Below are positions 1-64,000 of a stretch of 64,000 nucleotides of DNA, one piece after another. The position numbers and the translations under genes are program-made. The stretch is taken from NCBI GenBank assembly GCA_965207755.1, contig OZ242297.1, forward strand, positions 2,311,406-2,375,405. Reading direction: 5' to 3'. Source of the DNA: Acidimicrobiales bacterium (GTDB taxonomy: Bacteria > Actinomycetota > Acidimicrobiia > Acidimicrobiales > Aldehydirespiratoraceae). A model generated the notes under the pieces. That model made no database searches. It was not told the DNA's origin and worked only from the letters and a program-made list of their open reading frames with translations. Within the stretch, counting starts at the first letter, position 1. Every line of letters starts with the position of its first letter.

Positions 1-1354
1 CCTCGGCCAGCGCGGCCCTCAACACCTCGGTGGCGGCCCGGTCGAGCGGGGCGTGCCGCTCCAGGTCCGGTCCGGACAGTTCGCCGTTGCTGACGGCGCC
101 CCGCTCACGGGCTCTGGCCCGGACGGCCGCCACCCGTTCGGCGACCTCGGCGCTGGGGGTGCTCGGCCCGGCGTCGAGCAGGTCGGCAGGGTCAGGCCGG
201 TCCACCCGGACAACCAGGTCGAGGCGGTCGACGAAGGGGCCCGACAGCCTGCGCTGGTAGCGGGCCAGCGCTCCCGGTGCGCACCGGCAGCCGACCGTGC
301 CGCCCGCGCCGCACGGGCACGGGTTCATGGCCGCCACCAGCAGGAAGCGGGCCGGGTGCTCGACCATGCCCTGGGAGCGGGCCACCCGGATCATGCCCTC
401 CTCCAGCGGCTGGCGCAGCGCATCCAGCACCGACGGCGCGAACTCCCCGAGCTCGTCGAGGAAGAGGACCCCGCCGGTGGCCGCGCTCACCTCCCCCGGC
501 CTGGCCCGGGCCGTGCCCCCGCCCACCAGCGCGGCCATCGACGACGAGTGGTGGGGCGCCCGGAACGGGGGGCGGGTGATCAGGCCGCCGGGAAGGGCCA
601 GCCCGCCCGCGGAGTGGACACGGGTGACCTCCAAGGACTCCGCGTGCGACAGGTCCGGCAGAACACCGACGAGGCGGCGGGCCAGCATGGTCTTGCCCGC
701 GCCGGGGGGCCCGACCAGCAGCAGGTGGTGCCCGCCGGCGGCCGCCACCTCCAGGGCCCACCGGGCCAGCGGCTGGCCCGCGATGTCGGAGAGGTCGGGC
801 TCGGACTCGGCGGGGGGCGCGCTACGGGCGACGGGCGGAACGGGCCAGGGCTCCGTGCCGGCCAGCGCCTCGAACACCTCCTTGAGGCAGTTGACGGGCC
901 GGACCCGCTCGGGGGCCGCCAGTTCGGCCACCGCGCTGTCGCGGGCGGCCACCACGATCGACGAGTTCTCCATGGCGTCGACCAGGGGCAGCGCCCCCGG
1001 CACCGGCCGAACCGACCCGTCGAGGCCCAGCTGCCCGAGCACTCCGAGGTCGGCGATCGAAGCGGCTTCGAGCTGCCCGTCGGCGACGAGCACGCCCACG
1101 GCCACGGCCAGATCGAGACCGGCGCCCGACTTGGGCACGTCGCTCGGGGCCAGGTTGACCGTGATGCGCTTCGGCGGCCATGTGAGCTTGCTGGACACGA
1201 TGGCGGCCCGGACCCGGTCGCGGGCCTCTCGGCAGGAGGCGTCGGGCAGGCCGACGATGGTGAATCCGGGCAGCCCGTCGGCGACGTGGACCTCCACGGA
1301 CACGGGATGGCCCCAGACCCCTACGAGGGTGGCGGAGCGGACGGTAGCGAGCAT
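1..1354 (-). CDS. comM: YifB/ComM-family Mg-chelatase-like AAA+ ATPase (C-terminal end runs off the window)
   Basis: Missing from the ORF track because the ORF is open to the window edge. My reverse translation from the ATG at 1354..1352 reads MLATVRSATLVGVWGHPVSVEVHVADGLPGFTIVGLPDASCREARDRVRAAI... A Walker A motif HHLLLVGPPGAGKT lies near 700-740. Confidence 0.85.
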   Translation of the reverse strand, partial: MLATVRSATLVGVWGHPVSVEVHVADGLPGFTIVGLPDASCREARDRVRAAIVSSKLTWPPKRITVNLAPSDVPKSGAGLDLAVAVGVLVADGQLEAASIADLGVLGQLGLDGSVRPVPGALPLVDAMENSSIVVAARDSAVAELAAPERVRPVNCLKEVFEALAGTEPWPVPPVARSAPPAESEPDLSDIAGQPLARWALEVAAAGGHHLLLVGPPGAGKTMLARRLVGVLPDLSHAESLEVTRVHSAGGLALPGGLITRPPFRAPHHSSSMAALVGGGTARARPGEVSAATGGVLFLDELGEFAPSVLDALRQPLEEGMIRVARSQGMVEHPARFLLVAAMNPCPCGAGGTVGCRCAPGALARYQRRLSGPFVDRLDLVVRVDRPDPADLLDAGPSTPSAEVAERVAAVRARARERGAVSNGELSGPDLERHAPLDRAATEVLRAALAE

Positions 1355-1449
1355 TGGCGGCCTCCGTGGCTTGGGGAGCGGAGGCCGCCGTCAACTCGGC
1401 CGGCGGCTAGCCGTGGGACTATGCCTGCGTCAAGGCAGGCATACCGGGA

Positions 1450-1818
1450 CTATAGCACTTCTCGTGTATATCTGACTACCGCCGCGATCTGTTCGGGGTC
1501 GAGCACCTCCGCGAACCCGGGCATGGCTCGCACCCCTTCGACGACGACCTCGGCCTGATCACCAGCAACTGGGTACAGCGTGACCATCCGACCGTCGGAG
1601 AGTCTCGTGCCCCGTCCCCCGCCCCCGTCGTTGCCGTGGCAGTTGGCGCACCGGTCGATGTAGACCTGCCGCCCCGCCACCAGCTCCCGGTCCGGGAAGC
1701 CGTCCGGTCCGACGGGAACCTCCGGAACGTCGTCGGCCGCGCAGGCGCCGGTCGCCGCGGCCGCGGCGACCAGGGCCGCTGCCAGGAGGCGGAGAGGGAG
1801 TCGACGGCGTCGGGTCAT
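1450..1818 (-). CDS. Small class I c-type cytochrome, probable lipoprotein
   Basis: Heme motif CANCHG. The internal start MTRRRRLPLRLLAAALVAAAAATGAC has a lipobox-like signal. The C-terminal part resembles cytochrome c (MPGF..., ...IAAVVRYTREVL). Confidence 0.75.
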   Translation of the reverse strand: MTRRRRLPLRLLAAALVAAAAATGACAADDVPEVPVGPDGFPDRELVAGRQVYIDRCANCHGNDGGGGRGTRLSDGRMVTLYPVAGDQAEVVVEGVRAMPGFAEVLDPEQIAAVVRYTREVL

Positions 1819-1973
1819 GGCGCGGAGGAGTGCGGACGGCTCGCCGCCCAACGATACTTGCGCCATGGGATTCGACCCCACCCGTCCCCACCGGCGGCGG
1901 CCCGCCGACCTCGTCTTCGTGGCCGCGGGGCTGCTGGTGGCGGTCGGCCTGGTTGTCTGGGCACTCCTGGGGT

Positions 1974-2020
1974 TTCTGTGAGCAGCGAAGCCGCCACAGG
2001 CGGCAAATCTGCTCACAGAA
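1974..2020. repeat. Nested-hairpin palindromic element, family 2 (TTCTGTGAGCAG-N-CTGCTCACAGAA); putative terminator after yraN
   Basis: Outer stem CTGTGAGCAG/CTGCTCACAG and inner stem GCCGCC-ACA-GGCGGC. The same element occurs in reverse orientation at 40358..40403. Confidence 0.7.
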
Positions 2021-2025
2021 GGGGG

Positions 2026-2448
2026 CTAGAAGGCGTTCTCGATCACTTCGACTTCGACGCCGGTGACGGTGGCCACGTCGAAGCGGACCCGGCCCCGGCG
2101 GTCGTTGGCCTGCAGCCATTGGACGGCCAGCGACCTTATCCTGACCTGCTTGCGACGGTCGACCGCCTCGGCCGCTGCGCCGTAGCGCTCGGAACGGCGG
2201 GCCTTCACCTCGCAGAACACGATCTCGCCATGCCGGAGCAGGACCAGGTCCAGTTCGCCCGAGCGCACCCGCCAGTTCTGGTCCAGGACCTCGTAGCCGG
2301 CCTCCCGGTACCACTGGGCGACCTTGCGCTCGCCCCAGGCGCCGCGTGCCTGCCTCGAACGGTCCGGTGACCGGCCACTGCGGGCCGCGGCGCCGGGCCG
2401 GGGGTCAGCGATAGCGCTTTTCCTTGACCTTGGCCGCCTTGCCGACAC
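2026..2448 (-). CDS. yraN: YraN/UPF0102-family endonuclease-like protein (start uncertain)
   Basis: [47 protein letters not shown]... is the typical YraN core. A start at 2448 would overlap the rplS 3' end, so the true start may be further downstream. Confidence 0.75.
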
Positions 2449-2752
2449 GGTCGCGCAGGTAGTACAGCTTCGCCCGGCGCACGTCGCCCCGGATGGTGCG
2501 CTCGATGCGGTCGATCACCGGGGTGTGCACTGGGAACGTCCGCTCCACGCCCACACCGAAGCTCACCTTGCGCACGGTGAAGGTCTCGCGCACTCCGCTG
2601 CCCTGGCGCCGGATCACCACGCCCTCGAACACCTGGGTGCGGGCCCGGTTGCCCTCCACGACCCGCACGTGCACGCGGACGGTGTCGCCCGGCTGGAACT
2701 CCGGGATGTCGTCGCGGAGGCTCCGCGCATCGACGAGGTCGGTGGGGTTCAT
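2405..2752 (-). CDS. rplS: 50S ribosomal protein L19
   Basis: 115 aa. [44 protein letters not shown] is canonical L19. Confidence 0.97.
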
Positions 2753-2841
2753 GGATGTCTCCGCTCACATCGGCCGCTGCGGCCGGGCAAGAGCGAGTCT
2801 ACGAGCACCACAACTCCCCTCCACCGGCGGGCACGACGAAC

Positions 2842-3597
2842 CTACGAGGTCCGTGACTCCCCCGTGGCCGGGTCGAGGCCGTGGGCTGCGAGCAGCTCCC
2901 GCTCCTCGTCGCTGAGGCCGCCGCGGGCTTCGATAAGGTCGGGACGGCGCTCGATGGTGCGGGCCAGCGAATGGGCCCGGCGCCAGCGGGCCACCCGCCC
3001 GTGGTCGCCGGACAGCAGCACCTCGGGCACGGACCATCCCCGGAAGCTCGCCGGCCGGGTGTATTGCGGGTATTCCAGCAGCCCGTCGCTGAAGGACTCC
3101 TCGGCGGTGGAGGCCTCGTTGGAGAGCACTCCCGGCACGCAGCGCGCCACCGCCTCCATCACCACTAGGGCGGCTGCCTCACCGCCCGAGAGGACAACAT
3201 CGCCGATCGAGACCTCGCCGTCCACCAGGTGCTCGCAGACCCGCTCGTCGACGCCCTCGTAGCGCCCGCAGAGCATCGAGAACCCGGTGGAGGAGGCCAG
3301 TTCGCCCGCCATGGCCTGGTCGAAGCGGCGACCTGCCGGCGACAGGCAGAAGAGCGGTCGGGGCGGATCGACCGCCTCCACCGCGTCGAACAGGGGCTGG
3401 GGCGTCATCACCATTCCCGCTCCCCCGCCGAAGGGCGCGTCATCGGTGCTCCGGCGGCGGTCGGTGGCGGCCGTCCTGAGGTCGTGGACCCTCACGTCGA
3501 GCGTTCCGGCGGAGCGGCTGCGCCCGATGACCGAGGCCGAGGCCATCGCCTCCACCAGGTCCGGGAAGATCGTGAAGACGTCGATGCGGAAGCTCAT
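2842..3597 (-). CDS. trmD: tRNA (guanine37-N1)-methyltransferase
   Basis: The internal ATG at 3597 gives MSFRIDVFTIFPDLVEAM...; also GGGAGMVM and SIGDVVLSGGE motifs. The start overlaps the rimM stop (ATGA-type junction). Confidence 0.95.
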   Translation of the reverse strand: MSFRIDVFTIFPDLVEAMASASVIGRSRSAGTLDVRVHDLRTAATDRRRSTDDAPFGGGAGMVMTPQPLFDAVEAVDPPRPLFCLSPAGRRFDQAMAGELASSTGFSMLCGRYEGVDERVCEHLVDGEVSIGDVVLSGGEAAALVVMEAVARCVPGVLSNEASTAEESFSDGLLEYPQYTRPASFRGWSVPEVLLSGDHGRVARWRRAHSLARTIERRPDLIEARGGLSDEERELLAAHGLDPATGESRTS

Positions 3598-4097
3598 GTC
3601 GCCTCGAACAGCCCGTCGGGAACCTCCACCTCGATCCGCTCGCCGGGCACCGAACGGACGAGGAAGCGCAGCGGCACGAGGGCGCCGCCGGCGAGCTCGA
3701 GCAGGTCTCCGGCCGGACCGGCCACAACCGACGACACCAAGCCCCGGTCCGTGCCCGACTGGTCGACCACCCGGGCGCCGATCAGCTCGTGGACCCACAG
3801 CTCATCGGGGTCCGCGATCGGCGCGGCCCGCAGCACCAACCCCCTCAGAGCCTCGGCCTGGCTGCGGTCGTCGACACCGTCGAAGGCCACCAGATGGCGC
3901 CCGCTGTGGGGCCGGGCCGACGACACCCGCAGGATCCCCACATCGGTCCGCAGCTCCGATCCGGGCGCCAGGCGCTCGGGCCGGTTCGACACCAGCGTGA
4001 CGGCCACCTCGCCGCCGGTGCCGTGGGGCCGCCCGACGCGGCCGACCTCCAGCAACGACGCCGTCCCGGCGCCGGACGAGTCGACGCTCTCAGCCAC
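3594..4097 (-). CDS. rimM: 16S rRNA processing protein RimM
   Basis: LLEVGRVGRPHGTGGEVAVTLVSNRPERL... followed by a PRC-barrel C-terminal part. It sits in the conserved rpsP-KH-rimM-trmD-rplS context. Confidence 0.93.
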   Translation of the reverse strand: MAESVDSSGAGTASLLEVGRVGRPHGTGGEVAVTLVSNRPERLAPGSELRTDVGILRVSSARPHSGRHLVAFDGVDDRSQAEALRGLVLRAAPIADPDELWVHELIGARVVDQSGTDRGLVSSVVAGPAGDLLELAGGALVPLRFLVRSVPGERIEVEVPDGLFEAT

Positions 4098-4192
4098 GCC
4101 CGCCCTTGTTCGCTTCGCACACAGGCCGCTCGGGCCACCGCCGCGCTCGACGCCCCCCGAGAATCACGAGGCTGGCGCCCGCCCGCCCGGCC

Positions 4193-4447
4193 TCAGTCGA
4201 CGAACTCGACCTCGACGTCGACATCGTCGCGCGATCCGGCGGCGCGCACCAGGGTGCGTATGGCGTGCGCCACCCGGCCCCGCTTGCCTATCACCCTGCC
4301 CATCTCGCCCTGAGCGACACGGACGTCGAGGCGCACCGCGTCGGGGCCGGCCGGGCTGGCGGTTACCTGAACCGCGTCAGTGTCGTCGACGATGCTGGCG
4401 ACGACGTGACGGCACATCGCCTGGGCGGTGGGGGCCAGATCGCTCAT
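4193..4447 (-). CDS. KH-domain RNA-binding protein (UPF0109)
   Basis: 84 aa with the GxxG-type motif GRVIGKRGRVAHAIRTL. Conserved position between rpsP and rimM. Confidence 0.9.
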   Translation of the reverse strand: MSDLAPTAQAMCRHVVASIVDDTDAVQVTASPAGPDAVRLDVRVAQGEMGRVIGKRGRVAHAIRTLVRAAGSRDDVDVEVEFVD

Positions 4448-4755
4448 GAGGCTGAGTCCCCGGTGCCGGCTGCCTCGGGCTCGGCCGCGGCCATTCCCTT
4501 GCCCCGGAAGGTCTCCCAGGCGCCGCTGATCTTCAGCAGCTTCTCCACCCGCTCGGTGGGCTGGGCGCCATGACGCAGCCAGTGCAGGGCGCGGTCGTTG
4601 TCGATCCGCACCACCGACGGGTCCTGGCGGGGCTCGTAGATCCCGATGATCTCGATGAAGCGCCCGTTGCGGGGGGCTCGTGCGTCTGCCGCCACCACGC
4701 GATAGGTGGGCTGCTTCTTCTTCCCCATCCGCATGAGGCGCAACTTGACAGCCAA
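4444..4755 (-). CDS. rpsP: 30S ribosomal protein S16
   Basis: The TTG start at 4755 gives (M)AVKLRLMRMGKKKQPTYRVVAADARAPRNGRFIEIIG. A GAGGAA Shine-Dalgarno lies just upstream. Confidence 0.93.
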   Translation of the reverse strand: MAVKLRLMRMGKKKQPTYRVVAADARAPRNGRFIEIIGIYEPRQDPSVVRIDNDRALHWLRHGAQPTERVEKLLKISGAWETFRGKGMAAAEPEAAGTGDSAS

Positions 4756-4793
4756 TGTGATTCCTCTGATCTCTCGACGTCTCGGGCGTTGGG

Positions 4794-6263
4794 TCAATTC
4801 AACCCGGGCCACTCGCCCTTTTCCAACCCTGGCAGAGTCAGAGGCGCCTTGGAGACCGGCACCGGCCCCTTGGGGGTGGTCCGGCCGCCGGCGCCGCGCC
4901 GCTTGGAGGCCGACGACTTTCCCCCCGGCCGCCCCGCCTGCCTGGACGACCGGGCCTTCGAGGCGGCCGTCCGCTTGCCGCCGAGCCCTCCGAGCCCCTT
5001 CATCATCGACCGCATCTGCTTGAACTGATCGACCAGGGCCTTCACGTCGCTGGGACGGCAGCCCGAACCGGCCGCGATGCGCCGCCGGCGGGAGGCGTCG
5101 ATGATGTCGGGCTCGGCGCGCTCCTGCGGCGTCATCGAGTGGATCATGCCGGTGATGCGGCCGATGCGGCCCTCGTCGACCTCGGCGCCCCGCAGTTCCC
5201 GCGGCACCCCTGGCATCATGCCGAGAAGGCTGCGCAGGCTGCCCATGCCGAGGACCTGCTGCATCGTGGCCAGGAAGTCGTCGAACGTGAAGGTCCCCTC
5301 CAGCAGCCGGGCCGCGGTCTCTTCCGCCTCCTCGGCCTCGAAAGCGGATTCGGCCTTGTCGATCAGCGTCTCGACGTCGCCCATCCCCAGGATGCGGCTG
5401 GCGAGGCGATCGGGATGGAACGGCTCGAAGTCATCGAGCTTCTCGCCGACCGAGGCGAAGGCTATAGGCCGGCCCACCACCTCCTTGACCGACAGCGCCG
5501 CCCCGCCCCGGGCGTCGCCGTCCAGCTTGGTGAGGATCACGCCGTCGAGGGCGAGCGTGTCGTGGAAGGTCCTCGCCGAGTTCACGGCATCCTGGCCGAC
5601 CGTGGCGTCGACCACCAGGAACGTGTAGTGGGGCCGCACCGCCTTGGAGATCCGGCGCACCTGGTCCATCATCTCGGCGTCGACGGCCAGACGGCCCGCA
5701 GTGTCGACGATGACCACGTCGCGCCCCGTGCGGGTTGCTTCGGCCAGCGAGGCCGACGCGGCCTTGACCGGGCCGCGGCGGTGGCTGAACACCGGCACGC
5801 CGGCACGCTCGCCCAGCGTCCGCAGCTGCTCGACCGCGGCGGGCCGCTGCAGGTCGGCGCCGACCAGCAGCGGGCTGCGGCCCTGGCGCAGGAACCACTG
5901 GGCCAGCTTGGCCGCATTGGTGGTCTTGCCCGAGCCCTGAAGGCCGGCCAGCAGCACCACAGTGGGCGGCTTCGACGCGTAGGTGATGGCGAGCCGCTCG
6001 CCCCCGAGGCTGGCGGTGAGCTCCGAGAGCACGATCTTGACCACCTGCTGGGCGGGGTTGAGAGCCCGCGAGAGCTCCTCGCCGACGGCTCGCCGGCGGA
6101 TGCGCCCGGTGAGGCCGGTGACCACATCCAGGTCGACGTCGGCCTCGAGCAGGGCCACACGTATCTCGCGCAGCGCGGCGTCGACGTCGTCGGCGGACAG
6201 CCTCCCGCGGCCGCGCAGCTTCGCGAAGGCAGCCTCGAAGCGGCCGGTCAGCGTGTCGAACAT
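4794..6263 (-). CDS. ffh: Signal recognition particle protein Ffh
   Basis: The ATG at 6263 gives MFDTLTGRFEAAFAKLRGRG... Also GLQGSGKTT, DTAGR and TKLDGDARGG motifs, an M-domain and a basic tail. The 927-aa track ORF is a read-through of upstream non-coding DNA. Confidence 0.96.
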   Translation of the reverse strand: MFDTLTGRFEAAFAKLRGRGRLSADDVDAALREIRVALLEADVDLDVVTGLTGRIRRRAVGEELSRALNPAQQVVKIVLSELTASLGGERLAITYASKPPTVVLLAGLQGSGKTTNAAKLAQWFLRQGRSPLLVGADLQRPAAVEQLRTLGERAGVPVFSHRRGPVKAASASLAEATRTGRDVVIVDTAGRLAVDAEMMDQVRRISKAVRPHYTFLVVDATVGQDAVNSARTFHDTLALDGVILTKLDGDARGGAALSVKEVVGRPIAFASVGEKLDDFEPFHPDRLASRILGMGDVETLIDKAESAFEAEEAEETAARLLEGTFTFDDFLATMQQVLGMGSLRSLLGMMPGVPRELRGAEVDEGRIGRITGMIHSMTPQERAEPDIIDASRRRRIAAGSGCRPSDVKALVDQFKQMRSMMKGLGGLGGKRTAASKARSSRQAGRPGGKSSASKRRGAGGRTTPKGPVPVSKAPLTLPGLEKGEWPGLN

Positions 6264-6290
6264 GGCCGGGCCACCATACCGACCAGGGAG

Positions 6291-6426
6291 CCCCGCACGT
6301 TCGAACCGGCAACCCGGAACGCCCGGACAGGAACCCTTCCGCTGCCAGTCCGGGAACCCACAACCCCCGCACGTTCGAACCGGCAGCCCGGAACGCCCGA
6401 ACGGGAACCCCCGCTGCCAGTCCGGG
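6291..6426. repeat. Two direct copies (about 64 bp each, 9-bp spacer) of an intergenic element between ftsY and ffh
   Basis: CCCCGCACGTTCGAACCGGCA(A/G)CCCGGAACGCCCG..GCTGCCAGTCCGGG occurs twice. Each copy has a GGCA(A/G)C...GCTGCC imperfect hairpin related to the family-1 REP core. Confidence 0.8.
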
Positions 6427-6427
6427 C

Positions 6428-7507
6428 TCAGGCGAACAGCGCCTCCACGAACTCCGAGGCGTCGAAGGGCACCAGGTCGGCGATCCCCTCGCCGACTCCG
6501 ACGAGCTTCACCGGCACCCCGAGCTCGGCCTGCACGGCCACCACGATCCCGCCCTTGGCCGAGCCGTCCAGCTTGGTGAGCACGACCCCGGTCACATCGA
6601 CGGCCTCGGTGAACTGCCGGGCCTGGGCCAAGCCGTTCTGGCCGGTCGTGGCGTCGAGCACCAGAAGGGTCTCGGTCACCACCCCCGACCCCTTGCCGGC
6701 CACCCGCCGCACCTTCTGGAGCTCGGCCATGAGGTTGCGCTCGGTGTGGAACCGGCCGGCCGTGTCGGCCAGGACCAGATCCGCCCCCCGGGCCGCCGCC
6801 GACTCCACCGCGTCGTACACCACCGACGCGGGATCGGCACCGGCCGAGCCCCGCACGACGTGCGCCGAGGAGCGCTCCGCCCACATGGCCAGCTGGTCCG
6901 CGGCGGCGGCCCGGAAGGTGTCGCCCGCGGCCATCACCACCCCGGCGCCGGCGTCGGCCTCGCGCTTGGCCAGCTTGCCGATGGTGGTGGTCTTTCCGGT
7001 GCCGTTGACCCCGACGAACAGCCACACCGACGGCCGTCCGCCGTCGCGGCGGCCGGCCAGCGACCGGTCGAAGCCGCCGAGCCGTTCCCGCAGCTCGGCC
7101 TTCAGGGCCGCAGTCGCCTCCTGGGCCCGGTTCCCGCCCGAAGCAGCCCGCGATCTGGCCGCCTCGACTATCTCGGAACTGGTCGTCAGCCCGACGTCGG
7201 CCCGGATCAGGGCCTCGGTGACCTCGGTCCAGGCCTCCTCGGTGGACGAGGCCCGCTCCAGCGCCGAGGCCAGCGGCCCGCCCAGCGCAGCCCGCGCCTT
7301 CGACAGGCGGTCGCGCAGCGAGGGCGCCGGGCCCTCGGTTCCGGCTCTGCCGGCCAGCCGGCCGACCACCCGGTCCGCCGCCTCGCCGGCGGCGGCCTGC
7401 GGGTCCGGGGCCGCGGTCGCCGACGGCCGGCGGCGCCGGCGGGCCACCACGACCGCGACCAGTGCCGCCGCCAACGCGACCAGTACGACAACGAGGATCA
7501 GCGTCAT
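6428..7507 (-). CDS. ftsY: SRP receptor FtsY with N-terminal membrane anchor
   Basis: MTLILVVVLVALAAALVAVVVARRRRR anchor, plus GVNGTGKTTT, DTAGR and TKLDGSAKGG motifs. Confidence 0.96.
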   Translation of the reverse strand: MTLILVVVLVALAAALVAVVVARRRRRPSATAAPDPQAAAGEAADRVVGRLAGRAGTEGPAPSLRDRLSKARAALGGPLASALERASSTEEAWTEVTEALIRADVGLTTSSEIVEAARSRAASGGNRAQEATAALKAELRERLGGFDRSLAGRRDGGRPSVWLFVGVNGTGKTTTIGKLAKREADAGAGVVMAAGDTFRAAAADQLAMWAERSSAHVVRGSAGADPASVVYDAVESAAARGADLVLADTAGRFHTERNLMAELQKVRRVAGKGSGVVTETLLVLDATTGQNGLAQARQFTEAVDVTGVVLTKLDGSAKGGIVVAVQAELGVPVKLVGVGEGIADLVPFDASEFVEALFA

Positions 7508-7702
7508 CGGCGGTCGATGCTACCCGGGGTCCCGAGGCGGCGGCCGGGCTGGGCAGGGAACCGTGCGGCCTGGACAACGTACGCAGGACCAGGAGGCTGA
7601 GAGGCCGCCGGCCGCGCCGCGACCTGGCCCAAACCCCGGCCCTCGACGGCCGGCCGGCGGTCGCTCACGACGGCTCGCCGCAGAGGACCAGCCCCGGGCG
7701 TG

Positions 7703-9388
7703 TCAGGGGTCTGCTGGGTCTGGGCGTGTCCAGGGGCCTGCGCCGCCTATGTGGGTCACGGTCTCGGCTCGGGGCGGGTCGTATTGGCTGTGGGCGGCCC
7801 AGTGGAAGTCCAGGCCGAAGTCGTGGCGGCGGTTGCCGTCGTCGTCGGTGGCGGGCAGCCCCCGCAGCGGCTGGTCGGGGCCGGCCCGGCGGTCGATGGG
7901 GACCAGCCGATGCACCGCGAGGACCCTGTGGTGCTCGTCGAGGAACGTCAGGTAGGCGCGCACGTCCTCGATGACGAGGTCCTGGAGTGTCTCGGTGTCG
8001 ACGGCGCCGGGATGCGAGGTCGGCGCCGCGAGGTCCACCCGGGTGCTCCACTGGCGGATCGCGGCGTGGTCTCCGGGCCCGAGCGACGGATCCAGGGGCG
8101 CCCAGTTCGCGCCGAAAGCGGGGTCGGCCGCTTGTCGCAGCACCCAGGAGACGCCCCACGGCGACGTGCGTGCCGGGTCGACCGCGAGGCTGGGGTCTCC
8201 GCGGAAGGAGCGGCTCAGGTCCGGCCGCGGCGACATCTCGGCGCTCACCGCGAGCTCGAAGCGCTGCGGCATCTCAGTCACCGCCGCCGCGTCCAGCACG
8301 AACGGCGCCACCTCCCCGGGCTGCAGCGTCAACGCGAACACCGACTCCTGTTCGCCCCACGTCACCGTCACCCGGCGCGCGAACAGCGCCGCGGATCTGT
8401 TCTGCACCAGCCCCAGCAACTCGCCGCCGCGCAACGCAGCGGTGTCCCACAACAGCACCACCTCATCGGCGGGCGCCTCCACCGCGAACACGCCGAGAGG
8501 CGCCCGATAGCCCAGCAGTTCGCCCCCGTAGCCCAGACTGTGGCCGCAGCCGTACAGGCACGCCGTCTCCCGCGCGGTCCGCTGCGCGGCCTCCGTCGCG
8601 GCCTGCGGCGACTCCCTGGGCGGCCCGAACCCGTCCCAGGTCACGTGCGCGTACAGCGGGGCGCCTTCGACGCCGCACCCGGGCCGCAGCTCGAAGACCT
8701 CGCCGAAGATCACGTTGAGGTCGGCCTGTCCGGGGCTGGGACCGACACGCCAGATCTCGTCATAGACCGCCGTCAGGGTGTCGTCGGTGTCGCCGCACAG
8801 CCAGAGGACCTTGCCCAGCAGCGGTTCCCAAGGCGACTGCTGCTCGACGCGCAGCGGGCCCGCGCCCTTCCCGACCACCGCGCCGGGCCGCCCCGGCCGG
8901 GCCACCAGCCCGCCGGGCCGACCCGACCCGTCCGAACCCCCCGACCAGAAGACACCCGCCCCGCCGGGGCCCTCCCGGCCGACATCGACGCTCCCCGCAC
9001 CGTCATCGACGCTCCCCGCACCGTCATCGACCCCGCCGCCGCCGACAGCGACGCTGGAGGAACGGGACCCGTCGAGCGGTCCCTCACCCGAACCCGGCCC
9101 GGGCACATCCCCGGCCGGCACCACCCCGCCGACAGGCACGCCGCCGGGCACAGCGGGCTCGGGCTCGTCCCGCGGACCAGGGAACCATCCGCTGCCGGGC
9201 TCGGCCGCGGCCGGGGCTGCCGGCGGCGTCGCCGCGCCCTGGCCGACAGGCTCGGGCGACGCGCACGACACGGCACCGGCCAGCGCCAGCGCCGCCCCCG
9301 CCGCGCCCCATGGCGCCCGGCGCGCACGGCGGCCGTGTCCCGCAAGCGCGCGACGGCGCGCCGCGGCCGCTCTCAGCGGATGTGGCAT
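7703..9388 (-). CDS. Uncharacterised lipoprotein, family X copy 1 (Cys-rich N-domain plus one LVQN/QPGEVAPF module)
   Basis: The ATG at 9388 gives MPHPLRAAAARRR...AALALAGAVSC, a lipobox. It is paralogous along its whole length to 13170..14978 and shares a module with the 766/768-aa proteins. Its start overlaps the upstream gene's stop by 16 nt. Confidence 0.8.
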   Translation of the reverse strand: MPHPLRAAAARRRALAGHGRRARRAPWGAAGAALALAGAVSCASPEPVGQGAATPPAAPAAAEPGSGWFPGPRDEPEPAVPGGVPVGGVVPAGDVPGPGSGEGPLDGSRSSSVAVGGGGVDDGAGSVDDGAGSVDVGREGPGGAGVFWSGGSDGSGRPGGLVARPGRPGAVVGKGAGPLRVEQQSPWEPLLGKVLWLCGDTDDTLTAVYDEIWRVGPSPGQADLNVIFGEVFELRPGCGVEGAPLYAHVTWDGFGPPRESPQAATEAAQRTARETACLYGCGHSLGYGGELLGYRAPLGVFAVEAPADEVVLLWDTAALRGGELLGLVQNRSAALFARRVTVTWGEQESVFALTLQPGEVAPFVLDAAAVTEMPQRFELAVSAEMSPRPDLSRSFRGDPSLAVDPARTSPWGVSWVLRQAADPAFGANWAPLDPSLGPGDHAAIRQWSTRVDLAAPTSHPGAVDTETLQDLVIEDVRAYLTFLDEHHRVLAVHRLVPIDRRAGPDQPLRGLPATDDDGNRRHDFGLDFHWAAHSQYDPPRAETVTHIGGAGPWTRPDPADP

Positions 9389-9837
9389 GACGGTTTGTGC
9401 TTGTCGAGCGGCCCCCAGCCGCTGCCGCCGGTGTAGGTGCCCTCGTAGGCCTCTGCTGTCAGCGTGATGCCGCTGTAGATGATCCCGACCTGCAGGCATC
9501 TGTTCCTGTAGCGGCGGTTGATCTCATCGGCGTCGGCGCCGCTGGCGGGAGTCTCCTGCTGCCACCGCTCCGCCAGCGTCGTCACCGCCAGGTCAGCGGC
9601 CCTCTGACGGGCATCGCTCGAGCGGACCCTCTCCGCGGCGCCGCCCACCGTGTCGCCCATGAGCACCACCGCAACCGCGGCGATCCCCGCCACCGCGGCC
9701 ACCACCAGCAGCCACTCCAGAGTCGTCAACCCCTCCTCGCGCCCGGGCCGCGCACCGGTCCTGCCGCGCCGGCCGATGCCCGGGCCGCCGCCGACCGGGC
9801 GCAGGCCGCCGCGGCGTCGCCTACCCGGCGCCGTCAT
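9373..9837 (-). CDS. Type-IV/Flp-pilin-like protein, copy 1 (basic leader, G/LTTLEW motif, hydrophobic helix, C-terminal Cys pair)
   Basis: MTAPGRRRRGGLRPVGGGPGIGRRGRTGARPGREEG|LTTLEWLLVVAAVAGIAAVAVVL, with Glu at +5 after the Gly. The start was chosen by alignment with copy 2. Two conserved Cys lie near the C-terminus. Confidence 0.75.
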   Translation of the reverse strand: MTAPGRRRRGGLRPVGGGPGIGRRGRTGARPGREEGLTTLEWLLVVAAVAGIAAVAVVLMGDTVGGAAERVRSSDARQRAADLAVTTLAERWQQETPASGADADEINRRYRNRCLQVGIIYSGITLTAEAYEGTYTGGSGWGPLDKHKPSCHIR

Positions 9838-12121
9838 GCACGCCGCCCACGGTGATGGCGAAGTCGTGGTATTCGTAGTTCGGCAGGAACACCACCAGGA
9901 AGGACGAGTCCAGGCCGATGCGATGCACTTGGACCGGGCCATACGTGCCGTCATCGCGGGTTGTCTCTATGTAGGGGGTCAACTCGCTCACGTCGAGGAC
10001 CCTGTCTTCGTCGTCGAGCCGGGTCAGGTAGACCCGCAGGTCCTCGACCACCAGGTCCGCCACCTCGCCGGCGACGCTGGGATGCGAGGTCGGCTCCTCA
10101 AGCCGGATGAGCGTCTCGTAGGCTTGGACCCAGTCGTCGCGCGACACGCCCTCGGGGCGGACGATGTGGGGGTACCATCCCAGCACGTGCTCGACCTGAC
10201 CCCAGGTGTCGGCCCAGATGCCGGGCAGTCCCGAGACTAGGAACGAACGCCGCAGGTCCGGCTCGGGCGTCAACTGCGCGCTCACCTCCAAGCCGATCGA
10301 CTCAGGGTCTGAGGGCCCCTGATATCCCCCTATCTCGAAGGGCGCCACCTCGCCGGGCTGCACCGTCAACGGGAACACCCACCTGCCTTCGCCCGCAGAC
10401 ACCGTCACATGGCGAGCGAACAGCCTGTCGGACATGTTCTGCACCAGGCCCCTGACCGTCTCGCCGTCCACCAGCACCGAATCCAGCCGCACCGCCACCT
10501 CGTCGCTGAACACGTCTGAGTCGTAGCGGTCAGGCCAGTAGTCCGCGTACCCGAACTCGATGATGCTCCAAGGCTGGGCCTTCCTCAGCGGCCCCGGAAG
10601 ATCAGCAGCCGCGCCGTCGCCGCCGGGCGTCTCAGAGCCCGGCCGCGGACTCCCATCGGGCCCGTCGGCGCCCTCGGCGCCGTCGTGGGCGCCGCCCACG
10701 GTGATGCCGAGGTTGAATCTGCCGTAGGTGCTGCCCGGGGTCGGCAGGAACACCACTAGGCGGTGTCTGTTCTCGCGGTCGGCTCGGCGCGCCGGGACCA
10801 CGCGGCGTCTGCCGTCGTTGCCGGTCACCTGTGCGTAGGGGGTCAACTCGCTCACGTCGAGGACCCTGTCCTCGTCGTCGAGCCGGGTCAGATAGACCCG
10901 CAGGTCCTCGACCACCAGGTCCGCCGCCTCGCCGGCGACGCTGGGATGCGAGGTCGGCTCCTGAAGCGAGACGGACGTCTCGTAGGCGTGGCCCCTGTCG
11001 CCGCGCGACACGCCCTCAGGGCGCACGATGTGGGGGAACCGGCGATACACCTCCTCGATGTGGTCCCAGGTGCCGGCCCAGACGCCGGGCAATCCCGAGA
11101 CCCGGAACGAACGCCGCAGATCCGGCTCAGGCGTCAACTGCGCGCTCACCTCCAAACCGATCGACTCAGGGTCTGCCGGCCCGCGGTAGCCGTCGATCTC
11201 GAAGGGCGCCACCTCGCCGGGCTGCACCGTCAACGGGAACACCCACCTGCCTTCGCCCGCAGACACCGTCACATGGCGAGCGAACAGCCTGTCGGACATG
11301 TTCTGCACCAGGCCCCTGACCGTATCGCCGTCCACCAGCACCGAATCCAGCCGCACCGCCACCTCGTCGCTGAACACTTCTGAGTCGTAGCGGTCAGGCC
11401 AGCCGTCCAAGTACCCCAACTCAAAGAAGGCCCCATTTCCCAGCGCGCGCCTCAGCGGCCCCGGACCATCAGCAACCGCACCGTCGCCGCCCGGCGCCTC
11501 AGAGCCCGGCCGCGAACCCCCATCCGGCGCCTCGGCGCCCGCGCCGGGCTCTCGGGCGCCCCCGACGCCGTCAGGCCCGGCATCACCGGACGGATCCTCC
11601 CCATCAGCCGGGCCGGCAGCATCCCCGGACACCGCGGCCCGCCCCACCGCCACCGCACCAACCCCCCGACCGGGCATCCCGCCAGCGGACCCGTCGCCGG
11701 GCGCGAGCGCCTCCGCGGCGGCGTCACGGACCCCGGCCCCCGCACCGGGCATCCCGCCAGCGGACCCGTCGCCGGCGCCTCCCGCCGCTGCGACCGCACC
11801 CGCAGCATCGCCGGCGTCCCGGCGTGGGTCAGCGATCCCGAAGCCGTCAACGGCACCGGAGCCGGCGTCCTCGAACCACCCGCCGCCGGCGCCGGAGCCC
11901 GTGCCGTCGAACCACTCCGCACCACCGCCGGGCGTGTCAAGCGGATCGCCCGCACCGGACGCGGCGTCGGGCCGCCCGCAGCCCGCCAACAACACAGCCG
12001 CAACCCACCAGACCAGCAGCCGCCTCCGCCCAGTACCGCACCCCCGGCCAAGCACAGCAACGTCGCCCGCCCGCTCGGCCCCATCCGCCCCGACACGCCC
12101 CGCGGGCGTCCGGCCCCGCAT
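9821..12121 (-). CDS. Uncharacterised lipoprotein with two tandem LVQN/QPGEVAPF modules, copy A (766 aa from MRGRTP; alternative ATG at 12145)
   Basis: Signal and lipobox RRRLLVWWVAAVLLAGCG, a Gly/Ala/Asp-rich linker, then two modules of about 270 aa. Near-identical to 15822..18128 except for the last 135 aa or so. Confidence 0.8.
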   Translation of the reverse strand: MRGRTPAGRVGADGAERAGDVAVLGRGCGTGRRRLLVWWVAAVLLAGCGRPDAASGAGDPLDTPGGGAEWFDGTGSGAGGGWFEDAGSGAVDGFGIADPRRDAGDAAGAVAAAGGAGDGSAGGMPGAGAGVRDAAAEALAPGDGSAGGMPGRGVGAVAVGRAAVSGDAAGPADGEDPSGDAGPDGVGGAREPGAGAEAPDGGSRPGSEAPGGDGAVADGPGPLRRALGNGAFFELGYLDGWPDRYDSEVFSDEVAVRLDSVLVDGDTVRGLVQNMSDRLFARHVTVSAGEGRWVFPLTVQPGEVAPFEIDGYRGPADPESIGLEVSAQLTPEPDLRRSFRVSGLPGVWAGTWDHIEEVYRRFPHIVRPEGVSRGDRGHAYETSVSLQEPTSHPSVAGEAADLVVEDLRVYLTRLDDEDRVLDVSELTPYAQVTGNDGRRRVVPARRADRENRHRLVVFLPTPGSTYGRFNLGITVGGAHDGAEGADGPDGSPRPGSETPGGDGAAADLPGPLRKAQPWSIIEFGYADYWPDRYDSDVFSDEVAVRLDSVLVDGETVRGLVQNMSDRLFARHVTVSAGEGRWVFPLTVQPGEVAPFEIGGYQGPSDPESIGLEVSAQLTPEPDLRRSFLVSGLPGIWADTWGQVEHVLGWYPHIVRPEGVSRDDWVQAYETLIRLEEPTSHPSVAGEVADLVVEDLRVYLTRLDDEDRVLDVSELTPYIETTRDDGTYGPVQVHRIGLDSSFLVVFLPNYEYHDFAITVGGVHDGAG

Positions 12122-12123
12122 CG

Positions 12124-12479
12124 TCACACTCGGTGCCAGCTGCATGTCCCCTGTGTGGGGCAGTGCTTGATGTAGAGGACCCTGGTACCCACAGCATTCA
12201 CGAACCCTTCACCGAGAACCCTCCGGGCAGCGCACGTCGGCCGCCGCGGACCCCGCACCGAGACGCCGCAGCCGCTCCGGCGCGCCCTCCAGCCCAGGAA
12301 ACCCCACCAGACCGAACACCGCCGCCGACACCGCCGGCAGCCACAACAGACCCGGACGCGCCCGACCTGTCCGCCGGACCGCCCCGCATCTGCACGGCGA
12401 CCGTCGCTGCACCCCCAAAACTGTACACAACCCTCACCGGCCGCCACAGCCGCCCACCCCGGACACGCCGGCTGCCATG
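12124..12479 (-). pseudogene. Deletion derivative of the leader-ORF plus 884-aa gene: 73-aa leader ORF copy (12209..12430) joined to the last 27 codons or so of the large gene
   Basis: The DNA about 12205-12479 matches about 20775-21055. The 12124-12210 segment encodes ...FVNAVGTRVLYIKHCPTQGTCSWHRV, identical to the C-terminus of the 18131..20785 protein. The roughly 2.5 kb in between is absent. Confidence 0.75.
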
Positions 12480-12486
12480 CGCCCGG

Positions 12487-12862
12487 GCCGGACCGGCCAC
12501 GACCGACGCCACCAAGCCCCGGTCCGTGCCCGACTGGTCGACCACCCGGGCGCCGATCAGCTCGTGGACCCACAGCTCATCGGGGTCCGCGATCGGCGCG
12601 GCCCGCAGCACCAGCCCCCTCAGAGCCTCGGCCTGGATGCGGTCGCCGATGCCGGCGAAGGCCACCAGGTGGCGCTTGTTGTGGGGTCGGGCCGAGGAGA
12701 CCTGCAGGGTCCCCGAGTCGGTCCGCAGCTCCGATCCGGGCGCCAGGCGCTCGGGCCGGTTCGACACCAGAGTGACGGTCACCTCGCCGCCGGTGCCGTG
12801 GGGCCGCCCGACGCGGCCGACCTCCAGCAGCGGCGCCGTCCCGGCGCCGGACGAGTCGGCCT
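12487..12862 (-). pseudogene. Partial copy of rimM (roughly residues 5-128), lacking its own start and the C-terminal PRC-barrel end
   Basis: The DNA aligns base for base with 3709-4083, with scattered substitutions. It encodes DSSGAGTAPLLEVGRVGRPHGTGGEVTVTLVSNRPERLAPGSELRTD...IADPDELWVHELIGARVVDQSGTDRGLV. Confidence 0.85.
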
Positions 12863-12882
12863 GTTCAGTCACGCAGCCCGGA

Positions 12883-13137
12883 AGGCGCCCGATAGCCCAA
12901 CTCCTCGCCGCCGAAGCCGAGACTGTGGCCACAGCCGTACAGACACCCCGCCTGCTGCGCCGCGTCGGTCGCCTCCTCCGGCGACGCCCTCGCCGAGCCG
13001 AACCCGTCCCAGGTCACGTGCGCGTACAGCGCAGCGCCCTCGCGGCCACGCTCGGGCCGGATCTCGAACAGCTCGCCGAAGATCACATTGATGTCGGCCT
13101 GCCCAGGGCTGGGACCCACACGAACCGTCTCATTCCA
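12883..13137 (-). pseudogene. Fragment of a family-X lipoprotein gene (part of the Cys-rich N-domain only)
   Basis: Encodes VRVGPSPGQADINVIFGELFEIRP...LYAHVTWDGFGSARASPEEATDAAQQAGCLYGCGHSLGFGGEELGYRAP, matching the interior of 7703..9388 (DNA about 8490-8760). It has no signal peptide and no module. Confidence 0.8.
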
Positions 13138-13169
13138 GGCGCGCATGAGCGGACGGGTGCCTGTGTGCG

Positions 13170-14978
13170 TCACGGGCCCGCCGCGTCTGCGCGTGTCCAC
13201 GGGCCTGCGCCGCCTATGTGCAGCACGGCCTCGACTTCGATCGGGTCGTATTCGCTGTCGGCGGCCCAGTAGAACTCCAGACCGAAGTCGTAGATCAACT
13301 CGCCCATGCCGTTGTACTGGAGGTTGCCGTCTTCGTCGCGCACAGGCAGCCCCCTCAGCGGCTCGTCAGGGTCGGCCCAGCCGTTCTCGGGGACCAGCCG
13401 ATGCACCGCGAACACTCTGCCGTGCCCGTCGAGGAACGTCAGATAGGCGCGCATTTCCTCAACGACCAGATCCTCCAACCCGGCCACCACATCGGGATGC
13501 GACTCCGGCGCCACCAACTCCACAGAGATGTTCCACTCGCGCATATTGACCTCATCGCCGGGTCCCAGCGACGGATCCAGAGGCGCCCAGTTCGCGCCGA
13601 AGTCCGGGTCCGCCATCTGCTGCTGCACCCAGCCGACGTCCCAATACGACGAATGCAGCGCACCGAACGGGAAATCGGCGAAGAACGAGCGGCTCAGGTC
13701 AGGCTGCGGCGACAGCGCCGCGCTCACCTCGACCTCAGACGGCTCCGGCAGCACAGAGGACCCGGCGGCGTCCAGCACGAACGGCGCCACCTCCCCGGGC
13801 TGCAACGTCAACGCGAACACCGACTCCCGCCCGCCCCACCTCACCGTCACCTCACGCGCGAACAACTCCGCGGACATGTTCTGCACCAGCCCCAGCATCT
13901 CGCCGCCGCGCAGCGCCACCGAATCCCACAACAGCACCACCTCATCGACAGGCGCCTCCACCGCGAACGCCCCATAGGGCGCCTCATAGCCCAACAACTG
14001 GCCGCCGTAGCCGAGATTGTGGCCACAGCCATACAGGCACGCCCCCTCCTGCACCGCCTCCGTCGCCTCCTCGGGCGACCCCCTCGCCGGCCCGAACCCG
14101 CGCCAAGTCAAATGCACATACAACCGGCCGCGGTCGCCGCCGCACTCACCGTCTTGGAAATCGGCGATCTTCAGGCCCATCAGATACAGATCAGACGACG
14201 GCGGATCGGCGACACGCACCACCTTCTCGAACATCGCCGCCACCGCGTCGGCGTCACAAACCTCCAAGACATCGCCCATAACCGCATCCCAAGGTAGATA
14301 CCCCCAGGGCTCGTCGCTGCGAAGCGGACCCTGACCATTCGCAACCACCGCCCCGCGCTGGTGCGGCCGGCCAACCAACTCGCCAGGCTCACGGAACCCG
14401 CCCGAACCCCCCGACCCAGACACCGAAACCTCCTCCGAAACACCCACCCCGCCGCCATCAACAACAGCCCCGACATCATCAACGGCCCCGCCATCGACGG
14501 ATCCGCCATCATCAACGGCCCCATCACCGGCCCCGCCATCATCAACAACCCGTCCGCCGTCAGCGACACCGCCGCCAACAGCATCACCGCCGCCGCCGTC
14601 AACGACCACGACACTGGAAGGCATGCGCTCGTCGGACAGGCCCCCACCAGCACCCGTATCCGACACATCCCCAGCCGACACCGCCCCGCCGCCGGCTCCT
14701 GCAGCGGCATCGGCTGCGGGCCCATGCCCGTGCCCCGGATCAGAGAACGAGCGACCGTCGACTGCCTCACCGCCGCCGGGCTCGGCTGCGGGCTCAGAGA
14801 TGTGCCCCCGATCAGAGAACCAGCCGCCGACACGCTCGTCCACGGCCGGGGGCGCCGCCTCGCCTCCGCCGTCAGGCTCAGACGGCGCGCACGACACGGC
14901 CCCGACCAGCGCCGCCAACACCAACCCCGCGCCGCCCAGGACCCGAAGCCGGCCATCCTTCACCGTCGAAGCTCGCAT
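13170..14978 (-). CDS. Uncharacterised lipoprotein, family X copy 2
   Basis: The ATG at 14978 gives MRASTVKDGRLRVLGGAGLVLAALVGAVSC, a lipobox. It has a Gly/Asp/Val low-complexity linker, a CLYGCGHNLGYGG N-domain and one LVQN/QPGEVAPF module. It ends HIGGAGPWTRADAAGP, like copy 1. Confidence 0.8.
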   Translation of the reverse strand: MRASTVKDGRLRVLGGAGLVLAALVGAVSCAPSEPDGGGEAAPPAVDERVGGWFSDRGHISEPAAEPGGGEAVDGRSFSDPGHGHGPAADAAAGAGGGAVSAGDVSDTGAGGGLSDERMPSSVVVVDGGGGDAVGGGVADGGRVVDDGGAGDGAVDDGGSVDGGAVDDVGAVVDGGGVGVSEEVSVSGSGGSGGFREPGELVGRPHQRGAVVANGQGPLRSDEPWGYLPWDAVMGDVLEVCDADAVAAMFEKVVRVADPPSSDLYLMGLKIADFQDGECGGDRGRLYVHLTWRGFGPARGSPEEATEAVQEGACLYGCGHNLGYGGQLLGYEAPYGAFAVEAPVDEVVLLWDSVALRGGEMLGLVQNMSAELFAREVTVRWGGRESVFALTLQPGEVAPFVLDAAGSSVLPEPSEVEVSAALSPQPDLSRSFFADFPFGALHSSYWDVGWVQQQMADPDFGANWAPLDPSLGPGDEVNMREWNISVELVAPESHPDVVAGLEDLVVEEMRAYLTFLDGHGRVFAVHRLVPENGWADPDEPLRGLPVRDEDGNLQYNGMGELIYDFGLEFYWAADSEYDPIEVEAVLHIGGAGPWTRADAAGP

Positions 14979-15374
14979 CACGACAGCAGCGAGCCGACGG
15001 CCGGGTCGATCCACTCGCAGGCCGCCGCAGTCGCGGCCACAGCCGCGCCGCATTCCTCGTTGTCGCCCGCCCTCACATAGAGCACCCTTCCGTCCACGTT
15101 GCCGACGTACCAGCCGTTGCCGTGCGGTCCCAGCCTCGACGCTCGCGCGTACTGGTCGTCTGGGACGGCCTTGATCAGCGTGTGGGCGTAGCCGGTGTGC
15201 GCCTTGGGGAACACCGCGTACTTGGTGCCTTCGTGCGCGATCTTGTCCGGGTTGGTCAACGAGACGAACGCGACCTGTCCTCTTGGCGAACCTGTAGACG
15301 CTGCCCGCGGGGTTGCACGACCCGCCGTAGACGCGCAGCCCGCCGTCGCCGCACGCCTCGACCGGCGCCGTCAT
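14978..15374 (-). pseudogene. Stand-alone paralog of the C-terminal domain of the 884-aa protein; apparently split by a 1-nt frame change
   Basis: The ATG at 15374 (ATGA overlap with the pilin-like stop) gives MTAPVEACGDGGLRVYGGSCNPAGSVYRFAKRTG. Homology then continues in the next frame: VAFVSLTNPDKIAHEGTKYAVFPKAHTGYAHTLIKAVP...GWYVGNVDGRVLYVRAG. Compare ...GGATVYHPDG...LGFVSFTDTDGTKYAAFP...GWFVNAVGTRVLYIKHC in the large protein. Confidence 0.6.
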
Positions 15375-15838
15375 CGGATCGCGAGAATGCTGCACAGCGG
15401 CGTGTTGTGCCAGCCGGTCGGCCGGTCGGGGTCATAGATGCCTTCGACGATGTCGGTTCCCGCCAAAACGTCGGCGTAGATGATCTCCAGTCGCCGGCAC
15501 CGCCGCCGGTAGCGGGCGTTGATCTGGTCGGCGTCGCTCTGTGTGGAGGGCCGCTGCTGCTGCCAGGCGTCCTCGAGCTCGGTGGCCGCGAGGTCCGCGG
15601 CCTCCTGACGCGCGCTGTGGGATCCGACCTGCTCGGCCGTGCCGCCGACCACGCTCTGCACCAGCACCACGCCCAGCGCGGCCAGCCCCGCCACCGCGGC
15701 CACCACCAGCAGCCACTCCAGAGTCGTCAACCCCTCATCGCGCCCGGGCCGCGCACCGGTCCTGCCGCGCCGGCCGGTGCCCGGGCCACCGCCGACCGGG
15801 CGCAGGCCACCACGGCGTCGCCTACCCGGCGCCGTCAT
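15371..15838 (-). CDS. Type-IV/Flp-pilin-like protein, copy 2
   Basis: MTAPGRRRRGGLRPVGGGPGTGRRGRTGARPGRDEG|LTTLEWLLVVAAVAGLAALGVVL. The first 50 aa or so are nearly identical to copy 1 and the mature part is divergent. The Cys pair is conserved. Confidence 0.78.
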   Translation of the reverse strand: MTAPGRRRRGGLRPVGGGPGTGRRGRTGARPGRDEGLTTLEWLLVVAAVAGLAALGVVLVQSVVGGTAEQVGSHSARQEAADLAATELEDAWQQQRPSTQSDADQINARYRRRCRRLEIIYADVLAGTDIVEGIYDPDRPTGWHNTPLCSILAIR

Positions 15839-18128
15839 GCACGCCGCCCACGGTGATGGCGAAGTCGTAGTCGTCGTAGTTCAGCAGAAACACCACCAGG
15901 AAGTACCTGTTCTCGCGGTCGATTCGGCGCACCTGGATCGGGCCGTAGGTCCCGTCGTCGCGGGTTGTCTCCTTGTAGGGGGTCAGCTCGCTCACATCGA
16001 CGATGCGGTCGGCGTCGTCGAGCCGGGTCAGGTACACCCGCAGGTCCTCGACCACGAAGTCCGCCGCCTCGCCGACGACGCTGGGATGCGAGGTCGGCTC
16101 CTCCTCAAACTCGATGAACGTCTGGTAGACGTAGGCCAACTCGTCGCGCGACACGCCCTCGGGGCGGACGATGTGGGGGTACCATCCCAGCACGTGCTCG
16201 ACCTGATCCCAGGTGTCGGCCCAGAACCCCGGACTGTTCTCGACCCAGAACGAACGCCGCAGGTCCGGCTCGGGCGTCAGCTGCGCGCTCACCTCCAAGC
16301 CGATCGACTCAGGGTCTGAGGGCCCCTGATATCCCCCTATCTCGAAGGGCGCCACCTCGCCGGGCTGCACCGTCAACGGGAACACCCACCTGCCTTCGCC
16401 CGCAGACACCGTCACATGGCGAGCGAACAGCCTGTCGGACATGTTCTGCACCAGGCCCCTGACCGTATCGCCGTCCACCAGCACCGAATCCAGCCGCACC
16501 GCCACCTCGTCGCTGAACACGTCTGAGTCGTAGCGGTCAGGCCAGTGGTCCGAGTACCCGAACTCGATGATGCTCCAAGGCTGGGCCTTCCTCAGCGGCC
16601 CCGGAAGATCAGCAGCCGCACCGTCGCCGCCGGGCGTCTCAGAGCCCGGCCGCGGACTCCCATCGGGCCCGTCGGCGCCCTCGGCGCCGTCGTGGGCGCC
16701 GCCCACGGTGATGCCGAGGTTGAATCTGCCGTAGGTGCTGCCCGGGGTCGGCAGGAACACCACTAGGCGGTGTCTGTTCTCGCGGTCGGCTCGGCGCGCC
16801 GGGACCACGCGGCGTCTGCCGTCGTTGCCGGTCACCTGTGCGTAGGGGGTCAACTCGCTCACGTCGAGGACCCTGTCCTCGTCGTCGAGCCGGGTCAGAT
16901 AGACCCGCAGGTCCTCGACCACCAGGTCCGCCGCCTCGCCGGCGACGCTGGGATGCGAGGTCGGCTCCTGAAGCGAGACGGACGTCTCGTAGGCGTGGCC
17001 CCTGTCGCCGCGCGACACGCCCTCAGGGCGCACGATGTGGGGGAACCGGCGATACACCTCCTCGATGTGGTCCCAGGTGCCGGCCCAGACGCCGGGCAAT
17101 CCCGAGACCCGGAACGAACGCCGCAGATCCGGCTCAGGCGTCAACTGCGCGCTCACCTCCAAACCGATCGACTCAGGGTCTGACGGCCCCTGATATCCCC
17201 CTATCTCGAAGGGCGCCACCTCGCCGGGCTGCACCGTCAACGGGAACACCCACCTGCCTTCGCCCGCAGACACCGTCACATGGCGAGCGAACAGCCTGTC
17301 GGACATGTTCTGCACCAGGCCCCTGACCGTATCGCCGTCCACCAGCACCGAATCCAGCCGCACCGCCACCTCGTCGCTGAACACTTCTGAGTCGTAGCGG
17401 TCAGGCCAGCCGTCCAAGTACCCCAACTCAAAGAAGGCCCCATTTCCCAGCGCGCGCCTCAGCGGCCCCGGACCATCAGCAACCGCACCGTCGCCGCCCG
17501 GCGCCTCAGAGCCCGGCCGCGAACCCCCATCCGGCGCCTCGGCGCCCGCGCCGGGCTCTCGGGCGCCCCCGACGCCGTCAGGCCCGGCATCACCGGACGG
17601 ATCCTCCCCATCAGCCGGGCCGGCAGCATCCCCGGACACCGCGGCCCGCCCCACCGCCACCGCACCAACCCCCCGACCGGGCATCCCGCCAGCGGACCCG
17701 TCGCCGGGCGCGAGCGCCTCCGCGGCGGCGTCACGGACCCCGGCCCCCGCACCGGGCATCCCGCCAGCGGACCCGTCGCCGGCGCCTCCCGCCGCTGCGA
17801 CCGCACCCGCAGCATCGCCGGCGTCCCGGCGTGGGTCAGCGATCCCGAAGCCGTCAACGGCACCGGAGCCGGCGTCCTCGAACCACCCGCCGCCGGAGCC
17901 GGAGCCCGTGCCGTCGAACCACTCCGCACCACCGCCGGGCGTGTCGGGCGTGTCGCCCGCACCGGACGCGGCGTCGGGCCGCCCGCAGCCCGCCAACAAC
18001 ACAGCCGCAACCCACCAGACCAGCAGCCGCCTCCGCCCAGTACCGCACCCCCGGCCAAGCACAGCAACGTCGCCCGCCCGCTCGGCCCCATCCGCCCCGA
18101 CACGCCCCGCGGGCGTCCGGCCCCGCAT
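15822..18128 (-). CDS. Uncharacterised lipoprotein with two tandem LVQN/QPGEVAPF modules, copy B (768 aa; alternative ATG at 18152)
   Basis: Same architecture as 9821..12121. The ATG at 18128 lies 2 nt after the stop of the 884-aa gene. Confidence 0.8.
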   Translation of the reverse strand: MRGRTPAGRVGADGAERAGDVAVLGRGCGTGRRRLLVWWVAAVLLAGCGRPDAASGAGDTPDTPGGGAEWFDGTGSGSGGGWFEDAGSGAVDGFGIADPRRDAGDAAGAVAAAGGAGDGSAGGMPGAGAGVRDAAAEALAPGDGSAGGMPGRGVGAVAVGRAAVSGDAAGPADGEDPSGDAGPDGVGGAREPGAGAEAPDGGSRPGSEAPGGDGAVADGPGPLRRALGNGAFFELGYLDGWPDRYDSEVFSDEVAVRLDSVLVDGDTVRGLVQNMSDRLFARHVTVSAGEGRWVFPLTVQPGEVAPFEIGGYQGPSDPESIGLEVSAQLTPEPDLRRSFRVSGLPGVWAGTWDHIEEVYRRFPHIVRPEGVSRGDRGHAYETSVSLQEPTSHPSVAGEAADLVVEDLRVYLTRLDDEDRVLDVSELTPYAQVTGNDGRRRVVPARRADRENRHRLVVFLPTPGSTYGRFNLGITVGGAHDGAEGADGPDGSPRPGSETPGGDGAAADLPGPLRKAQPWSIIEFGYSDHWPDRYDSDVFSDEVAVRLDSVLVDGDTVRGLVQNMSDRLFARHVTVSAGEGRWVFPLTVQPGEVAPFEIGGYQGPSDPESIGLEVSAQLTPEPDLRRSFWVENSPGFWADTWDQVEHVLGWYPHIVRPEGVSRDELAYVYQTFIEFEEEPTSHPSVVGEAADFVVEDLRVYLTRLDDADRIVDVSELTPYKETTRDDGTYGPIQVRRIDRENRYFLVVFLLNYDDYDFAITVGGVHDGAG

Positions 18129-18130
18129 CG

Positions 18131-20785
18131 TCACACTCGGTGCCAGCTGCATGTCCCCTGTGTGGGGCAGTGCTTGATGTAGAGGACCCTGGTACCCACA
18201 GCATTCACGAACCAGCCGTAACCATCACCGACACCAGCGCCCACTTCGCGGGCGTACTTGTTCTTGGGGACGCCCCTGATGAGGGTCTCGGCGTAGCCGG
18301 TGCCGGTGCCGGCCTCGCCGATGTCGTTGGCCGGGAACGCCGCGTACTTGGTGCCGTCGGTGTCGGTGAAGGACACGAACCCCAACGGCAGCGGGGTTAT
18401 GTCATACCAGATCTCGAAAGTTCCGCAGCCGGCGTCCTTGCAGTGCTTCCTGGTCCTGCCGTCGGGGTGATAGACCGTCGCGCCGCCCTCGGCGTTGGCG
18501 ATGTCATACCAGTGGCAGTCGAAGGGCTCGCCGCCGGTGCCCCACCGGCAGCGGCGATCCTGCACCCCTCCGTCGGGATCTGAGCCCGCCACCCGGCGGA
18601 CCCTCAACGCGTCGTTGGCGTCGTCATAGATGGTCTCAGCTATAGGGATGCAGTGATTGATGTCGGGATCCTCCCCGAACCGCTTCTGCGCCTTGCACGC
18701 AAGCCAGGTCTCAAGCTGTTTCTTGAGTTTCTCCTCGCTCGCGCAGAGCCCGCCGAAGAGGTGCTTCGCGACCTCGACGGCGGCGTGGTTGACGTTGGCC
18801 CGTTTGGCGTGGTGCCACTCCTTGACCGGCTCCCACAAGTCGAGTTGCCACGGGCCCACGCCGGGGCTCCAGTGCGCGCGCGGCTCGCCGGTCTGGGTGC
18901 CCTTGGAGAACAGGCCGGTGCTCTCATCGTTGGTGAACAGCGAATCCCACCGCGACAGGTCCATCAGCGACGGGTTGTCCTTGTGGAGTTCGCGGATCGG
19001 TATGGCCAGCACGTACGCGGCCAACTCGTTGGCGGTGACCGGATCGCTGTCTCGTGTGACGCACTCCCTGCCGGCGTTGCCGTCGATCACCCGGCGAGCC
19101 GCGGACATGACCCCGTCGATGATCGCGGCGCCGTACCGGTAGGCCGCGGTGCGGCACCGCTGGTCGGCGGGGTTCCTGAACAGCGGAGAAGCGCACACGC
19201 GGGGCCGGCAGCCGTCGTCGGAGCCCCTGGCGAACGCCGACATGTAGGTCTGATCAGACGGGCACACGTTCACCGCGGACACCGAGAGGGTGAACCCGCC
19301 CGGGTTCCGGTCGGCGCGTCTGGCTACCTCGACGGTGTAGCGGCCCACCATCCCCTCGGGGTTGAGCAGCGCGCTGACGGTCGCGGCGCGGGCTTCGCCG
19401 CCGGGGCTGGAGGCCGTGTGCAGCGGCTTGGCGCTGCCGGCGTCGCCGTCATGCACATACACATCGATGGCATGGTCAGAAACCGCCACGACGGTGACCG
19501 TCGCCGCCTCCGCCAGCGTGAGCGTGTAGCGCTTGGCGTAGTAAGGGGTCTGGTCGCCGTGCTGCGACGACTTGCACGACGACACCCACACGTTGCCCAC
19601 CCGGGCCCCGCCGAGGGTGATCCGCAACTCGCAGACAACCGGCGACACCACGGTGAAGACCGCCGTCTTGCGGGCGGCGGCGTAGCCGTCGCTAAAGCAC
19701 CTGACCGTGACCTGCACTTCGCCCACCGCCGATCCGGTGTCCAACCTCACGCTGCGCTGCGTGCCGTCGTCGTCGGGGATCGGCAGCGGCGCCGACAGCG
19801 GGCCCGACCCCTGCCACGCATAACAGTTCGCGTCGCCTGGAACCACACCGAAGTCCGCATCGATCGGCGACACGTCCGAGACGTCCCCCAAGCCGGTGAT
19901 CGCGACCCTGGCGGGTGTGGCGGGCTCAGGCTCGTCTGAGTCCGTGTCAGGCTCGTCTGAGTCCGTGTCAGGCTCGTCTGAGTCCGTGTCAGGCTCGTCT
20001 GAGTCCGTGTCAGGCTCGTCTGAGTCCGTGTCAGGCTCGTCTGAGTCCGTGTCAGGCTCAGGCGTGTCAGGCTCGGGCTCGTCTGAGTCCGTGTCAGGCT
20101 CGTCTGAGTCCGTGTCAGGCTCAGGCGTGTCAGGCTCGGGCTCGTCTGAGTCCGTGTCAGGCTCAGGCGTGTCAGGCTCGGGCTCGTCTGAGTCTGTGTC
20201 GGGCTCAGGCAGGGTCGTCGTGGTGGTGGTACTCGTCGTTGTTGTGCTCGTCGTGGTGGTCGTGGTGGTGGTGCTGGTCGTTGTTGTGGTCGTGGTGGTC
20301 GTGCTGGTACTGGTCGTGGTGGTGGGGTGGGTGTGGGGCACTGGGTCCGCGGTCACGTAGCGGTAGCAGGAGATGGCGCGCCCGTAGGCCTCCTGGGTGT
20401 AGCCGCCGGGGCAGCGCATCGACGTGCGCGTCGACCACGCGTCCACCGTCTTGTAGCAGCCAGCCCCGATCCTGCGATACCCCGCCGAGCACACATAGCG
20501 GGTCTCAGTCACGGTGCGGGTGCGGCCCCTCACCCAGCACCCCGTGCCCGAAGTCGCCGACGTGCTGCAATAGCGCGTGCCCCTGATCCCGCGCCAGTAG
20601 CCCTGACGCACGCACCCCGCCCGCGTCGCCATGTCGACACACACCGTCTTCGTCGTCGTCCTCGCAGTGGCGTCCACCCGCACGCTGCGGGTACACGACG
20701 GACCGCTCCGCACCCCGAGACAGACCCTCACCGTCGTCACCACCACCGGCGCGTACTCGCGTTTGCGGCAGCCCGAACCCTTCAC
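18131..20785 (-). CDS. 884-aa multidomain protein: Cys-rich repeats, poly-Thr/Ser linker, DTDSDEP acidic heptad repeats, a PPC-like beta domain (tentative), a possible lysozyme-like region (tentative) and a conserved C-terminal domain
   Basis: Long ORF with coding-type repeats and visibly lower GC than its neighbours. The GTG start overlaps the stop of the 72-aa leader ORF (GTGA). No signal peptide at the annotated start. Confidence 0.75.
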   Translation of the reverse strand: MKGSGCRKREYAPVVVTTVRVCLGVRSGPSCTRSVRVDATARTTTKTVCVDMATRAGCVRQGYWRGIRGTRYCSTSATSGTGCWVRGRTRTVTETRYVCSAGYRRIGAGCYKTVDAWSTRTSMRCPGGYTQEAYGRAISCYRYVTADPVPHTHPTTTTSTSTTTTTTTTTSTTTTTTTTSTTTTSTTTTTTLPEPDTDSDEPEPDTPEPDTDSDEPEPDTPEPDTDSDEPDTDSDEPEPDTPEPDTDSDEPDTDSDEPDTDSDEPDTDSDEPDTDSDEPDTDSDEPEPATPARVAITGLGDVSDVSPIDADFGVVPGDANCYAWQGSGPLSAPLPIPDDDGTQRSVRLDTGSAVGEVQVTVRCFSDGYAAARKTAVFTVVSPVVCELRITLGGARVGNVWVSSCKSSQHGDQTPYYAKRYTLTLAEAATVTVVAVSDHAIDVYVHDGDAGSAKPLHTASSPGGEARAATVSALLNPEGMVGRYTVEVARRADRNPGGFTLSVSAVNVCPSDQTYMSAFARGSDDGCRPRVCASPLFRNPADQRCRTAAYRYGAAIIDGVMSAARRVIDGNAGRECVTRDSDPVTANELAAYVLAIPIRELHKDNPSLMDLSRWDSLFTNDESTGLFSKGTQTGEPRAHWSPGVGPWQLDLWEPVKEWHHAKRANVNHAAVEVAKHLFGGLCASEEKLKKQLETWLACKAQKRFGEDPDINHCIPIAETIYDDANDALRVRRVAGSDPDGGVQDRRCRWGTGGEPFDCHWYDIANAEGGATVYHPDGRTRKHCKDAGCGTFEIWYDITPLPLGFVSFTDTDGTKYAAFPANDIGEAGTGTGYAETLIRGVPKNKYAREVGAGVGDGYGWFVNAVGTRVLYIKHCPTQGTCSWHRV
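19915..20210. repeat. Coding tandem repeat (21-nt unit GGCTCGTCTGAGTCCGTGTCA and longer variants) encoding DTDSDEP / PEPDTPEP; followed by a poly-Thr-encoding tract at about 20215-20335
   Basis: Read directly in the DNA. The units are contiguous with no spacers, and they lie in frame inside 18131..20785. Confidence 0.9.
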
Positions 20786-21000
20786 CGAGAACCCTCCGGG
20801 CAGCGCACATCGGCCGCCGCTGACCCCGCACCGAGACGCCGCAGCCGCTCAGGCGCGCCCTCCAGCCCAGGAAACCCCACCAGACCGAACACCGCCACCG
20901 ACACCGCCAGCAGCCACAACAGACCCCGACGCGCCCAGCCCCGCCGGGCCGCCCCGCCTCCGCACGGCGACCGTCGCTGCACCCCCAAAACTGTACACAA
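20782..21000 (-). CDS. 72-aa leader ORF with a signal-peptide-like hydrophobic segment (may be the detached N-terminus of the 884-aa protein)
   Basis: ...RRGWARRGLLWLLAVSVAVFGLVGFPG... The same ORF is conserved in the remnant at 12209..12430. Its stop overlaps the downstream GTG. Confidence 0.5.
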   Translation of the reverse strand: MCTVLGVQRRSPCGGGAARRGWARRGLLWLLAVSVAVFGLVGFPGLEGAPERLRRLGAGSAAADVRCPEGSR

Positions 21001-21089
21001 CCCTCACCGGCCGCCACAGCCGCCCACCCCCGACACACCGGCTGCCATGCGCCCGGCCGCCGCACGGCCGTCGTGCAGGCGGCCGCCGG

Positions 21090-22481
21090 TCAGCCCAGAG
21101 CGTCCAGAACCGCGGTGGCCACGAAGAGGTCGCCGCCCCGCTTGATCGTCAGCTCGACGGGCTCGCCCGGCCTGCGCAGCTTGATCGCGGCCGAGAGCTC
21201 CGTGATGTCGTGCATCGGCTCGCCGCCGAGGCTGACGATCACGTCGCCGGCCTCCAGCCCGGCCTCCGCGGCCGGGGATCCGGGCAGGACTTCGGCCACC
21301 AACACCCCCACGTCGTCGCCCTCGGACGCCTGGCCGCTGATGCCGAGATACCCGAGTTCCAGCGACTCCCCGTTGATGATGCGGGTGGCGATCAAGTCGA
21401 CGGTGTCGCTGGGGACAGCGAAGCCCAGACCGATGCTGCCGCCCGTGGTGGTCTGGATCATGGTGTTCATCCCGATGACCCGGCCCTGCCAGTCGGCCAG
21501 CGCCCCGCCGGAGTTGCCCCGGTTGATGGCGGCGTCGGTCTGGATCATCTCCACCGGCACCGGCGAGCTCGGGTCGGCGCCGCCCTGGACCTGGATCCTG
21601 ACCGCGCTCACGATCCCCGCGGTGACCGTGCCGGTAAGGCCGAGCGGACTGCCGATGGCCACCGCCAGCTGACCCACCCTCACCGACGAGACCGGCGCGA
21701 AGGTGGCGGCCACCAATCCAGCGGCCCCCGGATCGACCCGCACCACCGCCACGTCGTGCCCGGACGACCCGCCGACGACCTCGCCGTCGAGACGGGTGCC
21801 GTCCGACAAGTGGACGGTCACGCTCTCGGCGCCCTCCACGACATGCTGGTTGGTGACGATGTAGCCGTCGTCGGCGTCCCAGACGATGCCGGAGCCCAGA
21901 CCGAAACCGATCTGGGCATCGACCTCGACGAGCACCACCGACGGGCTCAGCGCCTCGGCCACGGCCACCACCGGCTCATCGGAGACGGCCGGCGCCGGAT
22001 ACTCCGAAGCCGCGGCCGGGTCCCCGGCCGCCGCAGCCGAAGCCGCCCGCCCGTCAGGGGCCGAGCCCTCGACGGCGGGCTGTTCCGCGACCGGGGATCC
22101 TCCGGCGCCGAGCAGCCCGGCGGCCGGCGGCTCGCCCGCGGCCCCCTCGGCGGCTGCGGCGGATTGGGATCCGGTCACCGCCGCGACCTCCTCGGGAGAG
22201 GCCGGCCGCAGCGACGGGGACGCCCCGCCGTCCTGCGAGCCACCGAGGAGCGCCGCCGCGACGGCGACCGCCGCGACGGCGGCGAGACACGCCGACAACA
22301 GCGCCGCGGCGAGCACCCTGGCGGGCCGCCGGGGCGCGGGCGGCGGGGCGGCGGCAGCCTCGGGCGGACGCAACACCGCCGTCCGGGCCGGCCGGGGGCC
22401 GGCGCGGCCCGCCGCTCCGGCCGCGGCGGCCTGCGGCGGCCGCACCACCGCGGTGCGGCTGCGAGGGTCCGGATCCTGCAT
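21090..22481 (-). CDS. htrA: HtrA/DegP-family serine protease with N-terminal membrane anchor and C-terminal PDZ domain
   Basis: The ATG at 22481 gives MQDPDPRS... Features: TM segment LAAALLSACLAAVAAVAVAAALL, GSGIVWDADDGYIVTNQHVV (His), HDVAVVRV (Asp), TDAAINRGNSGGAL (Ser), and a PDZ domain GVLVAEVLPGSPAAEAGLEAGDVIVSLGG. Confidence 0.92.
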   Translation of the reverse strand: MQDPDPRSRTAVVRPPQAAAAGAAGRAGPRPARTAVLRPPEAAAAPPPAPRRPARVLAAALLSACLAAVAAVAVAAALLGGSQDGGASPSLRPASPEEVAAVTGSQSAAAAEGAAGEPPAAGLLGAGGSPVAEQPAVEGSAPDGRAASAAAAGDPAAASEYPAPAVSDEPVVAVAEALSPSVVLVEVDAQIGFGLGSGIVWDADDGYIVTNQHVVEGAESVTVHLSDGTRLDGEVVGGSSGHDVAVVRVDPGAAGLVAATFAPVSSVRVGQLAVAIGSPLGLTGTVTAGIVSAVRIQVQGGADPSSPVPVEMIQTDAAINRGNSGGALADWQGRVIGMNTMIQTTTGGSIGLGFAVPSDTVDLIATRIINGESLELGYLGISGQASEGDDVGVLVAEVLPGSPAAEAGLEAGDVIVSLGGEPMHDITELSAAIKLRRPGEPVELTIKRGGDLFVATAVLDALG

Positions 22482-22666
22482 CTCGCCATAGAAGCTAGAC
22501 CGAGCCGGTGAGAGATCGGTAAACCCGGCCCCGGCGACACCCCGGACAGCGACGAGGAGGCGGACCGGGCTGCGACTCGCTCGGCGGGTTTTCGTCCACG
22601 AGCGGTTCGAGCCGGAAGCGGTGCTCGGGAAACTCGCCCGAGGCTCGGGTTGCGCCGCGATCCGAC

Positions 22667-25600
22667 TCAGGCGGCGTCGGAGACCCGCTCCGACACCACC
22701 ATCGACGAGCCGCCGGGCTTCATCGAGACCCCCTGCAGGCAGTCGGCGGCCTCCATGGTGCGCTTCTGGTGGGTGACGATCACCAGCTGGGCGTCGGAGC
22801 GGAACTCGTCGATGAGGGTCAGGAAGCGGTGCAGGTTCACGTCGTCGAGAGCGGCCTCCACCTCGTCCATCACGTAGAAGGGAGACGGCCGGCTGCGGAA
22901 CACCGCGAACAGGAAGGCCAGCGCGGCCAATGTCCGCTCGCCGCCGGAGAGCAGCGACAACCGCTTCACGTTCTTGCCTGACGGCTTGGCCGAGATCTCG
23001 ATGCCGGTGTCGAGGAGGTCGTCGGGCTCGGTGAGGCTGAGGCGCCCCTCGCCGCCCGGGAACAACGCCTCGAACAGCACCTCGAAGTTGGCGGCCACAT
23101 CGACGAAGGCCGAGCTGAACACCGTCCTGATCTCGCCGTCGATCGAGCGGATCACCCGGTTGAGGTCGCGGCGGGCGGCGCGGATATCGTCCAGTTGGCC
23201 CCTCAGCAGTTCGTGGCGCTCGTAGAGTTCGTCGTACTCGGCCAGAGCCAGAGGATTGACCGGGCCCATGATCTCCAACTCGGCGGCCAGCTGATCCACC
23301 CGCTGTGCGGGGTCGAGCCCGTCGGGCAGCTCCGGCAGCGGCGCGGACACAGCCTCCTGCGGGGTCAGGCCGTGGGTGTCGCGCAGACGCTCGACCGCCG
23401 TCTGCAACCGCGTGCGGAGCTCGGCCTCCTCGACGTCGTGCCGGCTCTCGGTCCCGCGGAGGGTCTCGTAGCGACTCTCGGCATCGGCCTGCCGGCGCCG
23501 CAGGTCGTCGAGGCCCGCAGCCAGCGCCCTGACCTCGTCGGAGTGCCTGCGACGGGCGTCGCGTATCTCGGCGAGCCCGGCGTTCAGTATCCCCGTCCGC
23601 TCCTCCACCGCCCGCCTGAGCGTCTCGAGCACCGTCGCCTCGCGCTCCAGCACGGCCAGACGACGGGCGGACTCGGCCCGGGAGGAGCGGTAGACGGCCA
23701 GCCGCGCCTCCAAGTCTGTGACGCGGGCGCCCAGCATCTGCCGGCGCTGCTCCAACCCGGCGTCGGTGGCGCTCTGGTCGGCCGCCCGGGCCGCCAACTC
23801 CGACGCACGCCGGTCGAGGCCGGCTCGCTCCTCGTCCGCCCGGCGGTTCCGCTGGAGTGCCTGCGCCTCCGCAGCCTCCAGCCCGGGCAGGCGGGACTCG
23901 ATCTCTGCGACCCGCGAGACGGCCTCCCCCAGCCGGCGGGAGGTCTCCGCCAAGTGGTCGCGCAGGGCACTGGCGGCGGTGCGGAGGTCGCGCCGGTCGG
24001 ACTCGGCGCGACCGACGGCGCCGGCCGACGAAGACGCGGCTAGCTCGGACGCGGCCAGCCGGCGGCCGAGTTCGTCGACACGCGCCCGACTCTCCCCCAG
24101 CCTGCTCCGGGCCAGACCGCATCCGGCCTCCGCCTGTTCGACGGCCGCCCTCGCAGCCTCGCGCCTCTGGTCCGCCTCCGCCAGCGCGGGCCGGAGCCCG
24201 GCGGCGCCGTGTACGCCGAGCCGCCAGCCTCTGCTGCTCAGCCGGTCGCCGGCCGGTGTGACCACCACGACGCCGGGGTGCCGCATCCACACGTCGGCCG
24301 CGGCGCGCCAGTCGCCGTCGACGAGGACCGTCGAGTCGAGCAGCACGTCCAGCAGGCGGTCCACATCCGGATCGGCGGCCCGCACCCGGCCCCTCAACGG
24401 CGCCAGCCCGAGCCGGGCCACCGGCACGGGCCTCGCGCCGCCGACGCCGCCGGCCTCCAGCGCGATCACCGTCGCGCCGGCGTCGCCGGCCTCCACGCTG
24501 TCGAGCAGGCGGCGCGCCGCGGCGGCGCGCCTCACGACGACGGCGCCGACCGTGTCCCCCGCGGCGGCCGCGAAGGCCGCTTCGAGGCCGGAGTCCACCT
24601 CCACGAGGTCGCCCAGCAGCCCCAGGACGCCATCGGCTGCGCCCTGCACGGCGGCCGGCACCGGCCCGGCGGACTGGTCGAGGGCCATGGCGAGCGCCTC
24701 GCTTCGCGCCGCCCAGTGCCGCAAGTCGCTCTCGGCCGCTGAACGGGCCCCGACGGCGCCCTCCAGGGCGCTCTCGTCGTCGGCCCGAGCCGTTTCCGCC
24801 GCCGCGAGCTCCGCACGGAGGGCGGTGATCCCGTCGCTGCGCTCCTGCTGCTCGCTGCGATGCCGATCAAGCTGGGCGTCCACCTCCTGCAGGCGACGCT
24901 CGGATGCCTCCAAGCGCATGGCGAGACGGTCCCGCTCCGACTCGTTGAGCCCCATCGTCGACTGGAGCGCAGCCAACTCGCCCCTGGCCTCGGACGCATC
25001 GCCGGCCGCGCCCAGGCCGAACCCGCCGTGGCCGCCCCATCGGGCCTCGAAGGCGGCCCGGTCCGCTTCCAGTCGCTCCTTCGTCTCCTCCAGACGGAGG
25101 CGGTCCGTGTCGGCCGCGCCCGCGGACAGCACCACCGCGGAGAGCTCGCTCCGGCTGCGCTCCAGCTCCGCCTGCAGGCCCGCGGCCAGATCGTGGTCGG
25201 CGAGGGCGGCCCTCTGATGCTCGATGCCGCGCCGGCGCTCGACCGCGACCGCAGCCAGCCCCGCCGCCCTGGCCCGCAGGCCCTCGATGCGGGCCAGCCG
25301 CTCGGAATGATCGTCCATCCCGTGGCGGGCCAGCCGCTGCTCGTCGGCGGCAACCCTGACACTGAGAGCGTCGAGCTCGGTCCGCAGGCCGGCTTGCCGT
25401 GTCGCCAGAGCCTCGCTCACGTCCCTGTGGGCGCGCAGCCGCTCCCGCAGATCCGAGATCTCGCAGCCGGCAAGATGCACCCTCAGCACCTCCAGCTCAG
25501 CGAGCAGGCCGGCGTGGCGCCGGGCCGCCTCAGCCTGCTTCTGCAGGGGGCGCAACCGCCGTCGCACCTCCCTCAGCAGGTCGCTCATCCGGGTCAGGTC

Positions 25601-26158
25601 GCCGTCGGTGGCGAGCAGGCGCCGCTCGGCCCGCTCCCGCCTCCTGCGGTACTTGAGGATCCCCGCCGCCTCCTCCACCACCACCCTGCGATCGGTGGGA
25701 CGGGCGTTGAGCACCGCGTCTATCTGGCTCTGCGACACGATCATGTGCTGCTGGCGGCCCACGCCCGTGTCGGACAGCAGCTCGAGGATGTCCAGCAGCC
25801 GGCACGGAGTGCCGTTCAGCCCGTAGGCCGACTCGCCGTTGCGGAACAGGGTGCGGGTTATCCGGACCTCGCTGGCCGCCGAGGGCAGCATGCCGTCGGA
25901 GTTGTCGATGGTGAGCGACACCTCGGCCCGGCCCAGCGGAGGCTTGTGGGCGGTGCCCGCGAAGATCACATCGTCCATCCGTGAGGAGCGGACCGCGCTC
26001 GGCGCCTGGGCGCCCAGGACCCACGCCACCGCGTCCACCACGTTCGACTTGCCGCTGCCGTTGGGCCCGACGACCACGGTGACGCCAGGCTCCAGCCGGA
26101 TGGAGGCCGGCTCGGCGAAGGACTTGAAGCCCTTCAGCGTCAGCGTCTTCAGATGCAC
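22667..26158 (-). CDS. smc: Chromosome segregation protein SMC
   Basis: 1163 aa. MHLKTLTLKGFKSFA...VVGPNGSGKSNVVDA, long coiled coils, a hinge, and C-terminal LSGGERTLAALAFLFAVF...FYVMDEVEAALD. Confidence 0.97.
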   Translation of the reverse strand: MHLKTLTLKGFKSFAEPASIRLEPGVTVVVGPNGSGKSNVVDAVAWVLGAQAPSAVRSSRMDDVIFAGTAHKPPLGRAEVSLTIDNSDGMLPSAASEVRITRTLFRNGESAYGLNGTPCRLLDILELLSDTGVGRQQHMIVSQSQIDAVLNARPTDRRVVVEEAAGILKYRRRRERAERRLLATDGDLTRMSDLLREVRRRLRPLQKQAEAARRHAGLLAELEVLRVHLAGCEISDLRERLRAHRDVSEALATRQAGLRTELDALSVRVAADEQRLARHGMDDHSERLARIEGLRARAAGLAAVAVERRRGIEHQRAALADHDLAAGLQAELERSRSELSAVVLSAGAADTDRLRLEETKERLEADRAAFEARWGGHGGFGLGAAGDASEARGELAALQSTMGLNESERDRLAMRLEASERRLQEVDAQLDRHRSEQQERSDGITALRAELAAAETARADDESALEGAVGARSAAESDLRHWAARSEALAMALDQSAGPVPAAVQGAADGVLGLLGDLVEVDSGLEAAFAAAAGDTVGAVVVRRAAAARRLLDSVEAGDAGATVIALEAGGVGGARPVPVARLGLAPLRGRVRAADPDVDRLLDVLLDSTVLVDGDWRAAADVWMRHPGVVVVTPAGDRLSSRGWRLGVHGAAGLRPALAEADQRREAARAAVEQAEAGCGLARSRLGESRARVDELGRRLAASELAASSSAGAVGRAESDRRDLRTAASALRDHLAETSRRLGEAVSRVAEIESRLPGLEAAEAQALQRNRRADEERAGLDRRASELAARAADQSATDAGLEQRRQMLGARVTDLEARLAVYRSSRAESARRLAVLEREATVLETLRRAVEERTGILNAGLAEIRDARRRHSDEVRALAAGLDDLRRRQADAESRYETLRGTESRHDVEEAELRTRLQTAVERLRDTHGLTPQEAVSAPLPELPDGLDPAQRVDQLAAELEIMGPVNPLALAEYDELYERHELLRGQLDDIRAARRDLNRVIRSIDGEIRTVFSSAFVDVAANFEVLFEALFPGGEGRLSLTEPDDLLDTGIEISAKPSGKNVKRLSLLSGGERTLAALAFLFAVFRSRPSPFYVMDEVEAALDDVNLHRFLTLIDEFRSDAQLVIVTHQKRTMEAADCLQGVSMKPGGSSMVVSERVSDAA

Positions 26159-26279
26159 GGGCGCGACGCTAGTTCCGTGAAGCGCCGCATCCGGGCACCC
26201 CTCGCCCGGCTGGAGGGCTCAGACGACCGCTTTGGCGTGGAGGACGCCGGATGGGGCATCCCTGGCCCGGCTGGCGGGC

Positions 26280-27128
26280 TCAGACCTGGGTGTCGCAATA
26301 GTAGGTCCAGCCGCCGCGGAACTTGGTCCGCTTGATCGGCGCCCTGGACCGCTCGCTCAGCGCGCCGTGCCGGCCCCACACCTTGAGGTGGCCCGCGTAG
26401 CCGCCCGGCTGGCCGAACGGATCCAGGAAGGGGCGGTCCGGCACCGACGTCCCCCGGTACTTCATGGCGTCGTGCATGGTGCCGACCAGCGACCGGTGAA
26501 GGCGGCGGATCTCCTGGGTGGACAGCGTGTTGGCGACCCGGTCGAAGCGCAGCCCCGCCTCGAACAGGATCTCGTCGGCGTAGATGTCGCCGATGCCGAC
26601 CACGAAGCTGTCGTCGGTGATCAGGGGCTTGAGCTTCGTGTTCCTGCGGAGCAGCAGACGGCCCATCTCGGTCCAGGAGATGGGGGTGGCCACCGGATCG
26701 AGGCCGTAGCCCGCCACTTCGGGCACAGCCGACAGGAAGTCATCGGCGGGCACCACGAACATCTGGCCGGTGCCCTCGGTGTCCACGAAGCGAAGCTGGC
26801 CGTACTGGGTGAACGAGATCACCACCTCGGTTCCCGCCACCTCGGGATGCTTGTTGGCGTTGCGGCGAGGAGAGCCAGACGAGCCGAGCGACAGCACGAG
26901 CAGCAACCCGTTGCTCAGCTCGATCACCAGGTAGAGGCCGACCCGCCTCACGTCGGTGATCTTCGCCCCCTCCAGCTGCGAGGTGAAGGCCTTGCGGGTG
27001 TGGTAGCGGCGCAGGCACTTCATGCTCGCCGCCTCCGCCGTCTTGATCTTGCGGGTGACGATCTCACGTTCGAGGTCCCGCCGCACGGTCTCGACTTCCG
27101 GCAGCTCGAAGGAGAGGCCCTTGCTCAT
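26280..27128 (-). CDS. Fpg/Nei-family (H2TH) protein with degenerate catalytic and zinc-finger residues
   Basis: MSKGLSFELPEVETVRRDLE..., GIGDIYADEILFEAGL (H2TH). It lacks the N-terminal Pro, has G in place of the RRxKYL lysine, and its C-terminal end VWGRHGALSERSRAPIKRTKFRGGWTYYCDTQV has one Cys instead of four. Confidence 0.8.
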   Translation of the reverse strand: MSKGLSFELPEVETVRRDLEREIVTRKIKTAEAASMKCLRRYHTRKAFTSQLEGAKITDVRRVGLYLVIELSNGLLLVLSLGSSGSPRRNANKHPEVAGTEVVISFTQYGQLRFVDTEGTGQMFVVPADDFLSAVPEVAGYGLDPVATPISWTEMGRLLLRRNTKLKPLITDDSFVVGIGDIYADEILFEAGLRFDRVANTLSTQEIRRLHRSLVGTMHDAMKYRGTSVPDRPFLDPFGQPGGYAGHLKVWGRHGALSERSRAPIKRTKFRGGWTYYCDTQV

Positions 27129-27213
27129 GGACGGGCCTCTGGTCGCCCGCTCCTGCTCGCTGCGCCCGCGGGCCGCTCCGGCCAAGGCCTCGCCCGGCGC
27201 ATCGCAAGAAACC

Positions 27214-27936
27214 TCATGGACCGCTCCCTACCCGCTCGGCCTCTGAGGCTAGGGCCGAGAAGGCGATCTGGGCCGCCTGCTGCTCGGCGTCCTTCTTGGT
27301 GCTTCCCCTGCCCGTGCCGCTGGCCCGGCCGGCCTGGACCTCGGCCTCGAACGACATCTGGTGCGCGGGCCCGCTGGTGGTCACGTCGTAGGTGGGAGGG
27401 GCGAAACCGAGACGGGCGACCAGCTCCTGGAGCCGTGTCTTGAAGTCGGCATGGCCGGGCGCGGTGGCCTCGGCTTCGAGGCGCGAACCGAGGATCCGGC
27501 CGATCGCTTCGTCGGCCGCGTCGATTCCGCCGTCGAGATACACGGCCCCGATGACCGCCTCCACCGCGTCGGCCAGGATCGACGACTTCAGCCGGCCGCC
27601 GGACGCGGCCTCCCCCCGGCCCAAGCGCAGCAGCCCGCCGATGCCGATCGACCGAGCCACCTCCGCCAGCGTGGCCGAGTTCACAAGCGAGGCACGGGTC
27701 TTGGCCAGGTCGCCTTCGGACCAGTGGCCGAAACGCGAGTAGAGCCTCTGCGTCACCGCGAGGCCCAGGACCGCGTCGCCGAGGAACTCCAGCCGTTCGT
27801 TGGAGGACGACCCCGAGTGCTCAGCGCACCAGGAGCGGTGGGTGAGGGCGAGCTCGAGCAGCGCGGCGTCGCCGAACCGGTGGCCGAGCCGGTCCATGAG
27901 CGCTGCAGCGCCCGCAGGAGCGGTGCGGACCGTCAA
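27214..27936 (-). CDS. rnc: Ribonuclease III
   Basis: ALTHRSWCAE...NERLEFLGDAVLGLAV signature plus a C-terminal dsRBD. Confidence 0.95.
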   Translation of the reverse strand: MTVRTAPAGAAALMDRLGHRFGDAALLELALTHRSWCAEHSGSSSNERLEFLGDAVLGLAVTQRLYSRFGHWSEGDLAKTRASLVNSATLAEVARSIGIGGLLRLGRGEAASGGRLKSSILADAVEAVIGAVYLDGGIDAADEAIGRILGSRLEAEATAPGHADFKTRLQELVARLGFAPPTYDVTTSGPAHQMSFEAEVQAGRASGTGRGSTKKDAEQQAAQIAFSALASEAERVGSGP

Positions 27937-28223
27937 CCCAGCTTCGCTACGACGTAGTCGACGGCATCTCGGACAGAACGCAGGTCCTCCAGGTCCTCGT
28001 CCTCTATGCGAAACCCGACCGCGCGCTCGGCCAACTCCTCCTCGATCCCCTCCACCAGCTCTATGAGCGCCAGCGAATCGGCATCGAGGTCGTCGGCGAA
28101 CGAGGCGCCCTCCGCGATGTCGGAGGGATCGATCTCCAGGATGTCGGCAAGACGGTCCCGAATCAGCGCCAGAACCTCGTCACGCCCCATAGGCGCCTGC
28201 TCAACATGGGTTTCTGCGGGCAT
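27933..28223 (-). CDS. acpP: Acyl carrier protein (start could also be the internal Met at 28190)
   Basis: LDADSLALIELVEGIEEE contains the DSL phosphopantetheine attachment site. About 96 aa, acidic. Confidence 0.9.
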   Translation of the reverse strand: MPAETHVEQAPMGRDEVLALIRDRLADILEIDPSDIAEGASFADDLDADSLALIELVEGIEEELAERAVGFRIEDEDLEDLRSVRDAVDYVVAKLG

Positions 28224-28264
28224 CGGCGCCTCCGTGCGTCGCTCCGTCGATGCAGCCGACAACC

Positions 28265-29287
28265 TTATCGTTGGGGAGTCGACCAGCCTCCGGCACCCGG
28301 CTGTCCGCGGGCGACGGCCGCGATGTGGTCCACCATGCCCGCGGCGACCATCTCCCGGGCCACCCTGATGGCGTTCATCACTGCGGCGGCGCCGCTGGCG
28401 CCGTGCGAGATCACGCAGACGCCCCGAACCCCCAGCAGCAGCGCGCCGCCGACGCCGTCGGGATGCAGCTCCCGCGCCATCTCGTCGAGGGCCGGGGCCA
28501 GCATTCCCCCGGCCCGGCGCGAGGTGTCGTCGGTGTCGATGGCCACCAGCAACCGGCCGAACAGGGCCCGCAGCGCCCCCTCCAGCGCCTTGAGGGTCAC
28601 GTTGCCGGTGAAGCCGTCGGTCACGACCACGTCGACGGTGGGGGTCATGACGTCGCGGCCCTCCACGTTGCCGATCCATTCCGCTCCGACGTCGCCGGCC
28701 CACCGGCCGTTCGAGAGCAGTTCGAACACGGTCTTGGTGAAGTCGTTGCCCTTGCCGGCCTCCTCGCCGATCGACAGCAGGCCCACCCGGGGCTGCTCGA
28801 CGCCGAAGCGGTCGCGGGCGTAGACCGCGCCCATCCGGGCGAACTGCACGAGCCACTCCGGGCGGCACTCCGCGTTGGCGCCCGCGTCGAGCAAGGTGGT
28901 GGGGCTGGCTCCCGGGGTGGGGATCGGCGTGGCGATGGCCGGGCGGGCTATGCCGCGAATGCGGCCCATGCGCAGCAGCGCCGAGCCCATGGCCGCGCCG
29001 GTGTTGCCTGCCGACACCATCGCCGAAGCCCGTCCGTCCCGCACCGCCTCGGCCGCCCGCACGAGCGACGAATCCTTCATCGTGCGCACGCTCGATCCCG
29101 GCTCCGCGTCCATCGGGATCACCTCGGAGGCCCCTATCACCTCCAGGCCGCCGGTGTCGCCCAACTCGTCGGGCCGACCCACCAGCACCACCGGGATCCC
29201 CAGCTCGTCGGCGGCGCGCCGGGCGCCGGCCACGATCTCCGCAGGGGCGCGATCGCCCCCCATGGCGTCAACCGCTACCGGTTCCAC
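28265..29287 (-). CDS. plsX: Phosphate acyltransferase PlsX
   Basis: MEPVAVDAMGGDRAPAEIV... and GNTGA motifs; 340 aa. Confidence 0.95.
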   Translation of the reverse strand: MEPVAVDAMGGDRAPAEIVAGARRAADELGIPVVLVGRPDELGDTGGLEVIGASEVIPMDAEPGSSVRTMKDSSLVRAAEAVRDGRASAMVSAGNTGAAMGSALLRMGRIRGIARPAIATPIPTPGASPTTLLDAGANAECRPEWLVQFARMGAVYARDRFGVEQPRVGLLSIGEEAGKGNDFTKTVFELLSNGRWAGDVGAEWIGNVEGRDVMTPTVDVVVTDGFTGNVTLKALEGALRALFGRLLVAIDTDDTSRRAGGMLAPALDEMARELHPDGVGGALLLGVRGVCVISHGASGAAAVMNAIRVAREMVAAGMVDHIAAVARGQPGAGGWSTPQR

Positions 29288-29376
29288 GGAGGTTCAGACC
29301 ATTCGACGCCGACAAAAGTTCCATCCCTGCCCCCGAGGCCTGAAACACGACTGCGAGCCAGCGTTCCAGAGGCCGG

Positions 29377-29556
29377 CTACTCGACGTCTATGGCCTGCCG
29401 GTCGTGGTACCACCCGCAGTTGGCGCACACGCGGTGGGGACGCTTGACGGCGCCGCAGCGGCTGCATGCGCTGCGGCCGCCGGGACGGATCCGCCACGCG
29501 GACGCCCTTCGGCTGCGGCCCTTCGCCTTTGAGGTCTTCTTCTTGGGGACAGCCAT
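29377..29556 (-). CDS. rpmF: 50S ribosomal protein L32
   Basis: MAVPKKKTSKAKGRSRRASAW... with a CxxC...CxxC zinc ribbon. Confidence 0.95.
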   Translation of the reverse strand: MAVPKKKTSKAKGRSRRASAWRIRPGGRSACSRCGAVKRPHRVCANCGWYHDRQAIDVE

Positions 29557-29632
29557 GGGGGATCCTGATCTTCGGCGGCCGATCGGACAATCGGACAACC
29601 CGGCCCGGCAGCCTACCGGGGAGCTGTGGGGC

Positions 29633-30079
29633 CTACACGCCGCCGCCGGCTGTGAAGTCGGCCGCCGCCGGCCCGGTCGGGAACCGGCCCGGAACCGGTC
29701 CCGCGCAGTCCTCGGAGCACAGGGGCGCCAGCGGCAGGGCCAGCACGGCGGCCTCGCGGGCCGCGGGCGCCAGATCGATGCGATGATCGTCGATCGGCCA
29801 GGTCTCACCCTCGGTCGGTTCCCATTCGAACACCTCCTGCAGCGGCGCCTCCAGGGGGCCCCTCACCTCCTCCAGGCAGCGGCGGCACTCCGCGGCCCAC
29901 ACCCCAACTACCCGCCCGTCCGCCACAAGGGACCCTCCGGCCGCTCGTACCACTGCCTCCAGGCGCACGGCGCCGTCCACCACCAGAGCCCCCGGGACGC
30001 CGGGCTCGTGCAGGATGCACTCGTCGTCGACCTCGATGCGGTCGACCGAGCCGGCGTCGAGCCGCACACAGTCCACCAC
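29633..30079 (-). CDS. yceD: YceD/DUF177-family protein (start set at the GTG at 30079, downstream of the 43-bp repeat array)
   Basis: WAAECRRCLEEV...PLAPLCSEDCAG is the typical DUF177 Cys pattern. Conserved position upstream of rpmF. The track start at 30163 lies inside a non-triplet tandem repeat. Confidence 0.8.
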   Translation of the reverse strand: MVDCVRLDAGSVDRIEVDDECILHEPGVPGALVVDGAVRLEAVVRAAGGSLVADGRVVGVWAAECRRCLEEVRGPLEAPLQEVFEWEPTEGETWPIDDHRIDLAPAAREAAVLALPLAPLCSEDCAGPVPGRFPTGPAAADFTAGGGV

Positions 30080-30097
30080 CAGCCGCCGCCGAGTGGG

Positions 30098-30264
30098 CCG
30101 CTCCTGCCCGCTGCGCTCACGGGCCGCTCGGGCCGTGAAGCCGCTCCTGCCCGCTGCGCTCACGGGCCGCTCGGGCCGTGAGGCCGCTCCTGCCCGCTGC
30201 GCTCACGGGCCGCTCGGGCCGTGAGGCCGCTCCTGCCCGCTGCGCTCACGGGCCGCTCGGGCCC
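30098..30264. repeat. 43-bp tandem repeat, about 3.9 copies; each unit carries a hairpin CTCACGGGCC-GCTC-GGGCCGTGAG
   Basis: Units start at 30098, 30141, 30184 and 30227. They are nearly identical and directly abutting. The period is not a multiple of 3. Confidence 0.9.
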
Positions 30265-30295
30265 AAGGGGCTCGTACGCTCGGCGTCTGGTTCGT

Positions 30296-30880
30296 TCAAC
30301 CCATGTCCTGGTCGAATATGTCGTCGTCGGGCTCGGCAGGCGCGGGCGCCGGCGCCGGGCGCGGCAACCGGGTGTCCTGGAGTCGCTGGCGCCCCGTCGA
30401 CACGGCGGTGGCCGTCTTGTGCAGCATCGCCTCGAAGGCCGCCAGCCGCTGGTCGCACCAGTCCTCGGTCTCGAGCTTCATCCTCCTGGCCCGCTCCTCG
30501 GCCTCGTCGACCGTCCGCCTCGCCCGCATCTCGGCGGCCTTGACGACCTCGCTGCGCTGGACCATCTGCTCCGCACGGGCCCGGGCCGCCGCGATGATGT
30601 CCTCGCCCTCTCTCTGCGTGCGGAGCCGGATGTCGTCGCGCTCCTTCAGCATCCAACGAGCAGCCCGCAACTCCTCGGGAAGGGCCGCGAACGCCTTCTG
30701 CAGTATCCCCAGCAGCTCCTCGCCGTTGATCATCACCGAGGTCGAGAACGGCATCGGCCGCGACCTCTCCACCATCCGGACGGCCTGGGCGAGCAACTGC
30801 TCCACGGCCAGCCGTCGAGCCTCGGACGAACTCTCGGCCGATCCCGTCCCCGCAGGCGGGACCAGGTCGCTCGTACTCAT
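30296..30880 (-). CDS. Coiled-coil protein (DivIVA/ATP-synthase-B-like), conserved between coaD and DUF177 in actinobacteria
   Basis: The ATG at 30880 (ATGA overlap with the coaD stop) gives MSTSDLVPPAG... Also a charged heptad-rich region ...AARARAEQMVQRSEVVKAAEMRARRTVDEAEERARRMKLETEDW. Confidence 0.7.
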   Translation of the reverse strand: MSTSDLVPPAGTGSAESSSEARRLAVEQLLAQAVRMVERSRPMPFSTSVMINGEELLGILQKAFAALPEELRAARWMLKERDDIRLRTQREGEDIIAAARARAEQMVQRSEVVKAAEMRARRTVDEAEERARRMKLETEDWCDQRLAAFEAMLHKTATAVSTGRQRLQDTRLPRPAPAPAPAEPDDDIFDQDMG

Positions 30881-31368
30881 CGCTCCCGGTCGGCCTCTAC
30901 GCGACCGGCCAGCCGGACCTGCACCGGCTCGGGCACCATCGACGACACGTCCCCACCCAGGCGGACGACCTCCCGGATCAGCTTGGAGGCCACGAACGAC
31001 CGCTTGCTGGCCGAGGGGATGAAGATCGTCTGCACCCCGGCGAGGGCGTGGTTCATCTGCGCCATCTGAAGCTCGTTCTCGAAGTCGGACACTGCTCGCA
31101 GCCCCTTCACGATGAAGTCGGCCTCGACCTCCCGGGCCAGATTGACCACCAGGTTGGAGAACATCGCCACCGAGACATTGGGAAGATGGGCGACACACTC
31201 CTTGAGCAGCTGCTCGCGCTCGTGCAGGCTGAACAGGCCCTCCCCCTTCTGCGGGTTGCGCGTGGCCGCCACCACCACTTCGTCGAAGAGCTGGGCGATC
31301 GTCTCGATGATCTCGAGATGGCCGTCGTGGATCGGGTCGAAGGATCCGGGGTAGAGCACACGGGTCAC
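30877..31368 (-). CDS. coaD: Phosphopantetheine adenylyltransferase
   Basis: MTRVLYPGSFDPIHDGHLEII (T/HxGH motif); 163 aa. Confidence 0.95.
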   Translation of the reverse strand: MTRVLYPGSFDPIHDGHLEIIETIAQLFDEVVVAATRNPQKGEGLFSLHEREQLLKECVAHLPNVSVAMFSNLVVNLAREVEADFIVKGLRAVSDFENELQMAQMNHALAGVQTIFIPSASKRSFVASKLIREVVRLGGDVSSMVPEPVQVRLAGRVEADRER

Positions 31369-31922
31369 TGATCGGCTCCAGTTCCGCTCGGCCTCTCGGC
31401 AGCTCTTGCGAACGTCACCACGGTACCGCCGTGACGCCTGCGATGGTGGATGGCAAAGCGGGGTCCCACATCCACCGGACGATCCGACTCGGCCACGACC
31501 AGTCGGGCCGGCACCCGCGACAGCAGCTGCGGCCAGTCGTCGAAGGCGTACGGCGGGTCCGCCAGAGCGACGTCGAAGCGGTGCCGAGCCAGCTCGTCGA
31601 GGGCGGCATCGACGGCGGCGACCATCACCGTCGCGCCTGCAGCCAGGCCGGTCGACTCGAGGTTGCGCCGCAGCAGCGAGGCCACGGCCGGGTCGCGCTC
31701 CACGAACGTCGCGGCGGACGCGCCGCGGCTCAGCGCCTCGATCCCCAGCGCGCCGGTTCCGGCGAAGAGGTCGAGCACGCTGGCTCCCTCGACGGCGCCG
31801 AGGGAGCAGAGCGAGTTGAACACCGCCTCGCGCACCCGGTCGGGGGTGGGGCGGGTTACGCCGCCCGCCGGCGCTTGCAGCCGGCGGCGCTTGGCCGACC
31901 CCGCCACGACACGGATGCTCAC
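31365..31922 (-). CDS. rsmD: 16S rRNA (guanine966-N2)-methyltransferase RsmD
   Basis: RPTPDRVREAVFNSL, LDLFAGTGALGIEALSRGA and DPPY motifs. Confidence 0.9.
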   Translation of the reverse strand: MSIRVVAGSAKRRRLQAPAGGVTRPTPDRVREAVFNSLCSLGAVEGASVLDLFAGTGALGIEALSRGASAATFVERDPAVASLLRRNLESTGLAAGATVMVAAVDAALDELARHRFDVALADPPYAFDDWPQLLSRVPARLVVAESDRPVDVGPRFAIHHRRRHGGTVVTFARAAERPSGTGADQ

Positions 31923-31949
31923 GATCGTCGGCCCAACTCCGTCTTCATC

Positions 31950-31996
31950 GAATTGGCAGCATTATGGCCCCATAGCGTGCATAACGCTGCCAATTC
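31950..31996. repeat. REP-like palindrome, family 1 (GAATTGGCAGC-N25-GCTGCCAATTC)
   Basis: Perfect 11-bp terminal inverted repeats. Intergenic, between recG and rsmD. Confidence 0.85.
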
Positions 31997-32021
31997 CCGA
32001 ACAGCCTCGACCGGTCCGAGC

Positions 32022-32068
32022 GAATTGGCAGCATTACGGCCCCATAGCATGCACAACGCTGCCAATTC
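32022..32068. repeat. REP-like palindrome, family 1
   Basis: Second copy, 72 bp downstream of the first. Same termini with a slightly different loop. Confidence 0.85.
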
Positions 32069-32073
32069 CCGGG

Positions 32074-34218
32074 CTAGCTCTTTAGCAGGTACTCGGCGTC
32101 GGTGTCACCGAGCAGCAACTCGATCTCGTCGGCCAGCTCCCGGTGACCGAGCAGGTCCGGGTCGGCGTCGAGCATCTCGATCGCGACGTCGCGGGCTACA
32201 GCAACCCACTCCTTGTCCCGGCGCAGCGAAGCGAGGCGCAGGTCGTTGCGACCCCTCTGACGCTCGCCCATGATCGTGCCCTCTCCCCGCAGCTCGAGGT
32301 CCGCCTCGGCCAGCTCGAAGCCGTCGTTGGAGGCCACCACCGCCTCCAGCCGGGCCTCGGCCTCGGCGGTGACAGCCTCGCCCAGCAGGTAGCAGCTGGA
32401 CGCCAGACGGGAGCGGCCCACCCGGCCCCGCAGCTGGTGGAGTTGGGCGATGCCGAACCGGCCCGGATCGACGACGACCATGACGGTCGCGTTGGGGACG
32501 TCCACCCCGACTTCGATGACGGTGGTGGCCACCAGGACCTCCAGCCGGCCGGACCGGAACAACTCCATGGTCGCCTCCTTCTCTGCGGGCGTCACCCGGC
32601 CGTGCAGGAGGCCGACGCGCAGGCCCGCGAGCTCGCCACCGCCCGCGGTCAGCCGCTCATGCGTCTCGATGGCCGACCGGACGTCGAGCACGTCCGACTC
32701 CTCGATGACCGGGCACACGACATAGGCCTGGCGACCCTCGGAGACTGCGGCCCGCACCGCCGCCCAGACCCGGGCCTCCTCCAACGGCCCGCGTGCCCAT
32801 GAGGTGGCCACCGGAGTGCGGCCCGCGGGGAGCTCGTCGAGCACCGACACGTCCAGATCGCCGTAGACGGTCATGGCCGCGGTGCGCGGGATGGGGGTGG
32901 CCGTCATGACCAGCAGGTCGGGCATCACCGATCCGGGGCCGCGACCGCGCAGCACAGCCCGCTGCTCGACGCCGAAGCGGTGCTGCTCGTCGATCACCAC
33001 CACACCCAGAGCCCGGTACTCCAAGCCCTCGGAGATCAGGGCATGGGTACCCACGACGATTTCGACGTCTCCTGTCGCCAGTCCCGCGACCGCTCGGCGC
33101 CGGTCGGCTGCGCCCCGGCTCCCCGACAGCAGCTCGACCTTGAGGGGCCGCTCCCCTCCCAGCCGCCTCTCGTCGGGCACTGTCAGGTCGCCGAGCAGCG
33201 AGACCATCGTCTCGAAGTGCTGCTCGGCCAGCACCTCGGTCGGGGCCATCAACGCGCCCTGGAAGCCGCCCTGCACCGCGGTGAGCAGGGCGCACAGGGC
33301 CACCACCGTCTTGCCCGCACCCACGTCGCCCTGCATGAGCCGGTGCATGGGGTGGGGCAGGGCCAGATCGCCGGCGATCTCCTCGATCACCCGCTGCTGG
33401 GCACCGGTCAGCGGGAACGGCAGACGGGCGAGGAACCGGTCGAGCAGCTCGCCGCCGGTGGCATGGGACAGACCGGCAGTATGGCGCTCCAGCCGGCGCT
33501 TGCGCCTGACCAGCTCCACCTGCACCCGCAGGAGCTCGTCGAACACGAGCCGTCGCCGGGCCTCGCTCGATTCTCCCATGGCGGCCGGCCGGTGGATCCC
33601 GTTGAGCGCGGTGTGCCGGCCCATGAAGTCGAATCTCTGCAGCACGCCGGCGGGAACCGGGTCGGCTATCCCGCGAGGCTGGCAGCGGTTGAGGGCCTGG
33701 TCGACGAACTTGGCTATCTCCCACGTGCTGACGCTCGCCTTCTCCGACTGCGGGTACACGGGAACGAATCGCCCGGTGCGGTCGCCGACCAGATCGACCA
33801 CCGGATTCGTCATCCGGAGGGAGCCCCGGTATCGCGTCGGCCGGCCGTGGACGATCACTTGACGGCCCGGTCGCAGGCTCTGCTCCTGCCAGGGCTGGTT
33901 GAAGAACGTGAGCTTGAGGCGGCCGGTGTCGTCGGAGATGACCACCTCGACCAGCATGCGGCGCTGCTTGATGCGCCTCGACGAACTCCGCTCCACACAG
34001 CCCTCCACGAAGACCTCCTCGCCTTGGGCGAGCTCCGCGATGCGGGCCTGCTTGGTGCGGTCGATGTAGCGACGCGGGTAGTGCTGCAGCAGGTCCAGCA
34101 CCGAGTTGATCTCCATCTCAGTGAGCGAGGAGGCCCGCTTGCGGCCGACGTTGCGGAGTCGGGTGATGCCGATGGCGTCGAGGTCCCGGAGCGTCAGGGG
34201 CGGATCGCCGGCCGGCAT
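32074..34218 (-). CDS. recG: ATP-dependent DNA helicase RecG
   Basis: 714 aa. Wedge/OB N-terminal part, GDVGAGKT, DEQHRFG, and the helicase C-terminal motif QLHQLRGRVGR. Confidence 0.95.
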   Translation of the reverse strand: MPAGDPPLTLRDLDAIGITRLRNVGRKRASSLTEMEINSVLDLLQHYPRRYIDRTKQARIAELAQGEEVFVEGCVERSSSRRIKQRRMLVEVVISDDTGRLKLTFFNQPWQEQSLRPGRQVIVHGRPTRYRGSLRMTNPVVDLVGDRTGRFVPVYPQSEKASVSTWEIAKFVDQALNRCQPRGIADPVPAGVLQRFDFMGRHTALNGIHRPAAMGESSEARRRLVFDELLRVQVELVRRKRRLERHTAGLSHATGGELLDRFLARLPFPLTGAQQRVIEEIAGDLALPHPMHRLMQGDVGAGKTVVALCALLTAVQGGFQGALMAPTEVLAEQHFETMVSLLGDLTVPDERRLGGERPLKVELLSGSRGAADRRRAVAGLATGDVEIVVGTHALISEGLEYRALGVVVIDEQHRFGVEQRAVLRGRGPGSVMPDLLVMTATPIPRTAAMTVYGDLDVSVLDELPAGRTPVATSWARGPLEEARVWAAVRAAVSEGRQAYVVCPVIEESDVLDVRSAIETHERLTAGGGELAGLRVGLLHGRVTPAEKEATMELFRSGRLEVLVATTVIEVGVDVPNATVMVVVDPGRFGIAQLHQLRGRVGRSRLASSCYLLGEAVTAEAEARLEAVVASNDGFELAEADLELRGEGTIMGERQRGRNDLRLASLRRDKEWVAVARDVAIEMLDADPDLLGHRELADEIELLLGDTDAEYLLKS

Positions 34219-34246
34219 CGGCGCGTCGGTCGAGTGGCGGCTCGGC

Positions 34247-35923
34247 CTACTCCAGGCCGAAGTAGTAGGGGTACAGGGGCTGGCCGCCGTCGCTCACCTC
34301 GACCTCCACGTCGGGATGGCTCTCGCTCACGTGCGCCGCGATCGCGTCCGTGGTGGCTGCATCGGCGTCGGCGCCGACGATGACTGTCAGCAGCTCGTGG
34401 TCGGGCTCCACGATGGCATCCAGGAGCGCCGCCGCCGCCGCCGGCGCATCGGACTCGACCGCCATGATGCCGTCGGGACCGATGCCGAGCCAGTCCCCGG
34501 CGGCGATGGGCCCCGCGGGGCTGGTGGCGTCGCGCACCGCCTGGGTGACCTCGGCCGCGGTCACCGCGGCGGCGGCCTCGGCCATCTGAGCGACGTTGTC
34601 GGCCGCGGTGGCGTCCACCGAGAAGGCCATCAGGCTGGAGATGCCCTCGACGACGCTGCGGGTGGGCACCACGCCGACGGTGCGCCCGGTCTCGCCGTCG
34701 ACCTGCTCGGCCACGCCGATGATGTTCTTGTTGTTGGGCAGCACCACCACATGCCCGCTGGGCAGCGAGTCGACGGCAGCCAGCAGCTCGGCAGTGGAGG
34801 GGTTCATCGACTGTCCTCCGGCGACGACGCGGCTCACCCCCATCGAGGTCAGGATGGCCTCCACCCCCTCGCCGGCGCCGACCGCCACGACCGAGCAGCG
34901 GTCGGCCTCGGTTATCTCCGCCGGCGCCGGCGGCGGTCCGCCCTCGTCGGCGGCCCCGGCGGGCTCCAGGAACGACTCGGAGTGCTCGGCGGCCTGGTCG
35001 AGCAGGTCGGTGACCTGGATCCGGTGGGGTCGCCCGACCGCGATCCCGGCCTCGATGGCCGCCCCGATGTCGTCGGTGTGGATGTGGCAGTTCCAGATGC
35101 CGTCGCCGCCCACCACCACGATCGAGTCCCCGATCCGCTGCCACGCGGCCTTGAAGCCGTCGACGGAGGGGTCGGGCGCGTCCAGCAGGAACATCACCTC
35201 GTACCGCAAGTCGGCAATAGAGGACTCCTCCGCCGGCACGTCGGCGCCGGCCACGGGCGCAGGCGGCGCCGGCGGCTCGGGGGCCTCGGGCATCGGCCGG
35301 CCGTCGATCTCGGCCAGACAGGCGTCGAACAGCAGCAGCAGTCCGGCCCCGCCCGCGTCGACCACCCCGGCCTCGGCGAGCACCGCCAGCATCTGGGGAG
35401 TTCGTTCCAGAGCGTCGTAGCCGCGGTCGCGAGCCGCATCGAAGACCTCAGTCAGACCGCCCCCGGCCGCGGCAGCAGCCTGGGCCGACTCCGAGGCCTC
35501 GCGGATGACCGTGAGGATGGTGCCCTCCACCGGCCGCGCCACGGCCGAGTACGCACCCTCGCTGGCCGCAGCCAGCGCCTGGGCCACCACCGGCGCGTCG
35601 GGCACGGCGCCGGCCGCCGCAGCGTCGCGGAACACGCCGGAAACGCCTCGAAGGATCTGCGCGAGGATCACCCCCGAGTTGCCCCTGGCACCCATGAGCG
35701 CGCCGTGGGCCAATGCCGTGCACAGAGGCTCGAGGTCGTCGGCGACGCCGTCGAGGCTCTCGACGACGGACTTCATGGTGAGCGTCATGTTGGTCCCGGT
35801 GTCGCCGTCCGGGACGGGATAGACGTTGAGGTTGTCGATCACCTGGCGGTGGTCGGCGAGCCCTCCGTGGAATCCGGCGATCACGCGGCGCAGCGCGGCC
35901 GCGTCGAGAACAAGCGGTGCCAT
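34247..35923 (-). CDS. yloV: DAK2-domain fusion protein YloV
   Basis: The ATG at 35923 gives MAPLVLDAAALRR... Also NVYPVPDGDTGTNM. About 558 aa, with a DegV-like C-terminal half. Confidence 0.88.
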   Translation of the reverse strand: MAPLVLDAAALRRVIAGFHGGLADHRQVIDNLNVYPVPDGDTGTNMTLTMKSVVESLDGVADDLEPLCTALAHGALMGARGNSGVILAQILRGVSGVFRDAAAAGAVPDAPVVAQALAAASEGAYSAVARPVEGTILTVIREASESAQAAAAAGGGLTEVFDAARDRGYDALERTPQMLAVLAEAGVVDAGGAGLLLLFDACLAEIDGRPMPEAPEPPAPPAPVAGADVPAEESSIADLRYEVMFLLDAPDPSVDGFKAAWQRIGDSIVVVGGDGIWNCHIHTDDIGAAIEAGIAVGRPHRIQVTDLLDQAAEHSESFLEPAGAADEGGPPPAPAEITEADRCSVVAVGAGEGVEAILTSMGVSRVVAGGQSMNPSTAELLAAVDSLPSGHVVVLPNNKNIIGVAEQVDGETGRTVGVVPTRSVVEGISSLMAFSVDATAADNVAQMAEAAAAVTAAEVTQAVRDATSPAGPIAAGDWLGIGPDGIMAVESDAPAAAAALLDAIVEPDHELLTVIVGADADAATTDAIAAHVSESHPDVEVEVSDGGQPLYPYYFGLE

Positions 35924-36103
35924 GGTGCCGATGATACTGACAGGCCGCCGCGGGTGGGTGAGGATCAGCACGGATGCCGCCGGCCTTCTCGGCGGACCGT
36001 CTCGCCGCCGGGCCCCCATCCGGGCACGCACCGAACCGTGCCGGAGCGTCCCGGCGCGAGCGTCGAAGCGGACGCCGGCGGCGCGCCGCTACGATGCGGC
36101 GCC

Positions 36104-36325
36104 GTGCAGGGCGTCATCAAGAGCTACGACCCCTTGACCGGCGACGGGGTGCTCGTCAACGAAGCCGACCTCGCCGACATCGACCTCGCCGACAACGCCC
36201 TCGAGGGCTCGCTGTTCCGCATGCTCCGCCAGGGTCAGCGGGTGCAGTTCGACCTTGACGACGACGGCAGGGCCACCCGTCTGCGCATCGGCTCCGAGGT
36301 CGACATGGGCACGCCCGAACTCTGA
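36104..36325 (+). CDS. Small (73 aa) hypothetical protein, possibly a cold-shock/OB-like beta-barrel
   Basis: The GTG at 36104 gives VQGVIKSYDPLTGDGVLVNEADLADIDLADNALEGSLFRMLRQGQRVQFDLDDDGRATRLRI. It is the only plausible plus-strand coding segment here. Family not recognised with certainty. Confidence 0.45.
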   Translation: MQGVIKSYDPLTGDGVLVNEADLADIDLADNALEGSLFRMLRQGQRVQFDLDDDGRATRLRIGSEVDMGTPEL

Positions 36326-36402
36326 GGCAGCATGGCGGCTGCCAGCAACGGGCCGACCGCTTCGGAGCGCGTATGGCTCGTCCCGCCGGCTGCGGGCCGG
36401 CG

Positions 36403-36783
36403 CTAGGCCACAGAGTCCAGGATCACCGCCCGGATTCCCAGCCCCATCAGGAACAGGCCGGTGCAGCCGTAGAGCACGTACAGGTGGTCGCGCAACTGCT
36501 GGCGGTAGCTGTAGGCGATGCCGACCGCGACCAGCGCCGAGAAGCCGTAGAGCGCATGCAGATCGGGGGCGGCCCGGCCCTCCCGGACCGTCAGCCAGGT
36601 TCCCAGTCCCGCCTGCACAAAGACGGTGACCTGCGCAGCCGCGGTGGTCACCCACAGCGCGAGCGACCGCAGGCCCGGACGGCGGTGCGCGGCCAGCGCC
36701 CACAGGCCGGCCAGGGCGTTGGACAGGATCACCACCCACGAGAACCAGTCATGGACATCAGCGACAACCGAGGCGGTCGCCAT
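36403..36783 (-). CDS. Small integral membrane protein (about 4 TM segments), unknown function
   Basis: MATASVVADVHDWFSWVVILSNALAGLWALAA... with hydrophobic helices throughout. ATGA overlap with the upstream gene. Confidence 0.65.
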   Translation of the reverse strand: MATASVVADVHDWFSWVVILSNALAGLWALAAHRRPGLRSLALWVTTAAAQVTVFVQAGLGTWLTVREGRAAPDLHALYGFSALVAVGIAYSYRQQLRDHLYVLYGCTGLFLMGLGIRAVILDSVA

Positions 36784-37925
36784 CAGGCGACGGCCCCGGA
36801 CTCCCGGCGCGCCGAGACGGCGGCCGCGTCGAGCCCCAACTCGGCCAGGATCTCGTCGGTGTGCTGGCCGGCGTGGGGCGGCGGGCGGCGGATCGCCCCC
36901 GGGGTACGGCTGAAGCGCGGCGCCGGTCCGGGCTGGACGATTCCGGCCGCTTCGGCGAAGGTTCCCCGCTCGCGGTTGTGGGCGTGCTCGGGCGCCTCCG
37001 CCAGCGACAGCACCGGCGCGAAGCAGGTGTCGGTGCCCTCGAGCAGGTCGCACCACTCGTCGCGGGTGCGCTGCGCGATCACCGCCGCGAGCCTCTCCTT
37101 CAGTTCGGGCCAGCGAGACCGGTCCATCTGCCGGTCCCACTCCGGTCCGCGCAGTCCGAGCCGCTCCCGCAGTTCGGCGTAGAACTGGGGCTCGATCGGT
37201 CCCAGCGAGATGTAGCGGCCGTCGGCGGTCTCGTAGACGTTGTAGAAGTGGGCGCCGGTGTCGAGCATGTTGGTGCCCCGCTCGTCGCTCCAGAAGCCCG
37301 AGCCGGCCATGCCGAAGAAGGCGGTCATCAGCGAGGCGGCCCCGTCCACCATGGCCGCGTCCACAACCTGGCCCCGGCCTGAGTCTCGGGCCTCCAGCAG
37401 GGCGCACACCATCCCGAAGGCGAGGTACATGCCGCCGCCCCCGAAGTCGCCCACCAGGTTGAGGGGCGGCACCGGGGCCTCGCCCTGGCGGCCGATGCCG
37501 TGCAGCGCGCCGGCCAGCGCGATGTAGTTCAGGTCATGGCCGGCGGCCGAGGCGTAGGGACCGTCCTGGCCCCACCCCGTCATCCGGCCGTAGACCAGGC
37601 GCCGGTTGCGTGCCAGGCAGGCTTCCGGCCCGATCCCGAGCCGCTCGGCCACGCCGGGCCGGAACCCCTCCAGCAGGCCGTCTGCGCCCTCCACGAGCGA
37701 CAGCACGATCTCGACACCCTCGCGAGACTTGAGGTCGATGCCGGCTGAGCGCTTGCCCCGGTTGAGAAGGTCGCGCGGCGGGTGGTCGGGATCGCCGCCG
37801 CGCACCGCCGAGGCCCGGTCGACCCGAACGACATCGGCGCCCATGTCGGCCAGCATCATGGCGCAGAACGGGCCCGGCCCGATGCCGGCGATCTCGATCA
37901 CCCGGATTCCTGTCAACGGCCCCAT
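36783..37925 (-). CDS. Family III CoA-transferase, alpha-methylacyl-CoA racemase-like
   Basis: MGPLTGIRVIEIAGIGPGPFCAMMLADMGADVVRVDR is the hallmark CaiB/BaiF/Mcr N-terminus. Confidence 0.88.
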   Translation of the reverse strand: MGPLTGIRVIEIAGIGPGPFCAMMLADMGADVVRVDRASAVRGGDPDHPPRDLLNRGKRSAGIDLKSREGVEIVLSLVEGADGLLEGFRPGVAERLGIGPEACLARNRRLVYGRMTGWGQDGPYASAAGHDLNYIALAGALHGIGRQGEAPVPPLNLVGDFGGGGMYLAFGMVCALLEARDSGRGQVVDAAMVDGAASLMTAFFGMAGSGFWSDERGTNMLDTGAHFYNVYETADGRYISLGPIEPQFYAELRERLGLRGPEWDRQMDRSRWPELKERLAAVIAQRTRDEWCDLLEGTDTCFAPVLSLAEAPEHAHNRERGTFAEAAGIVQPGPAPRFSRTPGAIRRPPPHAGQHTDEILAELGLDAAAVSARRESGAVA

Positions 37926-37947
37926 GGGAGTCCCCTTCCTCTGTTGC

Positions 37948-38775
37948 CTACCAGGCGACGCGGGCCGACAGGGCGGTGACGGCACTGATCATCGGCGCCC
38001 ACACCTGGGGCGGCAGATCGTGGCCCATCCCCTCGATCTCCACGTACTCGGCGCCCGGCACCAGCTCGGCCGTGCGGCGGCCGGCGTCGGGGGCGATCAG
38101 CGGATCCTCACTTCCGTGGATCACCAGGGTGGGAACGTCGAGGCTTCGCAGCGCGTCGGCCCGGCTGCCGCTGCGGGCCGCGGCCTTCGACTGGCGCCCG
38201 GACGCGCCGGGATGCCACGCCCGCCGGTAGCTGCGCTCCAGGTACTCCCGCTCGGCCTGCTCGTTGCGCCAGTCGGGACTGGACCAGATCCGGTACCCGG
38301 CCAGATCGGACTCGATCTGGGCCTCGACAGTCGCGGCGGGCGGGGCGGTCAGCGCCGCGAGGGCCTCGGGAGTGGGGTCGCCGACGCCCGGCTCCCCGGT
38401 GTGCGACGAGATGGAGACCAGCCCGGCCACGCGGTCTCCGAAAGCGGCCGCGGCGACCTGCGCCACCATTCCCCCCAGCGAGTAGCCGCAGACGACGGCC
38501 CGGTCGCGGCCCGCCGCGTCGAGAACCGCGACCGCATCGCCGGCCATGTCTTCGAGGGTGTAGCGGGCGCCGTCGGGCAGCACCGTGGACAGCCCCGAGT
38601 CGCGGTGGTCCATGCGCAGCACGGAGAAGCCGCGGTCGACGAACCCGGCGCACAAGTCCTCCGGGAACACGAGCATGCTCGAACCGAGGCCGTGGAGCAG
38701 CATCAGCGCAGGATCTCCTTCCGTGCCGAAGGTCTCGTAGGCGATCTCGATCTCGCCGTGGCGGGCTGTGCTCAT
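37948..38775 (-). CDS. Alpha/beta-fold hydrolase
   Basis: LLHGLGSS, the nucleophile elbow GYSLGG, and a C-terminal GMGHDLP histidine motif. Confidence 0.85.
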   Translation of the reverse strand: MSTARHGEIEIAYETFGTEGDPALMLLHGLGSSMLVFPEDLCAGFVDRGFSVLRMDHRDSGLSTVLPDGARYTLEDMAGDAVAVLDAAGRDRAVVCGYSLGGMVAQVAAAAFGDRVAGLVSISSHTGEPGVGDPTPEALAALTAPPAATVEAQIESDLAGYRIWSSPDWRNEQAEREYLERSYRRAWHPGASGRQSKAAARSGSRADALRSLDVPTLVIHGSEDPLIAPDAGRRTAELVPGAEYVEIEGMGHDLPPQVWAPMISAVTALSARVAW

Positions 38776-39066
38776 CCGTTCATGTCTACCGGCACCGCCT
38801 CGCCGTCCGCCGCCACCGCGGCGGCGGAACCCCCACCGGGCGCCGTCCCCGGCCGCGCCCGGCCGCGCTCACGTCGATGCCGGATGCCGTGACGCGATGC
38901 CCGGACTGGAGGCGACCGTCGGCGCCGTCCCCGCCGGTGTCTCCGCGTCCGGCGAATCCGCCGTCCATTCGCCTGGGAAGCCATCCCGCCGCCCGCCATT
39001 GGGATAGCGTCGGCCGGTGGCCTCCACCGCGGACCGAGTCCCTGGGCGACGAAGCCGTCGCAGCCC

Positions 39067-40338
39067 ATGACCGGGGCCGCACCGACCGCCACGTACGACC
39101 GGGCCAGGGTCCAGCGGCGCACGGTCGCAGCAACCATGGCCTCGGTGGTTCCCACCACCATGGCCATGGGAGCGTCGTTCGCGGGCTCGGCAGTGCTGGC
39201 CGAGGAGATCACCGGCAGCAAGACGCTGGCCACGCTGGCGGCGGGCTCCATGTCGCTCGGCAGCATGGCGGCCGCCGTTCCCCTGTCGCGCCGCATGGCC
39301 CGCCTGGGCCGGCGCCGGGGCCTGGTGGTGGGATGGGCGCTGGGCGCCGTCGGAGCGATCGCCGCCCTGCTGGCGGCCGTGTTGAACCTGTATCCGTTGG
39401 TGGTGCTGGGCATCATCGGGGTGGGCGTGGGCCAGGCCACCAATCTGGCCGCCCGCTACGCGGTGGCCGATCTCGCTCCCGACGACCGCCGGGCCCGCGC
39501 CATCGGGATGCTGGTGTGGGCCTCCACCTTCGGCGCGGCTGCCGGGCCGACGATCGCGCTGGGGCCGGCTGCCGACTTCGCCCGGTTCATCGGCCTGCCC
39601 GAACTGGCCGGCCCTTACGTGCTGGGCTCGGCGATGTTCCTGTCCGGACTGGCGATCACGCAGACCTGGCTGCGCCCCGACCCGTTGGAAGTGCTGGGCA
39701 CGATGGGGGCGGAGGCGCCCCGCCCAGCATCGCCCGCGGCTGTGATCGGGCGTATCGCGGCCTTGCCGGCGGCCCGTCTCGCCCTGCTGGCCATGCTGGT
39801 GGGGCAGATGGTCATGGTGGCCGTCATGACGGCCACGCCGCTCCACATGACCAGCGGGAATCAGGACATCGCGGTGATCGGCCAGGTCATCTCGCTCCAC
39901 ATCGTCGGGATGTACGCCTTCTCGCCGATCGTGGGATGGCTCGTGGACCGCCTGGGCACCCATACGGTCATCACCCTCGGCGGTCTGATCCTGTTCCTGG
40001 GCGCAGAATTGGCCGGGCACACCGACCCCGAGCACAGCGCCGGACTGTTCAGCGGTCTGACGCTGATCGGAATCGGCTGGAGTTGCGGGCTCATCGCAGG
40101 CAGCGCGCTGCTCACGAACTCGTTCCCGGTGCATCAGAGGGTGGAGGTTCAAGGCGGTGCGGACTTCGTCATGATCACAGGAGGCGCGGTGGGCGGCATG
40201 TCGTCCGGCGCCCTGGTCGAACTCCTCGGCTTCCAGTCACTGAGCCACTACTCCGGCGTCGCCGCCCTGATGCTGGTAGCCGCCGCCGCAGGTGCATGGT
40301 TGACGGCACGCCTGGCCCGCACCCGCCGGCTCGCCTGA
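39067..40338 (+). CDS. MFS transporter
   Basis: 423 aa with about 12 hydrophobic segments and an MFS loop motif (PLSRRMARLGRRRG). Confidence 0.85.
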   Translation: MTGAAPTATYDRARVQRRTVAATMASVVPTTMAMGASFAGSAVLAEEITGSKTLATLAAGSMSLGSMAAAVPLSRRMARLGRRRGLVVGWALGAVGAIAALLAAVLNLYPLVVLGIIGVGVGQATNLAARYAVADLAPDDRRARAIGMLVWASTFGAAAGPTIALGPAADFARFIGLPELAGPYVLGSAMFLSGLAITQTWLRPDPLEVLGTMGAEAPRPASPAAVIGRIAALPAARLALLAMLVGQMVMVAVMTATPLHMTSGNQDIAVIGQVISLHIVGMYAFSPIVGWLVDRLGTHTVITLGGLILFLGAELAGHTDPEHSAGLFSGLTLIGIGWSCGLIAGSALLTNSFPVHQRVEVQGGADFVMITGGAVGGMSSGALVELLGFQSLSHYSGVAALMLVAAAAGAWLTARLARTRRLA

Positions 40339-40357
40339 CATCCCCAGGCCCTCGCGA

Positions 40358-40403
40358 TCTGTGAGCAGATTTGCCGACAGGGGCGGCTCGATTGCTCACA
40401 GAA
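40358..40403. repeat. Nested-hairpin palindromic element, family 2 (reverse orientation of 1974..2020); likely bidirectional terminator between convergent genes
   Basis: TCTGTGAGCAGATTTGCCGACAGGGGCGGCTCGATTGCTCACAGAA. Its reverse complement matches the 1974..2020 element at most positions. Confidence 0.7.
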
Positions 40404-40427
40404 CCGGGGCGCCGCTTGGTCCTGCCC

Positions 40428-41441
40428 TCAGGCGTCTGAAGCGCCGACGGGCATGACGGCAGCGCGGTCGACCGCGTAGCGCAGCCGGTCTCCCTGTGCG
40501 GCACGACGGGGGTCCCGGATCAGCAGTTCGACATCGCCCGGTTCGGTGCGCAGGGTCGTCTCGAAACGGTCTCCCCGGAAGCGGACGTCGGTCACCGTTC
40601 CCGTGACGGCGTCGTCGGCGCCTGCAGGCGAGCCCTCCATGCGGCGGAAGGCATCCGCCCGCACCACCACCAGCCCCGGGGCCACATGGAGACGACCCCA
40701 CGGCACTGAGCCGCCCTGCCCCACCGTCACCACGTTGGCGTGGCCGAGGAACCGGGCCACGTCCGGGTGGCGGGGATCGCGCCAGATCTCGGCCGGGGCG
40801 CCGATCCTGGCGATGCGGCCGGACTGCATGACCGCCACCCGCTCGGCCACTGCGAAGGCCTCGTCGTGGTCGTGGGTGACGTGCAGGACGGTGACACCGA
40901 TGCGGCGCAGCAGGTGCCTGAGCTCCTCGGTGAGCTCCTCGCGGCGGGGCCGGTCGAGCGAGCCGAGGGGCTCGTCGAGCATCAGCAGGCGAGGCTCGGG
41001 CGCCAGCGAGCGGGCCAACGCCACCCGTTGGGCCTCACCTCCCGACAGTGTGGCTATTGCTCGCTCCTGGTAGCCGGCCAGCCCCACCAGCCCGAGCACC
41101 TCTCGTACCCGCCGGATCCGGCCGGCGGCGTCCATCTTCTGCATCCGCAGACCGAAGGCCACGTTGGCGGCCACGTCCCGATGCGAGAACAGTGCGTGCT
41201 CCTGGAACATCAGCCCGAAGTCGCGGCGGTGCACGGGCAGCCCCGCCAAGTCCTCGCCGTTCCAACGAACCTCGCCCGAGTCGAGAGGCTGCAGCCCGGC
41301 CACCGTCCGCAGCAGCGTGCTCTTGCCGCAGCCGCTCGGGCCCAGGATGGCCACCACCTCGCCGGTGGCCACCTCCAGGTCCACGCCGTCGAGGGCTGTG
41401 ACCCGGCCGAACAAGACCGTGGCGCCATCGACCGTCAGCAC
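40428..41441 (-). CDS. thiQ: ABC transporter ATP-binding protein (thiamine-type importer; PotA/FbpC-like with C-terminal regulatory domain)
   Basis: The GTG at 41441 is preceded by GGAGGG. Motifs: GPSGCGKSTLLR, LSGGEAQRVALARSL, LLMLDEPL. Confidence 0.88.
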   Translation of the reverse strand: MLTVDGATVLFGRVTALDGVDLEVATGEVVAILGPSGCGKSTLLRTVAGLQPLDSGEVRWNGEDLAGLPVHRRDFGLMFQEHALFSHRDVAANVAFGLRMQKMDAAGRIRRVREVLGLVGLAGYQERAIATLSGGEAQRVALARSLAPEPRLLMLDEPLGSLDRPRREELTEELRHLLRRIGVTVLHVTHDHDEAFAVAERVAVMQSGRIARIGAPAEIWRDPRHPDVARFLGHANVVTVGQGGSVPWGRLHVAPGLVVVRADAFRRMEGSPAGADDAVTGTVTDVRFRGDRFETTLRTEPGDVELLIRDPRRAAQGDRLRYAVDRAAVMPVGASDA

Positions 41442-41455
41442 TGGGACCCTCCGCC

Positions 41456-41503
41456 GAATTGGCAGCCACCAAGGCCCAAGAGGGCCTCCCCCGCTGCCAA
41501 TTC
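41456..41503. repeat. REP-like palindrome, family 1, with inner hairpin GGCCC-AAGA-GGGCC
   Basis: GAATTGGCAGC...GCTGCCAATTC termini. Lies between the permease and ATPase genes. Confidence 0.85.
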
Positions 41504-41538
41504 CGCCTGCGACCGGGCTTGACAGCGTCCTTCTGGCC

Positions 41539-41586
41539 GAATTGGCAGCCACGGGGGCCCAAGAGGGCCTCCCCCGCTGCCAATTC
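41539..41586. repeat. REP-like palindrome, family 1
   Basis: Second copy, 83 bp from the first, with the same inner hairpin. Confidence 0.85.
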
Positions 41587-41617
41587 CACCGGCTGGCCGG
41601 TTCAGCGGTTCCCGCAT

Positions 41618-43258
41618 CTAGAACGCCCCCCGGCGGGTGTCGCCCCACATGTCCATGACGAAGACTGCCACAGCGGTGAGCACCATGAGTGAGACCGCCA
41701 GGGCCATGGCCTGGCCCCGCAGGGCCTCGCCGGGTGTGCCCAGCAGCCGGAACAGGGCCAGCGGGGCGGTGAGAGTCTCGGGACGGCGGGGAATGAACGA
41801 CGTGGCCCCGAACTCCCCCAGCGACACCGCGAAGGCGAACCCGGCGCCGACTGCGACGCCGCGGGCCGCGACTCGCAGGTCCACCTCGCGGCGCACCCGG
41901 CGGGGTGACGCCCCCAGCACAGCGGCAGCCTCACGAGCCCGAGGATTGACGGTGCGCAGCATCGGCACCAGGGTGCGCACGACGAAGGGTATTCCCACCA
42001 GAGCGTGGGCGACGGGCACCACGACCACCGACGTCCGGATGTCGATCGGTCCACGGCTGAGCACCAGCAGGAACCCGAGCCCGACCGTGACCGCGGACGT
42101 GCCCAGCGGAAGGGTCAGGCCGACGTCGAGAGCGCGGCCGATCCGGCGGCTGCCCCCGCGGCCGGCGCGCACTATTGCCAGGGTGGCCGCTCCGCCCACC
42201 GCCAGGGCCAGGGCCGCGGCCGGCGCCGCGAACATGAGCGAGTTCCCCAGCGCCGCCAGGGCGGTGTCGGGCAGCAGGTTGATGCGCTCGGCCATGGCCG
42301 TGTAGTTGCGCAGCGTGTAGCCGCCACCGCGGCCGGCGGACAGGGAGCGCTCCACCAGCACGCCAACCGGCAACCCCAGGATCACCGCCATGACGGCCAG
42401 GTTGGCGACCAGGCCCGGGCCCCGGCGCCGGGGCGCGGCGGCGGGCGACGAGACCGGCTCGGCAACGGCCCTGCGCCGCTCGAGGGCGTTGGACACGACC
42501 ACGAGCGCGATCACCGCCACCAACTGCACCACCGCCAGCGCCGCCGCGGTGGCCAGGTCGAGCCGGACCACGGCGTACCGGTAGATCTCGGTCTCGATGG
42601 TGGCCCGGGCGGGGCCGCCCAGCACCAGCACCACCCCGAACGAAGTGAACGAGAACAGGAACACGATGGCGGAGGCCGCCGCGATCGACGGCGCCAGCCG
42701 GGGCAGCACCACGCGGCGGAAGACCTCGAGCCGCGACGCCCCGAGCACCCTCGCCTGATCCTCCACCCTGGAGTCGAGGGCGGACCAGTGGGCGCCCACG
42801 GTTCGCAGCACCACCGCGTAGTTGAAGAAGACGTGGGCCATCAGGATGGCCCAGACCGTGTGGCGAAGGCTGACAGCGCCGCCGCCGGCCAGGCCGAACC
42901 GGTCGAAGAGCCCCTCGAAGGCGGCCGCAACCACCACGGTGGGCAGCACGAACGGCACGGTCGCCAGCGCCCGCAGAAGCCGCTGTCCCCGGAAGTTCAG
43001 GCGGGCCATGGCCCCCGCCGCCGGCAGGGCCACGACCACGGTGAGTACCGTCGAGACGGCCGCCTGCCAGACCGTGAACCAGATCACCGAGCGCTGCGAC
43101 GGCGAGCCGAGCACGTCGCCCAGCACCGCGGCCGGACCGCTACCGCCCAGGCCCCGAGCGATCACGCCGCCGATGGGCCACACGAAGAACAGCGCCATGA
43201 ACGCCCCGACCCCGAGCGCGGGAAGCGCCAAGGCCAGAGCGCGCGCCGGGCGCATCAT
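41618..43258 (-). CDS. thiP: ABC transporter permease, fused double-domain (ThiP/FbpB type)
   Basis: 546 aa with two repeats of the six-TM ABC permease fold. Confidence 0.88.
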   Translation of the reverse strand: MMRPARALALALPALGVGAFMALFFVWPIGGVIARGLGGSGPAAVLGDVLGSPSQRSVIWFTVWQAAVSTVLTVVVALPAAGAMARLNFRGQRLLRALATVPFVLPTVVVAAAFEGLFDRFGLAGGGAVSLRHTVWAILMAHVFFNYAVVLRTVGAHWSALDSRVEDQARVLGASRLEVFRRVVLPRLAPSIAAASAIVFLFSFTSFGVVLVLGGPARATIETEIYRYAVVRLDLATAAALAVVQLVAVIALVVVSNALERRRAVAEPVSSPAAAPRRRGPGLVANLAVMAVILGLPVGVLVERSLSAGRGGGYTLRNYTAMAERINLLPDTALAALGNSLMFAAPAAALALAVGGAATLAIVRAGRGGSRRIGRALDVGLTLPLGTSAVTVGLGFLLVLSRGPIDIRTSVVVVPVAHALVGIPFVVRTLVPMLRTVNPRAREAAAVLGASPRRVRREVDLRVAARGVAVGAGFAFAVSLGEFGATSFIPRRPETLTAPLALFRLLGTPGEALRGQAMALAVSLMVLTAVAVFVMDMWGDTRRGAF

Positions 43259-43333
43259 GCCCGCAAAGAGACGGACGGCGGAGGTCAGGCGTCGACCGTC
43301 CCGGCCCGCGCCGGCAACGACACCGCTGGAGGC

Positions 43334-43380
43334 GAATTGGCAGCGCTATGCGCGCATGCCGTGCATGACGCTGCCAATTC
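43334..43380. repeat. REP-like palindrome, family 1
   Basis: GAATTGGCAGCGCTATGCGCGCATGCCGTGCATGACGCTGCCAATTC. Lies between the binding-protein and permease genes. Confidence 0.85.
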
Positions 43381-43403
43381 CGGGTTCGCGGCGAGGGTGG
43401 GGG

Positions 43404-44594
43404 TCACCGCAGGACGATCTCCACCCAGCGGTCGGTCCAGGCGTTGCGCTGAGTCTCGACCTCGGCCGGCTCCAGGATGAACGGGTCCTCCGCGATCTCG
43501 GCGTGGGCCGCGAACTCCGGCGGGAGGGTGGCCGATTCGATCACGGGGAACACGAACATGTTGAGCGGGACGTCGTTCTGGAACGTCTCGGTGAGCATGA
43601 AGTCGATCAGCGCCCGGGCCCCTCCGGGGTTGCCGGCCCCCGCGAGCACGCCCGCGAACTCGATCTGGCGGTAGCAGCTGGCCGTGACCACGCCGGTGGG
43701 CGGCTCGTCGACGGGCGGATCGGCGAAGATGACCTCGGCGGGCGGGCTCGACGCGTACGACACCACTATCGGGCGGTCGCCCCCGCCGGCGGCGAACTCG
43801 CCGTAGTAGGCGTCCTCCCAGCCCGCGGTGACGGCCACGCCGTTGTCGCGCAGCGCGGCCCAGTAGTCCTCCCAGCCGTCGCCGTAGCGGGCGATGGTCG
43901 CCAGCAGGAAGGCCAGACCCGGCGACGATGTCTCCGGGCTCTGGACCACCAGCATTCCCGCGTAGGCGGGGTCGGTCAGGTCGTCGAGCGACGACGGCGG
44001 GGGCAGCGGGTCGCCGAAGGCGTCGACCCAGTAGTTGAGGCACACATCGCCGAAGTCGACGGGCGCGACCCGGTGCTCGGCGTCGAGCTCGAAGCGGTCG
44101 GGCACGTCCGCGAGGCCGGGCGACTCGTAGGACTCGAAGATCCCGCAGTCGAGTCCCCGCTGCAGGAAGGTGTTGTCGATCCCGAAGAGCACGTCGCCCA
44201 GCGGCGCCCCCGCGGTGAGGCACGCTTGGGCCACCAGTGCACCGGCATCGCCTGAAGCGAGTTGCTCCACCGCGATGCCGGTCTCGGCCGTGAACGCCTC
44301 AAGGGTCTCGGGCGACAGGGCGAACGAATCGTGGGTGAGCAGCGTCACCGTGGTTCCGGACGGATCTGATTCGCCCTCAGCCGATGTGGTGACAGCAGTC
44401 GTCGATTCGGTGGTCGAAGCAGCCGTGGGAGCGCCTTCGGTGGGAACGGTCTCGTCAATCGCCCGGTCACCGCTGCAGGCCGCGGCCACTGCGGCGACCG
44501 CGGCCACGGCGATGGTCGCCGCCCGGATCCGCGGACCGGCAGCGCGGCGGGGCGCGCCCGGCTCGCCGGGAGTTGGTGGGGGTTGGTGGTCCAT
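43404..44594 (-). CDS. thiB: ABC transporter substrate-binding lipoprotein (thiamine/TPP-type)
   Basis: The ATG at 44594 gives MDHQPPP...AVAAVAAACSGD, a lipobox. Periplasmic binding fold (VTLLTHDSFAL..., GDVLFGIDN...). Directly preceded by a TPP riboswitch. Confidence 0.85.
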   Translation of the reverse strand: MDHQPPPTPGEPGAPRRAAGPRIRAATIAVAAVAAVAAACSGDRAIDETVPTEGAPTAASTTESTTAVTTSAEGESDPSGTTVTLLTHDSFALSPETLEAFTAETGIAVEQLASGDAGALVAQACLTAGAPLGDVLFGIDNTFLQRGLDCGIFESYESPGLADVPDRFELDAEHRVAPVDFGDVCLNYWVDAFGDPLPPPSSLDDLTDPAYAGMLVVQSPETSSPGLAFLLATIARYGDGWEDYWAALRDNGVAVTAGWEDAYYGEFAAGGGDRPIVVSYASSPPAEVIFADPPVDEPPTGVVTASCYRQIEFAGVLAGAGNPGGARALIDFMLTETFQNDVPLNMFVFPVIESATLPPEFAAHAEIAEDPFILEPAEVETQRNAWTDRWVEIVLR

Positions 44595-44599
44595 CGGGT

Positions 44600-44700
44600 C
44601 TTCCTCCGCTGGCATTACCCAGATCAGGTCGGCGGGTCGACACCGCTGCGGTCGCGTGGATGCCCTCTCAGCCCGGCTGTCCCGAGCTCCCCGGTCTTGT
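44600..44700 (-). promoter_or_regulatory. TPP (THI-box) riboswitch controlling the thiBPQ-like operon
   Basis: The minus-strand RNA reads CCGGGGAGCUCGGGACAGCCGGGCUGAGAGGGCAUCC...GACCUGAUCUGGGUAAUGCCAGCGGAGGAAGACCCGAUG. It contains the conserved CUGAGA and ACCUGAUCUGGxUAAUGCCAGCG boxes. The 3' end includes the SD GGAGGAAG, 5 nt before the ATG. Confidence 0.9.
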
Positions 44701-44844
44701 TTGTCGCCCGAGACTATATGTGCGTCAGCGGCCGGCACCACGCTCGGCCCCGACGAGGCGACGCAGGCCGGGATGCTCCCTGAGAGGTCGTTGCGCCTCA
44801 GCCAGAGCTCGGCCAAGACGGCGAGACCGCCCGATCCTGGTAGA

Positions 44845-47800
44845 ATGCAGCAGATGGAAGACCGCGCCAAGCCGTCCGCAACCGCTGCCGGCCGCTACGC
44901 GGATCTCGAGTCGGCGAGCGTTCCCCTCGGACACCGGCGCGGCCTCGTCGCGCTCGCGCTGCTTCTGGCGACGCTCGCGCTGTGCGGCGCCCTCGGGACG
45001 AATGCAGCCGCGCAGGCTCCGAGCACGCAGCTGCAGTCCTCCATCGTCACTGAGGGCGAGACCGCCGTCCTGCGAATCGTGAACACGCCGGCCGCGACCG
45101 AGCACTTCCTCCGTCTGAAGCCGTTCCAAGCCCCGTACACGGCGAGCCCGTCCGACGTCGAACTGCGAGGCTCCAACGGCGCCGTGATCAGCCCCGGCGC
45201 GCCCGCGCGTGTGACTCGGCAGAGCGACGGCGCCATCGAATTCAGCGTCGTGGCGCACTCGGACAAGGTATCGGACGCGGGCGAGATCTTCGGCGTCCAG
45301 CTCTGCAGTGCTGAGGCGTACTGCAGCGGCGACGCGCTGCTGGGCGAGTGGACAATCGAGATCGTGGAGCCGTCGACCGGTCCCGGAGTCGACGAAGGGC
45401 TGATTCCGGACACTGAGCTCGACGGTCCCCCGCTCGGCGAGCCGACCGGGCCCGTCAGCGTCATCGACTATCTCGGGCCCGACGGCATCTACCGGATGCG
45501 CGACGGCGACGGAGAGCTCCAGCTGCGCCTGCTCTCGGCGATCGGCATCGGGGAATCTCAATCAAGCAGCGCCGCCAGCCTCGAGGGCCTGTTGATCCCC
45601 GACGCCGCGACCTCGACGGAGAGGGTGTCCCAATCGAGCATCGCCGCCAGGCTCGAAGGCCTGGCGGCGGACGGGAACGCAGCTGCAGCACACGGCTATG
45701 CATCGCCGCCGAGCGGCGCCGTGGCCAATGGCAGCGGCTCGACCACGCCGGCCGCGCCGGGCGAGTGGCTGGTTGCCCCCAACGGCCAACTGTTCCTGCT
45801 GGTAGGCGGCGTCAACGTCTACTTCGCGTCGCACCTCGATGAGAGCGAGATCACGGCCGTCCTGGTCCGCCATCAGATCGCGGGAGCCCGCATCGAGCCG
45901 CTGGGGGAACTGCCCAACGCCTACCTGATCCGCACCGTCTCCGACGTCGAGTCGCTGCGCTTGGCCGACGCGCTTGCGGACGAACCGGGCGTCGACAGCG
46001 CCGTGCCGAACCTCTACACACCGCGTACGCTCGGGCCGACTGCACAGCCGAGCTCATACTCAATTCACACGCTGGGAGCACGCATTCGTTGCAGACAGCA
46101 CCTGATGTACCCTGACAAATTGTCCGGATGCCTCTGGCATCTCAACGCCGACACCGACTATCGCTACTTTGGCCAGGATCCGACGATTGACATCAACCTC
46201 GGCAACGTCTGGGACACGACGATGGGCGAGGGGGTTACTGTAGCCGTGATCGACCGAACCTGGGAGGCTACGCATCCGGACCTGGCAGACAACATAGACA
46301 ACACGCGCAGCAAGCACTGGGGCGGACTCACTGGCGAGGATCCCACGAAGGAGGCTCCCTATCACGGCACTGCGGTAGCGGGAATCGTCGCCGCCCGAGA
46401 CAATGGCGTCGGCGGACGCGGCGTCGCGCCGCGCGCGACTCTGGTGAACTACAACTTGCTCGACAATCTGTCCTCGGCGAATGAAGTGGCGGCGATGACG
46501 CTGCACAAGGGGACGATCGCCGTCTACAACATGAGCTACGGGGCATGGGACAGAGCCGGGATCTCGAACTCTGGCGGCGACGGCTGGCGGCGGGCGCTGG
46601 AGGAGGGCTTGAGCCACGGATTCGGCGGCAAGGGATCGTCCTACGTGAAGGCCGCCGGAAACGGCGAGGGAATTCTTGGCGCCGACTGGGCGACGCTCGA
46701 TCAGGAGAACAATCACCGCGGCGTGATCGCGGTCTGCTCTGTCAATGCCCGCGGCGTGTCGGCCAGGTACTCCGAGAACGGACCCAGCCTCTGGGTGTGC
46801 GCTCCCTCGAGAGACTACGGACTGCCCGGGATTCTCACCACGATCGGCACAGGAGACTACTTTGCCGAATTCAGCGGCTCCAGCGCCTCCGCCCCGATCG
46901 TGTCGGGGGTGGTCGCGCTGATGCGCAGCGCCAACAGCGATCTGACTTGGCGTGACGTCAAGATCATTCTCGCCAACACAGCGCAGAAGAATGACGCCGG
47001 CGACAACAGTTGGCAGAGCGGAGCGAAGAAATACGGCTCGACCACGGAGCCGTACTCGTTCAGCAATGAGTACGGCTTCGGCACCGTCGACGCGTCCGCA
47101 GCGGTGCAGGCCGCGAGGGAATGGGTTCTCCTGCCGGCCGAGCGCTCGGCCGAGGTCGCCTCCAGCACCGCCGTGCCGATGCCCACACAGGGTGAGGAGA
47201 TCGAGTTGACTGCGGACGTGACCACTGACATCGATTTCGTCGAACAGGTCACGATTACTGTCGAGGCTGATATCTCCGATATGCGCGACTATCGCTGGTC
47301 GCTGGTCTCGCCGTCCGGCACCGAGTCGCTCCTGTCGCCGCAGTTCTTCGGCTGCATAGGAATCGAGTGCAAATGGAACGGCACGTTCCGTTTCGGCTCG
47401 AACCGGCACTTGGGCGAAGAAGCGTCGGGGGCATGGAAGATCAAGGTGCGTCACTTCCCGCCGTTTCACAACTTCTGCAGCGAAAACAACAGCCGTTCGG
47501 TGGCGAGTGCATTCTGCCGCGGTCTGGGGAGCTTCGACGAGGAGATCAAGTCGTGGACGATGGTCGTGTACGGGCACAAGACCGAAGCCGGCCAACCGGT
47601 CCGCCTGACAGCGACGCCGCAGAACGTGACGGAAGGCAACGAGGTCAGCGTGAACGTCCGAGTGGAAGGCGCAGCGCCGACGGCGGACCTGGTCGTCCCG
47701 CTCAAGCTCACCGACGGCGACACTACCCCGCCGGGCGCGGCCGGCGCCGACTACGCGGCGCTCGCGTCAATCACGATTCCCGCCGGGTCGACATCCGCAA

Positions 47801-49833
47801 CAGCAAAGCTCGCCACCAATGGCGACGCCGTCGACGAACCCGACGAGACCTTCACGATCGGGCTCGGTGCGTTGCCATCGGGCTTCAAGCCGGCCGGCGG
47901 CTCAGCGACAGTGACGATCACGGATGACGATCCGTTGCCGACGGTGAGGTTGAAGACCTCGAGCGCGAGCGTGACCGAGGGCGAGTCCGTCTCGATTACG
48001 GCCAGCCTCAGCAATCCCTCCGCGGAAGCGGTCACGCTCGACGTGAGCATCGCGCCGGTGGCGCCGACGGTCGCGGCGGACGGCTCGATCAGCGCGGCGA
48101 CCACGCTGACGATCGCGGCGGGCGCCCTCGACAGTACAGGAACCGTGACGTTCACGGCGGCACAGAACGAACTCTATGAACTGAGCACGGCGACGGCGAA
48201 GAAGTTCACGGTCTCGGCCACGGCCGGAGGCGGCAGGAATGTCGCTCATCCCGACGCGATCACCGTCGAGATCGAAGACGACGAGTCGAAGCCTGCGGTG
48301 AGCATCACGGCCGGCGCCGGCGGGACTGAGGGTTCCGACGCGGCGTTCACGCTGACAGCGACACCGAAGCCGGCGGACGATCTGGATGTGAACGTGGCGG
48401 TCTCGGCGAGCGGAGACTACGGCGTCTCGGCCGGGACGCAAACAGTGACGATCCCGAGTAGCGGCACGGCGACGCTCACGTTGGCCACCAGCGGGGACGA
48501 CGTCGACGAGCCAGACGGCTCGGTTACGGTCACGGTTCAATCGGGGACCGATTACACGCCGGCTTCAACCGCTTCCGCGAGCGTTGACGTAGCAGACGAC
48601 GACCTCGCAGAGCCGGATTACAGCGACTACCAGACCGTGGTGGATCTGCTCATTGAGGCGCGCGACAACCCCGAGAACGCGCGGGTGCGCAACAATCCCG
48701 CCCACATACGCAAATTGAACCGGGTGCTCGCCGCCATCGGCTACGACAGCGGCGAACAGCCGATGCCGGCATCGCAGATCCACGGCAACGCCGCCAAATG
48801 GCCCCACAGCCCCTTCAAGGCCGCCTCCGACTACCTCAACAGCCAGCAGGCCCAGCAGAAGCCGGAGGTCACCGTCACCGGCGCAGGCGACATCACCGAG
48901 GGCGGCACCGCCACCTTCACCATCACCGCCAACCCCGGCCCCGCAGCAGACCTCACCGTCAGCGTCACCGCCGCCACGACGGGCGACTTCGGGTACGGCC
49001 CGCTGCCCGCCAGCGTCACCATCCCCGCCTCCGGCAGCGCCACGGTCACCGTCACCACCACCGACGACCAAACCGACGAACCCGACGGCTCGGTCACCCT
49101 GACGATAAACGCGGGCAGCGGCTACACCGTGGGCGCGCAGTCCTCGGAAACGGCCGCCGTCGCCGACGACGACGTGCCGGAGGTGTCGATCACCGCCGCA
49201 GGCGACATCACCGAGGGCGGCACCGCCACCTTCACCATCACCGCCGGCCCGGCCCCGGCGGCGGCGCTGCCGGTGAGCGTCACCGTCACACAGAACGGCG
49301 ACCACGGCGCCGGCCCCGGCCCGCGCACCGTCACCGTCCCCACGACGGGCAGCGCCACCCTCACCGTCGCCACCACCGACGACACGAACGACGAGCCCGA
49401 CGGATCGGTCACCGTCACCATCAACAGCGGAGGCGGCTACACCGTCTCCGCCACCCAGGGCGCAGCCACCGTCGCAGTCACCGACGACGACGACCCGCCG
49501 GTCGACCAGGATCAGCCCGACCGGCAGGAGCCGGTCGCCTGCACCGGCGATCCGACGCTGACGGTCAACAGCCCCGAAGCCAGCCGCAACGACCAGACAG
49601 TCGACTTCGAGGTCAGCCTCGACTGCATCCCCAGCGGCCGCGCCATGATCCTGCTGACCCCGGTCCGCGACGGCGAAATCGGCCAAAACATATTCGTCTC
49701 CCTCTCAGCCGAGGAGACCACCGCCACCGTCACCGTCACCATCGGCAACGAAGAGCAGCTCGGCCTAGCCCTCGTCTGGAGCAGCGGCCTCGCCAACCGC
49801 GCAGCCCAAGGAGACGTCACCTACACCGACTAG
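44845..49833 (+). CDS. 1662-aa secreted kexin/furin-like subtilase (S8B) with P-domain and about 8-9 Calx-beta-like repeats
   Basis: Signal GLVALALLLATLALCGALGTNAAAQA. Catalytic residues: VTVAVIDRTWEATHPDL (Asp), YHGTAVAGIVAA (His), AAGNGEG (Asn), SGSSASAPIVSGVVALM (Ser). P-domain ...DYRWSLVSPSGTESLL...GAWKIKV...MVVYGH. Repeated units of the form ...TEG..A.F.....DL.V.V.....GDYG.....VTIP.SG.AT.T..T..D..DEPDGSVT.T... Confidence 0.88.
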   Translation: MQQMEDRAKPSATAAGRYADLESASVPLGHRRGLVALALLLATLALCGALGTNAAAQAPSTQLQSSIVTEGETAVLRIVNTPAATEHFLRLKPFQAPYTASPSDVELRGSNGAVISPGAPARVTRQSDGAIEFSVVAHSDKVSDAGEIFGVQLCSAEAYCSGDALLGEWTIEIVEPSTGPGVDEGLIPDTELDGPPLGEPTGPVSVIDYLGPDGIYRMRDGDGELQLRLLSAIGIGESQSSSAASLEGLLIPDAATSTERVSQSSIAARLEGLAADGNAAAAHGYASPPSGAVANGSGSTTPAAPGEWLVAPNGQLFLLVGGVNVYFASHLDESEITAVLVRHQIAGARIEPLGELPNAYLIRTVSDVESLRLADALADEPGVDSAVPNLYTPRTLGPTAQPSSYSIHTLGARIRCRQHLMYPDKLSGCLWHLNADTDYRYFGQDPTIDINLGNVWDTTMGEGVTVAVIDRTWEATHPDLADNIDNTRSKHWGGLTGEDPTKEAPYHGTAVAGIVAARDNGVGGRGVAPRATLVNYNLLDNLSSANEVAAMTLHKGTIAVYNMSYGAWDRAGISNSGGDGWRRALEEGLSHGFGGKGSSYVKAAGNGEGILGADWATLDQENNHRGVIAVCSVNARGVSARYSENGPSLWVCAPSRDYGLPGILTTIGTGDYFAEFSGSSASAPIVSGVVALMRSANSDLTWRDVKIILANTAQKNDAGDNSWQSGAKKYGSTTEPYSFSNEYGFGTVDASAAVQAAREWVLLPAERSAEVASSTAVPMPTQGEEIELTADVTTDIDFVEQVTITVEADISDMRDYRWSLVSPSGTESLLSPQFFGCIGIECKWNGTFRFGSNRHLGEEASGAWKIKVRHFPPFHNFCSENNSRSVASAFCRGLGSFDEEIKSWTMVVYGHKTEAGQPVRLTATPQNVTEGNEVSVNVRVEGAAPTADLVVPLKLTDGDTTPPGAAGADYAALASITIPAGSTSATAKLATNGDAVDEPDETFTIGLGALPSGFKPAGGSATVTITDDDPLPTVRLKTSSASVTEGESVSITASLSNPSAEAVTLDVSIAPVAPTVAADGSISAATTLTIAAGALDSTGTVTFTAAQNELYELSTATAKKFTVSATAGGGRNVAHPDAITVEIEDDESKPAVSITAGAGGTEGSDAAFTLTATPKPADDLDVNVAVSASGDYGVSAGTQTVTIPSSGTATLTLATSGDDVDEPDGSVTVTVQSGTDYTPASTASASVDVADDDLAEPDYSDYQTVVDLLIEARDNPENARVRNNPAHIRKLNRVLAAIGYDSGEQPMPASQIHGNAAKWPHSPFKAASDYLNSQQAQQKPEVTVTGAGDITEGGTATFTITANPGPAADLTVSVTAATTGDFGYGPLPASVTIPASGSATVTVTTTDDQTDEPDGSVTLTINAGSGYTVGAQSSETAAVADDDVPEVSITAAGDITEGGTATFTITAGPAPAAALPVSVTVTQNGDHGAGPGPRTVTVPTTGSATLTVATTDDTNDEPDGSVTVTINSGGGYTVSATQGAATVAVTDDDDPPVDQDQPDRQEPVACTGDPTLTVNSPEASRNDQTVDFEVSLDCIPSGRAMILLTPVRDGEIGQNIFVSLSAEETTATVTVTIGNEEQLGLALVWSSGLANRAAQGDVTYTD

Positions 49834-51522
49834 CCCCAATCGTTCACGAGAATTCGTGAGCGGTCGGTGAGAGTGTATTTTGGTGTGTTTTGGGGGCGGG
49901 TGGTATGTGGGGCGGGTGTTCGCGCCGGTGGTGTTGTGGCCTGTTTGGAGTGTCGGGCCGGTTTCGGGGGGTTCGTTGGGGTTTTGGGCGCGTGGCGCCA
50001 GGGGTTTCGCGGCCGGTGGCGCTCGGGGCGGTGTGGGCCGTTATGGGGGGCCGCAGTTGCGGTGTGCGGCGAGGAGTTGGGGGGCGGCGGGCCACCAGTC
50101 GAGGGTGCGCAGGGTCCATGTTCTTGCGGAGCGCACGAGCCTGCCGGGGGCGTGCCAGAGCTGCCATCTGAGGCGTTTGGGGGCGGCTTTGGCGAGGGGG
50201 CCTGTGAGGCAGAGTCGCTGGAACCATCTCACCACCGCGGACGAGAGCGCGACGAGCTGGGTCCAGGCGCTGTTGGCGTCGTAGTCGCTGAAGGGCATGC
50301 GCTCAAGGCCGGAGTCTTTGAGCCGGTCGATGGTGTCCTCGACGCAGGCGTGGGCGCGGTGGTGCGCGTCGAGTTCGGCGGGGTCTCCGGCGGCGTCGGT
50401 GTAGAACCCGCGGTAGCGCCACAGGTCCGAGTCGAACAGGCTGCGCTGCGCGCCGGGGTGGCGCCGCTCGCGGCGGGCGATGAACCTGGTGCCTCGGGGC
50501 CAGTCTTTGAGCTCGACGAGGGCGCTGAGGTCCGCGACCTGGGCGCTGTCGTCGAGCTCGCCGTCGGCGCGCCGCGCCGGCTGCCAGCCCTCGCGGTCGA
50601 AGCGGCTGTGGTCTATGGCCGCAGTGACCTCGTTGTTGGAGCGCGCCGTCAACAAGAACTCGATGTTGCGGGCCCGGCAGGCGGCCGCGATCTCCGTCGA
50701 GCACCCGGCGGCGTCTGTGCGCAACTGCATCTTTCGCGCCGCCGCGGCGGCGCCGTCGCCTTCTCGGTGCCCGGCCGCCGCCGCGGCGGGAAGCTGCTCC
50801 ACAGCCGCGTCGAGCACCGCAATGTGGTCACCGATGCTGTTGGCGGCCGCGTTGCCGGGGCGCAGCATCACCGACAGCGGCTCGCCGTCTGCGGCGCACA
50901 GCATCGGATGGAACCCGAACCCTCCCTTGAAATGCGCCGCCGCGCCCTGCTTGTTCTCAGAGTGGACCTCCACCAGCGTCGAGTCGATGTCGAGCACCAC
51001 CGGCGCATCGCCCGACACCCCGCCGCCGCGCTCCCACACAGCGGCGCGCACCTCAGCCGCCGCCGCCAACAAGTTCGCCACCACATCAGGGCTCAGCTCC
51101 CGCAGCGTGCGATACAGCGTCGAGTCCGACGCCACCTCGCCGAACAACACAGGCTGAGCCCGCAGATGCTCGATGTCCGCGCAGCACTCCCAGCCGCCCG
51201 CCAACATCAACAGAGCATGCACCAGCACCCTGCCCCGATCATGAACAGGCGCCCGCTCACCCCTCGGCGCAACCGCAGCCGACAACGCAGACCCCAGCCC
51301 CAAACCATCACAGAAACGCCCCAGAACGAACAACCCCCCATACGCCGCGACCTGCCCGCCGCCGCCTGTCACCCTCACATCGCCAACACTGTTAGACTTC
51401 ATCTCGGAGATGCCCCTTCCCGTGGGTCAGATACGTGGTCTACAACACGCATCATCCCACATCGGAGGGGCTTTTCCGCGGACCCGCAACCACCGCAGCC
51501 GCACCTTCGTGAACGATCAGGG
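49834..51522. mobile_element. IS1380-family insertion sequence (1689 bp) with imperfect terminal IRs and a 4-bp CTAG target duplication
   Basis: Left end CCCCAATCGTTCACGAG; right end reverse complement CCCTGATCGTTCACGAAG. CTAG is found at 49830-49833 and 51523-51526. Single transposase ORF. Confidence 0.85.
50041..51402 (-). CDS. IS1380-family DDE transposase
   Basis: 453 aa. VVLDIDSTLVEVHSENKQGAAAHFKGGFGFHPML, LRTDAAGCS, and HHRAHACVEDTIDRLKDSGLERMPFSDYDANSAWTQLVALS are typical IS1380 motifs. Confidence 0.88.
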   Translation of the reverse strand: MKSNSVGDVRVTGGGGQVAAYGGLFVLGRFCDGLGLGSALSAAVAPRGERAPVHDRGRVLVHALLMLAGGWECCADIEHLRAQPVLFGEVASDSTLYRTLRELSPDVVANLLAAAAEVRAAVWERGGGVSGDAPVVLDIDSTLVEVHSENKQGAAAHFKGGFGFHPMLCAADGEPLSVMLRPGNAAANSIGDHIAVLDAAVEQLPAAAAAGHREGDGAAAAARKMQLRTDAAGCSTEIAAACRARNIEFLLTARSNNEVTAAIDHSRFDREGWQPARRADGELDDSAQVADLSALVELKDWPRGTRFIARRERRHPGAQRSLFDSDLWRYRGFYTDAAGDPAELDAHHRAHACVEDTIDRLKDSGLERMPFSDYDANSAWTQLVALSSAVVRWFQRLCLTGPLAKAAPKRLRWQLWHAPGRLVRSARTWTLRTLDWWPAAPQLLAAHRNCGPP

Positions 51523-51572
51523 CTAGCGCTCCTGCGCGTGAGTCTTGTAGCTGTTGTTCGGCCTGTGAACGC

Positions 51573-51917
51573 TCAGTCCCAGCCGAGGTGGTGCAGGGTC
51601 TGGTCGTCGATGCCGAAGTGATGGGCCACCTCATGCACCACGGTGACCATGATCTCGTCGCGCAGATCGTCCTCGTTGTCGCAGATCTCGCAGATGGGCA
51701 GCCGGTAGACGGTCACCCGGTCGGGCATGGCCAGTCCGCCGTAGTCCTCCCGCTCCGTCAGGGGAACCCCCTCGTAGAGGCCGAGGAGGTCCTCGTCGGG
51801 ATGGGCGTCCTCCACCACGACCGCGATGTTCTCCATCATCTCGCCCAGCGCGGCGGGCAGAGCGTCGAGGGCCTCGCCCACCAACCGCTCGAAACGGACC
51901 TCGTCGATCAGGAACAC
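51573..51917 (-). CDS. Small zinc metallopeptidase-like protein (zincin, DUF1025-type)
   Basis: The GTG at 51917. HEVAHHFG zinc-binding motif near the C-terminus. About 114 aa. Confidence 0.7.
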   Translation of the reverse strand: MFLIDEVRFERLVGEALDALPAALGEMMENIAVVVEDAHPDEDLLGLYEGVPLTEREDYGGLAMPDRVTVYRLPICEICDNEDDLRDEIMVTVVHEVAHHFGIDDQTLHHLGWD

Positions 51918-51958
51918 GGGCGAGACGATACCGGCGCCGCCGAGAGCGCAGGAGGGCG

Positions 51959-53914
51959 TCAGGCGATGGCGCCCCGGTCGTCGCCAGCGCCGAACGGACT
52001 GTCCCGGCGGATGCTGACATCGGCCTCGGGCACGCCCAGCAGGCCGGCCAGATACGACCGCGCATCGCAGTGGAACGACCGGATCGGATCCTGGTCCTCT
52101 CCCGGGCGGCCGTCCACCCGCTCGAAGACAGTTCGCGCCGCCCCCGTTCGGCCCTTGGCGTCCGAGAAGAAGAACTCGATGACTCCGAGCCCGTCGACGA
52201 ACTCTGCGGAGGATCCCTCGGGAGCCGCCGGATCGTCGGTGAGGAGACCGACCCATACCGGCAGGAACGAGATGCCGTGACCGCTCGACTCTGCCTCGGA
52301 GACGGCCTGCTCCCACTGTTCCATTCCCATCGCGGTGGCTTCCACCAGCTCGCGGTACGAGTACGTGACCGCCGCCAGCCGGCTGCACGCGTTCTCCTTC
52401 CCGAAGAACTCGAGGAAGGAGCCTGCACGAGGTCCCTCCGGCCAACCGAAGAACACCTCGTACAGGGCGGCGAAGGCCTCGGCCGGATCGATCCCGACCA
52501 TGCGAGCGGCGTCGAACAGAGCGCCCTGGATGTCGGGGGCGTTCCAGACCTGGAGACGGTGCAGCAGCCTTGACGCAACCGAGAGGAACGACCGCTGGTG
52601 GTTGGTGAGCCCGCGGGCCGCCGACCGGTAGTCCTCAATGACAGTCAGACGCTCCGCAATGTCGGAGAATCGCTTCGACCACGACTCGGCGGTCCTGCGC
52701 TTGCGCTCCATCCACTCGCGCTCGACACTCGACAGGCTCGTGCGCCCAAGACTCGCCAGGTGTTCGACGAGATCCATGTGCGGCTGCTGCACGACGCTCA
52801 CCATCGTGTCGAACGGCGGGCTGTAGCCGGGCGGGGGCGGACAGCTGTCGCGGGGGTCGGGCTGTGACAGCGCGAAGAGCTGCCGTTGCGCCTCCCCGGC
52901 ATCGGAGAGGGTGCGCCACAAGCGCTCGTACTCCGCGAACGCCCTCGTGACGCCCGCTAGGTCGACCGCGAAATCGACAGCCTTGCGAGGCTGGACTCTG
53001 AGTACGAGATAGCGGAGCAGCTCCGGGGGCAGCACGGCAGCCAACTCGCCCGCGGTGGAGCCGATCCCCTTCGACGAACTCATCTTGGCCCCCGCGAGGG
53101 TGAAGAACTCGTAGCTGAACGAGGAGGGCACGTCGCACATGAGGACCTCCCGTGCCAGCGCGGACGCGACCCGGTGCGACCCTCCCGCGCCCATGTGGTC
53201 CTTGCCGCCCCCTTCGAGCAGCACGCCGAACACCTTCCACTTCGCAGCCCATTCGAGCTTCCACGGCAGCTTGCCGTTGCCGCCGAACGGGCTCCGGCGC
53301 CCTCTCGTGCCGCACCCCTCCGCCCACTCGACGAGGTCCGGCCTGCACTCGTAGGCGACAGTCTCGCCGTCGTAGTCGGATGCGTAGGTCGTGCCGATCC
53401 GACCGCACGCCTCGCAGATGGGCTGGAACGGCAGCCAGTCCGGCGACCTCACACTGCCGGTCTCGCGCCGGTAGACGTCCCTCACCTTCGAGGCGGCCCG
53501 CAGGTAGGCGTCGATCGTCTGGTCGAGCCGTCCCGACCGGTAGACCTCGCTCATGAAGTAGAAGTCGGCATCCACTCCCAGGGGACCGAAAGTGGAGGTG
53601 AACTCGCCGAAATACGCTCCGGCCATGCTCTCGCCCGCCAGCCCGGGCGGCGGGGGCGCTTGGAACAGCGGCACGCCCAGGTAGCCGCGGAAGTGCTCGC
53701 CGGTGCCGTGGGGTATCTCGTCGACGGGATCCATGTCGTCGCATCCGTAGATGAACCGGGCGCCCATCCCGCGCCGGCGCGCCGTCCGGGCCAGGGCGTC
53801 GTGGATGAGAACGCCGCGCAGCGAGCCGACATGGGCCAGCCCGCTCGGCGTCTTGGAGTCGTTTATGACCACCGGGGACGCACACCCGTCGAGGATCGCG
53901 TCAATCCAAGTCAT
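51959..53914 (-). CDS. lysK: Class I lysyl-tRNA synthetase with an extended C-terminus (651 aa)
   Basis: The ATG at 53914 gives MTWIDAILDG... HIGH-like PSGLAHVGSLRG and KMSKS-like KMSSSKG. GKLPWKLEWAAKW and a Zn-like CEACG...C..D...W..GCG insertion. Confidence 0.85.
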   Translation of the reverse strand: MTWIDAILDGCASPVVINDSKTPSGLAHVGSLRGVLIHDALARTARRRGMGARFIYGCDDMDPVDEIPHGTGEHFRGYLGVPLFQAPPPPGLAGESMAGAYFGEFTSTFGPLGVDADFYFMSEVYRSGRLDQTIDAYLRAASKVRDVYRRETGSVRSPDWLPFQPICEACGRIGTTYASDYDGETVAYECRPDLVEWAEGCGTRGRRSPFGGNGKLPWKLEWAAKWKVFGVLLEGGGKDHMGAGGSHRVASALAREVLMCDVPSSFSYEFFTLAGAKMSSSKGIGSTAGELAAVLPPELLRYLVLRVQPRKAVDFAVDLAGVTRAFAEYERLWRTLSDAGEAQRQLFALSQPDPRDSCPPPPGYSPPFDTMVSVVQQPHMDLVEHLASLGRTSLSSVEREWMERKRRTAESWSKRFSDIAERLTVIEDYRSAARGLTNHQRSFLSVASRLLHRLQVWNAPDIQGALFDAARMVGIDPAEAFAALYEVFFGWPEGPRAGSFLEFFGKENACSRLAAVTYSYRELVEATAMGMEQWEQAVSEAESSGHGISFLPVWVGLLTDDPAAPEGSSAEFVDGLGVIEFFFSDAKGRTGAARTVFERVDGRPGEDQDPIRSFHCDARSYLAGLLGVPEADVSIRRDSPFGAGDDRGAIA

Positions 53915-54046
53915 GGCACCTCTCCGGGGTCTGTGCGCCGCACGTCCAGCAGGATGCGACTCTAGCCCCGCGGGACATGTCAGCCTGTCGCAGGCCCGGC
54001 GACGGTCGCACGCCACGGCGCAGCGGTCTGCTCGTAGGGTCGGGCG

Positions 54047-55792
54047 GTGACCGAACCCGGGCACCCGCTGCTGGAGGGCCTGACGCCCGAGCAGCGCGAC
54101 GCGGTGACGACCCGGGCGTCGCCGCTGTGCGTCATCGCCGGAGCCGGTTCCGGCAAGACCCGGGTCCTGACCAGGCGCATCGCCTGGCAGGCCGGCGAGG
54201 GCCACGCCGACCCGCGGCGCACCCTGGCCGTGACCTTCACCCGCCGGGCCGCCCGCGAGCTGCGGTGGAGGCTGCGAGGGCTCGGCCTCAACGACGCGGT
54301 GCGGGCCGGGACCTTCCATGCCGTCGCTCTGGCCCAGCTGCGCCGCCACGCGGCCGACTCCGGCCGGCGCCCGCCCAGGATCCTGGAGAACTCCGGCGGG
54401 CTGATCTCCGAACTGCGGCCCAGGGCCGACCGCGCCGCGGTGGCCGACATCGTCAACGAGATCGGCTGGTGCCGGGCCCGGCTCGTACCGCCCGAGGACT
54501 ACCCGTCGGCGGCGCGGGCCGCGGGCCGGCGGCCCCCTGTGGGGCGGGCCGACCGCTTCGTCCAGATCTACGCCGACTACGAGTCGGCCAAGCGCAAGCG
54601 CCGCCTGCTCGACTTCGACGACGTGCTGGCCCGGTCGCTGGAGGTGATGGAGACCGAGCCCAAGCATGCGGCAGCCCACCGCTGGCTCCACCAGCACATG
54701 CTCGTCGACGAGTTCCAGGACATCAACCCGCTGCAGTTCGCCCTGCTCAAGTCCTGGCTGGGCCCGGACTCGACGCTGGTGATGGTGGGCGACCCCGACC
54801 AGGCGATCTACGGATGGAACGGCGCCGACCCCGGACTGATCAACACCGTCGGCAACCACCTGCCCGGCTGCGCGGTGCTGCACATGCGCGCCAACTTCAG
54901 GTCCACGCCCGAAGTCCTCGCCGCGGCCGGACGGATCCTCGGCCGGGCGCCCCAGCCCGCGGCGCGGCCGTCGGGGGAGGACCCGACGGTCACCGTGTGC
55001 GACGGAGCCAACGAGGCCGCGGTGCTGGCCCGAGCGGTGCGGCAACGCCACCGGCCCGGCTCATCGTGGCGACGGCAGGCTGTGCTGGCCCGCACCAACG
55101 CTCAGCTCGACCCGCTCCGCAAGGCGCTGGTGCGCCAGAACATCCCGGTGGCCACCGTCTCCGAAGGCAGCCTGCTCCGCCGGCCCGAGATAGCGGCCGT
55201 GCTCGAGTCCTGGCCCCCCGGCGACAGCCTCGCCTCCTGCGCGGCCGACACCCGCCAGCGGCTGCGCGAGCCGGCGGACGCCGGGGCGGATCCCCAGAAG
55301 CCGACCACCCCGGACACGCCCGCGGCCCGGGCCGGCGCCGAGGCCTTCCTGGAGTTCGCCGAGGACCACCTGTCGCTCGACCCCGACTCCACGGTGGACG
55401 CCTTCATTGCTGCGCTGAGAGCCGACAGCCGCTCGGCGCCGTCAGCGGACGGTGTGGACCTGATGACCTTCCACGCCGCCAAGGGACTGGAGTGGCCCGT
55501 CGTCCATCTCGTGGGCTTGGAGGACGGGCTCGTGCCCATCGCCCACGCCCGCACCGCCGCGGCCCGGGCCGAGGAGCGCCGCCTGCTCCATGTGGCCGTC
55601 ACCAGAGCCGAACAGGAACTGCACGTCCTGTGGTGCGACCGCCGGGACCTGGGGGGACAAACCGTCGAGCGAGAGCCGTCGCCGTGGCTGGAGGCGATCG
55701 CCTCGGCGGGGAACCCGAGGGACTCCGGGTCGCAACGCTCCCGCAACCTCGAGGGGATCGCCCGAAGCCGGAGGACGCTGCACGGCGACTGA
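54047..55792 (+). CDS. UvrD/Rep-family (SF1) ATP-dependent DNA helicase, short form
   Basis: LTPEQRDAV, AGAGSGKTRVL, VDEFQDINPLQ, GDPDQAIYGWNGA, TFHAAKGLEWPVV, VAVTRA. Confidence 0.88.
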   Translation: MTEPGHPLLEGLTPEQRDAVTTRASPLCVIAGAGSGKTRVLTRRIAWQAGEGHADPRRTLAVTFTRRAARELRWRLRGLGLNDAVRAGTFHAVALAQLRRHAADSGRRPPRILENSGGLISELRPRADRAAVADIVNEIGWCRARLVPPEDYPSAARAAGRRPPVGRADRFVQIYADYESAKRKRRLLDFDDVLARSLEVMETEPKHAAAHRWLHQHMLVDEFQDINPLQFALLKSWLGPDSTLVMVGDPDQAIYGWNGADPGLINTVGNHLPGCAVLHMRANFRSTPEVLAAAGRILGRAPQPAARPSGEDPTVTVCDGANEAAVLARAVRQRHRPGSSWRRQAVLARTNAQLDPLRKALVRQNIPVATVSEGSLLRRPEIAAVLESWPPGDSLASCAADTRQRLREPADAGADPQKPTTPDTPAARAGAEAFLEFAEDHLSLDPDSTVDAFIAALRADSRSAPSADGVDLMTFHAAKGLEWPVVHLVGLEDGLVPIAHARTAAARAEERRLLHVAVTRAEQELHVLWCDRRDLGGQTVEREPSPWLEAIASAGNPRDSGSQRSRNLEGIARSRRTLHGD

Positions 55793-55836
55793 CACGGCGA
55801 CCCCTCCTGAGCCTGGGGCACCCGCAGAACCGCGGG

Positions 55837-58065
55837 CTAGCCGCCCTCGGCGCGGGGCATGGCCACCACCGCGACGTTGGCGGTGCAGCGCTCCAGCACC
55901 GTCTCGACGGTGTGGCCCAGGAAGGGGCGACCGTCCACGTTGCGCAGCGAGGCGCCCAGCACCACCAGGTCGGCCTCCTGCTCCTCGGCCACCGACACCA
56001 GCGTCGACGCCGGCGACGAGCCCGGCCGCACCAGAGTGCGGGCCTCCACGCCCATCTCCGCGCCCCTGGCCCGGGCTGCCTCCATGAGTGCGTCGACCAC
56101 CGGCTGAGCCGCTTCGGGATGGGCCTCTCCGAGCACGCGGGCAGCCAGCCTGCTGCCGGTCAGCCGCCTGGGCAGGATCCGCATGTCCTGCCAATGCCGC
56201 TGCACCACGTGGGTCAACACCACCTCCGTGCCCAGCTGGCTGCTCACCCCGAAGGCGACTTCCTGGGCGGCCCTCGATGACCGCGTCCCGGTGACCGGCA
56301 CGATTGCACGGGTGAAGGCGCCCGGAAGCGGAGTCTCAAGACCGTCGGCCCGCCTGACGATCACCACCGGCAGGGGCGAGTGCAGCAGCAGCTCGTCGAC
56401 CAGCGGCGAGTACAGCTGGCCCTCGTGGCGGCCGGCCACCCCGACGCAGATCGCCCCGTAGCCGAGGCGGGCCTCGGCCACGATGGCCGACGCCACGACT
56501 GCGCCGGCTGCGCTGGGTGCCCGCACCTGGCGATGATCGACCTCCCGCCCGTCGAGGACGCTGCGGACGATGGTGATGTCGGGCCAGTGGCCCCTGGCTG
56601 CGCCGTCGGAGTGGTAGGAGCCGTCGCCGAGGCTCTCGGGCGCCACCGAGATCACGGTGACGGGCACCTGTACCGGCCAGGCGAAGTGCATGAGCTGCGC
56701 GGCCGCGATGGAAGCGGGCTCGGCCCGCGAGGCGAGCAGCAGCCGCGACGAGCGCACCACGAGGTTGCGACTGAGGGCCTCCTCACGCTCGAGTCGCTCC
56801 TGCTCGTCCGGCGACCCCATCCAGTCGCGCACCGCCAGCCGCAGGCTCGCGGCGGCGAACACCGAGGTCACCAGGGGCACTATCACGATGACGGTGTAGG
56901 CCGTCTCGCTGAACACGCCCAGCGACAGCCCCACCGATGCGATGACGATCTCCAAGGCGCCCCTGGCGTTCAGGCCTGCCCCCAGGGCCACCGCAGCCCG
57001 CTGGGACTGCCCGGCCAGCCTCGCGCCCACGAAGGCCCCCGCGAACTTGGCCACGATGGCCACCACCATCACCACGCCCGCCCATGCCAGCGCCTCGCCC
57101 TCGCCGAGCAGGGCGAGGTCGACTCGCAGTCCGGCCATGGCGAAGAAAACCGGGGCGAGGAAGGCGTTGGTGAGCGACTCGATGTGATGGACGACCTCGT
57201 GCTGCTGGAAGCGCGAGCGGTTCAGGACCACTCCGGCCACGAAGGCCCCGAGCACGGCCTCGATGCCCAGAGCCTGGGTGGCCACGCCGAAGGCGAGCAT
57301 CGTGAACACCGCGATGCCGAGCGCGCCGTGCAGGTTGGGGCCGTCGCGCCTGACGCGGCGCAGGCCGGCGTCGATGGCCCGCTGGCCCAGTGTCATCGCC
57401 AGCAGCAGGAACGCGGCCAGGCCGATCACGGTCCGCAGCGTTCCGGTCACCGATACCTGGCCTGCGGTGGCGAAGCCTGTGAAGACGGCCAGCATCACCC
57501 AGCCGACCACATCGTTGGCCATGCCGGCGGCCACCGTGATCTGGCCGAAGTCGCGCCTCATGAGCCCGAGTTCCGACAGGATCCGTGCGATCACGGCCAG
57601 AGCCGACACTGACAGCGCCAGGGCCACGAACAGGGCGAACACGGTGCGGTCGGCGCCCCCGCCGATGAAGTCCGCCGGCAGCAGGACACCGATCACCAGG
57701 CCTCCCGCCAGCGGCACGACGAGGCTGAAGCCGGTGACCAGCGCGGCGGCGCGCCCCAGGCGCCGTATCAGCGCCAGGTCCGTCTCGAACCCGGCCGTGA
57801 CCAGCAGCAGCGCCACCCCGAGCCAGGTGACGGCGAACAGGGCCCCCGAGGAGATCTCCTCGTGGGGGATGAACCACTCGAACCCGCTCGGCCACACCGC
57901 TCCGAACACCGAGGGCCCGAGGACCACGCCGGCAGCCAGCTGGCCGACAACCGACGGCAGCCCCACGCGACGCATCAGGTATCCCACCGCCCGAGCTGCC
58001 GCCACCAGCACCAGCAGCTGCGTCCAGAAGACGAGCAGGGCGTGCTCGTCGAGAGGCGTCAGCAC
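55837..58065 (-). CDS. CPA2-family cation/proton antiporter fused to tandem universal-stress-protein-like domains
   Basis: The N-terminal 400 aa or so are polytopic (GLPSVVGQLAAGVVLGP...). The C-terminal half has two USP-like alpha/beta units (...DLVVLGAS...). Confidence 0.85.
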   Translation of the reverse strand: MLTPLDEHALLVFWTQLLVLVAAARAVGYLMRRVGLPSVVGQLAAGVVLGPSVFGAVWPSGFEWFIPHEEISSGALFAVTWLGVALLLVTAGFETDLALIRRLGRAAALVTGFSLVVPLAGGLVIGVLLPADFIGGGADRTVFALFVALALSVSALAVIARILSELGLMRRDFGQITVAAGMANDVVGWVMLAVFTGFATAGQVSVTGTLRTVIGLAAFLLLAMTLGQRAIDAGLRRVRRDGPNLHGALGIAVFTMLAFGVATQALGIEAVLGAFVAGVVLNRSRFQQHEVVHHIESLTNAFLAPVFFAMAGLRVDLALLGEGEALAWAGVVMVVAIVAKFAGAFVGARLAGQSQRAAVALGAGLNARGALEIVIASVGLSLGVFSETAYTVIVIVPLVTSVFAAASLRLAVRDWMGSPDEQERLEREEALSRNLVVRSSRLLLASRAEPASIAAAQLMHFAWPVQVPVTVISVAPESLGDGSYHSDGAARGHWPDITIVRSVLDGREVDHRQVRAPSAAGAVVASAIVAEARLGYGAICVGVAGRHEGQLYSPLVDELLLHSPLPVVIVRRADGLETPLPGAFTRAIVPVTGTRSSRAAQEVAFGVSSQLGTEVVLTHVVQRHWQDMRILPRRLTGSRLAARVLGEAHPEAAQPVVDALMEAARARGAEMGVEARTLVRPGSSPASTLVSVAEEQEADLVVLGASLRNVDGRPFLGHTVETVLERCTANVAVVAMPRAEGG

Positions 58066-58256
58066 CCCGAAACCTCTCGGCTATCCCATGAGTCCAAGGT
58101 CACGAGGGACGGGGCCAGATGTCGACATCCATGCTGACCTCCGAGGTCGAGCGTTGAGTGGGCCAGTAGCAGGCAAGCGGAAGGTGAGATCGGCACTGAC
58201 TCATCCAGCCTATCGGGGCGGATGCAACGGGTCGGGTGGAGGCGGCGAGCTGATCG

Positions 58257-58790
58257 TCAAGCGAGCCGGCGGAGACGTTCGAGGCGGTGGTCGTCGGCAC
58301 CGAGGTAGTCGACTATCACAGCACTGACGGCCTCGACATCGAGTGTGCCCGCCTCCGCCATGCGCTCGAGGTCCGCCCAGTCCTGCGTACGGTCGAAGAA
58401 CACCTTGAACACGGCGATGTCCCGGCAGGAGAGGAATGGCAGGCGATGTCCGGCGAACGATTCGTGCCGCACTCTGAGAACGGCATCGTCGTGGAAAGGC
58501 GTGGTATTGAAGAAGAGATCGACGGGAACATGGTCCCACCAGAGGCGGGTCTGGCCGTCATCGGCGAGCGCCCGGCGAGCCGTGTCTCCGACCTCGATGC
58601 CTTCGGGCAGCCCGTCTAGCGCCTCGTCTGCATCATGGAGTCCGACGAAGATGTTGATGTCGATGTCGATTGTGGCGCGAGGACGCCCTGTGCACCAAGC
58701 AAGCGCCAGCGCGCCGCCGAACGCATGGGGCACTCCGGCGGCCTTGAGTGCTTCGTGGAGCACGATGATCCGCTGGGTGAACGTCAACAT
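58257..58790 (-). CDS. Minimal nucleotidyltransferase-fold protein (toxin-antitoxin-like module, component 2)
   Basis: MLTFTQRIIVLHEALKAAGVPHAFGGALALAWCTGRPRATIDIDINI carries the GG-x(n)-DxD NTase signature. 177 aa. Starts 26 nt downstream of the HTH gene. Confidence 0.7.
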   Translation of the reverse strand: MLTFTQRIIVLHEALKAAGVPHAFGGALALAWCTGRPRATIDIDINIFVGLHDADEALDGLPEGIEVGDTARRALADDGQTRLWWDHVPVDLFFNTTPFHDDAVLRVRHESFAGHRLPFLSCRDIAVFKVFFDRTQDWADLERMAEAGTLDVEAVSAVIVDYLGADDHRLERLRRLA

Positions 58791-58816
58791 GGGACGGCGC
58801 TGGTCATTTCCGTCGG

Positions 58817-59155
58817 TCATCGACCAGAGCCATCGGTATTGCGGCCGAAGACTGGCTTGCGAGGATCGCCGGAGTGTCGAGCCGGGAACTCCTCGGCCGC
58901 CCCCAGCACTTCCTCCAGTTCGACGCCGCGGTCGACCTTGTCGCCGAAGACGCGCCGGCTCAAGGTGACGTCGAGCGCGAAGCCGGCGGCCCGCAGGATC
59001 CGATCGAGCGTGGCGGTTGTGGGCGAGCGCCGACCAGCCTCGTAGGCCGCGACGGCCGAGTGCGAGGTACCCGCCCTGCGAGCCAGGTCGCGCAGCGACA
59101 TTCCGGCCCGCAGCCGTGCCTCCCGTACGATTGCCGCCGCATCCACGTTCGACAT
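58817..59155 (-). CDS. XRE-family helix-turn-helix protein (toxin-antitoxin-like module, component 1)
   Basis: IVREARLRAGMSLRDLARRAGTSHSAVAAYEAGRRSPTTATLDRIL is a canonical Cro/C1-type HTH. Confidence 0.8.
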   Translation of the reverse strand: MSNVDAAAIVREARLRAGMSLRDLARRAGTSHSAVAAYEAGRRSPTTATLDRILRAAGFALDVTLSRRVFGDKVDRGVELEEVLGAAEEFPARHSGDPRKPVFGRNTDGSGR

Positions 59156-59183
59156 GGTATCTCATCAGATACCAGCCGTGCGC

Positions 59184-59987
59184 TCACCTTCGAAAGCCCC
59201 CGATATCGAGATCGAGATCGACGAACAGGGGCGCGTGGTCGCTGGGCGGGTCGTCCTTGGGGCCCTTGCGCTCGTTGCGGTCGATCAGCGCGAAGCGGGC
59301 CGCTCCGGCCACGGCACGGGTCCCGAGCGCTAGATCGATGCGCATGCCCTTGCGCTTGTGGAAGTCGCCACCCCGGTAGTCCCACCACGTGAACAGACCC
59401 TCATCGGGGTAATGCTCGCGGAACAGGTCGACCAGTCCCCACTCGAGCAGGCCGGCGAGGCGCTCCCTCTCGGCCGCGCTGGTGTGAGTGCTGCCGGTGA
59501 AGGCGGCGGGGTCGTACACGTCCCGGTCGTCGGGGGCGATGTTGAAGTCGCCGCACACCAGCGCGAGGGCGGCGGGATCGGCCTGGACATCCAGCGAGGC
59601 CCTTAGGCGCTGGAGCCAGTCGAGTTTGTAGTGGTAGTGGTCGTGGTCCACGGCGCGGCCGTTGGGCACGTAGCACGACGCCACCCGCACCCCCGCGCAT
59701 GTGGCCCAAGCCAGGCGAGCGTCGGGGTCGGGCTCGATGCCGTCCCCGAACCCGGCCACCGGATCGGCGAGCCCCACCCGGCTCAGAATGGCGACGCCGT
59801 TCCAGCGTCCCTCTCCGTTGTGGAAGCAGTCGTAGCCCAGCGACTGGAACGTCAGCGCGGGGAAGGCGTCGTCGGCGAGCTTGGTCTCCTGCAGGCACAC
59901 CACATCGGGGGAGAAGGCCTCGATCCAGCGCTGCACCCGGCCGAGGCGCGCCTTCAACGAGTTGACGTTCCAGGTCACGACCCGCAC
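59184..59987 (-). CDS. xthA: Exodeoxyribonuclease III
   Basis: MRVVTWNVNSLKARL...VVCLQETK...DHAPLFVDL. Confidence 0.93.
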   Translation of the reverse strand: MRVVTWNVNSLKARLGRVQRWIEAFSPDVVCLQETKLADDAFPALTFQSLGYDCFHNGEGRWNGVAILSRVGLADPVAGFGDGIEPDPDARLAWATCAGVRVASCYVPNGRAVDHDHYHYKLDWLQRLRASLDVQADPAALALVCGDFNIAPDDRDVYDPAAFTGSTHTSAAERERLAGLLEWGLVDLFREHYPDEGLFTWWDYRGGDFHKRKGMRIDLALGTRAVAGAARFALIDRNERKGPKDDPPSDHAPLFVDLDLDIGGFRR

Positions 59988-60033
59988 GGTGCGACCCTAT
60001 ACCGGCATCCCGGCCGGGAAGTAGGATCGCGGC

Positions 60034-63000
60034 ATGAACGACCGGACTCGCTCCGAGCCCAGCGACTCTCTCGGCGCCAACGCCTGGGTCATCGACGAGA
60101 TGCGCGACCTGTGGGCTGCCGACCCTGCCTCGGTGGACGAAGCCTGGCGGGCCCTGTTCGAGGGCGAGACGCCGGATTCGCCGATGACCTCGGCCCCTCC
60201 GCAGGCCTCGGCCGCGACCCGGACCACCATCGACACGGTCGCCACCGACGTGACCGCGCCGTCAGCGGGCTCCACCGACATGACCACGCCGCTCGCCGGC
60301 AGGCCGCCCCCGTCGCCCGCACCGAGGGAGGCGCGGAAGGAACCGGCAGCGGACACGCCCATCGGCGAGCCGATCAGGGGCGTCGGCGCCCGCATCGTCT
60401 CCAACATGGAGGCCAGCCTCGCCGTGCCCACCGCCACGAGCTTCCGGGACGTCCCCGCCAAGCTCCTGGAGGTCAACCGCAAGATCATCAACGGCCACCT
60501 CAGCCGCAAGATGGTCCGGAAGGTCTCGTTCACCCACCTGATCGGCTACGCGGTGGTGCGGGCCATCACCGACACGGTCCCGGCCATGAACAACATCTAC
60601 GCCACCGACGCCGCGGGCAAGCCGAGGATGGTGCGGCCCGAGCACATCGGTCTCGGCATCGCGGTCGACGTCGCCCGCGACGACGGCACGCGGTCGCTGA
60701 TGGTGCCGTGCATCCGCGACGCCGACACCCTCGACTTCGCCACCTTCGTGGAGCGGTACGACGAGCAGATCGCCAAGATCCGCGAGAGCAGGCTCAGTGC
60801 CGACGACATGCGGGGCGTGACCGTCACCGTCACCAACCCCGGCACGATCGGCACCCAGCAGTCGGTGCCCAGGCTGATGACCGGACAGGGAACGATCGTG
60901 GGCGTCGGGGCGCTGGCGTTCCCCACCGAGTACGAGGCCGCCGACCCGTCGTTGCTGGCGGACCTGGGGGTGAGCAAGCTGGTGACGATCAGCAGCACCT
61001 ACGACCACCGGGTCATCCAGGGCGCCGAGTCGGGGCTGTTCCTGCAGCGGGTACACGACCTGCTGCTGGGCGCCGACGACTTCTACGGCCAGGCCTTCCG
61101 GTCGCTGCACATCCCGTACGAGGCGGTGAAGTGGCGGCGCGACTTCAACCCCGTGGACCGCGAGGCGGCCATGCTCGAGAAGCAGGCCAAGGTCAACCAG
61201 CTCATCAACCAGTACAGGGTGCGGGGTCATCTGATCGCCGACCTCAACCCGCTGCGCGACGAGGCGCCCGTGATGCACTCCGAGCTCGATCCGGCCACCT
61301 ACGGGCTCACCATCTGGGACCTGGACCGCGAGTTCCTGACCGGCAGCGAGACAGGCATCTACGCCACCGTCGGCCCGGACCGCCGGATGAAGCTCGGCGA
61401 CCTGCTGGGCGTGCTGCGCGACGCCTACTGCCGCACCGTCGGCGTGGAGTACATGCACATCCAGGAGCCCGACGAGAAGCGGTGGATCCAGGAGCAGATC
61501 GAGGGCGCCGACACCGCGCTCAAGTCCGAGGACCAGCACCGCATCCTCAGCCAGCTCAACGCGGCTGAGGCCCTCAGCAACTTCCTGGGCGCCAAGTACG
61601 TCGGCCAGAAGCGCTTCGGCCTGGAGGGCGCCGAGTCGGCCATCCCGCTGCTGGACGCCCTGCTGACGTGCGCGGCGGACACGCCGCTGGCGGAGGTGGT
61701 GATGGGCATGGCCCACCGGGGGCGGCTGAACGTGCTCGTCAACCTGGTGGGCAAGACCTACCACGAGCTGTTCAAGGAGTTCGAGGGGGCAATCACCGAG
61801 GACCAGATCCAGGGCAGCGGCGACGTGAAGTACCACCTCGGCCAGATCGGCGCCTACACCAGCCCGTCGGGCAAGCACCTGCTGGTGGAGCTGGCCGCCA
61901 ACCCGTCCCACCTCGAGGCCGTCGACCCGGTGGTGGTGGGCATGGCCCGGGCCCGCATGGACAACATCCCGCCCGACAGCAGCTACGGCCCCTACCCGGT
62001 GATGCCGCTGCTGATCCACGGCGACGCCGCCTTCGCGGGCCAGGGCGTGGTGGCCGAGACCTTCAACCTGAGCCTCATCAGGGGATACCGCGTCGGCGGG
62101 ACCATCCACCTGGTGATCAACAACCAGCTCGGGTTCACCACCACGCCCGACGCGGCCCGCTCCACCCAGTACTCCACCGACGTGGCCAAGATGGTGGGCG
62201 CGCCGATCTTCCATGTCAACGGCGACGACCCCGAGGCCTGCGTGCGAGCGGCCCGCCTGGCCTTCGCCTACCGCCAGCGGTTCAACAAGGACGCCGTCAT
62301 CGACATGATCTGCTACCGGCGCCACGGGCACAACGAGGGCGACGACCCCAGCTACACGCTGCCGGAGATGTACCGCCGCATCGATGCCAAGCCGACGGTG
62401 CGAACCCAGTACCGGGAGTCGCTGCTGAAGCGGGGCGACATAAGCGCCGAGGACGCCGACGCCTCCCTGGCCGAGTTCCGCGACCAGCTCCAGGCCGCCC
62501 TGGACGAGACCCGCGACGCCGCTGGTGGCCACAACATCCGCGCCCGGCGCCCGCCCGAGCCGATGGGGGTGATGCCCCACGTGCGCACCGCCATCGACTC
62601 GGTGACCGTGGAGCGCGTCTACCAGGCGCTGAACACCGTGCCCGACGGGTTCACCGTTCACCCGAAGCTGGCCCGGCAGTTCGAGCAGCGCAACAAGGTG
62701 TTCCGCAGCGGCGAGTTCGACTGGGGCACGGGCGAGGCGATGGCCTTCGGATCGCTGCTCATGGAGGGCACTCCGGTGCGGCTAAGCGGCCAGGACAGCC
62801 GCCGGGGGACCTTCTCGCACCGGCACTCCACCCTGGTGGACTACGTGACCAGCCAGGAGTACGTGCCGCTGGCGGCCCTGTGCGCGCGCGAGGCCGAACT
62901 GTGGGTCTACGACTCCCTGCTGTCGGAGTACGCCGCTCTGGGCTTCGAGTACGGCTACGCGGTGGCCAAACCGGAGGCGCTGGTCATGTGGGAGGCCCAG

Positions 63001-63753
63001 TTCGGCGACTTCGCCAACGGCGCCCAGATCGTCATCGACCAGTTCATCGTGGCCGCCGAGGACAAGTGGGACCAGCACTGTGGGATCGTGCTGCTGCTCC
63101 CCCACGGCATGGAGGGCCAGGGCCCGGAGCACTCGTCGGCCCGCATCGAGAGGTTCCTGACGCTGGCCGCGGAGGACAACATGCACGTGTGCCAGCCCAC
63201 CACCGCGGGGCAGTACTTCCATCTGCTGCGCCGCCAGATGATCCACCGCGCCCGCAAACCCATGATCCTGTTCACGCCCAAGTCGCTGCTGCGGGCCAAG
63301 GCCGCCCGCTCGAAGGTGGCCGACCTGTCCTCGGGCACGTTCGAGGAGGTGCTCGGCGACCCCGGGGCCGAGGCTGGGACCGTGGACGCGGAGGCCGTGA
63401 CCAGGGTGGTCTTCTGCAGCGGCAAGGTGGCCTACGCGGCGATGGAACTGCGCGACGAGCATCAGGCCCCGCTGGCCGTGTGCCGGGTCGAGCAGCTCTT
63501 CCCGTGGCCGTACGGGGCGGTCGACTACGAACTGCGCCGGTACCCGAACGCGACCGAGATCGTCTGGCTGCAGGAGGAGCCCGAGAACATGGGCGCCTGG
63601 AACGGGATCAAGGGGCGCCTCTACGAGGCCCACGGCGACGGCTACGAGATCCGCAGGGTCAGCCGGCCCGAGTCGGGCAGCCCCGCCGGCGGCAGCCCCA
63701 CCGTGCACGGCCAGGAACAGCAGGACCTGCTCGACGCGGCCGTGCTGGCTTGA
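60034..63753 (+). CDS. kgd: Multifunctional 2-oxoglutarate dehydrogenase E1 / decarboxylase, actinobacterial Kgd type with fused E2-like acyltransferase segment
   Basis: 1239 aa. NAWVIDEMRDLW N-terminus, E2-like ...TYDHRVIQGAESGLFL, then the E1o core (GMAHRGRLNVL, HGDAAFAGQGVV, LLLPHGMEGQGPEHSS). Confidence 0.93.
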   Translation: MNDRTRSEPSDSLGANAWVIDEMRDLWAADPASVDEAWRALFEGETPDSPMTSAPPQASAATRTTIDTVATDVTAPSAGSTDMTTPLAGRPPPSPAPREARKEPAADTPIGEPIRGVGARIVSNMEASLAVPTATSFRDVPAKLLEVNRKIINGHLSRKMVRKVSFTHLIGYAVVRAITDTVPAMNNIYATDAAGKPRMVRPEHIGLGIAVDVARDDGTRSLMVPCIRDADTLDFATFVERYDEQIAKIRESRLSADDMRGVTVTVTNPGTIGTQQSVPRLMTGQGTIVGVGALAFPTEYEAADPSLLADLGVSKLVTISSTYDHRVIQGAESGLFLQRVHDLLLGADDFYGQAFRSLHIPYEAVKWRRDFNPVDREAAMLEKQAKVNQLINQYRVRGHLIADLNPLRDEAPVMHSELDPATYGLTIWDLDREFLTGSETGIYATVGPDRRMKLGDLLGVLRDAYCRTVGVEYMHIQEPDEKRWIQEQIEGADTALKSEDQHRILSQLNAAEALSNFLGAKYVGQKRFGLEGAESAIPLLDALLTCAADTPLAEVVMGMAHRGRLNVLVNLVGKTYHELFKEFEGAITEDQIQGSGDVKYHLGQIGAYTSPSGKHLLVELAANPSHLEAVDPVVVGMARARMDNIPPDSSYGPYPVMPLLIHGDAAFAGQGVVAETFNLSLIRGYRVGGTIHLVINNQLGFTTTPDAARSTQYSTDVAKMVGAPIFHVNGDDPEACVRAARLAFAYRQRFNKDAVIDMICYRRHGHNEGDDPSYTLPEMYRRIDAKPTVRTQYRESLLKRGDISAEDADASLAEFRDQLQAALDETRDAAGGHNIRARRPPEPMGVMPHVRTAIDSVTVERVYQALNTVPDGFTVHPKLARQFEQRNKVFRSGEFDWGTGEAMAFGSLLMEGTPVRLSGQDSRRGTFSHRHSTLVDYVTSQEYVPLAALCAREAELWVYDSLLSEYAALGFEYGYAVAKPEALVMWEAQFGDFANGAQIVIDQFIVAAEDKWDQHCGIVLLLPHGMEGQGPEHSSARIERFLTLAAEDNMHVCQPTTAGQYFHLLRRQMIHRARKPMILFTPKSLLRAKAARSKVADLSSGTFEEVLGDPGAEAGTVDAEAVTRVVFCSGKVAYAAMELRDEHQAPLAVCRVEQLFPWPYGAVDYELRRYPNATEIVWLQEEPENMGAWNGIKGRLYEAHGDGYEIRRVSRPESGSPAGGSPTVHGQEQQDLLDAAVLA

Positions 63754-63863
63754 CAGCCGGTGACCGCAACGTTGCGTTCGGCGGCTGCCGCCCGCCGCTC
63801 GACGATTCTCGATGTAGTTGTTCCGCCCAGAGCAGGTCAACTGCATCAAGAAGGCGCAGATCG

Positions 63864-64000
63864 TTGAGCGCTGAGCGTCGCCCCGCCGACGACCACCGCC
63901 TGGCGGCCGACCTGGCCCGCCGCGCCGGAGAGCGGCTGGTCGAGTTGCGGGCCCGGCTGGCCGGAGAGGGCGCGCCCACCGCGGTTGTGCGGGCCGAGGG
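63864..64000 (+). CDS. 5' end of a possible inositol-monophosphatase/CysQ-family gene (partial, weak)
   Basis: A TTG at 63864 opens a frame reading ...DDHRLAADLARRAGERLVELRARL..., which resembles the N-terminal helix of CysQ/SuhB proteins. Only about 45 codons are visible. Confidence 0.3.
   Translation, partial: MSAERRPADDHRLAADLARRAGERLVELRARLAGEGAPTAVVRAE

Follow-up and report, generated by a model that had tools for sequence, protein, structure and literature searches.

An undescribed gene pair with an added pilin gene in a rearranged tandem array of an Acidimicrobiales bacterium

Secreted wall-targeting enzymes encoded beside an extracytoplasmic immunity partner, often a lipoprotein, are known from pesticin–Pim, Tse3–Tsi3 and Tge–Tgi. 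Pesticin–Pim, the T6SS muramidase pairs and orphan immunity arrays are also marked by co-divergence, by extra or orphan immunity genes and by a location in variable islands. Ivy, MliC/PliC and PliG are beta-rich extracytoplasmic inhibitors of lysozyme-fold enzymes, the cell's own lytic transglycosylases included, and MliC is a lipoprotein. In the bicistronic SleB–YpeB system, a lysozyme-fold wall hydrolase is encoded with a membrane-anchored, extracytoplasmic multi-domain partner, which stabilises SleB and holds it inactive. In Rhs/CDI orphan arrays, a full-length copy of the large gene has 3' fragments of further copies downstream of it, every fragment with an intact partner gene behind it, and recombination and deletion scars are present.

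The locus described here resembles each of these systems in part. It lies in a window of 64,000 nt (the whole stretch of DNA analysed) and consists of tandem, rearranged copies of an undescribed gene pair, L and M, to which a pilin gene, P, was added. L is a large exported, Cys-rich protein with a signal peptide, and its C-terminal end is a domain of ~340 aa, termed Lc. M is a lipoprotein in which a long disordered tether leads to a double beta-sandwich module of ~270 aa. On sequence comparison the block resolves into three gene families, L, M and P, and the proteins initially set apart as family X are classed as divergent M. The three families are new, and their functions are predictions.

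Compared with pesticin–Pim and the T6SS pairs, Lc and M lie outside every described effector/immunity family, L apparently relies on Sec alone for export and lacks a translocation domain of the T6SS, T7SS or colicin type, and the organism is an actinobacterium. M is also much larger (a 270-aa double sandwich, sometimes duplicated), and the activity of Lc is predicted only. M had no sequence or fold match to Ivy, MliC/PliC or PliG, which are about 100–130 aa and are not strictly paired one-to-one with an enzyme gene. SleB–YpeB differs in its domains (PepSY in YpeB, a Hydrolase_2 enzyme in SleB) and is single-copy and sporulation-specific, without arrays, orphan partners or a pilin. Unlike in Rhs/CDI arrays, the L stubs are only 30–90 codons long, too short for a working Lc, the C-terminal domain is one conserved family rather than a set of unrelated toxins, and Rhs/YD and CdiA repeats are absent.

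Architecture and duplication of the block

All ORFs of the block were on the minus strand, and their positions and order in the ORF calls and translation matched the initial annotation. The codon-position GC fitted minus-strand coding over 7.7–21 kb. The features, in the order of transcription, are as follows.

20782..21000, minus strand: L 5' end, signal peptide or signal anchor, ...RRGLLWLLAVSVAVFGLVGFPG... (three-frame translation of the DNA)
18131..20785, minus strand: L body, 884 aa (translation, repeats)
about 20336-20785, minus strand: Cys-rich N-region of L (translation)
about 19851-20330, minus strand: poly-Thr run and PEPDTDSDE 21-nt repeats of L (repeat analysis)
about 19256-19900, minus strand: predicted Ig-like beta-sandwich and PPC/collagen-binding-like beta-sandwich of L (AF2, Foldseek)
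18134..19153, minus strand: Lc domain of L, ~340 aa (HMM match 7.6e-188)
15822..18152, minus strand: M2B, two-module lipoprotein (translation, HMM)
15371..15838, minus strand: P2, candidate prepilin of Tad/type IV type (translation, family alignment)
14981..15277, minus strand: L', second L paralogue reduced to its 3' end (Lc HMM positions 256-335, E 7.7e-20)
13170..14960, minus strand: X2, divergent M-family lipoprotein (M HMM E 1.3e-50, translation)
12865..13200, minus strand: third X-type gene fragment, N-domain only (68% identity to X1 residues 242-337; blastn)
12486..12874, minus strand: rimM pseudogene fragment in the junction (Pfam RimM 1.1e-13)
12209..12498, minus strand: second copy of the L upstream region and signal-peptide ORF (93% identity to 20774-21069, translation)
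12124..12222, minus strand: 3' stub of L, last ~30 codons (Lc HMM positions 304-338)
9821..12145, minus strand: M2A, two-module lipoprotein, intact (translation, blastn, HMM, dS)
9373..9837, minus strand: P1, second candidate prepilin paralogue (translation, HMM; dS vs P2 0.51)
7703..9388, minus strand: X1, divergent M-family lipoprotein, lipobox LAGAVSC (translation, blastp, HMM)

The shared module of ~270 aa and the pilin-like gene of the initial annotation were confirmed, and the lipoboxes LLAGC, LAGAVSC and LVGAVSC could be read directly from the translation. The gene junctions were also as described (a GTGA overlap, overlaps of 16–17 nt and one 2-nt gap); 17 nt are shared between the end of M2B and the start of P2, and 16 nt between the end of P1 and the start of X1. 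The duplicated unit was evident in blastn, with 94.7% identity over 2716 nt between 9505-12206 and 15506-18213, 76% between 7702-8678 and 13169-14145, and 93% between 12201-12498 and 20774-21069. Moreover, an 864-nt module repeat with 85–90% identity was found within the two-module proteins (blastn).

Three elements of the initial annotation had to be revised. A 72-aa leader ORF had been taken as a separate gene. A 1-nt frameshift, identical in both leader copies, separates the signal-peptide ORF from the L body, and an intact L homologue (locus L009) reads through this site (...AAADVRCPAGFSPSGSGCRK...). Since L is frameshifted in the window, the "leader ORF" is the 5' end of L with its signal peptide, severed from the body. 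The orphan C-terminal-domain gene is what is left, at the 3' end, of another L paralogue (L', Lc 256-335). It stops just ahead of X2 and is 44–49% identical to other L C-termini, the identity to the L of this window being only 45%. The junction debris was resolved into the third X-type fragment and a 390-nt copy of rimM, with 92.6% nucleotide and 88% amino acid identity to the real rimM at 3594-4163. The other stub was fused to the leader copy via an internal deletion of ~2.6 kb (...GEGF/VNAVGTRVLYIKHCPTQGTCSWHRV and then a stop codon; the slash marks the fusion). In sum, the window holds one full but frameshifted L, two L stubs, two open P genes and four open M-family genes, the latter being two two-module M2 genes and two of X type.

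The duplication was a mosaic. M2A and M2B were ~99% identical over the first 500 aa (dS 0.01–0.02 over the first 500 codons of M2), module 2 had diverged to a dS of 0.12, and dS was ~0.5 for P and X. The omega between the duplicate copies was 0.6–0.7, a value which fits the enzyme–partner reading proposed below but, like the frameshifted L, is equally compatible with simple decay of the window locus. The block could be a decaying, recombining pseudogene cluster, or in part an assembly artefact, with ORFs held open by 72% GC, and the two L stubs, the X and rimM fragments, the occurrence of the frameshift in both copies and the length of random ORFs at the GC content of the window would agree with this. 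We regard such an origin as highly improbable: the third-position GC was 0.85–0.88 with the correct codon-position pattern throughout M2, P and X, the ORFs of 770 aa were free of indels, the lipoboxes and all family-invariant residues were kept, and the family is clearly functional elsewhere. Furthermore, the duplication is probably not an assembly artefact, because one contig of 3,844,843 bp carries L, the two M2 copies and the two P copies with exactly these sequences.

Pairing, co-divergence and spread of L and M

The association between L and M was examined at non-redundant related loci of sponge-symbiont Acidimicrobiia, where M was counted if on the same strand and within 700 nt of Lc. 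M directly followed 40 of the 42 full Lc domains and all 10 of the Lc 3' stubs. L and M co-diverged (Mantel r = 0.80 over 38 pairs, p = 0.001), and they did so even inside a single genome (r = 0.60, 12 paralogous pairs, p = 0.001). Ca. Poriferisodalis carries arrays of five to six consecutive L–M pairs. The matches in the genome collection, where the exact 561-aa sequence of X1 is present, were all sponge-associated or marine Acidimicrobiia MAGs; the Poriferisodalaceae and Aldehydirespiratoraceae include clades named as sponge symbionts (PMC11706023). In sponge-symbiont actinobacteria the L–M pair has expanded greatly in number, and many other bacteria have it in a simpler form.

The Lc profile retrieved 317 cluster representatives. 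The cross-phylum set comprised 82 Lc loci (79 from a metagenome scan, plus L043, L044 and L046) with 83 Lc genes. A partner neighbour was found at 54 of these genes, and eight had none despite sufficient flank; simpler Lc-plus-partner pairs thus occupied 54/62 evaluable loci, in bacteria of 30% to 75% GC. In most of the cross-phylum pairs the partner was upstream of Lc. Stand-alone Lc genes were seen in three settings (Haloechinothrix, an island flanked by an integrase, and an organism of 30% GC), each with a gene for a membrane-anchored partner upstream at a 4-nt overlap. These partners share the M motifs GLVRNxT...RPGEPAPF and aligned with M in hhalign (E 4e-4 over 166 columns). Hence, the pairing of L with M, their co-divergence and the conservation of the pair across phyla are observed, and the proposal of a co-expressed extracytoplasmic system proved correct. 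Since the neighbourhood is conserved elsewhere, that proposal is not overturned on the ground, named in the initial annotation itself, that no other genome contains it.

The failure to place these proteins in a recognised family was likewise borne out. L, M and X were without matches in Pfam, NCBIfam and PADLOC, with nothing meaningful in PHROGs, and PDB sequence searches were empty; P too had no significant match in any of these five collections. The PADLOC models thus placed the locus in no known anti-phage defence system, and no relatives were found in phage records, plasmid records or viral contigs (IMG/VR). The neighbours of the cassettes include PIN, HepT/MNT, AbiEii and Abi_C genes and transposases.

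Predicted roles of L and M

The conserved part of the L family is the C-terminal Lc, and the N-terminus is variable; in distant relatives, Lc is joined to SLH, RTX, FG-GAP and fn3 domains, which, with the signal peptide and many Cys of L, supports an extracytoplasmic location. The conserved features of Lc are E, R..D, PGVGxWQLD and about eight Cys. The Lc profile (127 sequences) was compared by hhalign with an SLT/goose-lysozyme profile built from Slt70, EmtA, MltC, MltD, MltF and goose lysozyme. The score was 31.1 (E 6e-4) with a probability of only 28%, and the alignment placed the invariant Glu on the catalytic Glu and PGVGxWQLD on GLMQ. In the controls, 100 column shuffles scored no more than 17.3, the reversed profile 11.7 and the cross-controls 14–17.5. 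The Pfam SLT models matched none of 41 Lc members (one member reached E 0.13 for SLT_3), a single goose-lysozyme sequence aligned with Lc over only 13 columns, and the AF2 model over Lc (alignment of seven sequences) had a pLDDT below 50. Lc thus resembles lytic transglycosylases and goose lysozyme above the controls at the profile level, which is suggestive rather than proof, and its assignment as lysozyme/GH23-like is weak.

In the AF2 model of L residues 296-884, the N-terminal sandwiches had a pLDDT of about 60–85. The modelled middle domain had a PPC/ColG CBD-like beta-sandwich fold: Foldseek aligned it with the PPC domain 5sv5 (TMt 0.75, probability 1.00) and with 1nqj and 2o8o (TMt 0.6–0.7), and the Pfam PPC model did not match L.

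The lipobox pattern [LVI][ASTVI][GAS]C was present in M2A and M2B (...VLLAGC/G) and in X1 and X2 (...GAVSC). The family consensus is GCG, and most full-length homologues have ...VVGC, LAGC or GAC. By this motif the M family is identified as lipoproteins. In M2B the lipobox LLAGC is followed by a Gly/Asp/Ala/Pro-rich tether, module 1 (within 16683-18014) and module 2 (15831-16628). Module 2 was modelled by AF2 as two beta-sandwiches (pLDDT 91.6), and the model had no structural neighbour in PDB or BFVD. X2 has the lipobox LVGAVSC, a single module and an additional N-domain marked by the motif CLYGCGH, and its relatedness was also seen in blastp against M2 and the X-type proteins of locus L003.

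We tentatively propose, with a probability of roughly 0.45, that L and M are a secreted lysozyme-like enzyme and its membrane-tethered inhibitor or immunity partner, maintained in a birth-and-death array. L would be exported through its N-terminal signal peptide and would carry variable binding domains (Cys-rich repeats, the Ig-like sandwich and the PPC/collagen-binding-like sandwich). Lc would be a disulfide-rich glycan hydrolase of the lysozyme/lytic-transglycosylase type with the invariant Glu as the catalytic residue. The tether would place the double beta-sandwich module of M at the outer face of the membrane, where each M may bind and neutralise, or otherwise regulate, its cognate Lc, so that the wall of the producer is protected. 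L and M would thus follow an effector–immunity or enzyme–inhibitor logic. The pairs would duplicate as units and co-diverge, and the frequent loss of L with retention of M would leave orphan M genes behind 3' remnants of L. The physical complex of L and M, the enzymatic activity of Lc and the inhibitor or immunity role of M are inferred. The strongly conserved polar residues of M (R, N, S, Q, E, D, R, H) are unusual for immunity proteins, and M could have an activity of its own. The size of M (a 270-aa module, sometimes doubled) is large for a mere inhibitor and counts against that role, as does the upstream place of the partner in most cross-phylum pairs.

The same pair could instead serve feeding or the host matrix, with L degrading an external glycan (wall debris, chitin or sponge matrix), M acting as a membrane-anchored chaperone, docking or latency factor, and the expansion reflecting substrate or host diversity in sponges. 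Private partners of this kind are YpeB for the spore cortex-lytic SleB and Lif for lipase. The restriction of genome-collection matches to sponge-associated or marine Acidimicrobiia, the variable N-terminal binding domains of L, which include the collagen-binding-like PPC fold and, in relatives, repeats of fn3-like type, and the presence of a partner even beside stand-alone Lc enzymes are consistent with such a role, and the conserved polar residues of M suggest more than passive blocking. It is nevertheless quite unlikely: an intact M persists behind every L stub, where a private chaperone without a client would be useless, an omega of 0.6–0.7 is high for a chaperone, and a setting among TA, Abi, integrase and transposase genes is more characteristic of conflict systems.

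The initial annotation had weighed (a) a pilus- or surface-associated adhesion or wall-remodelling apparatus against (b) a polymorphic secreted effector with lipoprotein partners. The pilus part of (a) is weakened, since P is mostly absent elsewhere and the scan of window ORFs returned no pilus machinery; its wall-remodelling part survives through the profile-level likeness of Lc to lytic transglycosylases and goose lysozyme. The second fits better, because L and M are strictly paired, co-diverge and form arrays with orphan M behind stubs, and because the cassettes sit in variable islands that also carry TA, Abi and transposase genes. An adjacent cognate gene and orphan cassettes, as in polymorphic toxins, were found, immunity being a predicted role of M. 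However, L is not a classical polymorphic toxin, because its C-terminus is conserved and its N-terminus variable and because it has no toxin-trafficking domain (Pfam, NCBIfam).

The prepilin-like protein P

P2 has an Arg-rich leader, then ...DEG/LTTLEWLLVVAAVAGLAALGVV... (the slash marks the cleavage site) and two conserved Cys. The consensus of the 36 members, ...R.E.G/LTTLEWLLVVAAVAGLAALAVVLVQ, was nearly invariant and carries the class III prepilin signature. It aligned in register with the PilA/geopilin motif KG/FTLIELLIVVAIIGILAAIAI, and the best PDB profile matches of P were type IV pilin N-termini with the cleavage site in register (E 0.06–0.4). Like Tad/Flp and type IV pilins, P has a basic leader with a terminal Gly, a Glu at +5, a hydrophobic helix of ~20 residues and a small C-terminal domain with a Cys pair. 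It differs in that it was below every pilin threshold in Pfam and NCBIfam, that mature P (~115–125 aa) is larger than Flp, and that it is encoded inside L–M cassettes, far from assembly genes. Of the curated models (N_methyl, Flp_Fap, DUF4244, GspG/H), DUF4244 gave 20.5 bits (cutoff 27) and XpsH/GspH E 0.01–0.1, far below the model cutoffs.

In ~12 loci of Aldehydirespirator type P came after M, and the stop codon of M often overlapped the start codon of P. At locus L012, the P gene lies at the end of an L–M array directly after a TadE-like gene (E 0.012) and a Peptidase_A24 gene (27.9 bits, cutoff 26.5). With the prepilin signature, the two C-terminal Cys and the binding-type PPC/CBD-like sandwich of L, these arrangements would suit a pilus-linked apparatus for wall opening or adhesion, in which P is a subunit, L is wall-lytic and/or an adhesin, and M anchors or gates L. 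L would let the pilus through the thick wall or decorate it, and each cassette would be an alternative pilus "head". Dedicated lytic transglycosylases of trans-envelope machines (VirB1, EtgA, FlgJ) also speak for this idea. We consider it unlikely, as P was missing from nearly all Poriferisodalis arrays and from 78/82 cross-phylum Lc loci, the window ORFs scanned included no pilus ATPase, platform or prepilin peptidase gene, and five to six consecutive L–M pairs with orphan M genes fit pilus parts poorly. P is accessory and confined to one clade.

Under the proposed enzyme–partner reading of L and M, P would be a Tad-type prepilin paralogue that the Aldehydirespirator-like clade added to the cassette. 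A bolder and very unlikely extension is that Lc and its beta-sandwich partner are a widespread but unrecognised class of Sec-exported bacteriolytic effectors, each with an immunity protein tethered to the membrane, coupled to Tad-type pilins in sponge-symbiont Acidimicrobiia. If true, the pilus would present or deliver a wall-cutting enzyme to neighbouring cells, a pilus-dependent contact antagonism in an actinobacterium with dozens of cassettes per genome. The sites at which cassettes were found lie between ruvA and ruvB, truA and rplM, and smc and ftsY.

Conserved pairing of L and M

The protein families of the minus-strand block at 7703-21000 were delimited by all-against-all comparison with related loci and by HMM mapping. 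L is an exported, Cys-rich protein of 700-1200 aa that ends in a C-terminal domain of ~340 aa (Lc). M is a lipoprotein with a module of ~270 aa, two of which are held by the 766- to 776-aa proteins of the window (M2A and M2B), and family X comprises divergent M proteins that have an additional N-domain. P is a small protein of the Tad/type-IV prepilin type. The finding is considered real: L and M, two unannotated families, make up a conserved pair outside the cytoplasm, much multiplied in sponge symbionts.

In the non-redundant related loci, 40 of the 42 full Lc domains had M no more than 700 nt downstream in the same orientation, and M also followed all 10 Lc 3' stubs. In Ca. Poriferisodalis, five or six L-M pairs stand in a row, at several loci per genome. 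At least 15 pairs were counted in one 4.4-Mb genome. Moreover, Lc identity was correlated with the identity of the adjacent M module (Mantel r 0.80, p = 0.001, 38 pairs), also for paralogous pairs inside one genome (r 0.60, p = 0.001, 12 pairs). Judged from their sequences, L and M are cognate partners. The insertion sites of the cassettes differed by genome (ruvA/ruvB, truA/rplQ-rplM, smc/ftsY, or splitting a duplicated dehydrogenase gene), and the cassettes often adjoined PIN, HepT/MNT and AbiEii genes and transposases.

The initial annotation had placed the block proteins in no recognised family, which was borne out in Pfam, NCBIfam, PHROGs, PADLOC and the PDB sequences. Searches of all block proteins of the window against the first four gave nothing usable, with the single exception of a sub-threshold DUF4244/pseudopilin signal on P. 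PDB sequence and profile searches with L, M and Lc gave no match, and Pfam detected accessory domains only (FG-GAP, fn3, RTX, SLH) in 41 Lc members and 20 distant Lc relatives. Alpha-amylase-inhibitor and amphi-Trp matches on M (E ~1e-3) were below the cutoffs and were rejected as generic beta-sandwich noise. No account of these genes was found in the literature on the motif, FxLYD/DUF3426 and the taxa.

A word index of 5.8 billion proteins returned 7 homologues of L, 36 of M and 141 of P. In a scan of one genome per species, M was detected solely in Acidimicrobiia MAGs, which belonged to Ca. Poriferisodalis, Ca. Poriferisocius, Ca. Aldehydirespirator, Ilumatobacter and some other Acidimicrobiia. 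The Poriferisodalaceae and Aldehydirespiratoraceae clades are sponge-symbiotic Acidimicrobiia lineages (PMC11706023). A phage or plasmid origin of the genes was rejected because tblastn revealed no Lc relatives in plasmids or phages and pattern scans revealed no M or Lc in viral contigs.

A full HMMER search with the Lc profile returned 317 cluster representatives, all of them unannotated. Many were secreted stand-alone proteins of ~310 aa, and others were fused to FG-GAP, fn3, RTX or SLH. Three stand-alone Lc genes were seen in context (in Haloechinothrix, in an integrase-flanked island, and beside Abi_C and PIN_8 in a 30%-GC organism). In all three, a gene for a membrane-anchored protein (~300-335 aa) lay just upstream of Lc, with a 4-nt overlap at two loci and a 28-nt gap at the remaining one, L044. 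These partners shared the M motifs GLVRNxT...RPGEPAPF. Profile-profile comparison of M with them gave a score of 36.6 (E 4e-4, 166 columns); shuffles reached at most 32.7 (median 14.2), and the reversed profile scored 10.0. Homology of M and the stand-alone partners is likely on this comparison but not certain.

The cross-phylum set comprised 82 Lc loci, 79 from a metagenome scan plus L043, L044 and L046. A partner neighboured 54 of the 83 Lc genes in these loci (45 upstream, 10 downstream) and was missing despite enough flanking sequence at 8 only. The Lc-partner pair was conserved across 30% to 75% GC; it extends beyond the sponge symbionts and is older than they are. The core families have no entry in Pfam, NCBIfam, PDB, PADLOC or PHROGs; together with the number of Lc representatives and the GC range, this indicates a sizeable unannotated two-component extracytoplasmic module. 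No third core gene emerged from clustering the neighbours in the cross-phylum loci, where wrong-frame ORFs at high GC swamped the analysis. In L044 (1-12984), the pair lay in an island between two phage-type integrase genes, which also held Multi_ubiq/ThiF/BubE (a ubiquitin-like conjugation system) and a Beta_protein gene.

Architecture and candidate function of the pair

The lipobox of M is followed by a long Gly/Asp/Ala/Pro-rich tether and by the module, for which two beta-sandwiches were predicted (pLDDT 91.6). Foldseek found no structural neighbour of this confident model in PDB or BFVD (best TM 0.15-0.29). L consists, in order, of a signal peptide, Cys-rich repeats, a poly-Thr run, 21-nt PEPDTDSDE repeats, an Ig-like sandwich, a PPC/collagen-binding-like sandwich and Lc. 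At 19851-20228 (minus strand), at least 12 tandem copies of the 21-nt unit encoding PEPDTDSDE come after ~45 mostly-Thr residues. The Thr run and the repeats likely form an extended spacer of variable length, which is possibly glycosylated. The PPC-like sandwich was the sole part of the L model that Foldseek recognised (5sv5, TMt 0.75), and AF2 left Lc unresolved from a 7-sequence alignment.

The invariants of Lc are a Glu ending a predicted helix, R..D, PGVGxWQLD and ~8 Cys. A single goose-lysozyme sequence gave no significant match to the Lc profile (13 columns, probability 0.7%), and a six-member SLT/GH23 profile was used instead, built from E. coli Slt70, EmtA, MltC, MltD and MltF and goose lysozyme. 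The hhalign comparison of Lc with this lysozyme-fold profile gave a score of 31.1 (E 6e-4, probability 28%). All controls scored lower: 100 column shuffles did not exceed 17.3, the reversed profile reached 11.7, and unrelated cross-comparisons fell at 14-17.5. In the alignment, the invariant Glu of Lc corresponded to the catalytic Glu, and GVGxWQLD to GLMQ. The Pfam SLT models gave no match to the Lc members. The profile comparison is suggestive of a lysozyme/GH23-like fold for Lc.

As the most economical reading, we infer that L would be a secreted lysozyme-like enzyme and M its membrane-tethered cognate binder, which would neutralise or regulate L. The module would evolve by duplication, by co-divergence and by loss of L with M retained. 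The initial annotation had offered, as one of two hypotheses, a secreted effector with arrays of lipoprotein partners or immunity proteins. A classical polymorphic toxin was rejected because L has no trafficking domain and its C-terminus is conserved rather than variable. The known systems closest to the pair are effector-immunity pairs with a muramidase (for example pesticin-Pim and Tse3-Tsi3), lysozyme inhibitors such as MliC, PliG and Ivy, and the SleB-YpeB pair. Should Lc be a muramidase that has a cognate inhibitor, the two would represent a new enzyme-inhibitor (or effector-immunity) family and a possible source of new lytic enzymes, and would account for the big lineage-specific expansion of these genes in the two main clades of sponge-symbiotic Acidimicrobiia.

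Prepilin-like P and the pilus question

P combines a basic leader and G/LTTLEW, in which Glu is at +5, with a hydrophobic helix that is conserved and a pair of Cys at the C-terminus, and its best PDB matches were type IV pilin N-termini, in register. The other hypothesis of the initial annotation was a pilus- or surface-associated apparatus. The link between P and the cassette is real in the Aldehydirespirator clade; P was present in 4 of the 82 cross-phylum Lc loci, and the apparatus reading is weakened because the pair does without P in most lineages. In L012 (18488-21411), a locus of Ca. Poriferisodalis, an array of five L-M pairs ends next to a small convergent cluster of the Tad type, which comprises a 235-aa gene without assigned family, a TadE-like gene, an A24 prepilin peptidase gene (Peptidase_A24, 161 aa) and, after these, a P-family pilin gene. 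A further P gene closes this array on the other strand.

Setting, duplication and decay in the window

Housekeeping genes flank the block on both sides.

Features in and around the block (positions in the window)
3594-4163: rimM (real gene), downstream of the block, with ffh and rplS also on that side
6428-7507: ftsY, downstream of the block
12486-12874, minus strand: internal fragment of rimM, 390 nt, 92.6% nucleotide and 88% amino acid identity to rimM at 3594-4163, 8 kb away
21090-~22600, minus strand: HtrA/DegP-like trypsin+PDZ serine protease, separating smc from the cassette and lying immediately upstream of the promoter region of L
22667-26158: smc, upstream of the block

The window has a GC content of ~72%, and its proteins were 99% identical to those of one Acidimicrobiaceae MAG. 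Codon-position GC denoted genuine minus-strand coding throughout 7.7-21 kb, and the ORFs, lipoboxes and overlaps previously described were all found. Rfam and tRNA scans of the window gave no matches.

Self-comparison confirmed the duplication that had been claimed. The identity was 94.7% between 9505-12206 and 15506-18213, 76% between 7702-8678 and 13169-14145, 93% between 12201-12498 and 20774-21069, and 85-90% for an 864-nt internal module repeat. An assembly artefact is unlikely because both copies, with exact protein sequences recorded, are present on a single contig of 3,844,843 bp, and collapse of the repeat occurs in the short-read assemblies of relatives. A MAG labelled Gemmatimonadota includes a 756-aa M2-type protein on a contig of 2364 bp, probably through a binning error caused by such collapse.

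M2A and M2B were near-identical across 500 codons (dS 0.01-0.02), whereas dS was 0.12 for their module 2 and about 0.5 for the P copies and the X copies; omega between copies was 0.6-0.7. These mosaic dS values indicate older paralogues overlaid by recent gene conversion.

The 72-aa "leader ORF" is not a gene of its own; it is the signal peptide of L, and the homologue in the related locus L009 is intact and reads through. A 1-nt frameshift at GAG GGT TCT CGG TGA (site GAGGGTTCTCGG), common to both window copies, cuts the signal-peptide ORF from the L body. The "orphan C-terminal-domain gene" is indeed a C-terminal piece, as a 3' stub of a different L paralogue (14981-15277) rather than a separate gene. 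The "junction debris" is present and consists of a third X-type gene fragment and the rimM fragment, which marks a past ectopic recombination or an exchange with a related strain. L is frameshifted, two more L copies are stubs, and four M-family and two P genes are open; the system in the window is partly degraded.

The HtrA-like protease may be linked to the processing of L or M, e.g., at the conserved DLPGPLR motif of M. A trypsin-like gene is also near the cassette in the related loci L010 and L011. Elsewhere in the window, an 1887-aa ORF (44170-49833, plus strand), which encodes an S8 subtilase with a P-domain and with Calx-beta/LapA-like and alpha-2-macroglobulin bait-region matches, occupies the stretch of lowest GC (0.64 at 46-48 kb) and may represent a further large protein, secreted or on the surface, within acquired DNA. 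This region is adjoined by a DDE transposase gene (50041-51402, minus strand; DDE_Tnp_1_4, E 1e-49).

Follow-up and report, generated by a model that had tools for sequence, protein, structure and literature searches.

The best-known role of Tad pili is adhesion. In tad operons of the lineage studied here, DUF4244 (PF14029) Flp-type prepilins are encoded 3′ of TadC; these proteins start with a basic leader that ends in R-x-[DE]-x-G, followed by x-T-T-x-E-[YW] and a hydrophobic helix. The glycine at position -1 and the glutamate at position +5 of type IV pilins matter for cleavage and filament assembly but are dispensable for a simple anchor. The TadE/TadF pseudopilins (PF07811; TIGR03816) have a kindred processing motif and presumably act as minor subunits. 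Polymorphic toxin loci that include orphan C-terminal/immunity cassettes combine a large secreted protein, in which a shared body carries alternative C-termini, with a small partner gene located 3′, C-terminal fragments left by truncation, and module copies in tandem; a pilin-like gene is not known to be a fixed third component of such loci. In type IVb pili, by comparison, a minor pilin is encoded together with the secreted protein that it binds, the release of which depends on the pilus (CofB-CofJ and TcpB-TcpF; PMC6048534, PMC9565799, PMC10120004). The Tad-like Kil apparatus of Myxococcus xanthus ties a Tad-type machine to the contact killing of other cells, and its authors state that the toxin is yet to be discovered and that secretion of a toxin by the machine is unclear (PMC8460266).

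The 64-kb window, i.e., the whole stretch of DNA analyzed here, contains two genes for prepilin-like proteins, pil1 and pil2, located in cassettes with large secreted toxin-like proteins (denoted F1) and lipoproteins; the two belong to a clade apart from the tad-operon pilins. The features of this region are as follows.

7703..9388, minus strand: lipA1, probable start at 9388, with the longest ORF extending to 9499; lipobox-like AVSC
9373..9837, minus strand: pil1, prepilin-like protein P0001 (154 aa); leader M1-G36, putative cut between G36 and L37, hydrophobic helix ~37-62, globular part 67-154 with C114 and C151
9821..12145, minus strand: lipB1 (774 aa); lipobox-like LLAGC followed by a duplicated ~220-aa domain
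12124..12498, minus strand: second F1 gene, mostly deleted; its upstream region plus signal-peptide ORF fused to the last 26 codons
12865..13200, minus strand: lipA-type fragment (111 aa)
13170..14978, minus strand: lipA2, probable start at 14978; ~57% identical to lipA1
14978..15259, minus strand: 93-aa ORF, a fragment similar to the C-terminal end of F1 proteins, with 45% identity to P0004 residues 801-871
15371..15838, minus strand: pil2, P0002 (155 aa), paralog of pil1
15822..18152, minus strand: lipB2 (776 aa); 94% identical to lipB1
18131..20785, minus strand: P0004, the large F1 protein (884 aa as read)
20782..21000, minus strand: 5′ ORF of F1, with a signal-peptide-like start in another frame than the F1 body; apparent frameshift

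The lipA and lipB products are taken here to be lipoproteins on the basis of lipobox-like LAGC and AVSC motifs that were read by eye.

The two small ORFs described in the earlier note are indeed present on the minus strand, with products of 154 and 155 aa that show 62% identity overall but are near-identical over the first ~58 residues and divergent beyond. The Arg/Gly-rich leader spans M1-G36, i.e., 36 residues ahead of the putative cut, and is followed by LTTLEWLLVVAAVAG. Both copies proceed from this basic leader to the motif G/LTTLEWLL (the slash denotes the putative cut), with glycine at -1, glutamate at +5, ~25 hydrophobic residues and a conserved cysteine pair, spaced by 37 (P0001) or 35 (P0002) residues. 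The hydrophobic segment, LTTLEWLLVVAAVAGIAAVAVVLMG, is a helix in the structural model (residues 39-62), and cleavage at G36 would leave a mature part of ~118 aa. In an alignment of 76 sequences, E41 (+5) is invariant, and G36 (-1), C114 and C151 are each at least 90% conserved; a DNA-level comparison shows that the motif R-x-[DE]-x-G/LTTLEWLL is conserved across homologs, with glycine at -1 in 31 of 32. The reading of this segment as a class III (prepilin) signal held up in all of the tests run and is supported.

The pilin-like family is special to sponge-associated Acidimicrobiia, and its distribution shows that the pattern did not arise by chance. Homologs number 94 in a set of 5.8 billion proteins, and 412 representatives were detected at E<=1e-3 in a set of 1.84 billion; matches are present in 32 of the 107 genomes of the taxonomic family, many of which encode multiple copies. 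A Pfam search identifies similarity to DUF4244 for both P0001 (E=2e-4, 21.2 bits) and P0002 (20.5 bits), against a gathering cut-off of 27 bits, and 63 of the 76 family members match this profile at E<=0.01 (best 2.9e-5), all below the Pfam threshold, so that the family is a distant relative of DUF4244 rather than a curated member. The two families have in common the organization of the leader, motif and helix, a location 3′ of TadC in tad operons, and a short A24 peptidase in the genome; the canonical DUF4244 pilin of the same genome (70 aa, ...RRRLDERG/QTTAEYALVIV, encoded in a TadC-Flp-TadE-like row) has the identical motif type. However, the mature part of that pilin is only ~45 aa long, whereas the proteins described here possess an added helical-hairpin domain and the cysteine pair, and many of them are encoded outside tad loci, in cassettes; a BLASTP comparison of P0001 with the DUF4244 pilin is not significant. 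TadE/TadF proteins are similar in size to P0001 and P0002, but neither of the two matches the TadE-like profile PF07811 at E<=1, the match to TIGR03816 (Rv3654c family; E=0.0046) falls far short of the cut-off (17 versus 51 bits), and their N-terminal motif is of the Flp/DUF4244 type (TTLEW), in contrast to ATVEFAL in the TadE-like gene of the genome. The Flp/Fap pilin profile PF04964 also yields no match at E<=1 for P0001 or P0002 (Flp/Fap proteins are ~50-80 aa long, compared to 154 and 155 aa here). Accordingly, of the pilin classes invoked in the earlier note, a Flp/DUF4244-type N-terminus stands, whereas the assignment to TadE does not, and by curated thresholds the proteins are neither canonical Flp nor DUF4244 members.

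The architecture of these proteins is that of a Flp/DUF4244-type N-terminus joined to a globular domain of ~90 residues with the conserved cysteine pair. In the AlphaFold2 model (mean pLDDT 79.5; above 90 over residues 81-154), this globular part consists of a helical hairpin and a small beta-hairpin. A Foldseek search of the model against PDB found nothing at E<=0.001 (best E 1.2), and a wide VIA search retrieved generic helical hairpins with a best Z of 7.0; no pilin is among the matches in either case. The suggested likeness to a pilin D-region is not borne out by this fold, for which there is no pilin match. A complex prediction for LipA1 (residues 195-598) and the globular part, run without controls, gave a score of 0.02 against a mark of 0.32.

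Searches of the window confirmed the absence of pilus machinery, with no TadA, TadB, TadC or A24 match within the 64 kb and none among the 30 annotated proteins. The genome as a whole, however, encodes two short Peptidase_A24 proteins, both above the Pfam cut-off (50.1 and 28.2 bits), as well as four TadA-like ATPases, all outside the window. A genome devoid of prepilin peptidases, which according to the earlier note would refute the pilin reading, is thus not what was found. The Tad machineries are encoded at least 240 kb from the window copies. Other members of the family in the same genome are closer to such genes: the paralog P0003, in tad locus L010, is start/stop-coupled (GTGA) to TadC and shows weak similarity to P0001 (29% identity, E=0.006), and two more paralogs are located immediately 5′ of an A24 peptidase gene. 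In other genomes, an A24 peptidase gene adjoins family members in five of eight small loci, and Tad or peptidase genes lie within 9 kb in 36 of 68 related loci.

Analysis of genomic context across these 68 loci reveals a module with a characteristic gene order, namely, F1 (a large secreted protein, the C-terminus of which is variable), then a lipoprotein, with the pilin-like gene last. The counts are based on tblastn matches because the GC3-based gene caller missed genes in lower-GC relatives. Matches to F1 are present in 26 of the 68 loci; F1 is 5′ on the same strand in 18 of the 26, and in all 18 a match to a lipoprotein family lies between F1 and the pilin-like gene. In 7 of the 68 loci (e.g., L072, L098 and L105), F1 and tad genes occur together. 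In the phylogenetic tree, the cassette clade comprises 17 rows with a support of 99/99, apart from the rows of tad loci. The F1 proteins, some of which contain PPC domains, have three types of C-termini (a, b and c) on related bodies, i.e., the combination of a shared body with alternative C-terminal domains by which polymorphic toxins are recognized. The type c C-terminus matches prokaryotic PLA2 (PF09056) with 29.5 bits against a cut-off of 29.4, and two more matches are below the cut-off. Pilin-like genes that adjoin type b proteins in two genomes cluster together (support 94/86), which suggests that their role is specific to the module and that their position is not random. The lipoprotein family found 3′ of type b proteins is also found 3′ of type c proteins, and the variable part of the pilin-like protein does not simply track the lipoprotein, given that lipB1 and lipB2 are 94% identical whereas pil1 and pil2 diverge.

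P0004, the F1 protein of the window, consists of a Cys-rich N-domain, Thr-rich and acidic repeats, a middle region that is common to PPC-bearing relatives, and a C-terminal domain of ~400 aa (type a). The N-terminal 153 aa have a match in 2 of the 107 genomes, so that the N-domain is not the part common to F1 proteins. The type a domain has no family match, and P0004 yields no matches at E<=1 against PDB sequences; an atlas search with its C-terminal part scores at most 0.84 and gives only a weak SLT lead at 0.82-0.83, under the mark of 0.9.

In both window cassettes, the stop of the 5′ neighbor (lipB1 or lipB2) overlaps the start of the pilin-like gene by 17 nt, and the stop of pil1 overlaps the probable lipA1 start by 16 nt. 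Thus, the description of each pilin-like gene as flanked and overlapped by a lipoprotein gene on either side applies to the first copy in full but to the second only on its upstream side because the 93-aa ORF intervenes downstream; as an account of the neighborhood it is also incomplete, given the recurrent module that begins with the large toxin-like secreted protein. LipA1 is built from an N-domain specific to LipA, followed by an Ig-like sandwich and a C-domain. The LipA model (pLDDT 78.3) has a best Foldseek match with E 1.6e-3 and a TM-score of ~0.13 and a best VIA match with a Z of 4.7, which is confined to the Ig-like sandwich (residues 150-230). The upstream region and signal-peptide ORF of the second F1 gene are joined directly to its last 26 codons, which indicates that most of the gene was deleted; with one F1 gene frameshifted and the other deleted, the local modules may be decaying.

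The explanation that we favor, and consider to be probably correct, is that both window proteins, P0001 and P0002, are Tad/Flp-class (type IVc) prepilin-like proteins that are cut by an A24 peptidase and assembled by a Tad machinery as module-specific minor or adaptor subunits. Under this scenario, the protein would be inserted in the membrane via the hydrophobic helix and cut after G36 by one of the two short A24 (TadV-type) prepilin peptidases of the genome, which are encoded at 2628125-2628742 and 3443185-3443862, and the mature subunit would be taken up by a Tad machinery encoded at least 240 kb away. The window copies would then serve as minor or adaptor subunits specific to their modules, and such an adaptor might link either the large protein or its lipoprotein partner to a filament, be it a Tad pilus or a short pseudopilus, that would display or export it. 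A toxin or immunity role of the module is likewise putative, and so is the coupling of the module to a pilus, including the export of a toxin. Several observations speak against this explanation, namely, scores that fall below the threshold of every curated pilin family, the lack of a pilin among the fold matches, the weak similarity of P0001 to P0003 and to the DUF4244 pilin, the imperfect correspondence of the pilin-like variable part and of the F1 types with the lipoproteins, and the damaged F1 genes of the window.

A less probable explanation is that these are uncleaved signal-anchor proteins, in which an N-terminus of pilin descent is now a mere anchor, and the outward-facing helical domain serves the module without any pilus, e.g., as an immunity component, or by receiving or holding the lipoprotein. 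The separation of the cassette clade from tad-locus pilins and its distance from all machinery in this genome, the lack of a pilin fold match for the globular part, and the location in modules that resemble toxin-immunity arrays are all compatible with such a role, but the glycine at -1 and the glutamate at +5 are kept throughout the cassette clade, and in 7 of the 68 loci the module lies directly beside tad or peptidase genes. It appears even less likely that the copies serve as spare or alternative major pilins, swapped by recombination for surface variation, with the adjacency to the large protein being a by-product of island dynamics. Swapping of this kind would fit the pattern of divergence between the two window cassettes, which are ~94% identical from the region upstream of F1 as far as codon ~58 of the pilin-like gene and divergent thereafter, with dS between pil1 and pil2 increasing along the gene (leader, 0.09; helix, 0.19; globular part, 0.72) and a dN/dS of 0.64 for the globular part, as well as the multiple copies in many genomes; the recurrence of the order F1, lipoprotein, pilin-like gene in 18 of 26 F1 loci and the clustering of the type b-adjoining genes across two genomes argue against it. 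Finally, the possibility that there is no leader at all, so that the TTG codon of Leu37, located just 3′ of the Shine-Dalgarno-like GAGGAGGGG, is the start of a plain N-terminal transmembrane protein, was rejected as highly improbable: the TTG and the GGAGG-like string 5′ of it are present in both window copies, but their spacing is merely 2-3 nt, the codon of Leu(+1) in 32 homologs is TTG in 16, CTG in 13 and CTC in 3, i.e., a non-start codon in half of them, which implies translation of the leader, the five residues ahead of this codon in the same 32 homologs are conserved at the protein level with synonymous variation, the ATG-started leaders of homologs are 6 to ~50 residues long, and dN/dS for the leader (pil1 versus pil2) is 0.30, albeit from few sites.

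The parallel with CofB-CofJ and TcpB-TcpF is one of function alone; these belong to other pilus classes of diderm pathogens, no sequence or fold relation was found, and a corresponding binding of a partner by the window proteins is putative. Kil shares with the present case a Tad-type machine but belongs to a diderm and includes a secretin, and in the available text of the Kil paper the pilins have no linked toxin genes, whereas the link here is genomic only (PMC8460266). Polymorphic toxin loci share with these modules the large secreted protein with a common body and alternative C-termini (one of them PLA2-like here), the small 3′ partner gene, the truncated C-terminal fragments and the tandem repeats; they differ in that the lipoprotein family described here is partly common to several C-terminal types, and toxicity and immunity are putative. 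No publication on this family was found in the portion of the literature covered, where DUF4244 is absent from titles and abstracts and the titles retrieved for pilins of Acidimicrobiia are on other topics; the Kil work was the only link between polymorphic toxins and a Tad pilus there, and the accessible text on the Aldehydirespirator lineage includes no mention of pili.

Thus, a single lineage-specific pilin family comprises two groups, one linked to tad and peptidase genes and the other occurring as the fixed third gene of toxin-like modules, and the presence of both side by side in 7 of 68 loci provides a concrete, testable candidate for the matching of cargo to Tad filaments. The analysis also gives a name to several hundred "hypothetical proteins" of sponge-associated Acidimicrobiia. 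More tentatively, the Tad machine might deliver or display polymorphic toxin-like proteins in monoderm sponge symbionts, with a cognate pilin-type adaptor and lipoprotein in each module. If true, such a Tad-linked toxin system would have no described precedent, and it would provide a genomic answer to the question of what a killing Tad apparatus might export.

The two pilin-like proteins of the window, P0001 and P0002, are 62% identical and are encoded by the following genes:

9373–9837, minus strand: pil1, encoding P0001 (154 aa)
15371–15838, minus strand: pil2, encoding P0002 (155 aa)

Each gene has its start ATG in a 17-nt overlap with the end of the 774/776-aa gene upstream of it, and pil1 shares 16 nt at its stop with the downstream gene, whose probable start is 9388. 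The N-terminus of each protein consists of an Arg/Gly-rich segment, M1–G36, after which come LTTLEWLLVVAAVAG and a stretch of about 25 hydrophobic residues; near the C-terminus there is a pair of cysteines spaced by 37 or 35 residues. Because the G+C content of the window is about 70–75% and long spurious ORFs are plentiful, the reality of these genes has to be argued from conservation. In an alignment of 76 family members, T38, L40, E41, W42, L43 and L44 are invariant, whereas G36, C114 and C151 are each retained in at least 90%. The small ORFs singled out in the earlier note are thus real and their pilin-like reading is supported, as is the described signal pattern with Gly at −1 (G36) and Glu at +5 (E41).

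In the window copies, a competing start is offered by the Leu37 codon, a TTG directly after GAGGAGGGG. In 32 homologous genes read at the DNA level, this codon is TTG 16 times, CTG 13 times and CTC 3 times; the preceding residue is Gly in 31, and residues −5 to −1 retain the pattern R-[G/R/D]-[D/E]-x-G with differing codons. In the called homologues the leader starts with ATG and is between 6 and about 50 residues long, and the pil1 and pil2 leaders differ by 3 synonymous and 2 non-synonymous substitutions (dN/dS 0.30). Therefore the leader belongs to the protein; a start at the Leu37 TTG is ruled out by CTG or CTC at this codon and by conservation of the leader as protein. The rule for Flp-type prepilins is G/XXXXE[Y], and the conserved Gly/Glu pair is, judging by sequence, the class III (prepilin-type) pattern.

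The sole Pfam family identified for P0001 and P0002 is DUF4244, where their scores of 21.2 and 20.5 bits fall short of the 27-bit threshold; 63 of the 76 members match it at E ≤ 0.01. Flp_Fap and TadE are absent among the Pfam matches of these two proteins at E ≤ 1, and in NCBIfam there are no more than faint matches to TadE-like and GspH/XpsH pseudopilins. The canonical DUF4244 gene of the same genome, flanked by TadC-like and TadE-like (G/QATVEFAL) genes, encodes a 70-aa protein with the N-terminus ...RRRLDERG/QTTAEYALVIVGAAAV. The P0001 N-terminus (REEG/LTTLEWLLVVAAVAG) carries the same kind of signal, but P0001 differs by an extra C-terminal domain. The AlphaFold2 model based on the family alignment (mean pLDDT 79.5; above 90 over residues 81–154) includes a helix at 39–62, a low-confidence break, helices at 67–94 and 100–120, and a two-stranded beta-hairpin; Foldseek and a VIA wide search identified neither a pilin nor any other specific fold for it. 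The family thus combines a conserved class III-type signal with kinship to the Flp/DUF4244 N-terminus.

A word-indexed search retrieves 94 homologues, none of which has a name beyond ‘hypothetical’; where an organism is given, in a few cases, it is a member of the Acidimicrobiaceae or an unclassified bacterial MAG. A profile from the 76 aligned members, run against 1.84 billion proteins, identifies 412 cluster representatives at E ≤ 1e-3, 296 of them at E ≤ 1e-10. In the taxonomic family of the window, matches occur in 32 of 107 genomes, frequently with more than one copy in a genome. The named related records are MAGs of Candidatus Aldehydirespirator, Aldehydirespiratoraceae, Poriferisodalis, Poriferisocius and Acidimicrobiia, and the sequencing runs containing this stretch are labelled sponge metagenome. 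The 2604-aa protein P0125, with 26 near-identical repeats of about 100 aa, matches the family profile at 50–128 (E=3e-46) and appears to be a translated tandem repeat or an artefact of assembly, not a pilin.

The window contains no TadA-like ATPase or Peptidase_A24 gene, in agreement with the earlier note, because the machinery is located elsewhere in the genome. The complete 3.84-Mb genome encompasses four TadA-like ATPase loci, all outside the window, and, contrary to the possibility that a prepilin peptidase is missing altogether, two Peptidase_A24 genes. Their products (226 and 242 aa), in which PF01478 is the only domain found, presumably belong to the short TadV/FppA kind. One tad locus, L010 (2611000–2630900 of the genome), about 240 kb away from the end of the window, itself includes family members:

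Genes 1–2: SAF-domain (CpaB-like) gene; gene without assignment
Genes 3–5: TadA (T2SSE), TadB (T2SSF), TadC (T2SSF)
Gene 6: P0003, family member, with a GTG start overlapping the TadC stop (GTGA)
Genes 7–9: TadE-like ORFs; IS element (rve); 1382-aa protein
Genes 10–11: two more family members, then the 242-aa A24 peptidase

Thus, paralogues of P0001 lie inside tad operons of a genome with both peptidases and Tad machines. L010 is broken by the IS element (rve integrase) and the 1382-aa protein (10090–10986 and 11068–15216 in L010 coordinates), an insertion that separates the TadC-linked pilin-like gene from the pair adjoining the peptidase. The 1382-aa protein shows weak DUF5006/Ig matches; the sub-threshold DUF5006 match is shared with a 1887-aa subtilase of the window (44170–49833, plus strand; Peptidase_S8 and P-domain, Calx-beta, weak DUF5006 and A2M bait-region matches), which adjoins a DDE transposase at 50041–51402. 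In other genomes, an A24 peptidase is present in five of eight small loci around tad-type family members (four above the cut-off, one at 26.4 against 26.5). Across 68 loci that surround family members in public genomes, TadA/B/C or peptidase matches occur within 9 kb in 36, F1 (large secreted toxin-like protein) matches in 26, F1 together with tad genes in 7, and neither in 13, several of which are short contigs; these counts are descriptive only, because kin are not independent.

The window's F1 protein lies upstream of lipB2, the lipoprotein-type neighbour of pil2:

18131–20785, minus strand: P0004, F1 family

P0004 starts with a Cys-rich N-domain, continues with repeats that are Thr-rich and acidic and with a middle region common to PPC-bearing relatives, and ends in a C-terminal domain of about 400 aa. 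F1 proteins share a common body and have at least three unrelated C-terminal types (a, as in P0004; b; c); type c matches PF09056 (prokaryotic phospholipase A2) with 29.5 bits, the cut-off being 29.4, and two further matches lie below threshold. The four big neighbours of pil1 and pil2 share a domain of about 220 aa (two copies in LipB, one in LipA) and within this genome are confined to this island. LipA and LipB contain lipobox-like motifs, read by eye, and match no Pfam family; the LipA model includes an Ig-like sandwich but found no informative structural match. In 20-kb contexts from other genomes, the order F1, lipoprotein, pilin-like gene recurs, sometimes in tandem. F1 is upstream on the same strand in 18 of the 26 F1-bearing loci, with a lipoprotein-family match between it and the pilin-like gene in all 18. 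Among the seven loci with both F1 and tad genes, L072 carries F1, LipA, pilin-like gene, TadA-TadB-TadC, then a pilin-like gene and peptidase; in L098 and L105, F1, lipoprotein(s) and pilin-like gene face a convergent peptidase-TadC-TadB-TadA row. A second island of the window's genome (L053, 2192000–2211000), at a site syntenic with that of island L051 in another genome, encodes a PLA2-type F1 (1090 aa), two more pilin-like proteins and an orphan 338-aa PLA2-type C-terminal fragment.

A maximum likelihood tree of 32 family members places the cassette-linked copies in a single 17-member clade (support 99/99), distinct from the copies next to a peptidase or TadC; inside this clade, type b-adjacent copies from two genomes group together (94/86), and pil1 groups with LipA-adjacent copies (99/95). 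A distinct clade is thus fixed in F1-lipoprotein modules.

The window's own island, between smc and ftsY, comprises two cassettes:

Cassette 2, first part: F1 upstream region, P0004, lipB2, pil2
Cassette 2, rest: 93-aa F1-type C-terminal fragment, lipA2, lipA fragment, second rimM N-terminal fragment
Cassette 1: F1 upstream region and signal-peptide ORF fused to the last 26 F1 codons, lipB1, pil1, lipA1

The F1 gene of cassette 1 is mostly deleted. The signal-peptide-like start of P0004 (20782–21000, minus strand) is in another frame than the body, so the assembled gene is broken close to its 5' end. Exactly at this break, contigs from two further sponge-metagenome runs differ in length by one base, and the run that best covers the stretch agrees with the window; the cause is either genuine inactivation at strain level or a mistake in the assembly. 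Starting at the upstream region, the two cassettes share about 94% identity as far as about codon 58 of the pilin-like gene and diverge past it. The rise in dS between pil1 and pil2 (leader 0.09, helix 0.19, globular part 0.72) indicates a conversion or recombination boundary within this gene. A second, partial rimM between the cassettes (12198–12932, minus strand; RimM-like part about 12600–12830; RimM N-terminal domain, E=1e-13), in addition to the complete gene at 3594–4097 in the usual ffh-rpsP-KH-rimM row, suggests a past rearrangement linking the island with the rimM region. Between the island and smc (21090–about 22400, minus strand), a trypsin-like/PDZ (HtrA-type) protease sequence is recognizable by eye inside a long over-extended ORF.

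These observations are best explained by an inferred scheme in which a TadV-type peptidase would cleave the pilin-like protein after G36 and a Tad machine would take it up, the cassette copy being a module-specific minor or adaptor subunit that may link a pilus, or a short pseudopilus, with the F1 protein or the lipoprotein that accompanies it. The main rival, an uncleaved membrane anchor of pilin ancestry, is less likely because the −1 Gly and +5 Glu are preserved throughout the cassette clade. Against an adaptor, the variable part of the pilin-like proteins does not vary in step with LipB, type b and type c modules have one lipoprotein family in common, and the F1 genes of the window are damaged. 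The nearest working analogies for the adaptor are minor pilins of the type IVb class with a secreted binding partner (PMC6048534, PMC9565799 and PMC10120004) and the Kil Tad-like killing apparatus, the toxin of which is yet to be identified according to PMC8460266. What is new here is the fixed linkage between one pilin-like clade and toxin-like modules.

What the first reader, a model, noticed from the sequence alone, without database searches (positions are those of the whole stretch)
9821..18128. A new repeated protein module (LVQN...FAR.VTV...QPGEVAPF...EPTSHPSV...EDLRVYLT) present six times, with four nearly identical 300-bp DNA copies
The module has two halves.
- First half: VRLDSVLVDG.TVRGLVQNMSDRLFARHVTVSAGEGRWVFPLTVQPGEVAPFEI.GY.GP.DPESIGLEVSAQLTPEPDLRRSF.
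- Second half, more variable: ...HIVRPEGVSR......EPTSHPSV.GE..DLVVEDLRVYLTRLDD.DR..DVSELTPY...

It occurs twice in each 766/768-aa protein. A diverged version occurs once in each family-X protein: LWD..ALRGGE.LGLVQN.SA.LFAR.VTV.WG..ESVFALTLQPGEVAPFVLD.

The DNA for the first half is almost identical at four places: 10241-10537, 11104-11401, 16248-16544 and 17111-17408. That means within-gene as well as between-gene homogenisation (concerted evolution), while the second halves differ.

The first half looks like a beta-sandwich. I cannot name the family.
Basis: seen in the sequence. Interest (0 to 1): 0.65.

Follow-up and report, generated by a model that had tools for sequence, protein, structure and literature searches.

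The report
Unnamed lipoprotein module with homogenised half
A sponge-associated actinobacterium carries six copies of a roughly 260-residue surface-lipoprotein module that matches no named protein family; its first half is kept nearly identical between copies by gene conversion, its second half varies, and its function is still unknown.

Summary
A roughly 260-aa module occurs six times: twice in each of two 774/776-aa lipoproteins (A, B) and once in each of two "X" lipoproteins. Four ~260–300-bp DNA copies of its first half are 95–99% identical.

The module matches nothing in Pfam, NCBIfam, PADLOC, PHROGs or PDB sequences. An AlphaFold model is confident (pLDDT 92) and shows two all-beta subdomains, with no convincing Foldseek match. 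The family is closed: 248 cluster representatives, and every named relative is an Acidimicrobiia, mostly from sponge metagenomes. Nearly all members carry a lipobox.

Concerted evolution of half 1 is supported:
- In a related genome, paralogue half 1 has dS 0.05 and half 2 has dS 0.67.
- Half 1 groups by genome; half 2 does not.
- A short conversion tract is visible between copies A1 and B1.

New context: the module gene almost always sits directly downstream of a gene for a second unknown, cysteine-rich domain (Y_CT). The two often overlap and sometimes form tandem arrays of pairs. A Flp/DUF4244-like small protein often follows. In this window all three Y-type genes are damaged, while all four lipoproteins are intact.

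My best reading is a surface-displayed binding partner of Y_CT with a constant and a variable half. Function is inferred only.

The parts
9821..12145 (-). Gene A: 774-aa lipoprotein. It has a signal peptide with lipobox LLAGC (Cys codon at 11980), a Gly/Ala/Asp/Pro-rich linker of about 170 aa, and two modules.
10661..11470 (-). Module A1 (aa 226-495). Its half 1 is 11105-11362. It carries a tract (11165-11203, FEIDGYRGPADPES) found nowhere else in the window.
9824..10603 (-). Module A2 (aa 515-774). Its half 1 is 10241-10498. This is the sequence that was modelled with AF2.
15822..18152 (-). Gene B: 776-aa lipoprotein, paralogue of A (lipobox Cys codon at 17987). Its start overlaps the 3' end of Y by 22 nt.
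16668..17477 (-). Module B1. Its half 1 is 17112-17369. It is identical to A1 except for a short tract that carries the module-2 state.
15825..16610 (-). Module B2. Its half 1 is 16248-16505. Its half 2 is about 84% identical to that of A2 (dS 0.24, dN 0.155).
7703..9388 (-). Gene X1: lipoprotein (AVSC lipobox, Cys codon at 9265) with an N-terminal domain (CLYGCGH motif) and one diverged module. The module is 7706-8599 and its half 1 is 8204-8467.
13170..14978 (-). Gene X2: paralogue of X1 (66% aa identity in the module). The module is 13173-14075 and its half 1 is 13683-13946.
9373..9837 (-). small1: 154-aa protein with a Flp/DUF4244-like N-terminus (G/LTTLEW followed by a hydrophobic helix). 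It overlaps the end of A by 17 nt.
15371..15838 (-). small2: paralogue of small1. It overlaps the end of B by 17 nt.
18131..20946 (-). Gene Y: a large secreted protein. Its parts are Cys-repeats, a Thr run, acidic 21-nt repeats, a middle domain conserved in the Y-type genes of related loci, and the conserved Y_CT domain (18134-19225). In this strain a 1-nt deletion near 20791 separates the signal-peptide part (about 20792-20946) from the rest.
14978..15370 (-). Remnant (C-terminal ~110 aa) of a second Y-type gene. It directly abuts the start of X2.
12146..13200 (-). Rearrangement scars between X2 and A: a Y 3'-end remnant (12146-12206), a copy of the Y upstream region (12201-12498), a partial rimM copy (12486-12874) and an X N-domain fragment (12883-13122).

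Best explanation
The module is the extracytoplasmic working part of membrane-anchored lipoproteins of Acidimicrobiia. A lipid anchor and a long disordered linker hold one or two modules away from the membrane. Each module is built from two beta subdomains.

Half 1 is the conserved scaffold. It carries the motifs GLVQN.S..LFAR.VTV, PLTVQPGEVAPF and PDL.RSF. Half 2 keeps only a few motifs (P.SHP, DLR.Y...D..GRV.DV) and is otherwise highly variable. I read half 2 as the part that sets specificity.

I infer that the module acts by binding, and that its cognate partner is the conserved cysteine-rich C-terminal domain (Y_CT) of the large secreted protein encoded immediately upstream. A Flp-like small protein is often part of the same cassette.

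The family grows by cassette and intragenic duplication. Gene conversion keeps half 1 nearly identical among paralogues of one genome, and it stops at the RRSF boundary, so diversity in half 2 is kept.

Shown: the module itself, its predicted fold class, the lipoprotein signals, the gene linkage and the conversion pattern. Inferred: surface display, binding to Y_CT, and the role of half 2.
For: Module and fold. Six copies align over about 260 aa. The AF2 model has pLDDT 91.9 and pTM 0.89, all-beta with two subdomains.

Lipoprotein signals. A lipobox follows a hydrophobic segment in A, B, X1 and X2 and in most of the relatives whose sequences I read; the exceptions are N-terminally truncated gene calls.

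Where the conservation lies. Ten of the 11 invariant family columns are in half 1. In Poriferisodalis paralogues half 1 is 49-78% identical and half 2 only 17-60%.

Linkage to Y_CT.
- Y_CT lies directly upstream of the module gene in L001, L002 (= L007), L003 (= L016), L005, L006, L009, L010, L012, L014 (three pairs), L015 (five consecutive pairs) and L017.
- Starting instead from Y_CT hits, L020, L021 and L022 again show Y followed by a module gene.
- The ORFs overlap or abut: Y/B by 22 nt, and the Y' remnant against X2.

The small Flp-like gene follows the module gene in the window and in L001, L002, L004, L006, L009, L010, L012, L013 and L022.

Conversion evidence.

High dN/dS in half 2: 0.65 to about 1.1.
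Against: - No direct evidence of binding or of surface exposure.
- No structural or sequence relative with a known function.
- In this window all Y-type genes are defective (one frameshifted, two remnants) while the four lipoproteins are intact. L004 has three module genes and no Y within 8 kb. So the lipoproteins can persist without a local Y.
- One Y_CT gene (L023) has no module gene beside it.
- A dN/dS near 1 in half 2 could also be relaxed constraint after duplication.
Confidence: 0.5

Rival explanations
1. Immunity-like inhibitor. Y_CT is a secreted antibacterial or lytic enzyme, and the lipoprotein module is its cognate neutralising partner, held in the wall zone by the lipid anchor and linker. 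Extra 'orphan' module genes and two-module fusions would protect against the Y variants of neighbouring strains.
For: - The gene order is effector followed by an overlapping lipoprotein gene, and pairs occur in tandem arrays.
- Orphan module genes outnumber intact Y genes in the window, L001 and L004.
- Y genes decay first: one frameshift and two remnants.
- Half 2 is variable with high dN/dS.
- The loci often hold transposases, toxin-antitoxin pairs or PLA2-like genes.
Against: - Y_CT is the conserved part of Y and the N-terminal part is the variable one, the opposite of polymorphic toxins.
- No known toxin, lysozyme or secretion-system domain was found.
- The lipoproteins are large (430-780 aa).
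- The Flp-like gene is left unexplained.
Confidence: 0.22
2. Ligand capture. The module is a surface glycan- or host-matrix-binding unit, comparable in role to the SusE/F-type surface glycan-binding lipoproteins of Bacteroidota. It would work beside a secreted enzyme or adhesin (Y) rather than binding Y itself.
For: - It is a lipoprotein with tandem beta subdomains on a flexible linker.
- The Y mid-region is conserved across the Y-type genes of related loci. By eye its sequence resembles Ig-like and PPC-like beta domains; that rests on my own reading, and Pfam found no such domain in the window's Y.
- The carriers come from sponge metagenomes.
- The weak Foldseek hits include a B. thetaiotaomicron surface glycan-binding protein and carbohydrate-binding modules, none significant.
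Against: - The Foldseek scores are not significant (E >= 0.005, TM < 0.25).
- No carbohydrate-binding or carbohydrate-active enzyme family matched.
- The strict pairing with Y_CT and the overlapping ORFs point to a protein partner.
Confidence: 0.15
3. The module is itself an enzyme. The invariant polar residues (N56, S58, Q82, E85, D116, R119, S173, H174) would form an active site at the junction of the two subdomains.
For: Polar residues are invariant or nearly invariant across 76 diverse members.
Against: - There is no similarity to any catalytic family or fold.
- Conserved polar residues can equally hold an interdomain interface together.
Confidence: 0.07
4. The near-identity of the four half-1 DNA copies comes only from recent duplication plus purifying selection (or from assembly collapse), without gene conversion.
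For: - Half 1 is under strong protein-level constraint (dN 0-0.03).
- The A/B identity spans a single 1.9-kb block that could be one recent event.
- The A1/A2 dS contrast alone is not significant (p = 0.23).
Against: - Synonymous sites are also homogenised: in L001 dS is 0.047 for half 1 and 0.67 for half 2, with sharp borders on both sides of half 2.
- Within-genome half-1 dS (0.015-0.15) is far below between-genome dS (0.24-0.43).
- The same pattern appears in three genomes.
- Eight clustered differences mark a short tract.
- Independent assemblies and read depth argue against collapse.
Confidence: 0.05

Closest known systems
Surface glycan-binding lipoproteins of Bacteroidota (SusE/SusF-type SGBPs)
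   Same: Both are lipid-anchored, sit on a flexible linker, are built from tandem beta subdomains, are very variable in sequence, and are encoded next to secreted enzymes. This comparison rests on my own knowledge of these proteins.
   Different: There is no detectable sequence or fold relationship (7kwb_A: E 0.013, TM 0.13). The phylum and envelope type differ. The partner here is an unknown cysteine-rich domain, not a SusC/D pair or a known glycoside hydrolase.
Enzyme-inhibitor or toxin-immunity gene pairs (for example staphopain/staphostatin, the MliC lipoprotein lysozyme inhibitors, WapA/WapI)
   Same: The partner gene lies directly downstream and often overlaps. Pairs are multiplied, orphan partner genes occur, and the partner evolves fast.
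   Different: No toxin or enzyme domain was recognised in Y_CT. Y_CT is the conserved end of Y. The partner is much larger than typical immunity proteins. A pilin-like third gene is present.
Tad/Flp pilin genes of Actinomycetota (Pfam DUF4244, annotated as the Tad pre-pilin in Bifidobacterium, PMC11418510)
   Same: The small proteins begin with a basic leader, then G/LTTLEW and a hydrophobic helix, which fits the Flp G/XXXXEY processing pattern. Six of the eight scanned, the two window proteins among them, give DUF4244 hits on that segment.
   Different: All scores are below the Pfam cut-off (13.5-22.9 bits against 27). The proteins carry an extra C-terminal part of about 90 aa with two Cys. 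No tad assembly genes lie in the window.
Surface-protein gene families homogenised or diversified by gene conversion (for example Neisseria pilE/pilS, Borrelia vlsE, Anaplasma msp2)
   Same: Paralogous surface-protein genes show mosaic identity, conversion tracts, and a constant part next to a variable part.
   Different: All copies here are full-length expressed-type genes, not silent cassettes. Conversion homogenises the constant half rather than shuffling the variable one. No programmed mechanism is evident.
Pfam PF01356 (alpha-amylase inhibitor, tendamistat)
   Same: A weak local match of about 30 residues falls over the hairpin ARHVTVSAGEGRWVFPLTVQPGEVAPFEI.
   Different: The score is 20.8 bits against a cut-off of 25. 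Only positions 28-58 of the 68-position model are matched, and only 4 of 76 members hit. The module is not a member.

Membership tests
Any curated protein family (Pfam-A 2025, NCBIfam 20.0, PADLOC, PHROGs) | The score reaches the family's curated cut-off. | tested here: not met
   Searches found no family at or above its cut-off for A, B, X1, X2 or the 76 family members.
Bacterial lipoprotein (Lgt/Lsp substrates) | A basic n-region, a hydrophobic h-region and a lipobox [LVI][ASTVI][GAS]C. | tested here: met
   Read directly from the sequences: A and B have RRRLLVWWVAAVLLAG-C, and X1/X2 have ...GAVS-C (a looser fit). Lipoboxes are present in most of the relatives whose sequences I read; the exceptions are N-terminally truncated gene calls. 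No dedicated predictor was run.
Concerted evolution by gene conversion | Paralogues within a genome are more alike than orthologues between genomes, and this holds at synonymous sites too. | tested here: met
   Half 1 is 95-99% identical within the window, L001 and L004, and 72-89% between genomes. dS is 0.015-0.15 within a genome and 0.24-0.43 between genomes.
Concerted evolution by gene conversion | Mosaic tracts with discrete borders. | tested here: met
   In L001, identity is 60/60 per 60-nt window up to RRSF, falls to 21-52/60 across half 2, and returns to 55-60/60 in the small gene. Eight of the 18 A/B differences lie within gene nt 951-970.
Flp/Tad pre-pilin (DUF4244, PF14029): small1 and small2 | A G/XXXXE[YW] processing motif followed by a hydrophobic helix. 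| tested here: met
   G-LTTLE-W followed by LLVVAAVAG is conserved in the window and in L001, L002 and L004.
Flp/Tad pre-pilin (DUF4244, PF14029): small1 and small2 | The Pfam gathering score is reached. | tested here: not met
   Scores are 13.5-22.9 bits against a cut-off of 27.
Flp/Tad pre-pilin (DUF4244, PF14029): small1 and small2 | Tad assembly genes (TadA/B/C, prepilin peptidase) are present in the genome. | not tested
   None lie among the window genes scanned. The rest of the genome was not available to me.
Lytic transglycosylase / lysozyme-like (for Y_CT) | Sequence or profile similarity to SLT-type domains. | tested here: not met
   Pfam found nothing on 22 members and a PDB profile search gave no hits. 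hhalign against E. coli EmtA and the Slt70 C-terminal domain gave probabilities of 0.1-0.3%. Only a motif-level resemblance remains (E ... GVGxWQxD).
Polymorphic toxin-immunity system | A conserved N-terminal delivery part with a variable C-terminal toxin domain. | tested here: not met
   The C-terminal domain is the conserved part across all Y-type genes, and the N-terminal parts vary.
Polymorphic toxin-immunity system | The cognate small gene lies immediately downstream, and orphan copies occur. | tested here: inconclusive
   The downstream linkage and the orphan copies are present, but the partner is a 430-780-aa lipoprotein.
SusE/F-like surface glycan-binding proteins | Fold similarity to solved SGBP structures. 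| tested here: not met
   Foldseek against PDB: 7kwb_A has E 0.013, probability 0.11 and TM 0.13, and no hit has E < 1e-3.

The most novel reading that the evidence does not exclude
The Y_CT protein, the module lipoprotein and the Flp-like small protein form a previously undescribed three-gene cell-surface cassette of Acidimicrobiia. In it, a variable subdomain (half 2) recognises cognate Y_CT variants. It would be either an inter-strain effector/protector system or a pilus-linked host-recognition system of sponge symbionts, diversified by cassette duplication and kept coherent by targeted gene conversion.
Probability: 0.3. Interest if true: 0.7.

Novelty: new variant of a known kind. Interest (0 to 1): 0.45.

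Why it matters
It defines two linked, unnamed protein domains: the lipoprotein module and Y_CT. Both are confined to Acidimicrobiia, a class with few cultured members that includes abundant sponge symbionts.

The module has a confident predicted structure and no solved relative, so it is a clean target for a structure and for a new family entry.

The locus is also a compact natural example of boundary-limited gene conversion: the constant half is homogenised and the variable half is spared, and the pattern repeats in three genomes.

If the pairing with Y_CT reflects cognate recognition, it would open a testable system for how these symbionts deal with neighbours or with the host.

Tried and rejected
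- Known families. Pfam, NCBIfam, PADLOC and PHROGs scans of A, B, X1, X2, Y and the small proteins, and of 76 module members and 22 Y_CT members, gave nothing above cut-off.
- PDB sequence profiles for the module and for Y_CT gave 0 hits at E <= 10.
- Foldseek with the module model found nothing convincing. Against PDB, no hit had E < 1e-3 and TM stayed below 0.25. Against BFVD, the best TM was 0.35. Only the whole two-subdomain model could be searched; subdomain-level search was not possible.
- AF2 on Y_CT with an 11-sequence alignment gave pLDDT 50, so its Foldseek result is meaningless.
- The idea that Y_CT is SLT/lysozyme-like rested on its E...GVGxWQxD motif. It was tested by hhalign against E. 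coli EmtA and Slt70 and was not supported.
- tblastn of the module and of Y_CT against 50,697 phage records found no match.
- A donor for the unique A1 tract was sought in the window and none was found.
- Literature: nothing was found under Poriferisodalis. One comparative paper mentions Aldehydirespirator (PMC11706023); I did not read it for this family.
- Metatranscriptome: only four small contigs, 90-95% identical, fall on ffh, X2 and Y from a related strain. This is too thin to claim expression.
- Misassembly was rejected.
Full report
**1. What is in the sequence.** The window is 71% G+C. Between ffh/ftsY (4794-7507) and an HtrA-like protease gene (from 21090), all genes run on the minus strand. 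In transcription order they are:
- Y (18131-20785)
- B (15822-18152)
- small2 (15371-15838)
- a Y-type remnant (14978-15370)
- X2 (13170-14978)
- a block of gene fragments (12146-13200)
- A (9821-12145)
- small1 (9373-9837)
- X1 (7703-9388)

A and B each contain the motif VRLDSVLVDG twice. A six-way alignment shows one module of about 260 aa in A1, A2, B1, B2, X1 and X2. Identities are 99% (A1/B1), 86% (A2/B2), 73-77% (module 1 versus module 2), 32-40% (A or B versus X) and 66% (X1/X2).

**2. Is it an artefact?** No.
- Four further sequences of the same 90%-identity cluster, from contigs other than the window's, show the two-module architecture. They include two GenBank MAG proteins, MDE0161315.1 and MDE2876295.1.
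- The sequence is present in several sponge metagenomes.
- Unitig depth is about 1.7-fold higher where A and B are identical.

**3. Is it a known family?** No.
- Pfam-A, NCBIfam, PADLOC and PHROGs give nothing above cut-off for the window proteins or for 76 family members scanned one by one. The best weak hit is PF01356 at 20.8 bits against a cut-off of 25.
- A profile against all PDB sequences gives no hit.
- A profile search of 1.84 billion cluster representatives finds a closed family: 248 proteins at E <= 1e-3, of which 205 are below 1e-30.
- Every relative that carries a credible taxon name is an Acidimicrobiia: Candidatus Aldehydirespirator/Aldehydirespiratoraceae, Candidatus Poriferisodalis, Ilumatobacter or Acidimicrobiaceae. 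One member is labelled Gemmatimonadota; it sits on a 2.4-kb contig and I take that label to be a binning error.
- Two-module proteins of 780-890 aa also exist in more distant, lower-GC members.

**4. Structure.** AF2 on module A2, with a 76-sequence alignment, gives pLDDT 91.9 and pTM 0.89. The model has seven strands in residues 36-133, a short helix, and a second beta-rich subdomain in residues 158-254. Foldseek finds no convincing match in PDB (all E > 1e-3, TM < 0.25) or BFVD (best TM 0.35). Only the whole two-subdomain model could be searched, so generic Ig-like similarity of single subdomains is not excluded.

**5. Cellular setting.** A and B start with RRRLLVWWVAAVLLAG-C, and X1/X2 have ...GAVS-C. 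Most of the relatives whose sequences I read have a comparable lipobox; the exceptions are N-terminally truncated gene calls. A Gly/Ala/Asp/Pro-rich stretch of about 170 aa follows the anchor. I infer lipoproteins whose modules are held away from the membrane of a monoderm cell. This was not tested.

**6. Evolution of the copies.** A and B differ at only 18 of the first 1905 nt. Identity then falls to about 84%, exactly after the RRSF motif that ends half 1 of module 2.

| Comparison | Region | dS | dN |
|---|---|---|---|
| Module 1 vs module 2, same gene | half 1 | 0.08-0.13 | 0-0.03 |
| Module 1 vs module 2, same gene | half 2 | 0.23-0.26 | 0.24-0.28 |
| L001 paralogues | half 1 | 0.047 | 0.005 |
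| L001 paralogues | half 2 | 0.67 | 0.385 |

- Eight of the 18 A/B differences lie within 20 nt of half 1. There B1 carries the state of A2 and B2, while flanking variable sites keep the A1 state. That is the footprint of a short conversion tract. No donor for the A1 state exists in the window.
- The strongest evidence comes from the related locus L001. Along its two single-module paralogues, identity is 60/60 per 60-nt window up to RRSF, falls to 21-52/60 through half 2, and returns to 55-60/60 in the small gene.
- Half 1 is 95-99% identical within each of three genomes (window, L001, L004) but 72-89% between them. Half 2 of L1_b is closer to the window's A2 (74%) than to its own paralogue L1_a (67%).
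In Poriferisodalis the paralogues are not homogenised, but half 1 is still far more conserved than half 2: 49-78% against 17-60% aa identity.

**7. Genomic partners (new).**
- The gene directly upstream of a module gene almost always ends in a second unknown domain, Y_CT. It is about 350 aa, with an invariant GVG.WQ.D motif, H139, R142 and several Cys.
- The pairing holds in L001, L002, L003, L005, L006, L009, L010, L012, L014 (three pairs), L015 (five consecutive pairs) and L017.
- Starting instead from Y_CT hits, L020, L021 and L022 show the same pairing. L023 is an exception.
- Y_CT matches no Pfam or PDB family. Its AF2 model was poor (pLDDT 50). A lysozyme/SLT idea based on its motifs was not supported by hhalign.
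- A small gene follows the module gene in many loci. Its product starts with a basic leader, then G/LTTLEW and a hydrophobic helix. This fits the Flp pre-pilin pattern and gives repeated but sub-threshold DUF4244 hits. DUF4244 is annotated as the Tad pre-pilin in Bifidobacterium (PMC11418510).
- No tad genes are in the window.

**8. State of the locus in this strain.**
- Y has lost one G of a GGGG run that is present in other sponge metagenomes. This separates its signal peptide from the rest of the protein.
- A second Y-type gene survives only as a C-terminal remnant abutting X2. A third survives as about 60 nt upstream of A.
- Fragments of rimM (92.6% identical to the true rimM at 3594-4163), of the Y upstream region and of an X gene lie between X2 and A. 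They point to a large tandem duplication followed by deletions.
- The four lipoprotein genes are intact.

**9. Interpretation.** The shared features are a lipid anchor, a linker, a conserved half and a variable half, tight and repeated linkage to Y_CT, and fast change in half 2. They fit best with a surface-displayed binding module whose cognate partner is Y_CT (confidence about 0.5).

Whether it docks Y, neutralises it or works beside it on an external ligand cannot be decided here:
- The decay of the Y genes with retention of orphan lipoproteins favours the protective, immunity-like reading.
- The Flp-like gene and the adhesin-like build of Y favour a surface-complex reading.
- An enzymatic role for the module is possible but unsupported.

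**10. Verdict.** This is a real, previously unnamed domain family with a well-supported case of boundary-limited concerted evolution, plus a newly noticed conserved partner domain. Its function is inferred only. It is interesting mainly as a target for family definition and structure work, and as a lead to a possible new surface cassette in sponge-associated Acidimicrobiia.

Noticed in passing
window 20785-20946: Y is frameshifted. The signal-peptide part is in another frame. The minus-strand run is GGG here, whereas contigs from two other sponge metagenomes have one more base after 20791, which restores the frame.
   Followed up: yes
window 14978-15370 (minus): An ORF with high GC3 encodes only the C-terminal ~110 aa of a second Y-type protein, most like those of L010 and L012. 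Its stop abuts the X2 start codon.
   Followed up: partly
window 12146-13200: A patchwork of fragments: a Y 3' remnant, a 93% copy of the Y upstream region (20774-21069), a 92.6% copy of part of rimM (3711-4099) and an X N-domain fragment. These are scars of a ~17-kb tandem duplication with later deletions.
   Followed up: partly
window 19851-20335: Y contains 12 tandem copies of a 21-nt unit (an acidic repeat, DSDEPEPDTPEP-like) next to a long Thr run, giving a stalk-like low-complexity region.
   Followed up: no
window 6291-6426: Two adjacent direct copies of about 64 nt (92% identical) lie in the ffh-ftsY spacer.
   Followed up: no
window 44131-49833 (+): A very large secreted subtilase: Peptidase_S8, P-domain, Calx-beta/LapA-like repeats and an A2M bait-region-like domain. 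The stop-to-stop ORF overlaps the solute-binding protein gene on the other strand, so the true start is later.
   Followed up: no
window 50041-51426 (minus): A DDE transposase (DDE_Tnp_1_4), a mobile element near the lysyl-tRNA synthetase gene.
   Followed up: no
L002 11569-11979; L020 9539-12943: Genes with a prokaryotic phospholipase A2 domain (PF09056) lie just downstream of module genes in two unrelated loci. The L002 hit is weak (E 0.0018).
   Followed up: no
P0078, P0202, P0203, P0206 (alleles of A/B in other assemblies): In these alleles, half 2 of module 2 starts like B2 (FWVENSPGFWADTWDQ) and continues like A2 (DDWVQAYETLIRLEEP...). They are either natural recombinants or chimeras of short-read assembly.
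   Followed up: partly
L015 1-16528 (Candidatus Poriferisodalis): Five consecutive Y_CT gene plus module-lipoprotein gene pairs lie on one strand within 16.5 kb, with overlapping ORFs.
   Followed up: partly
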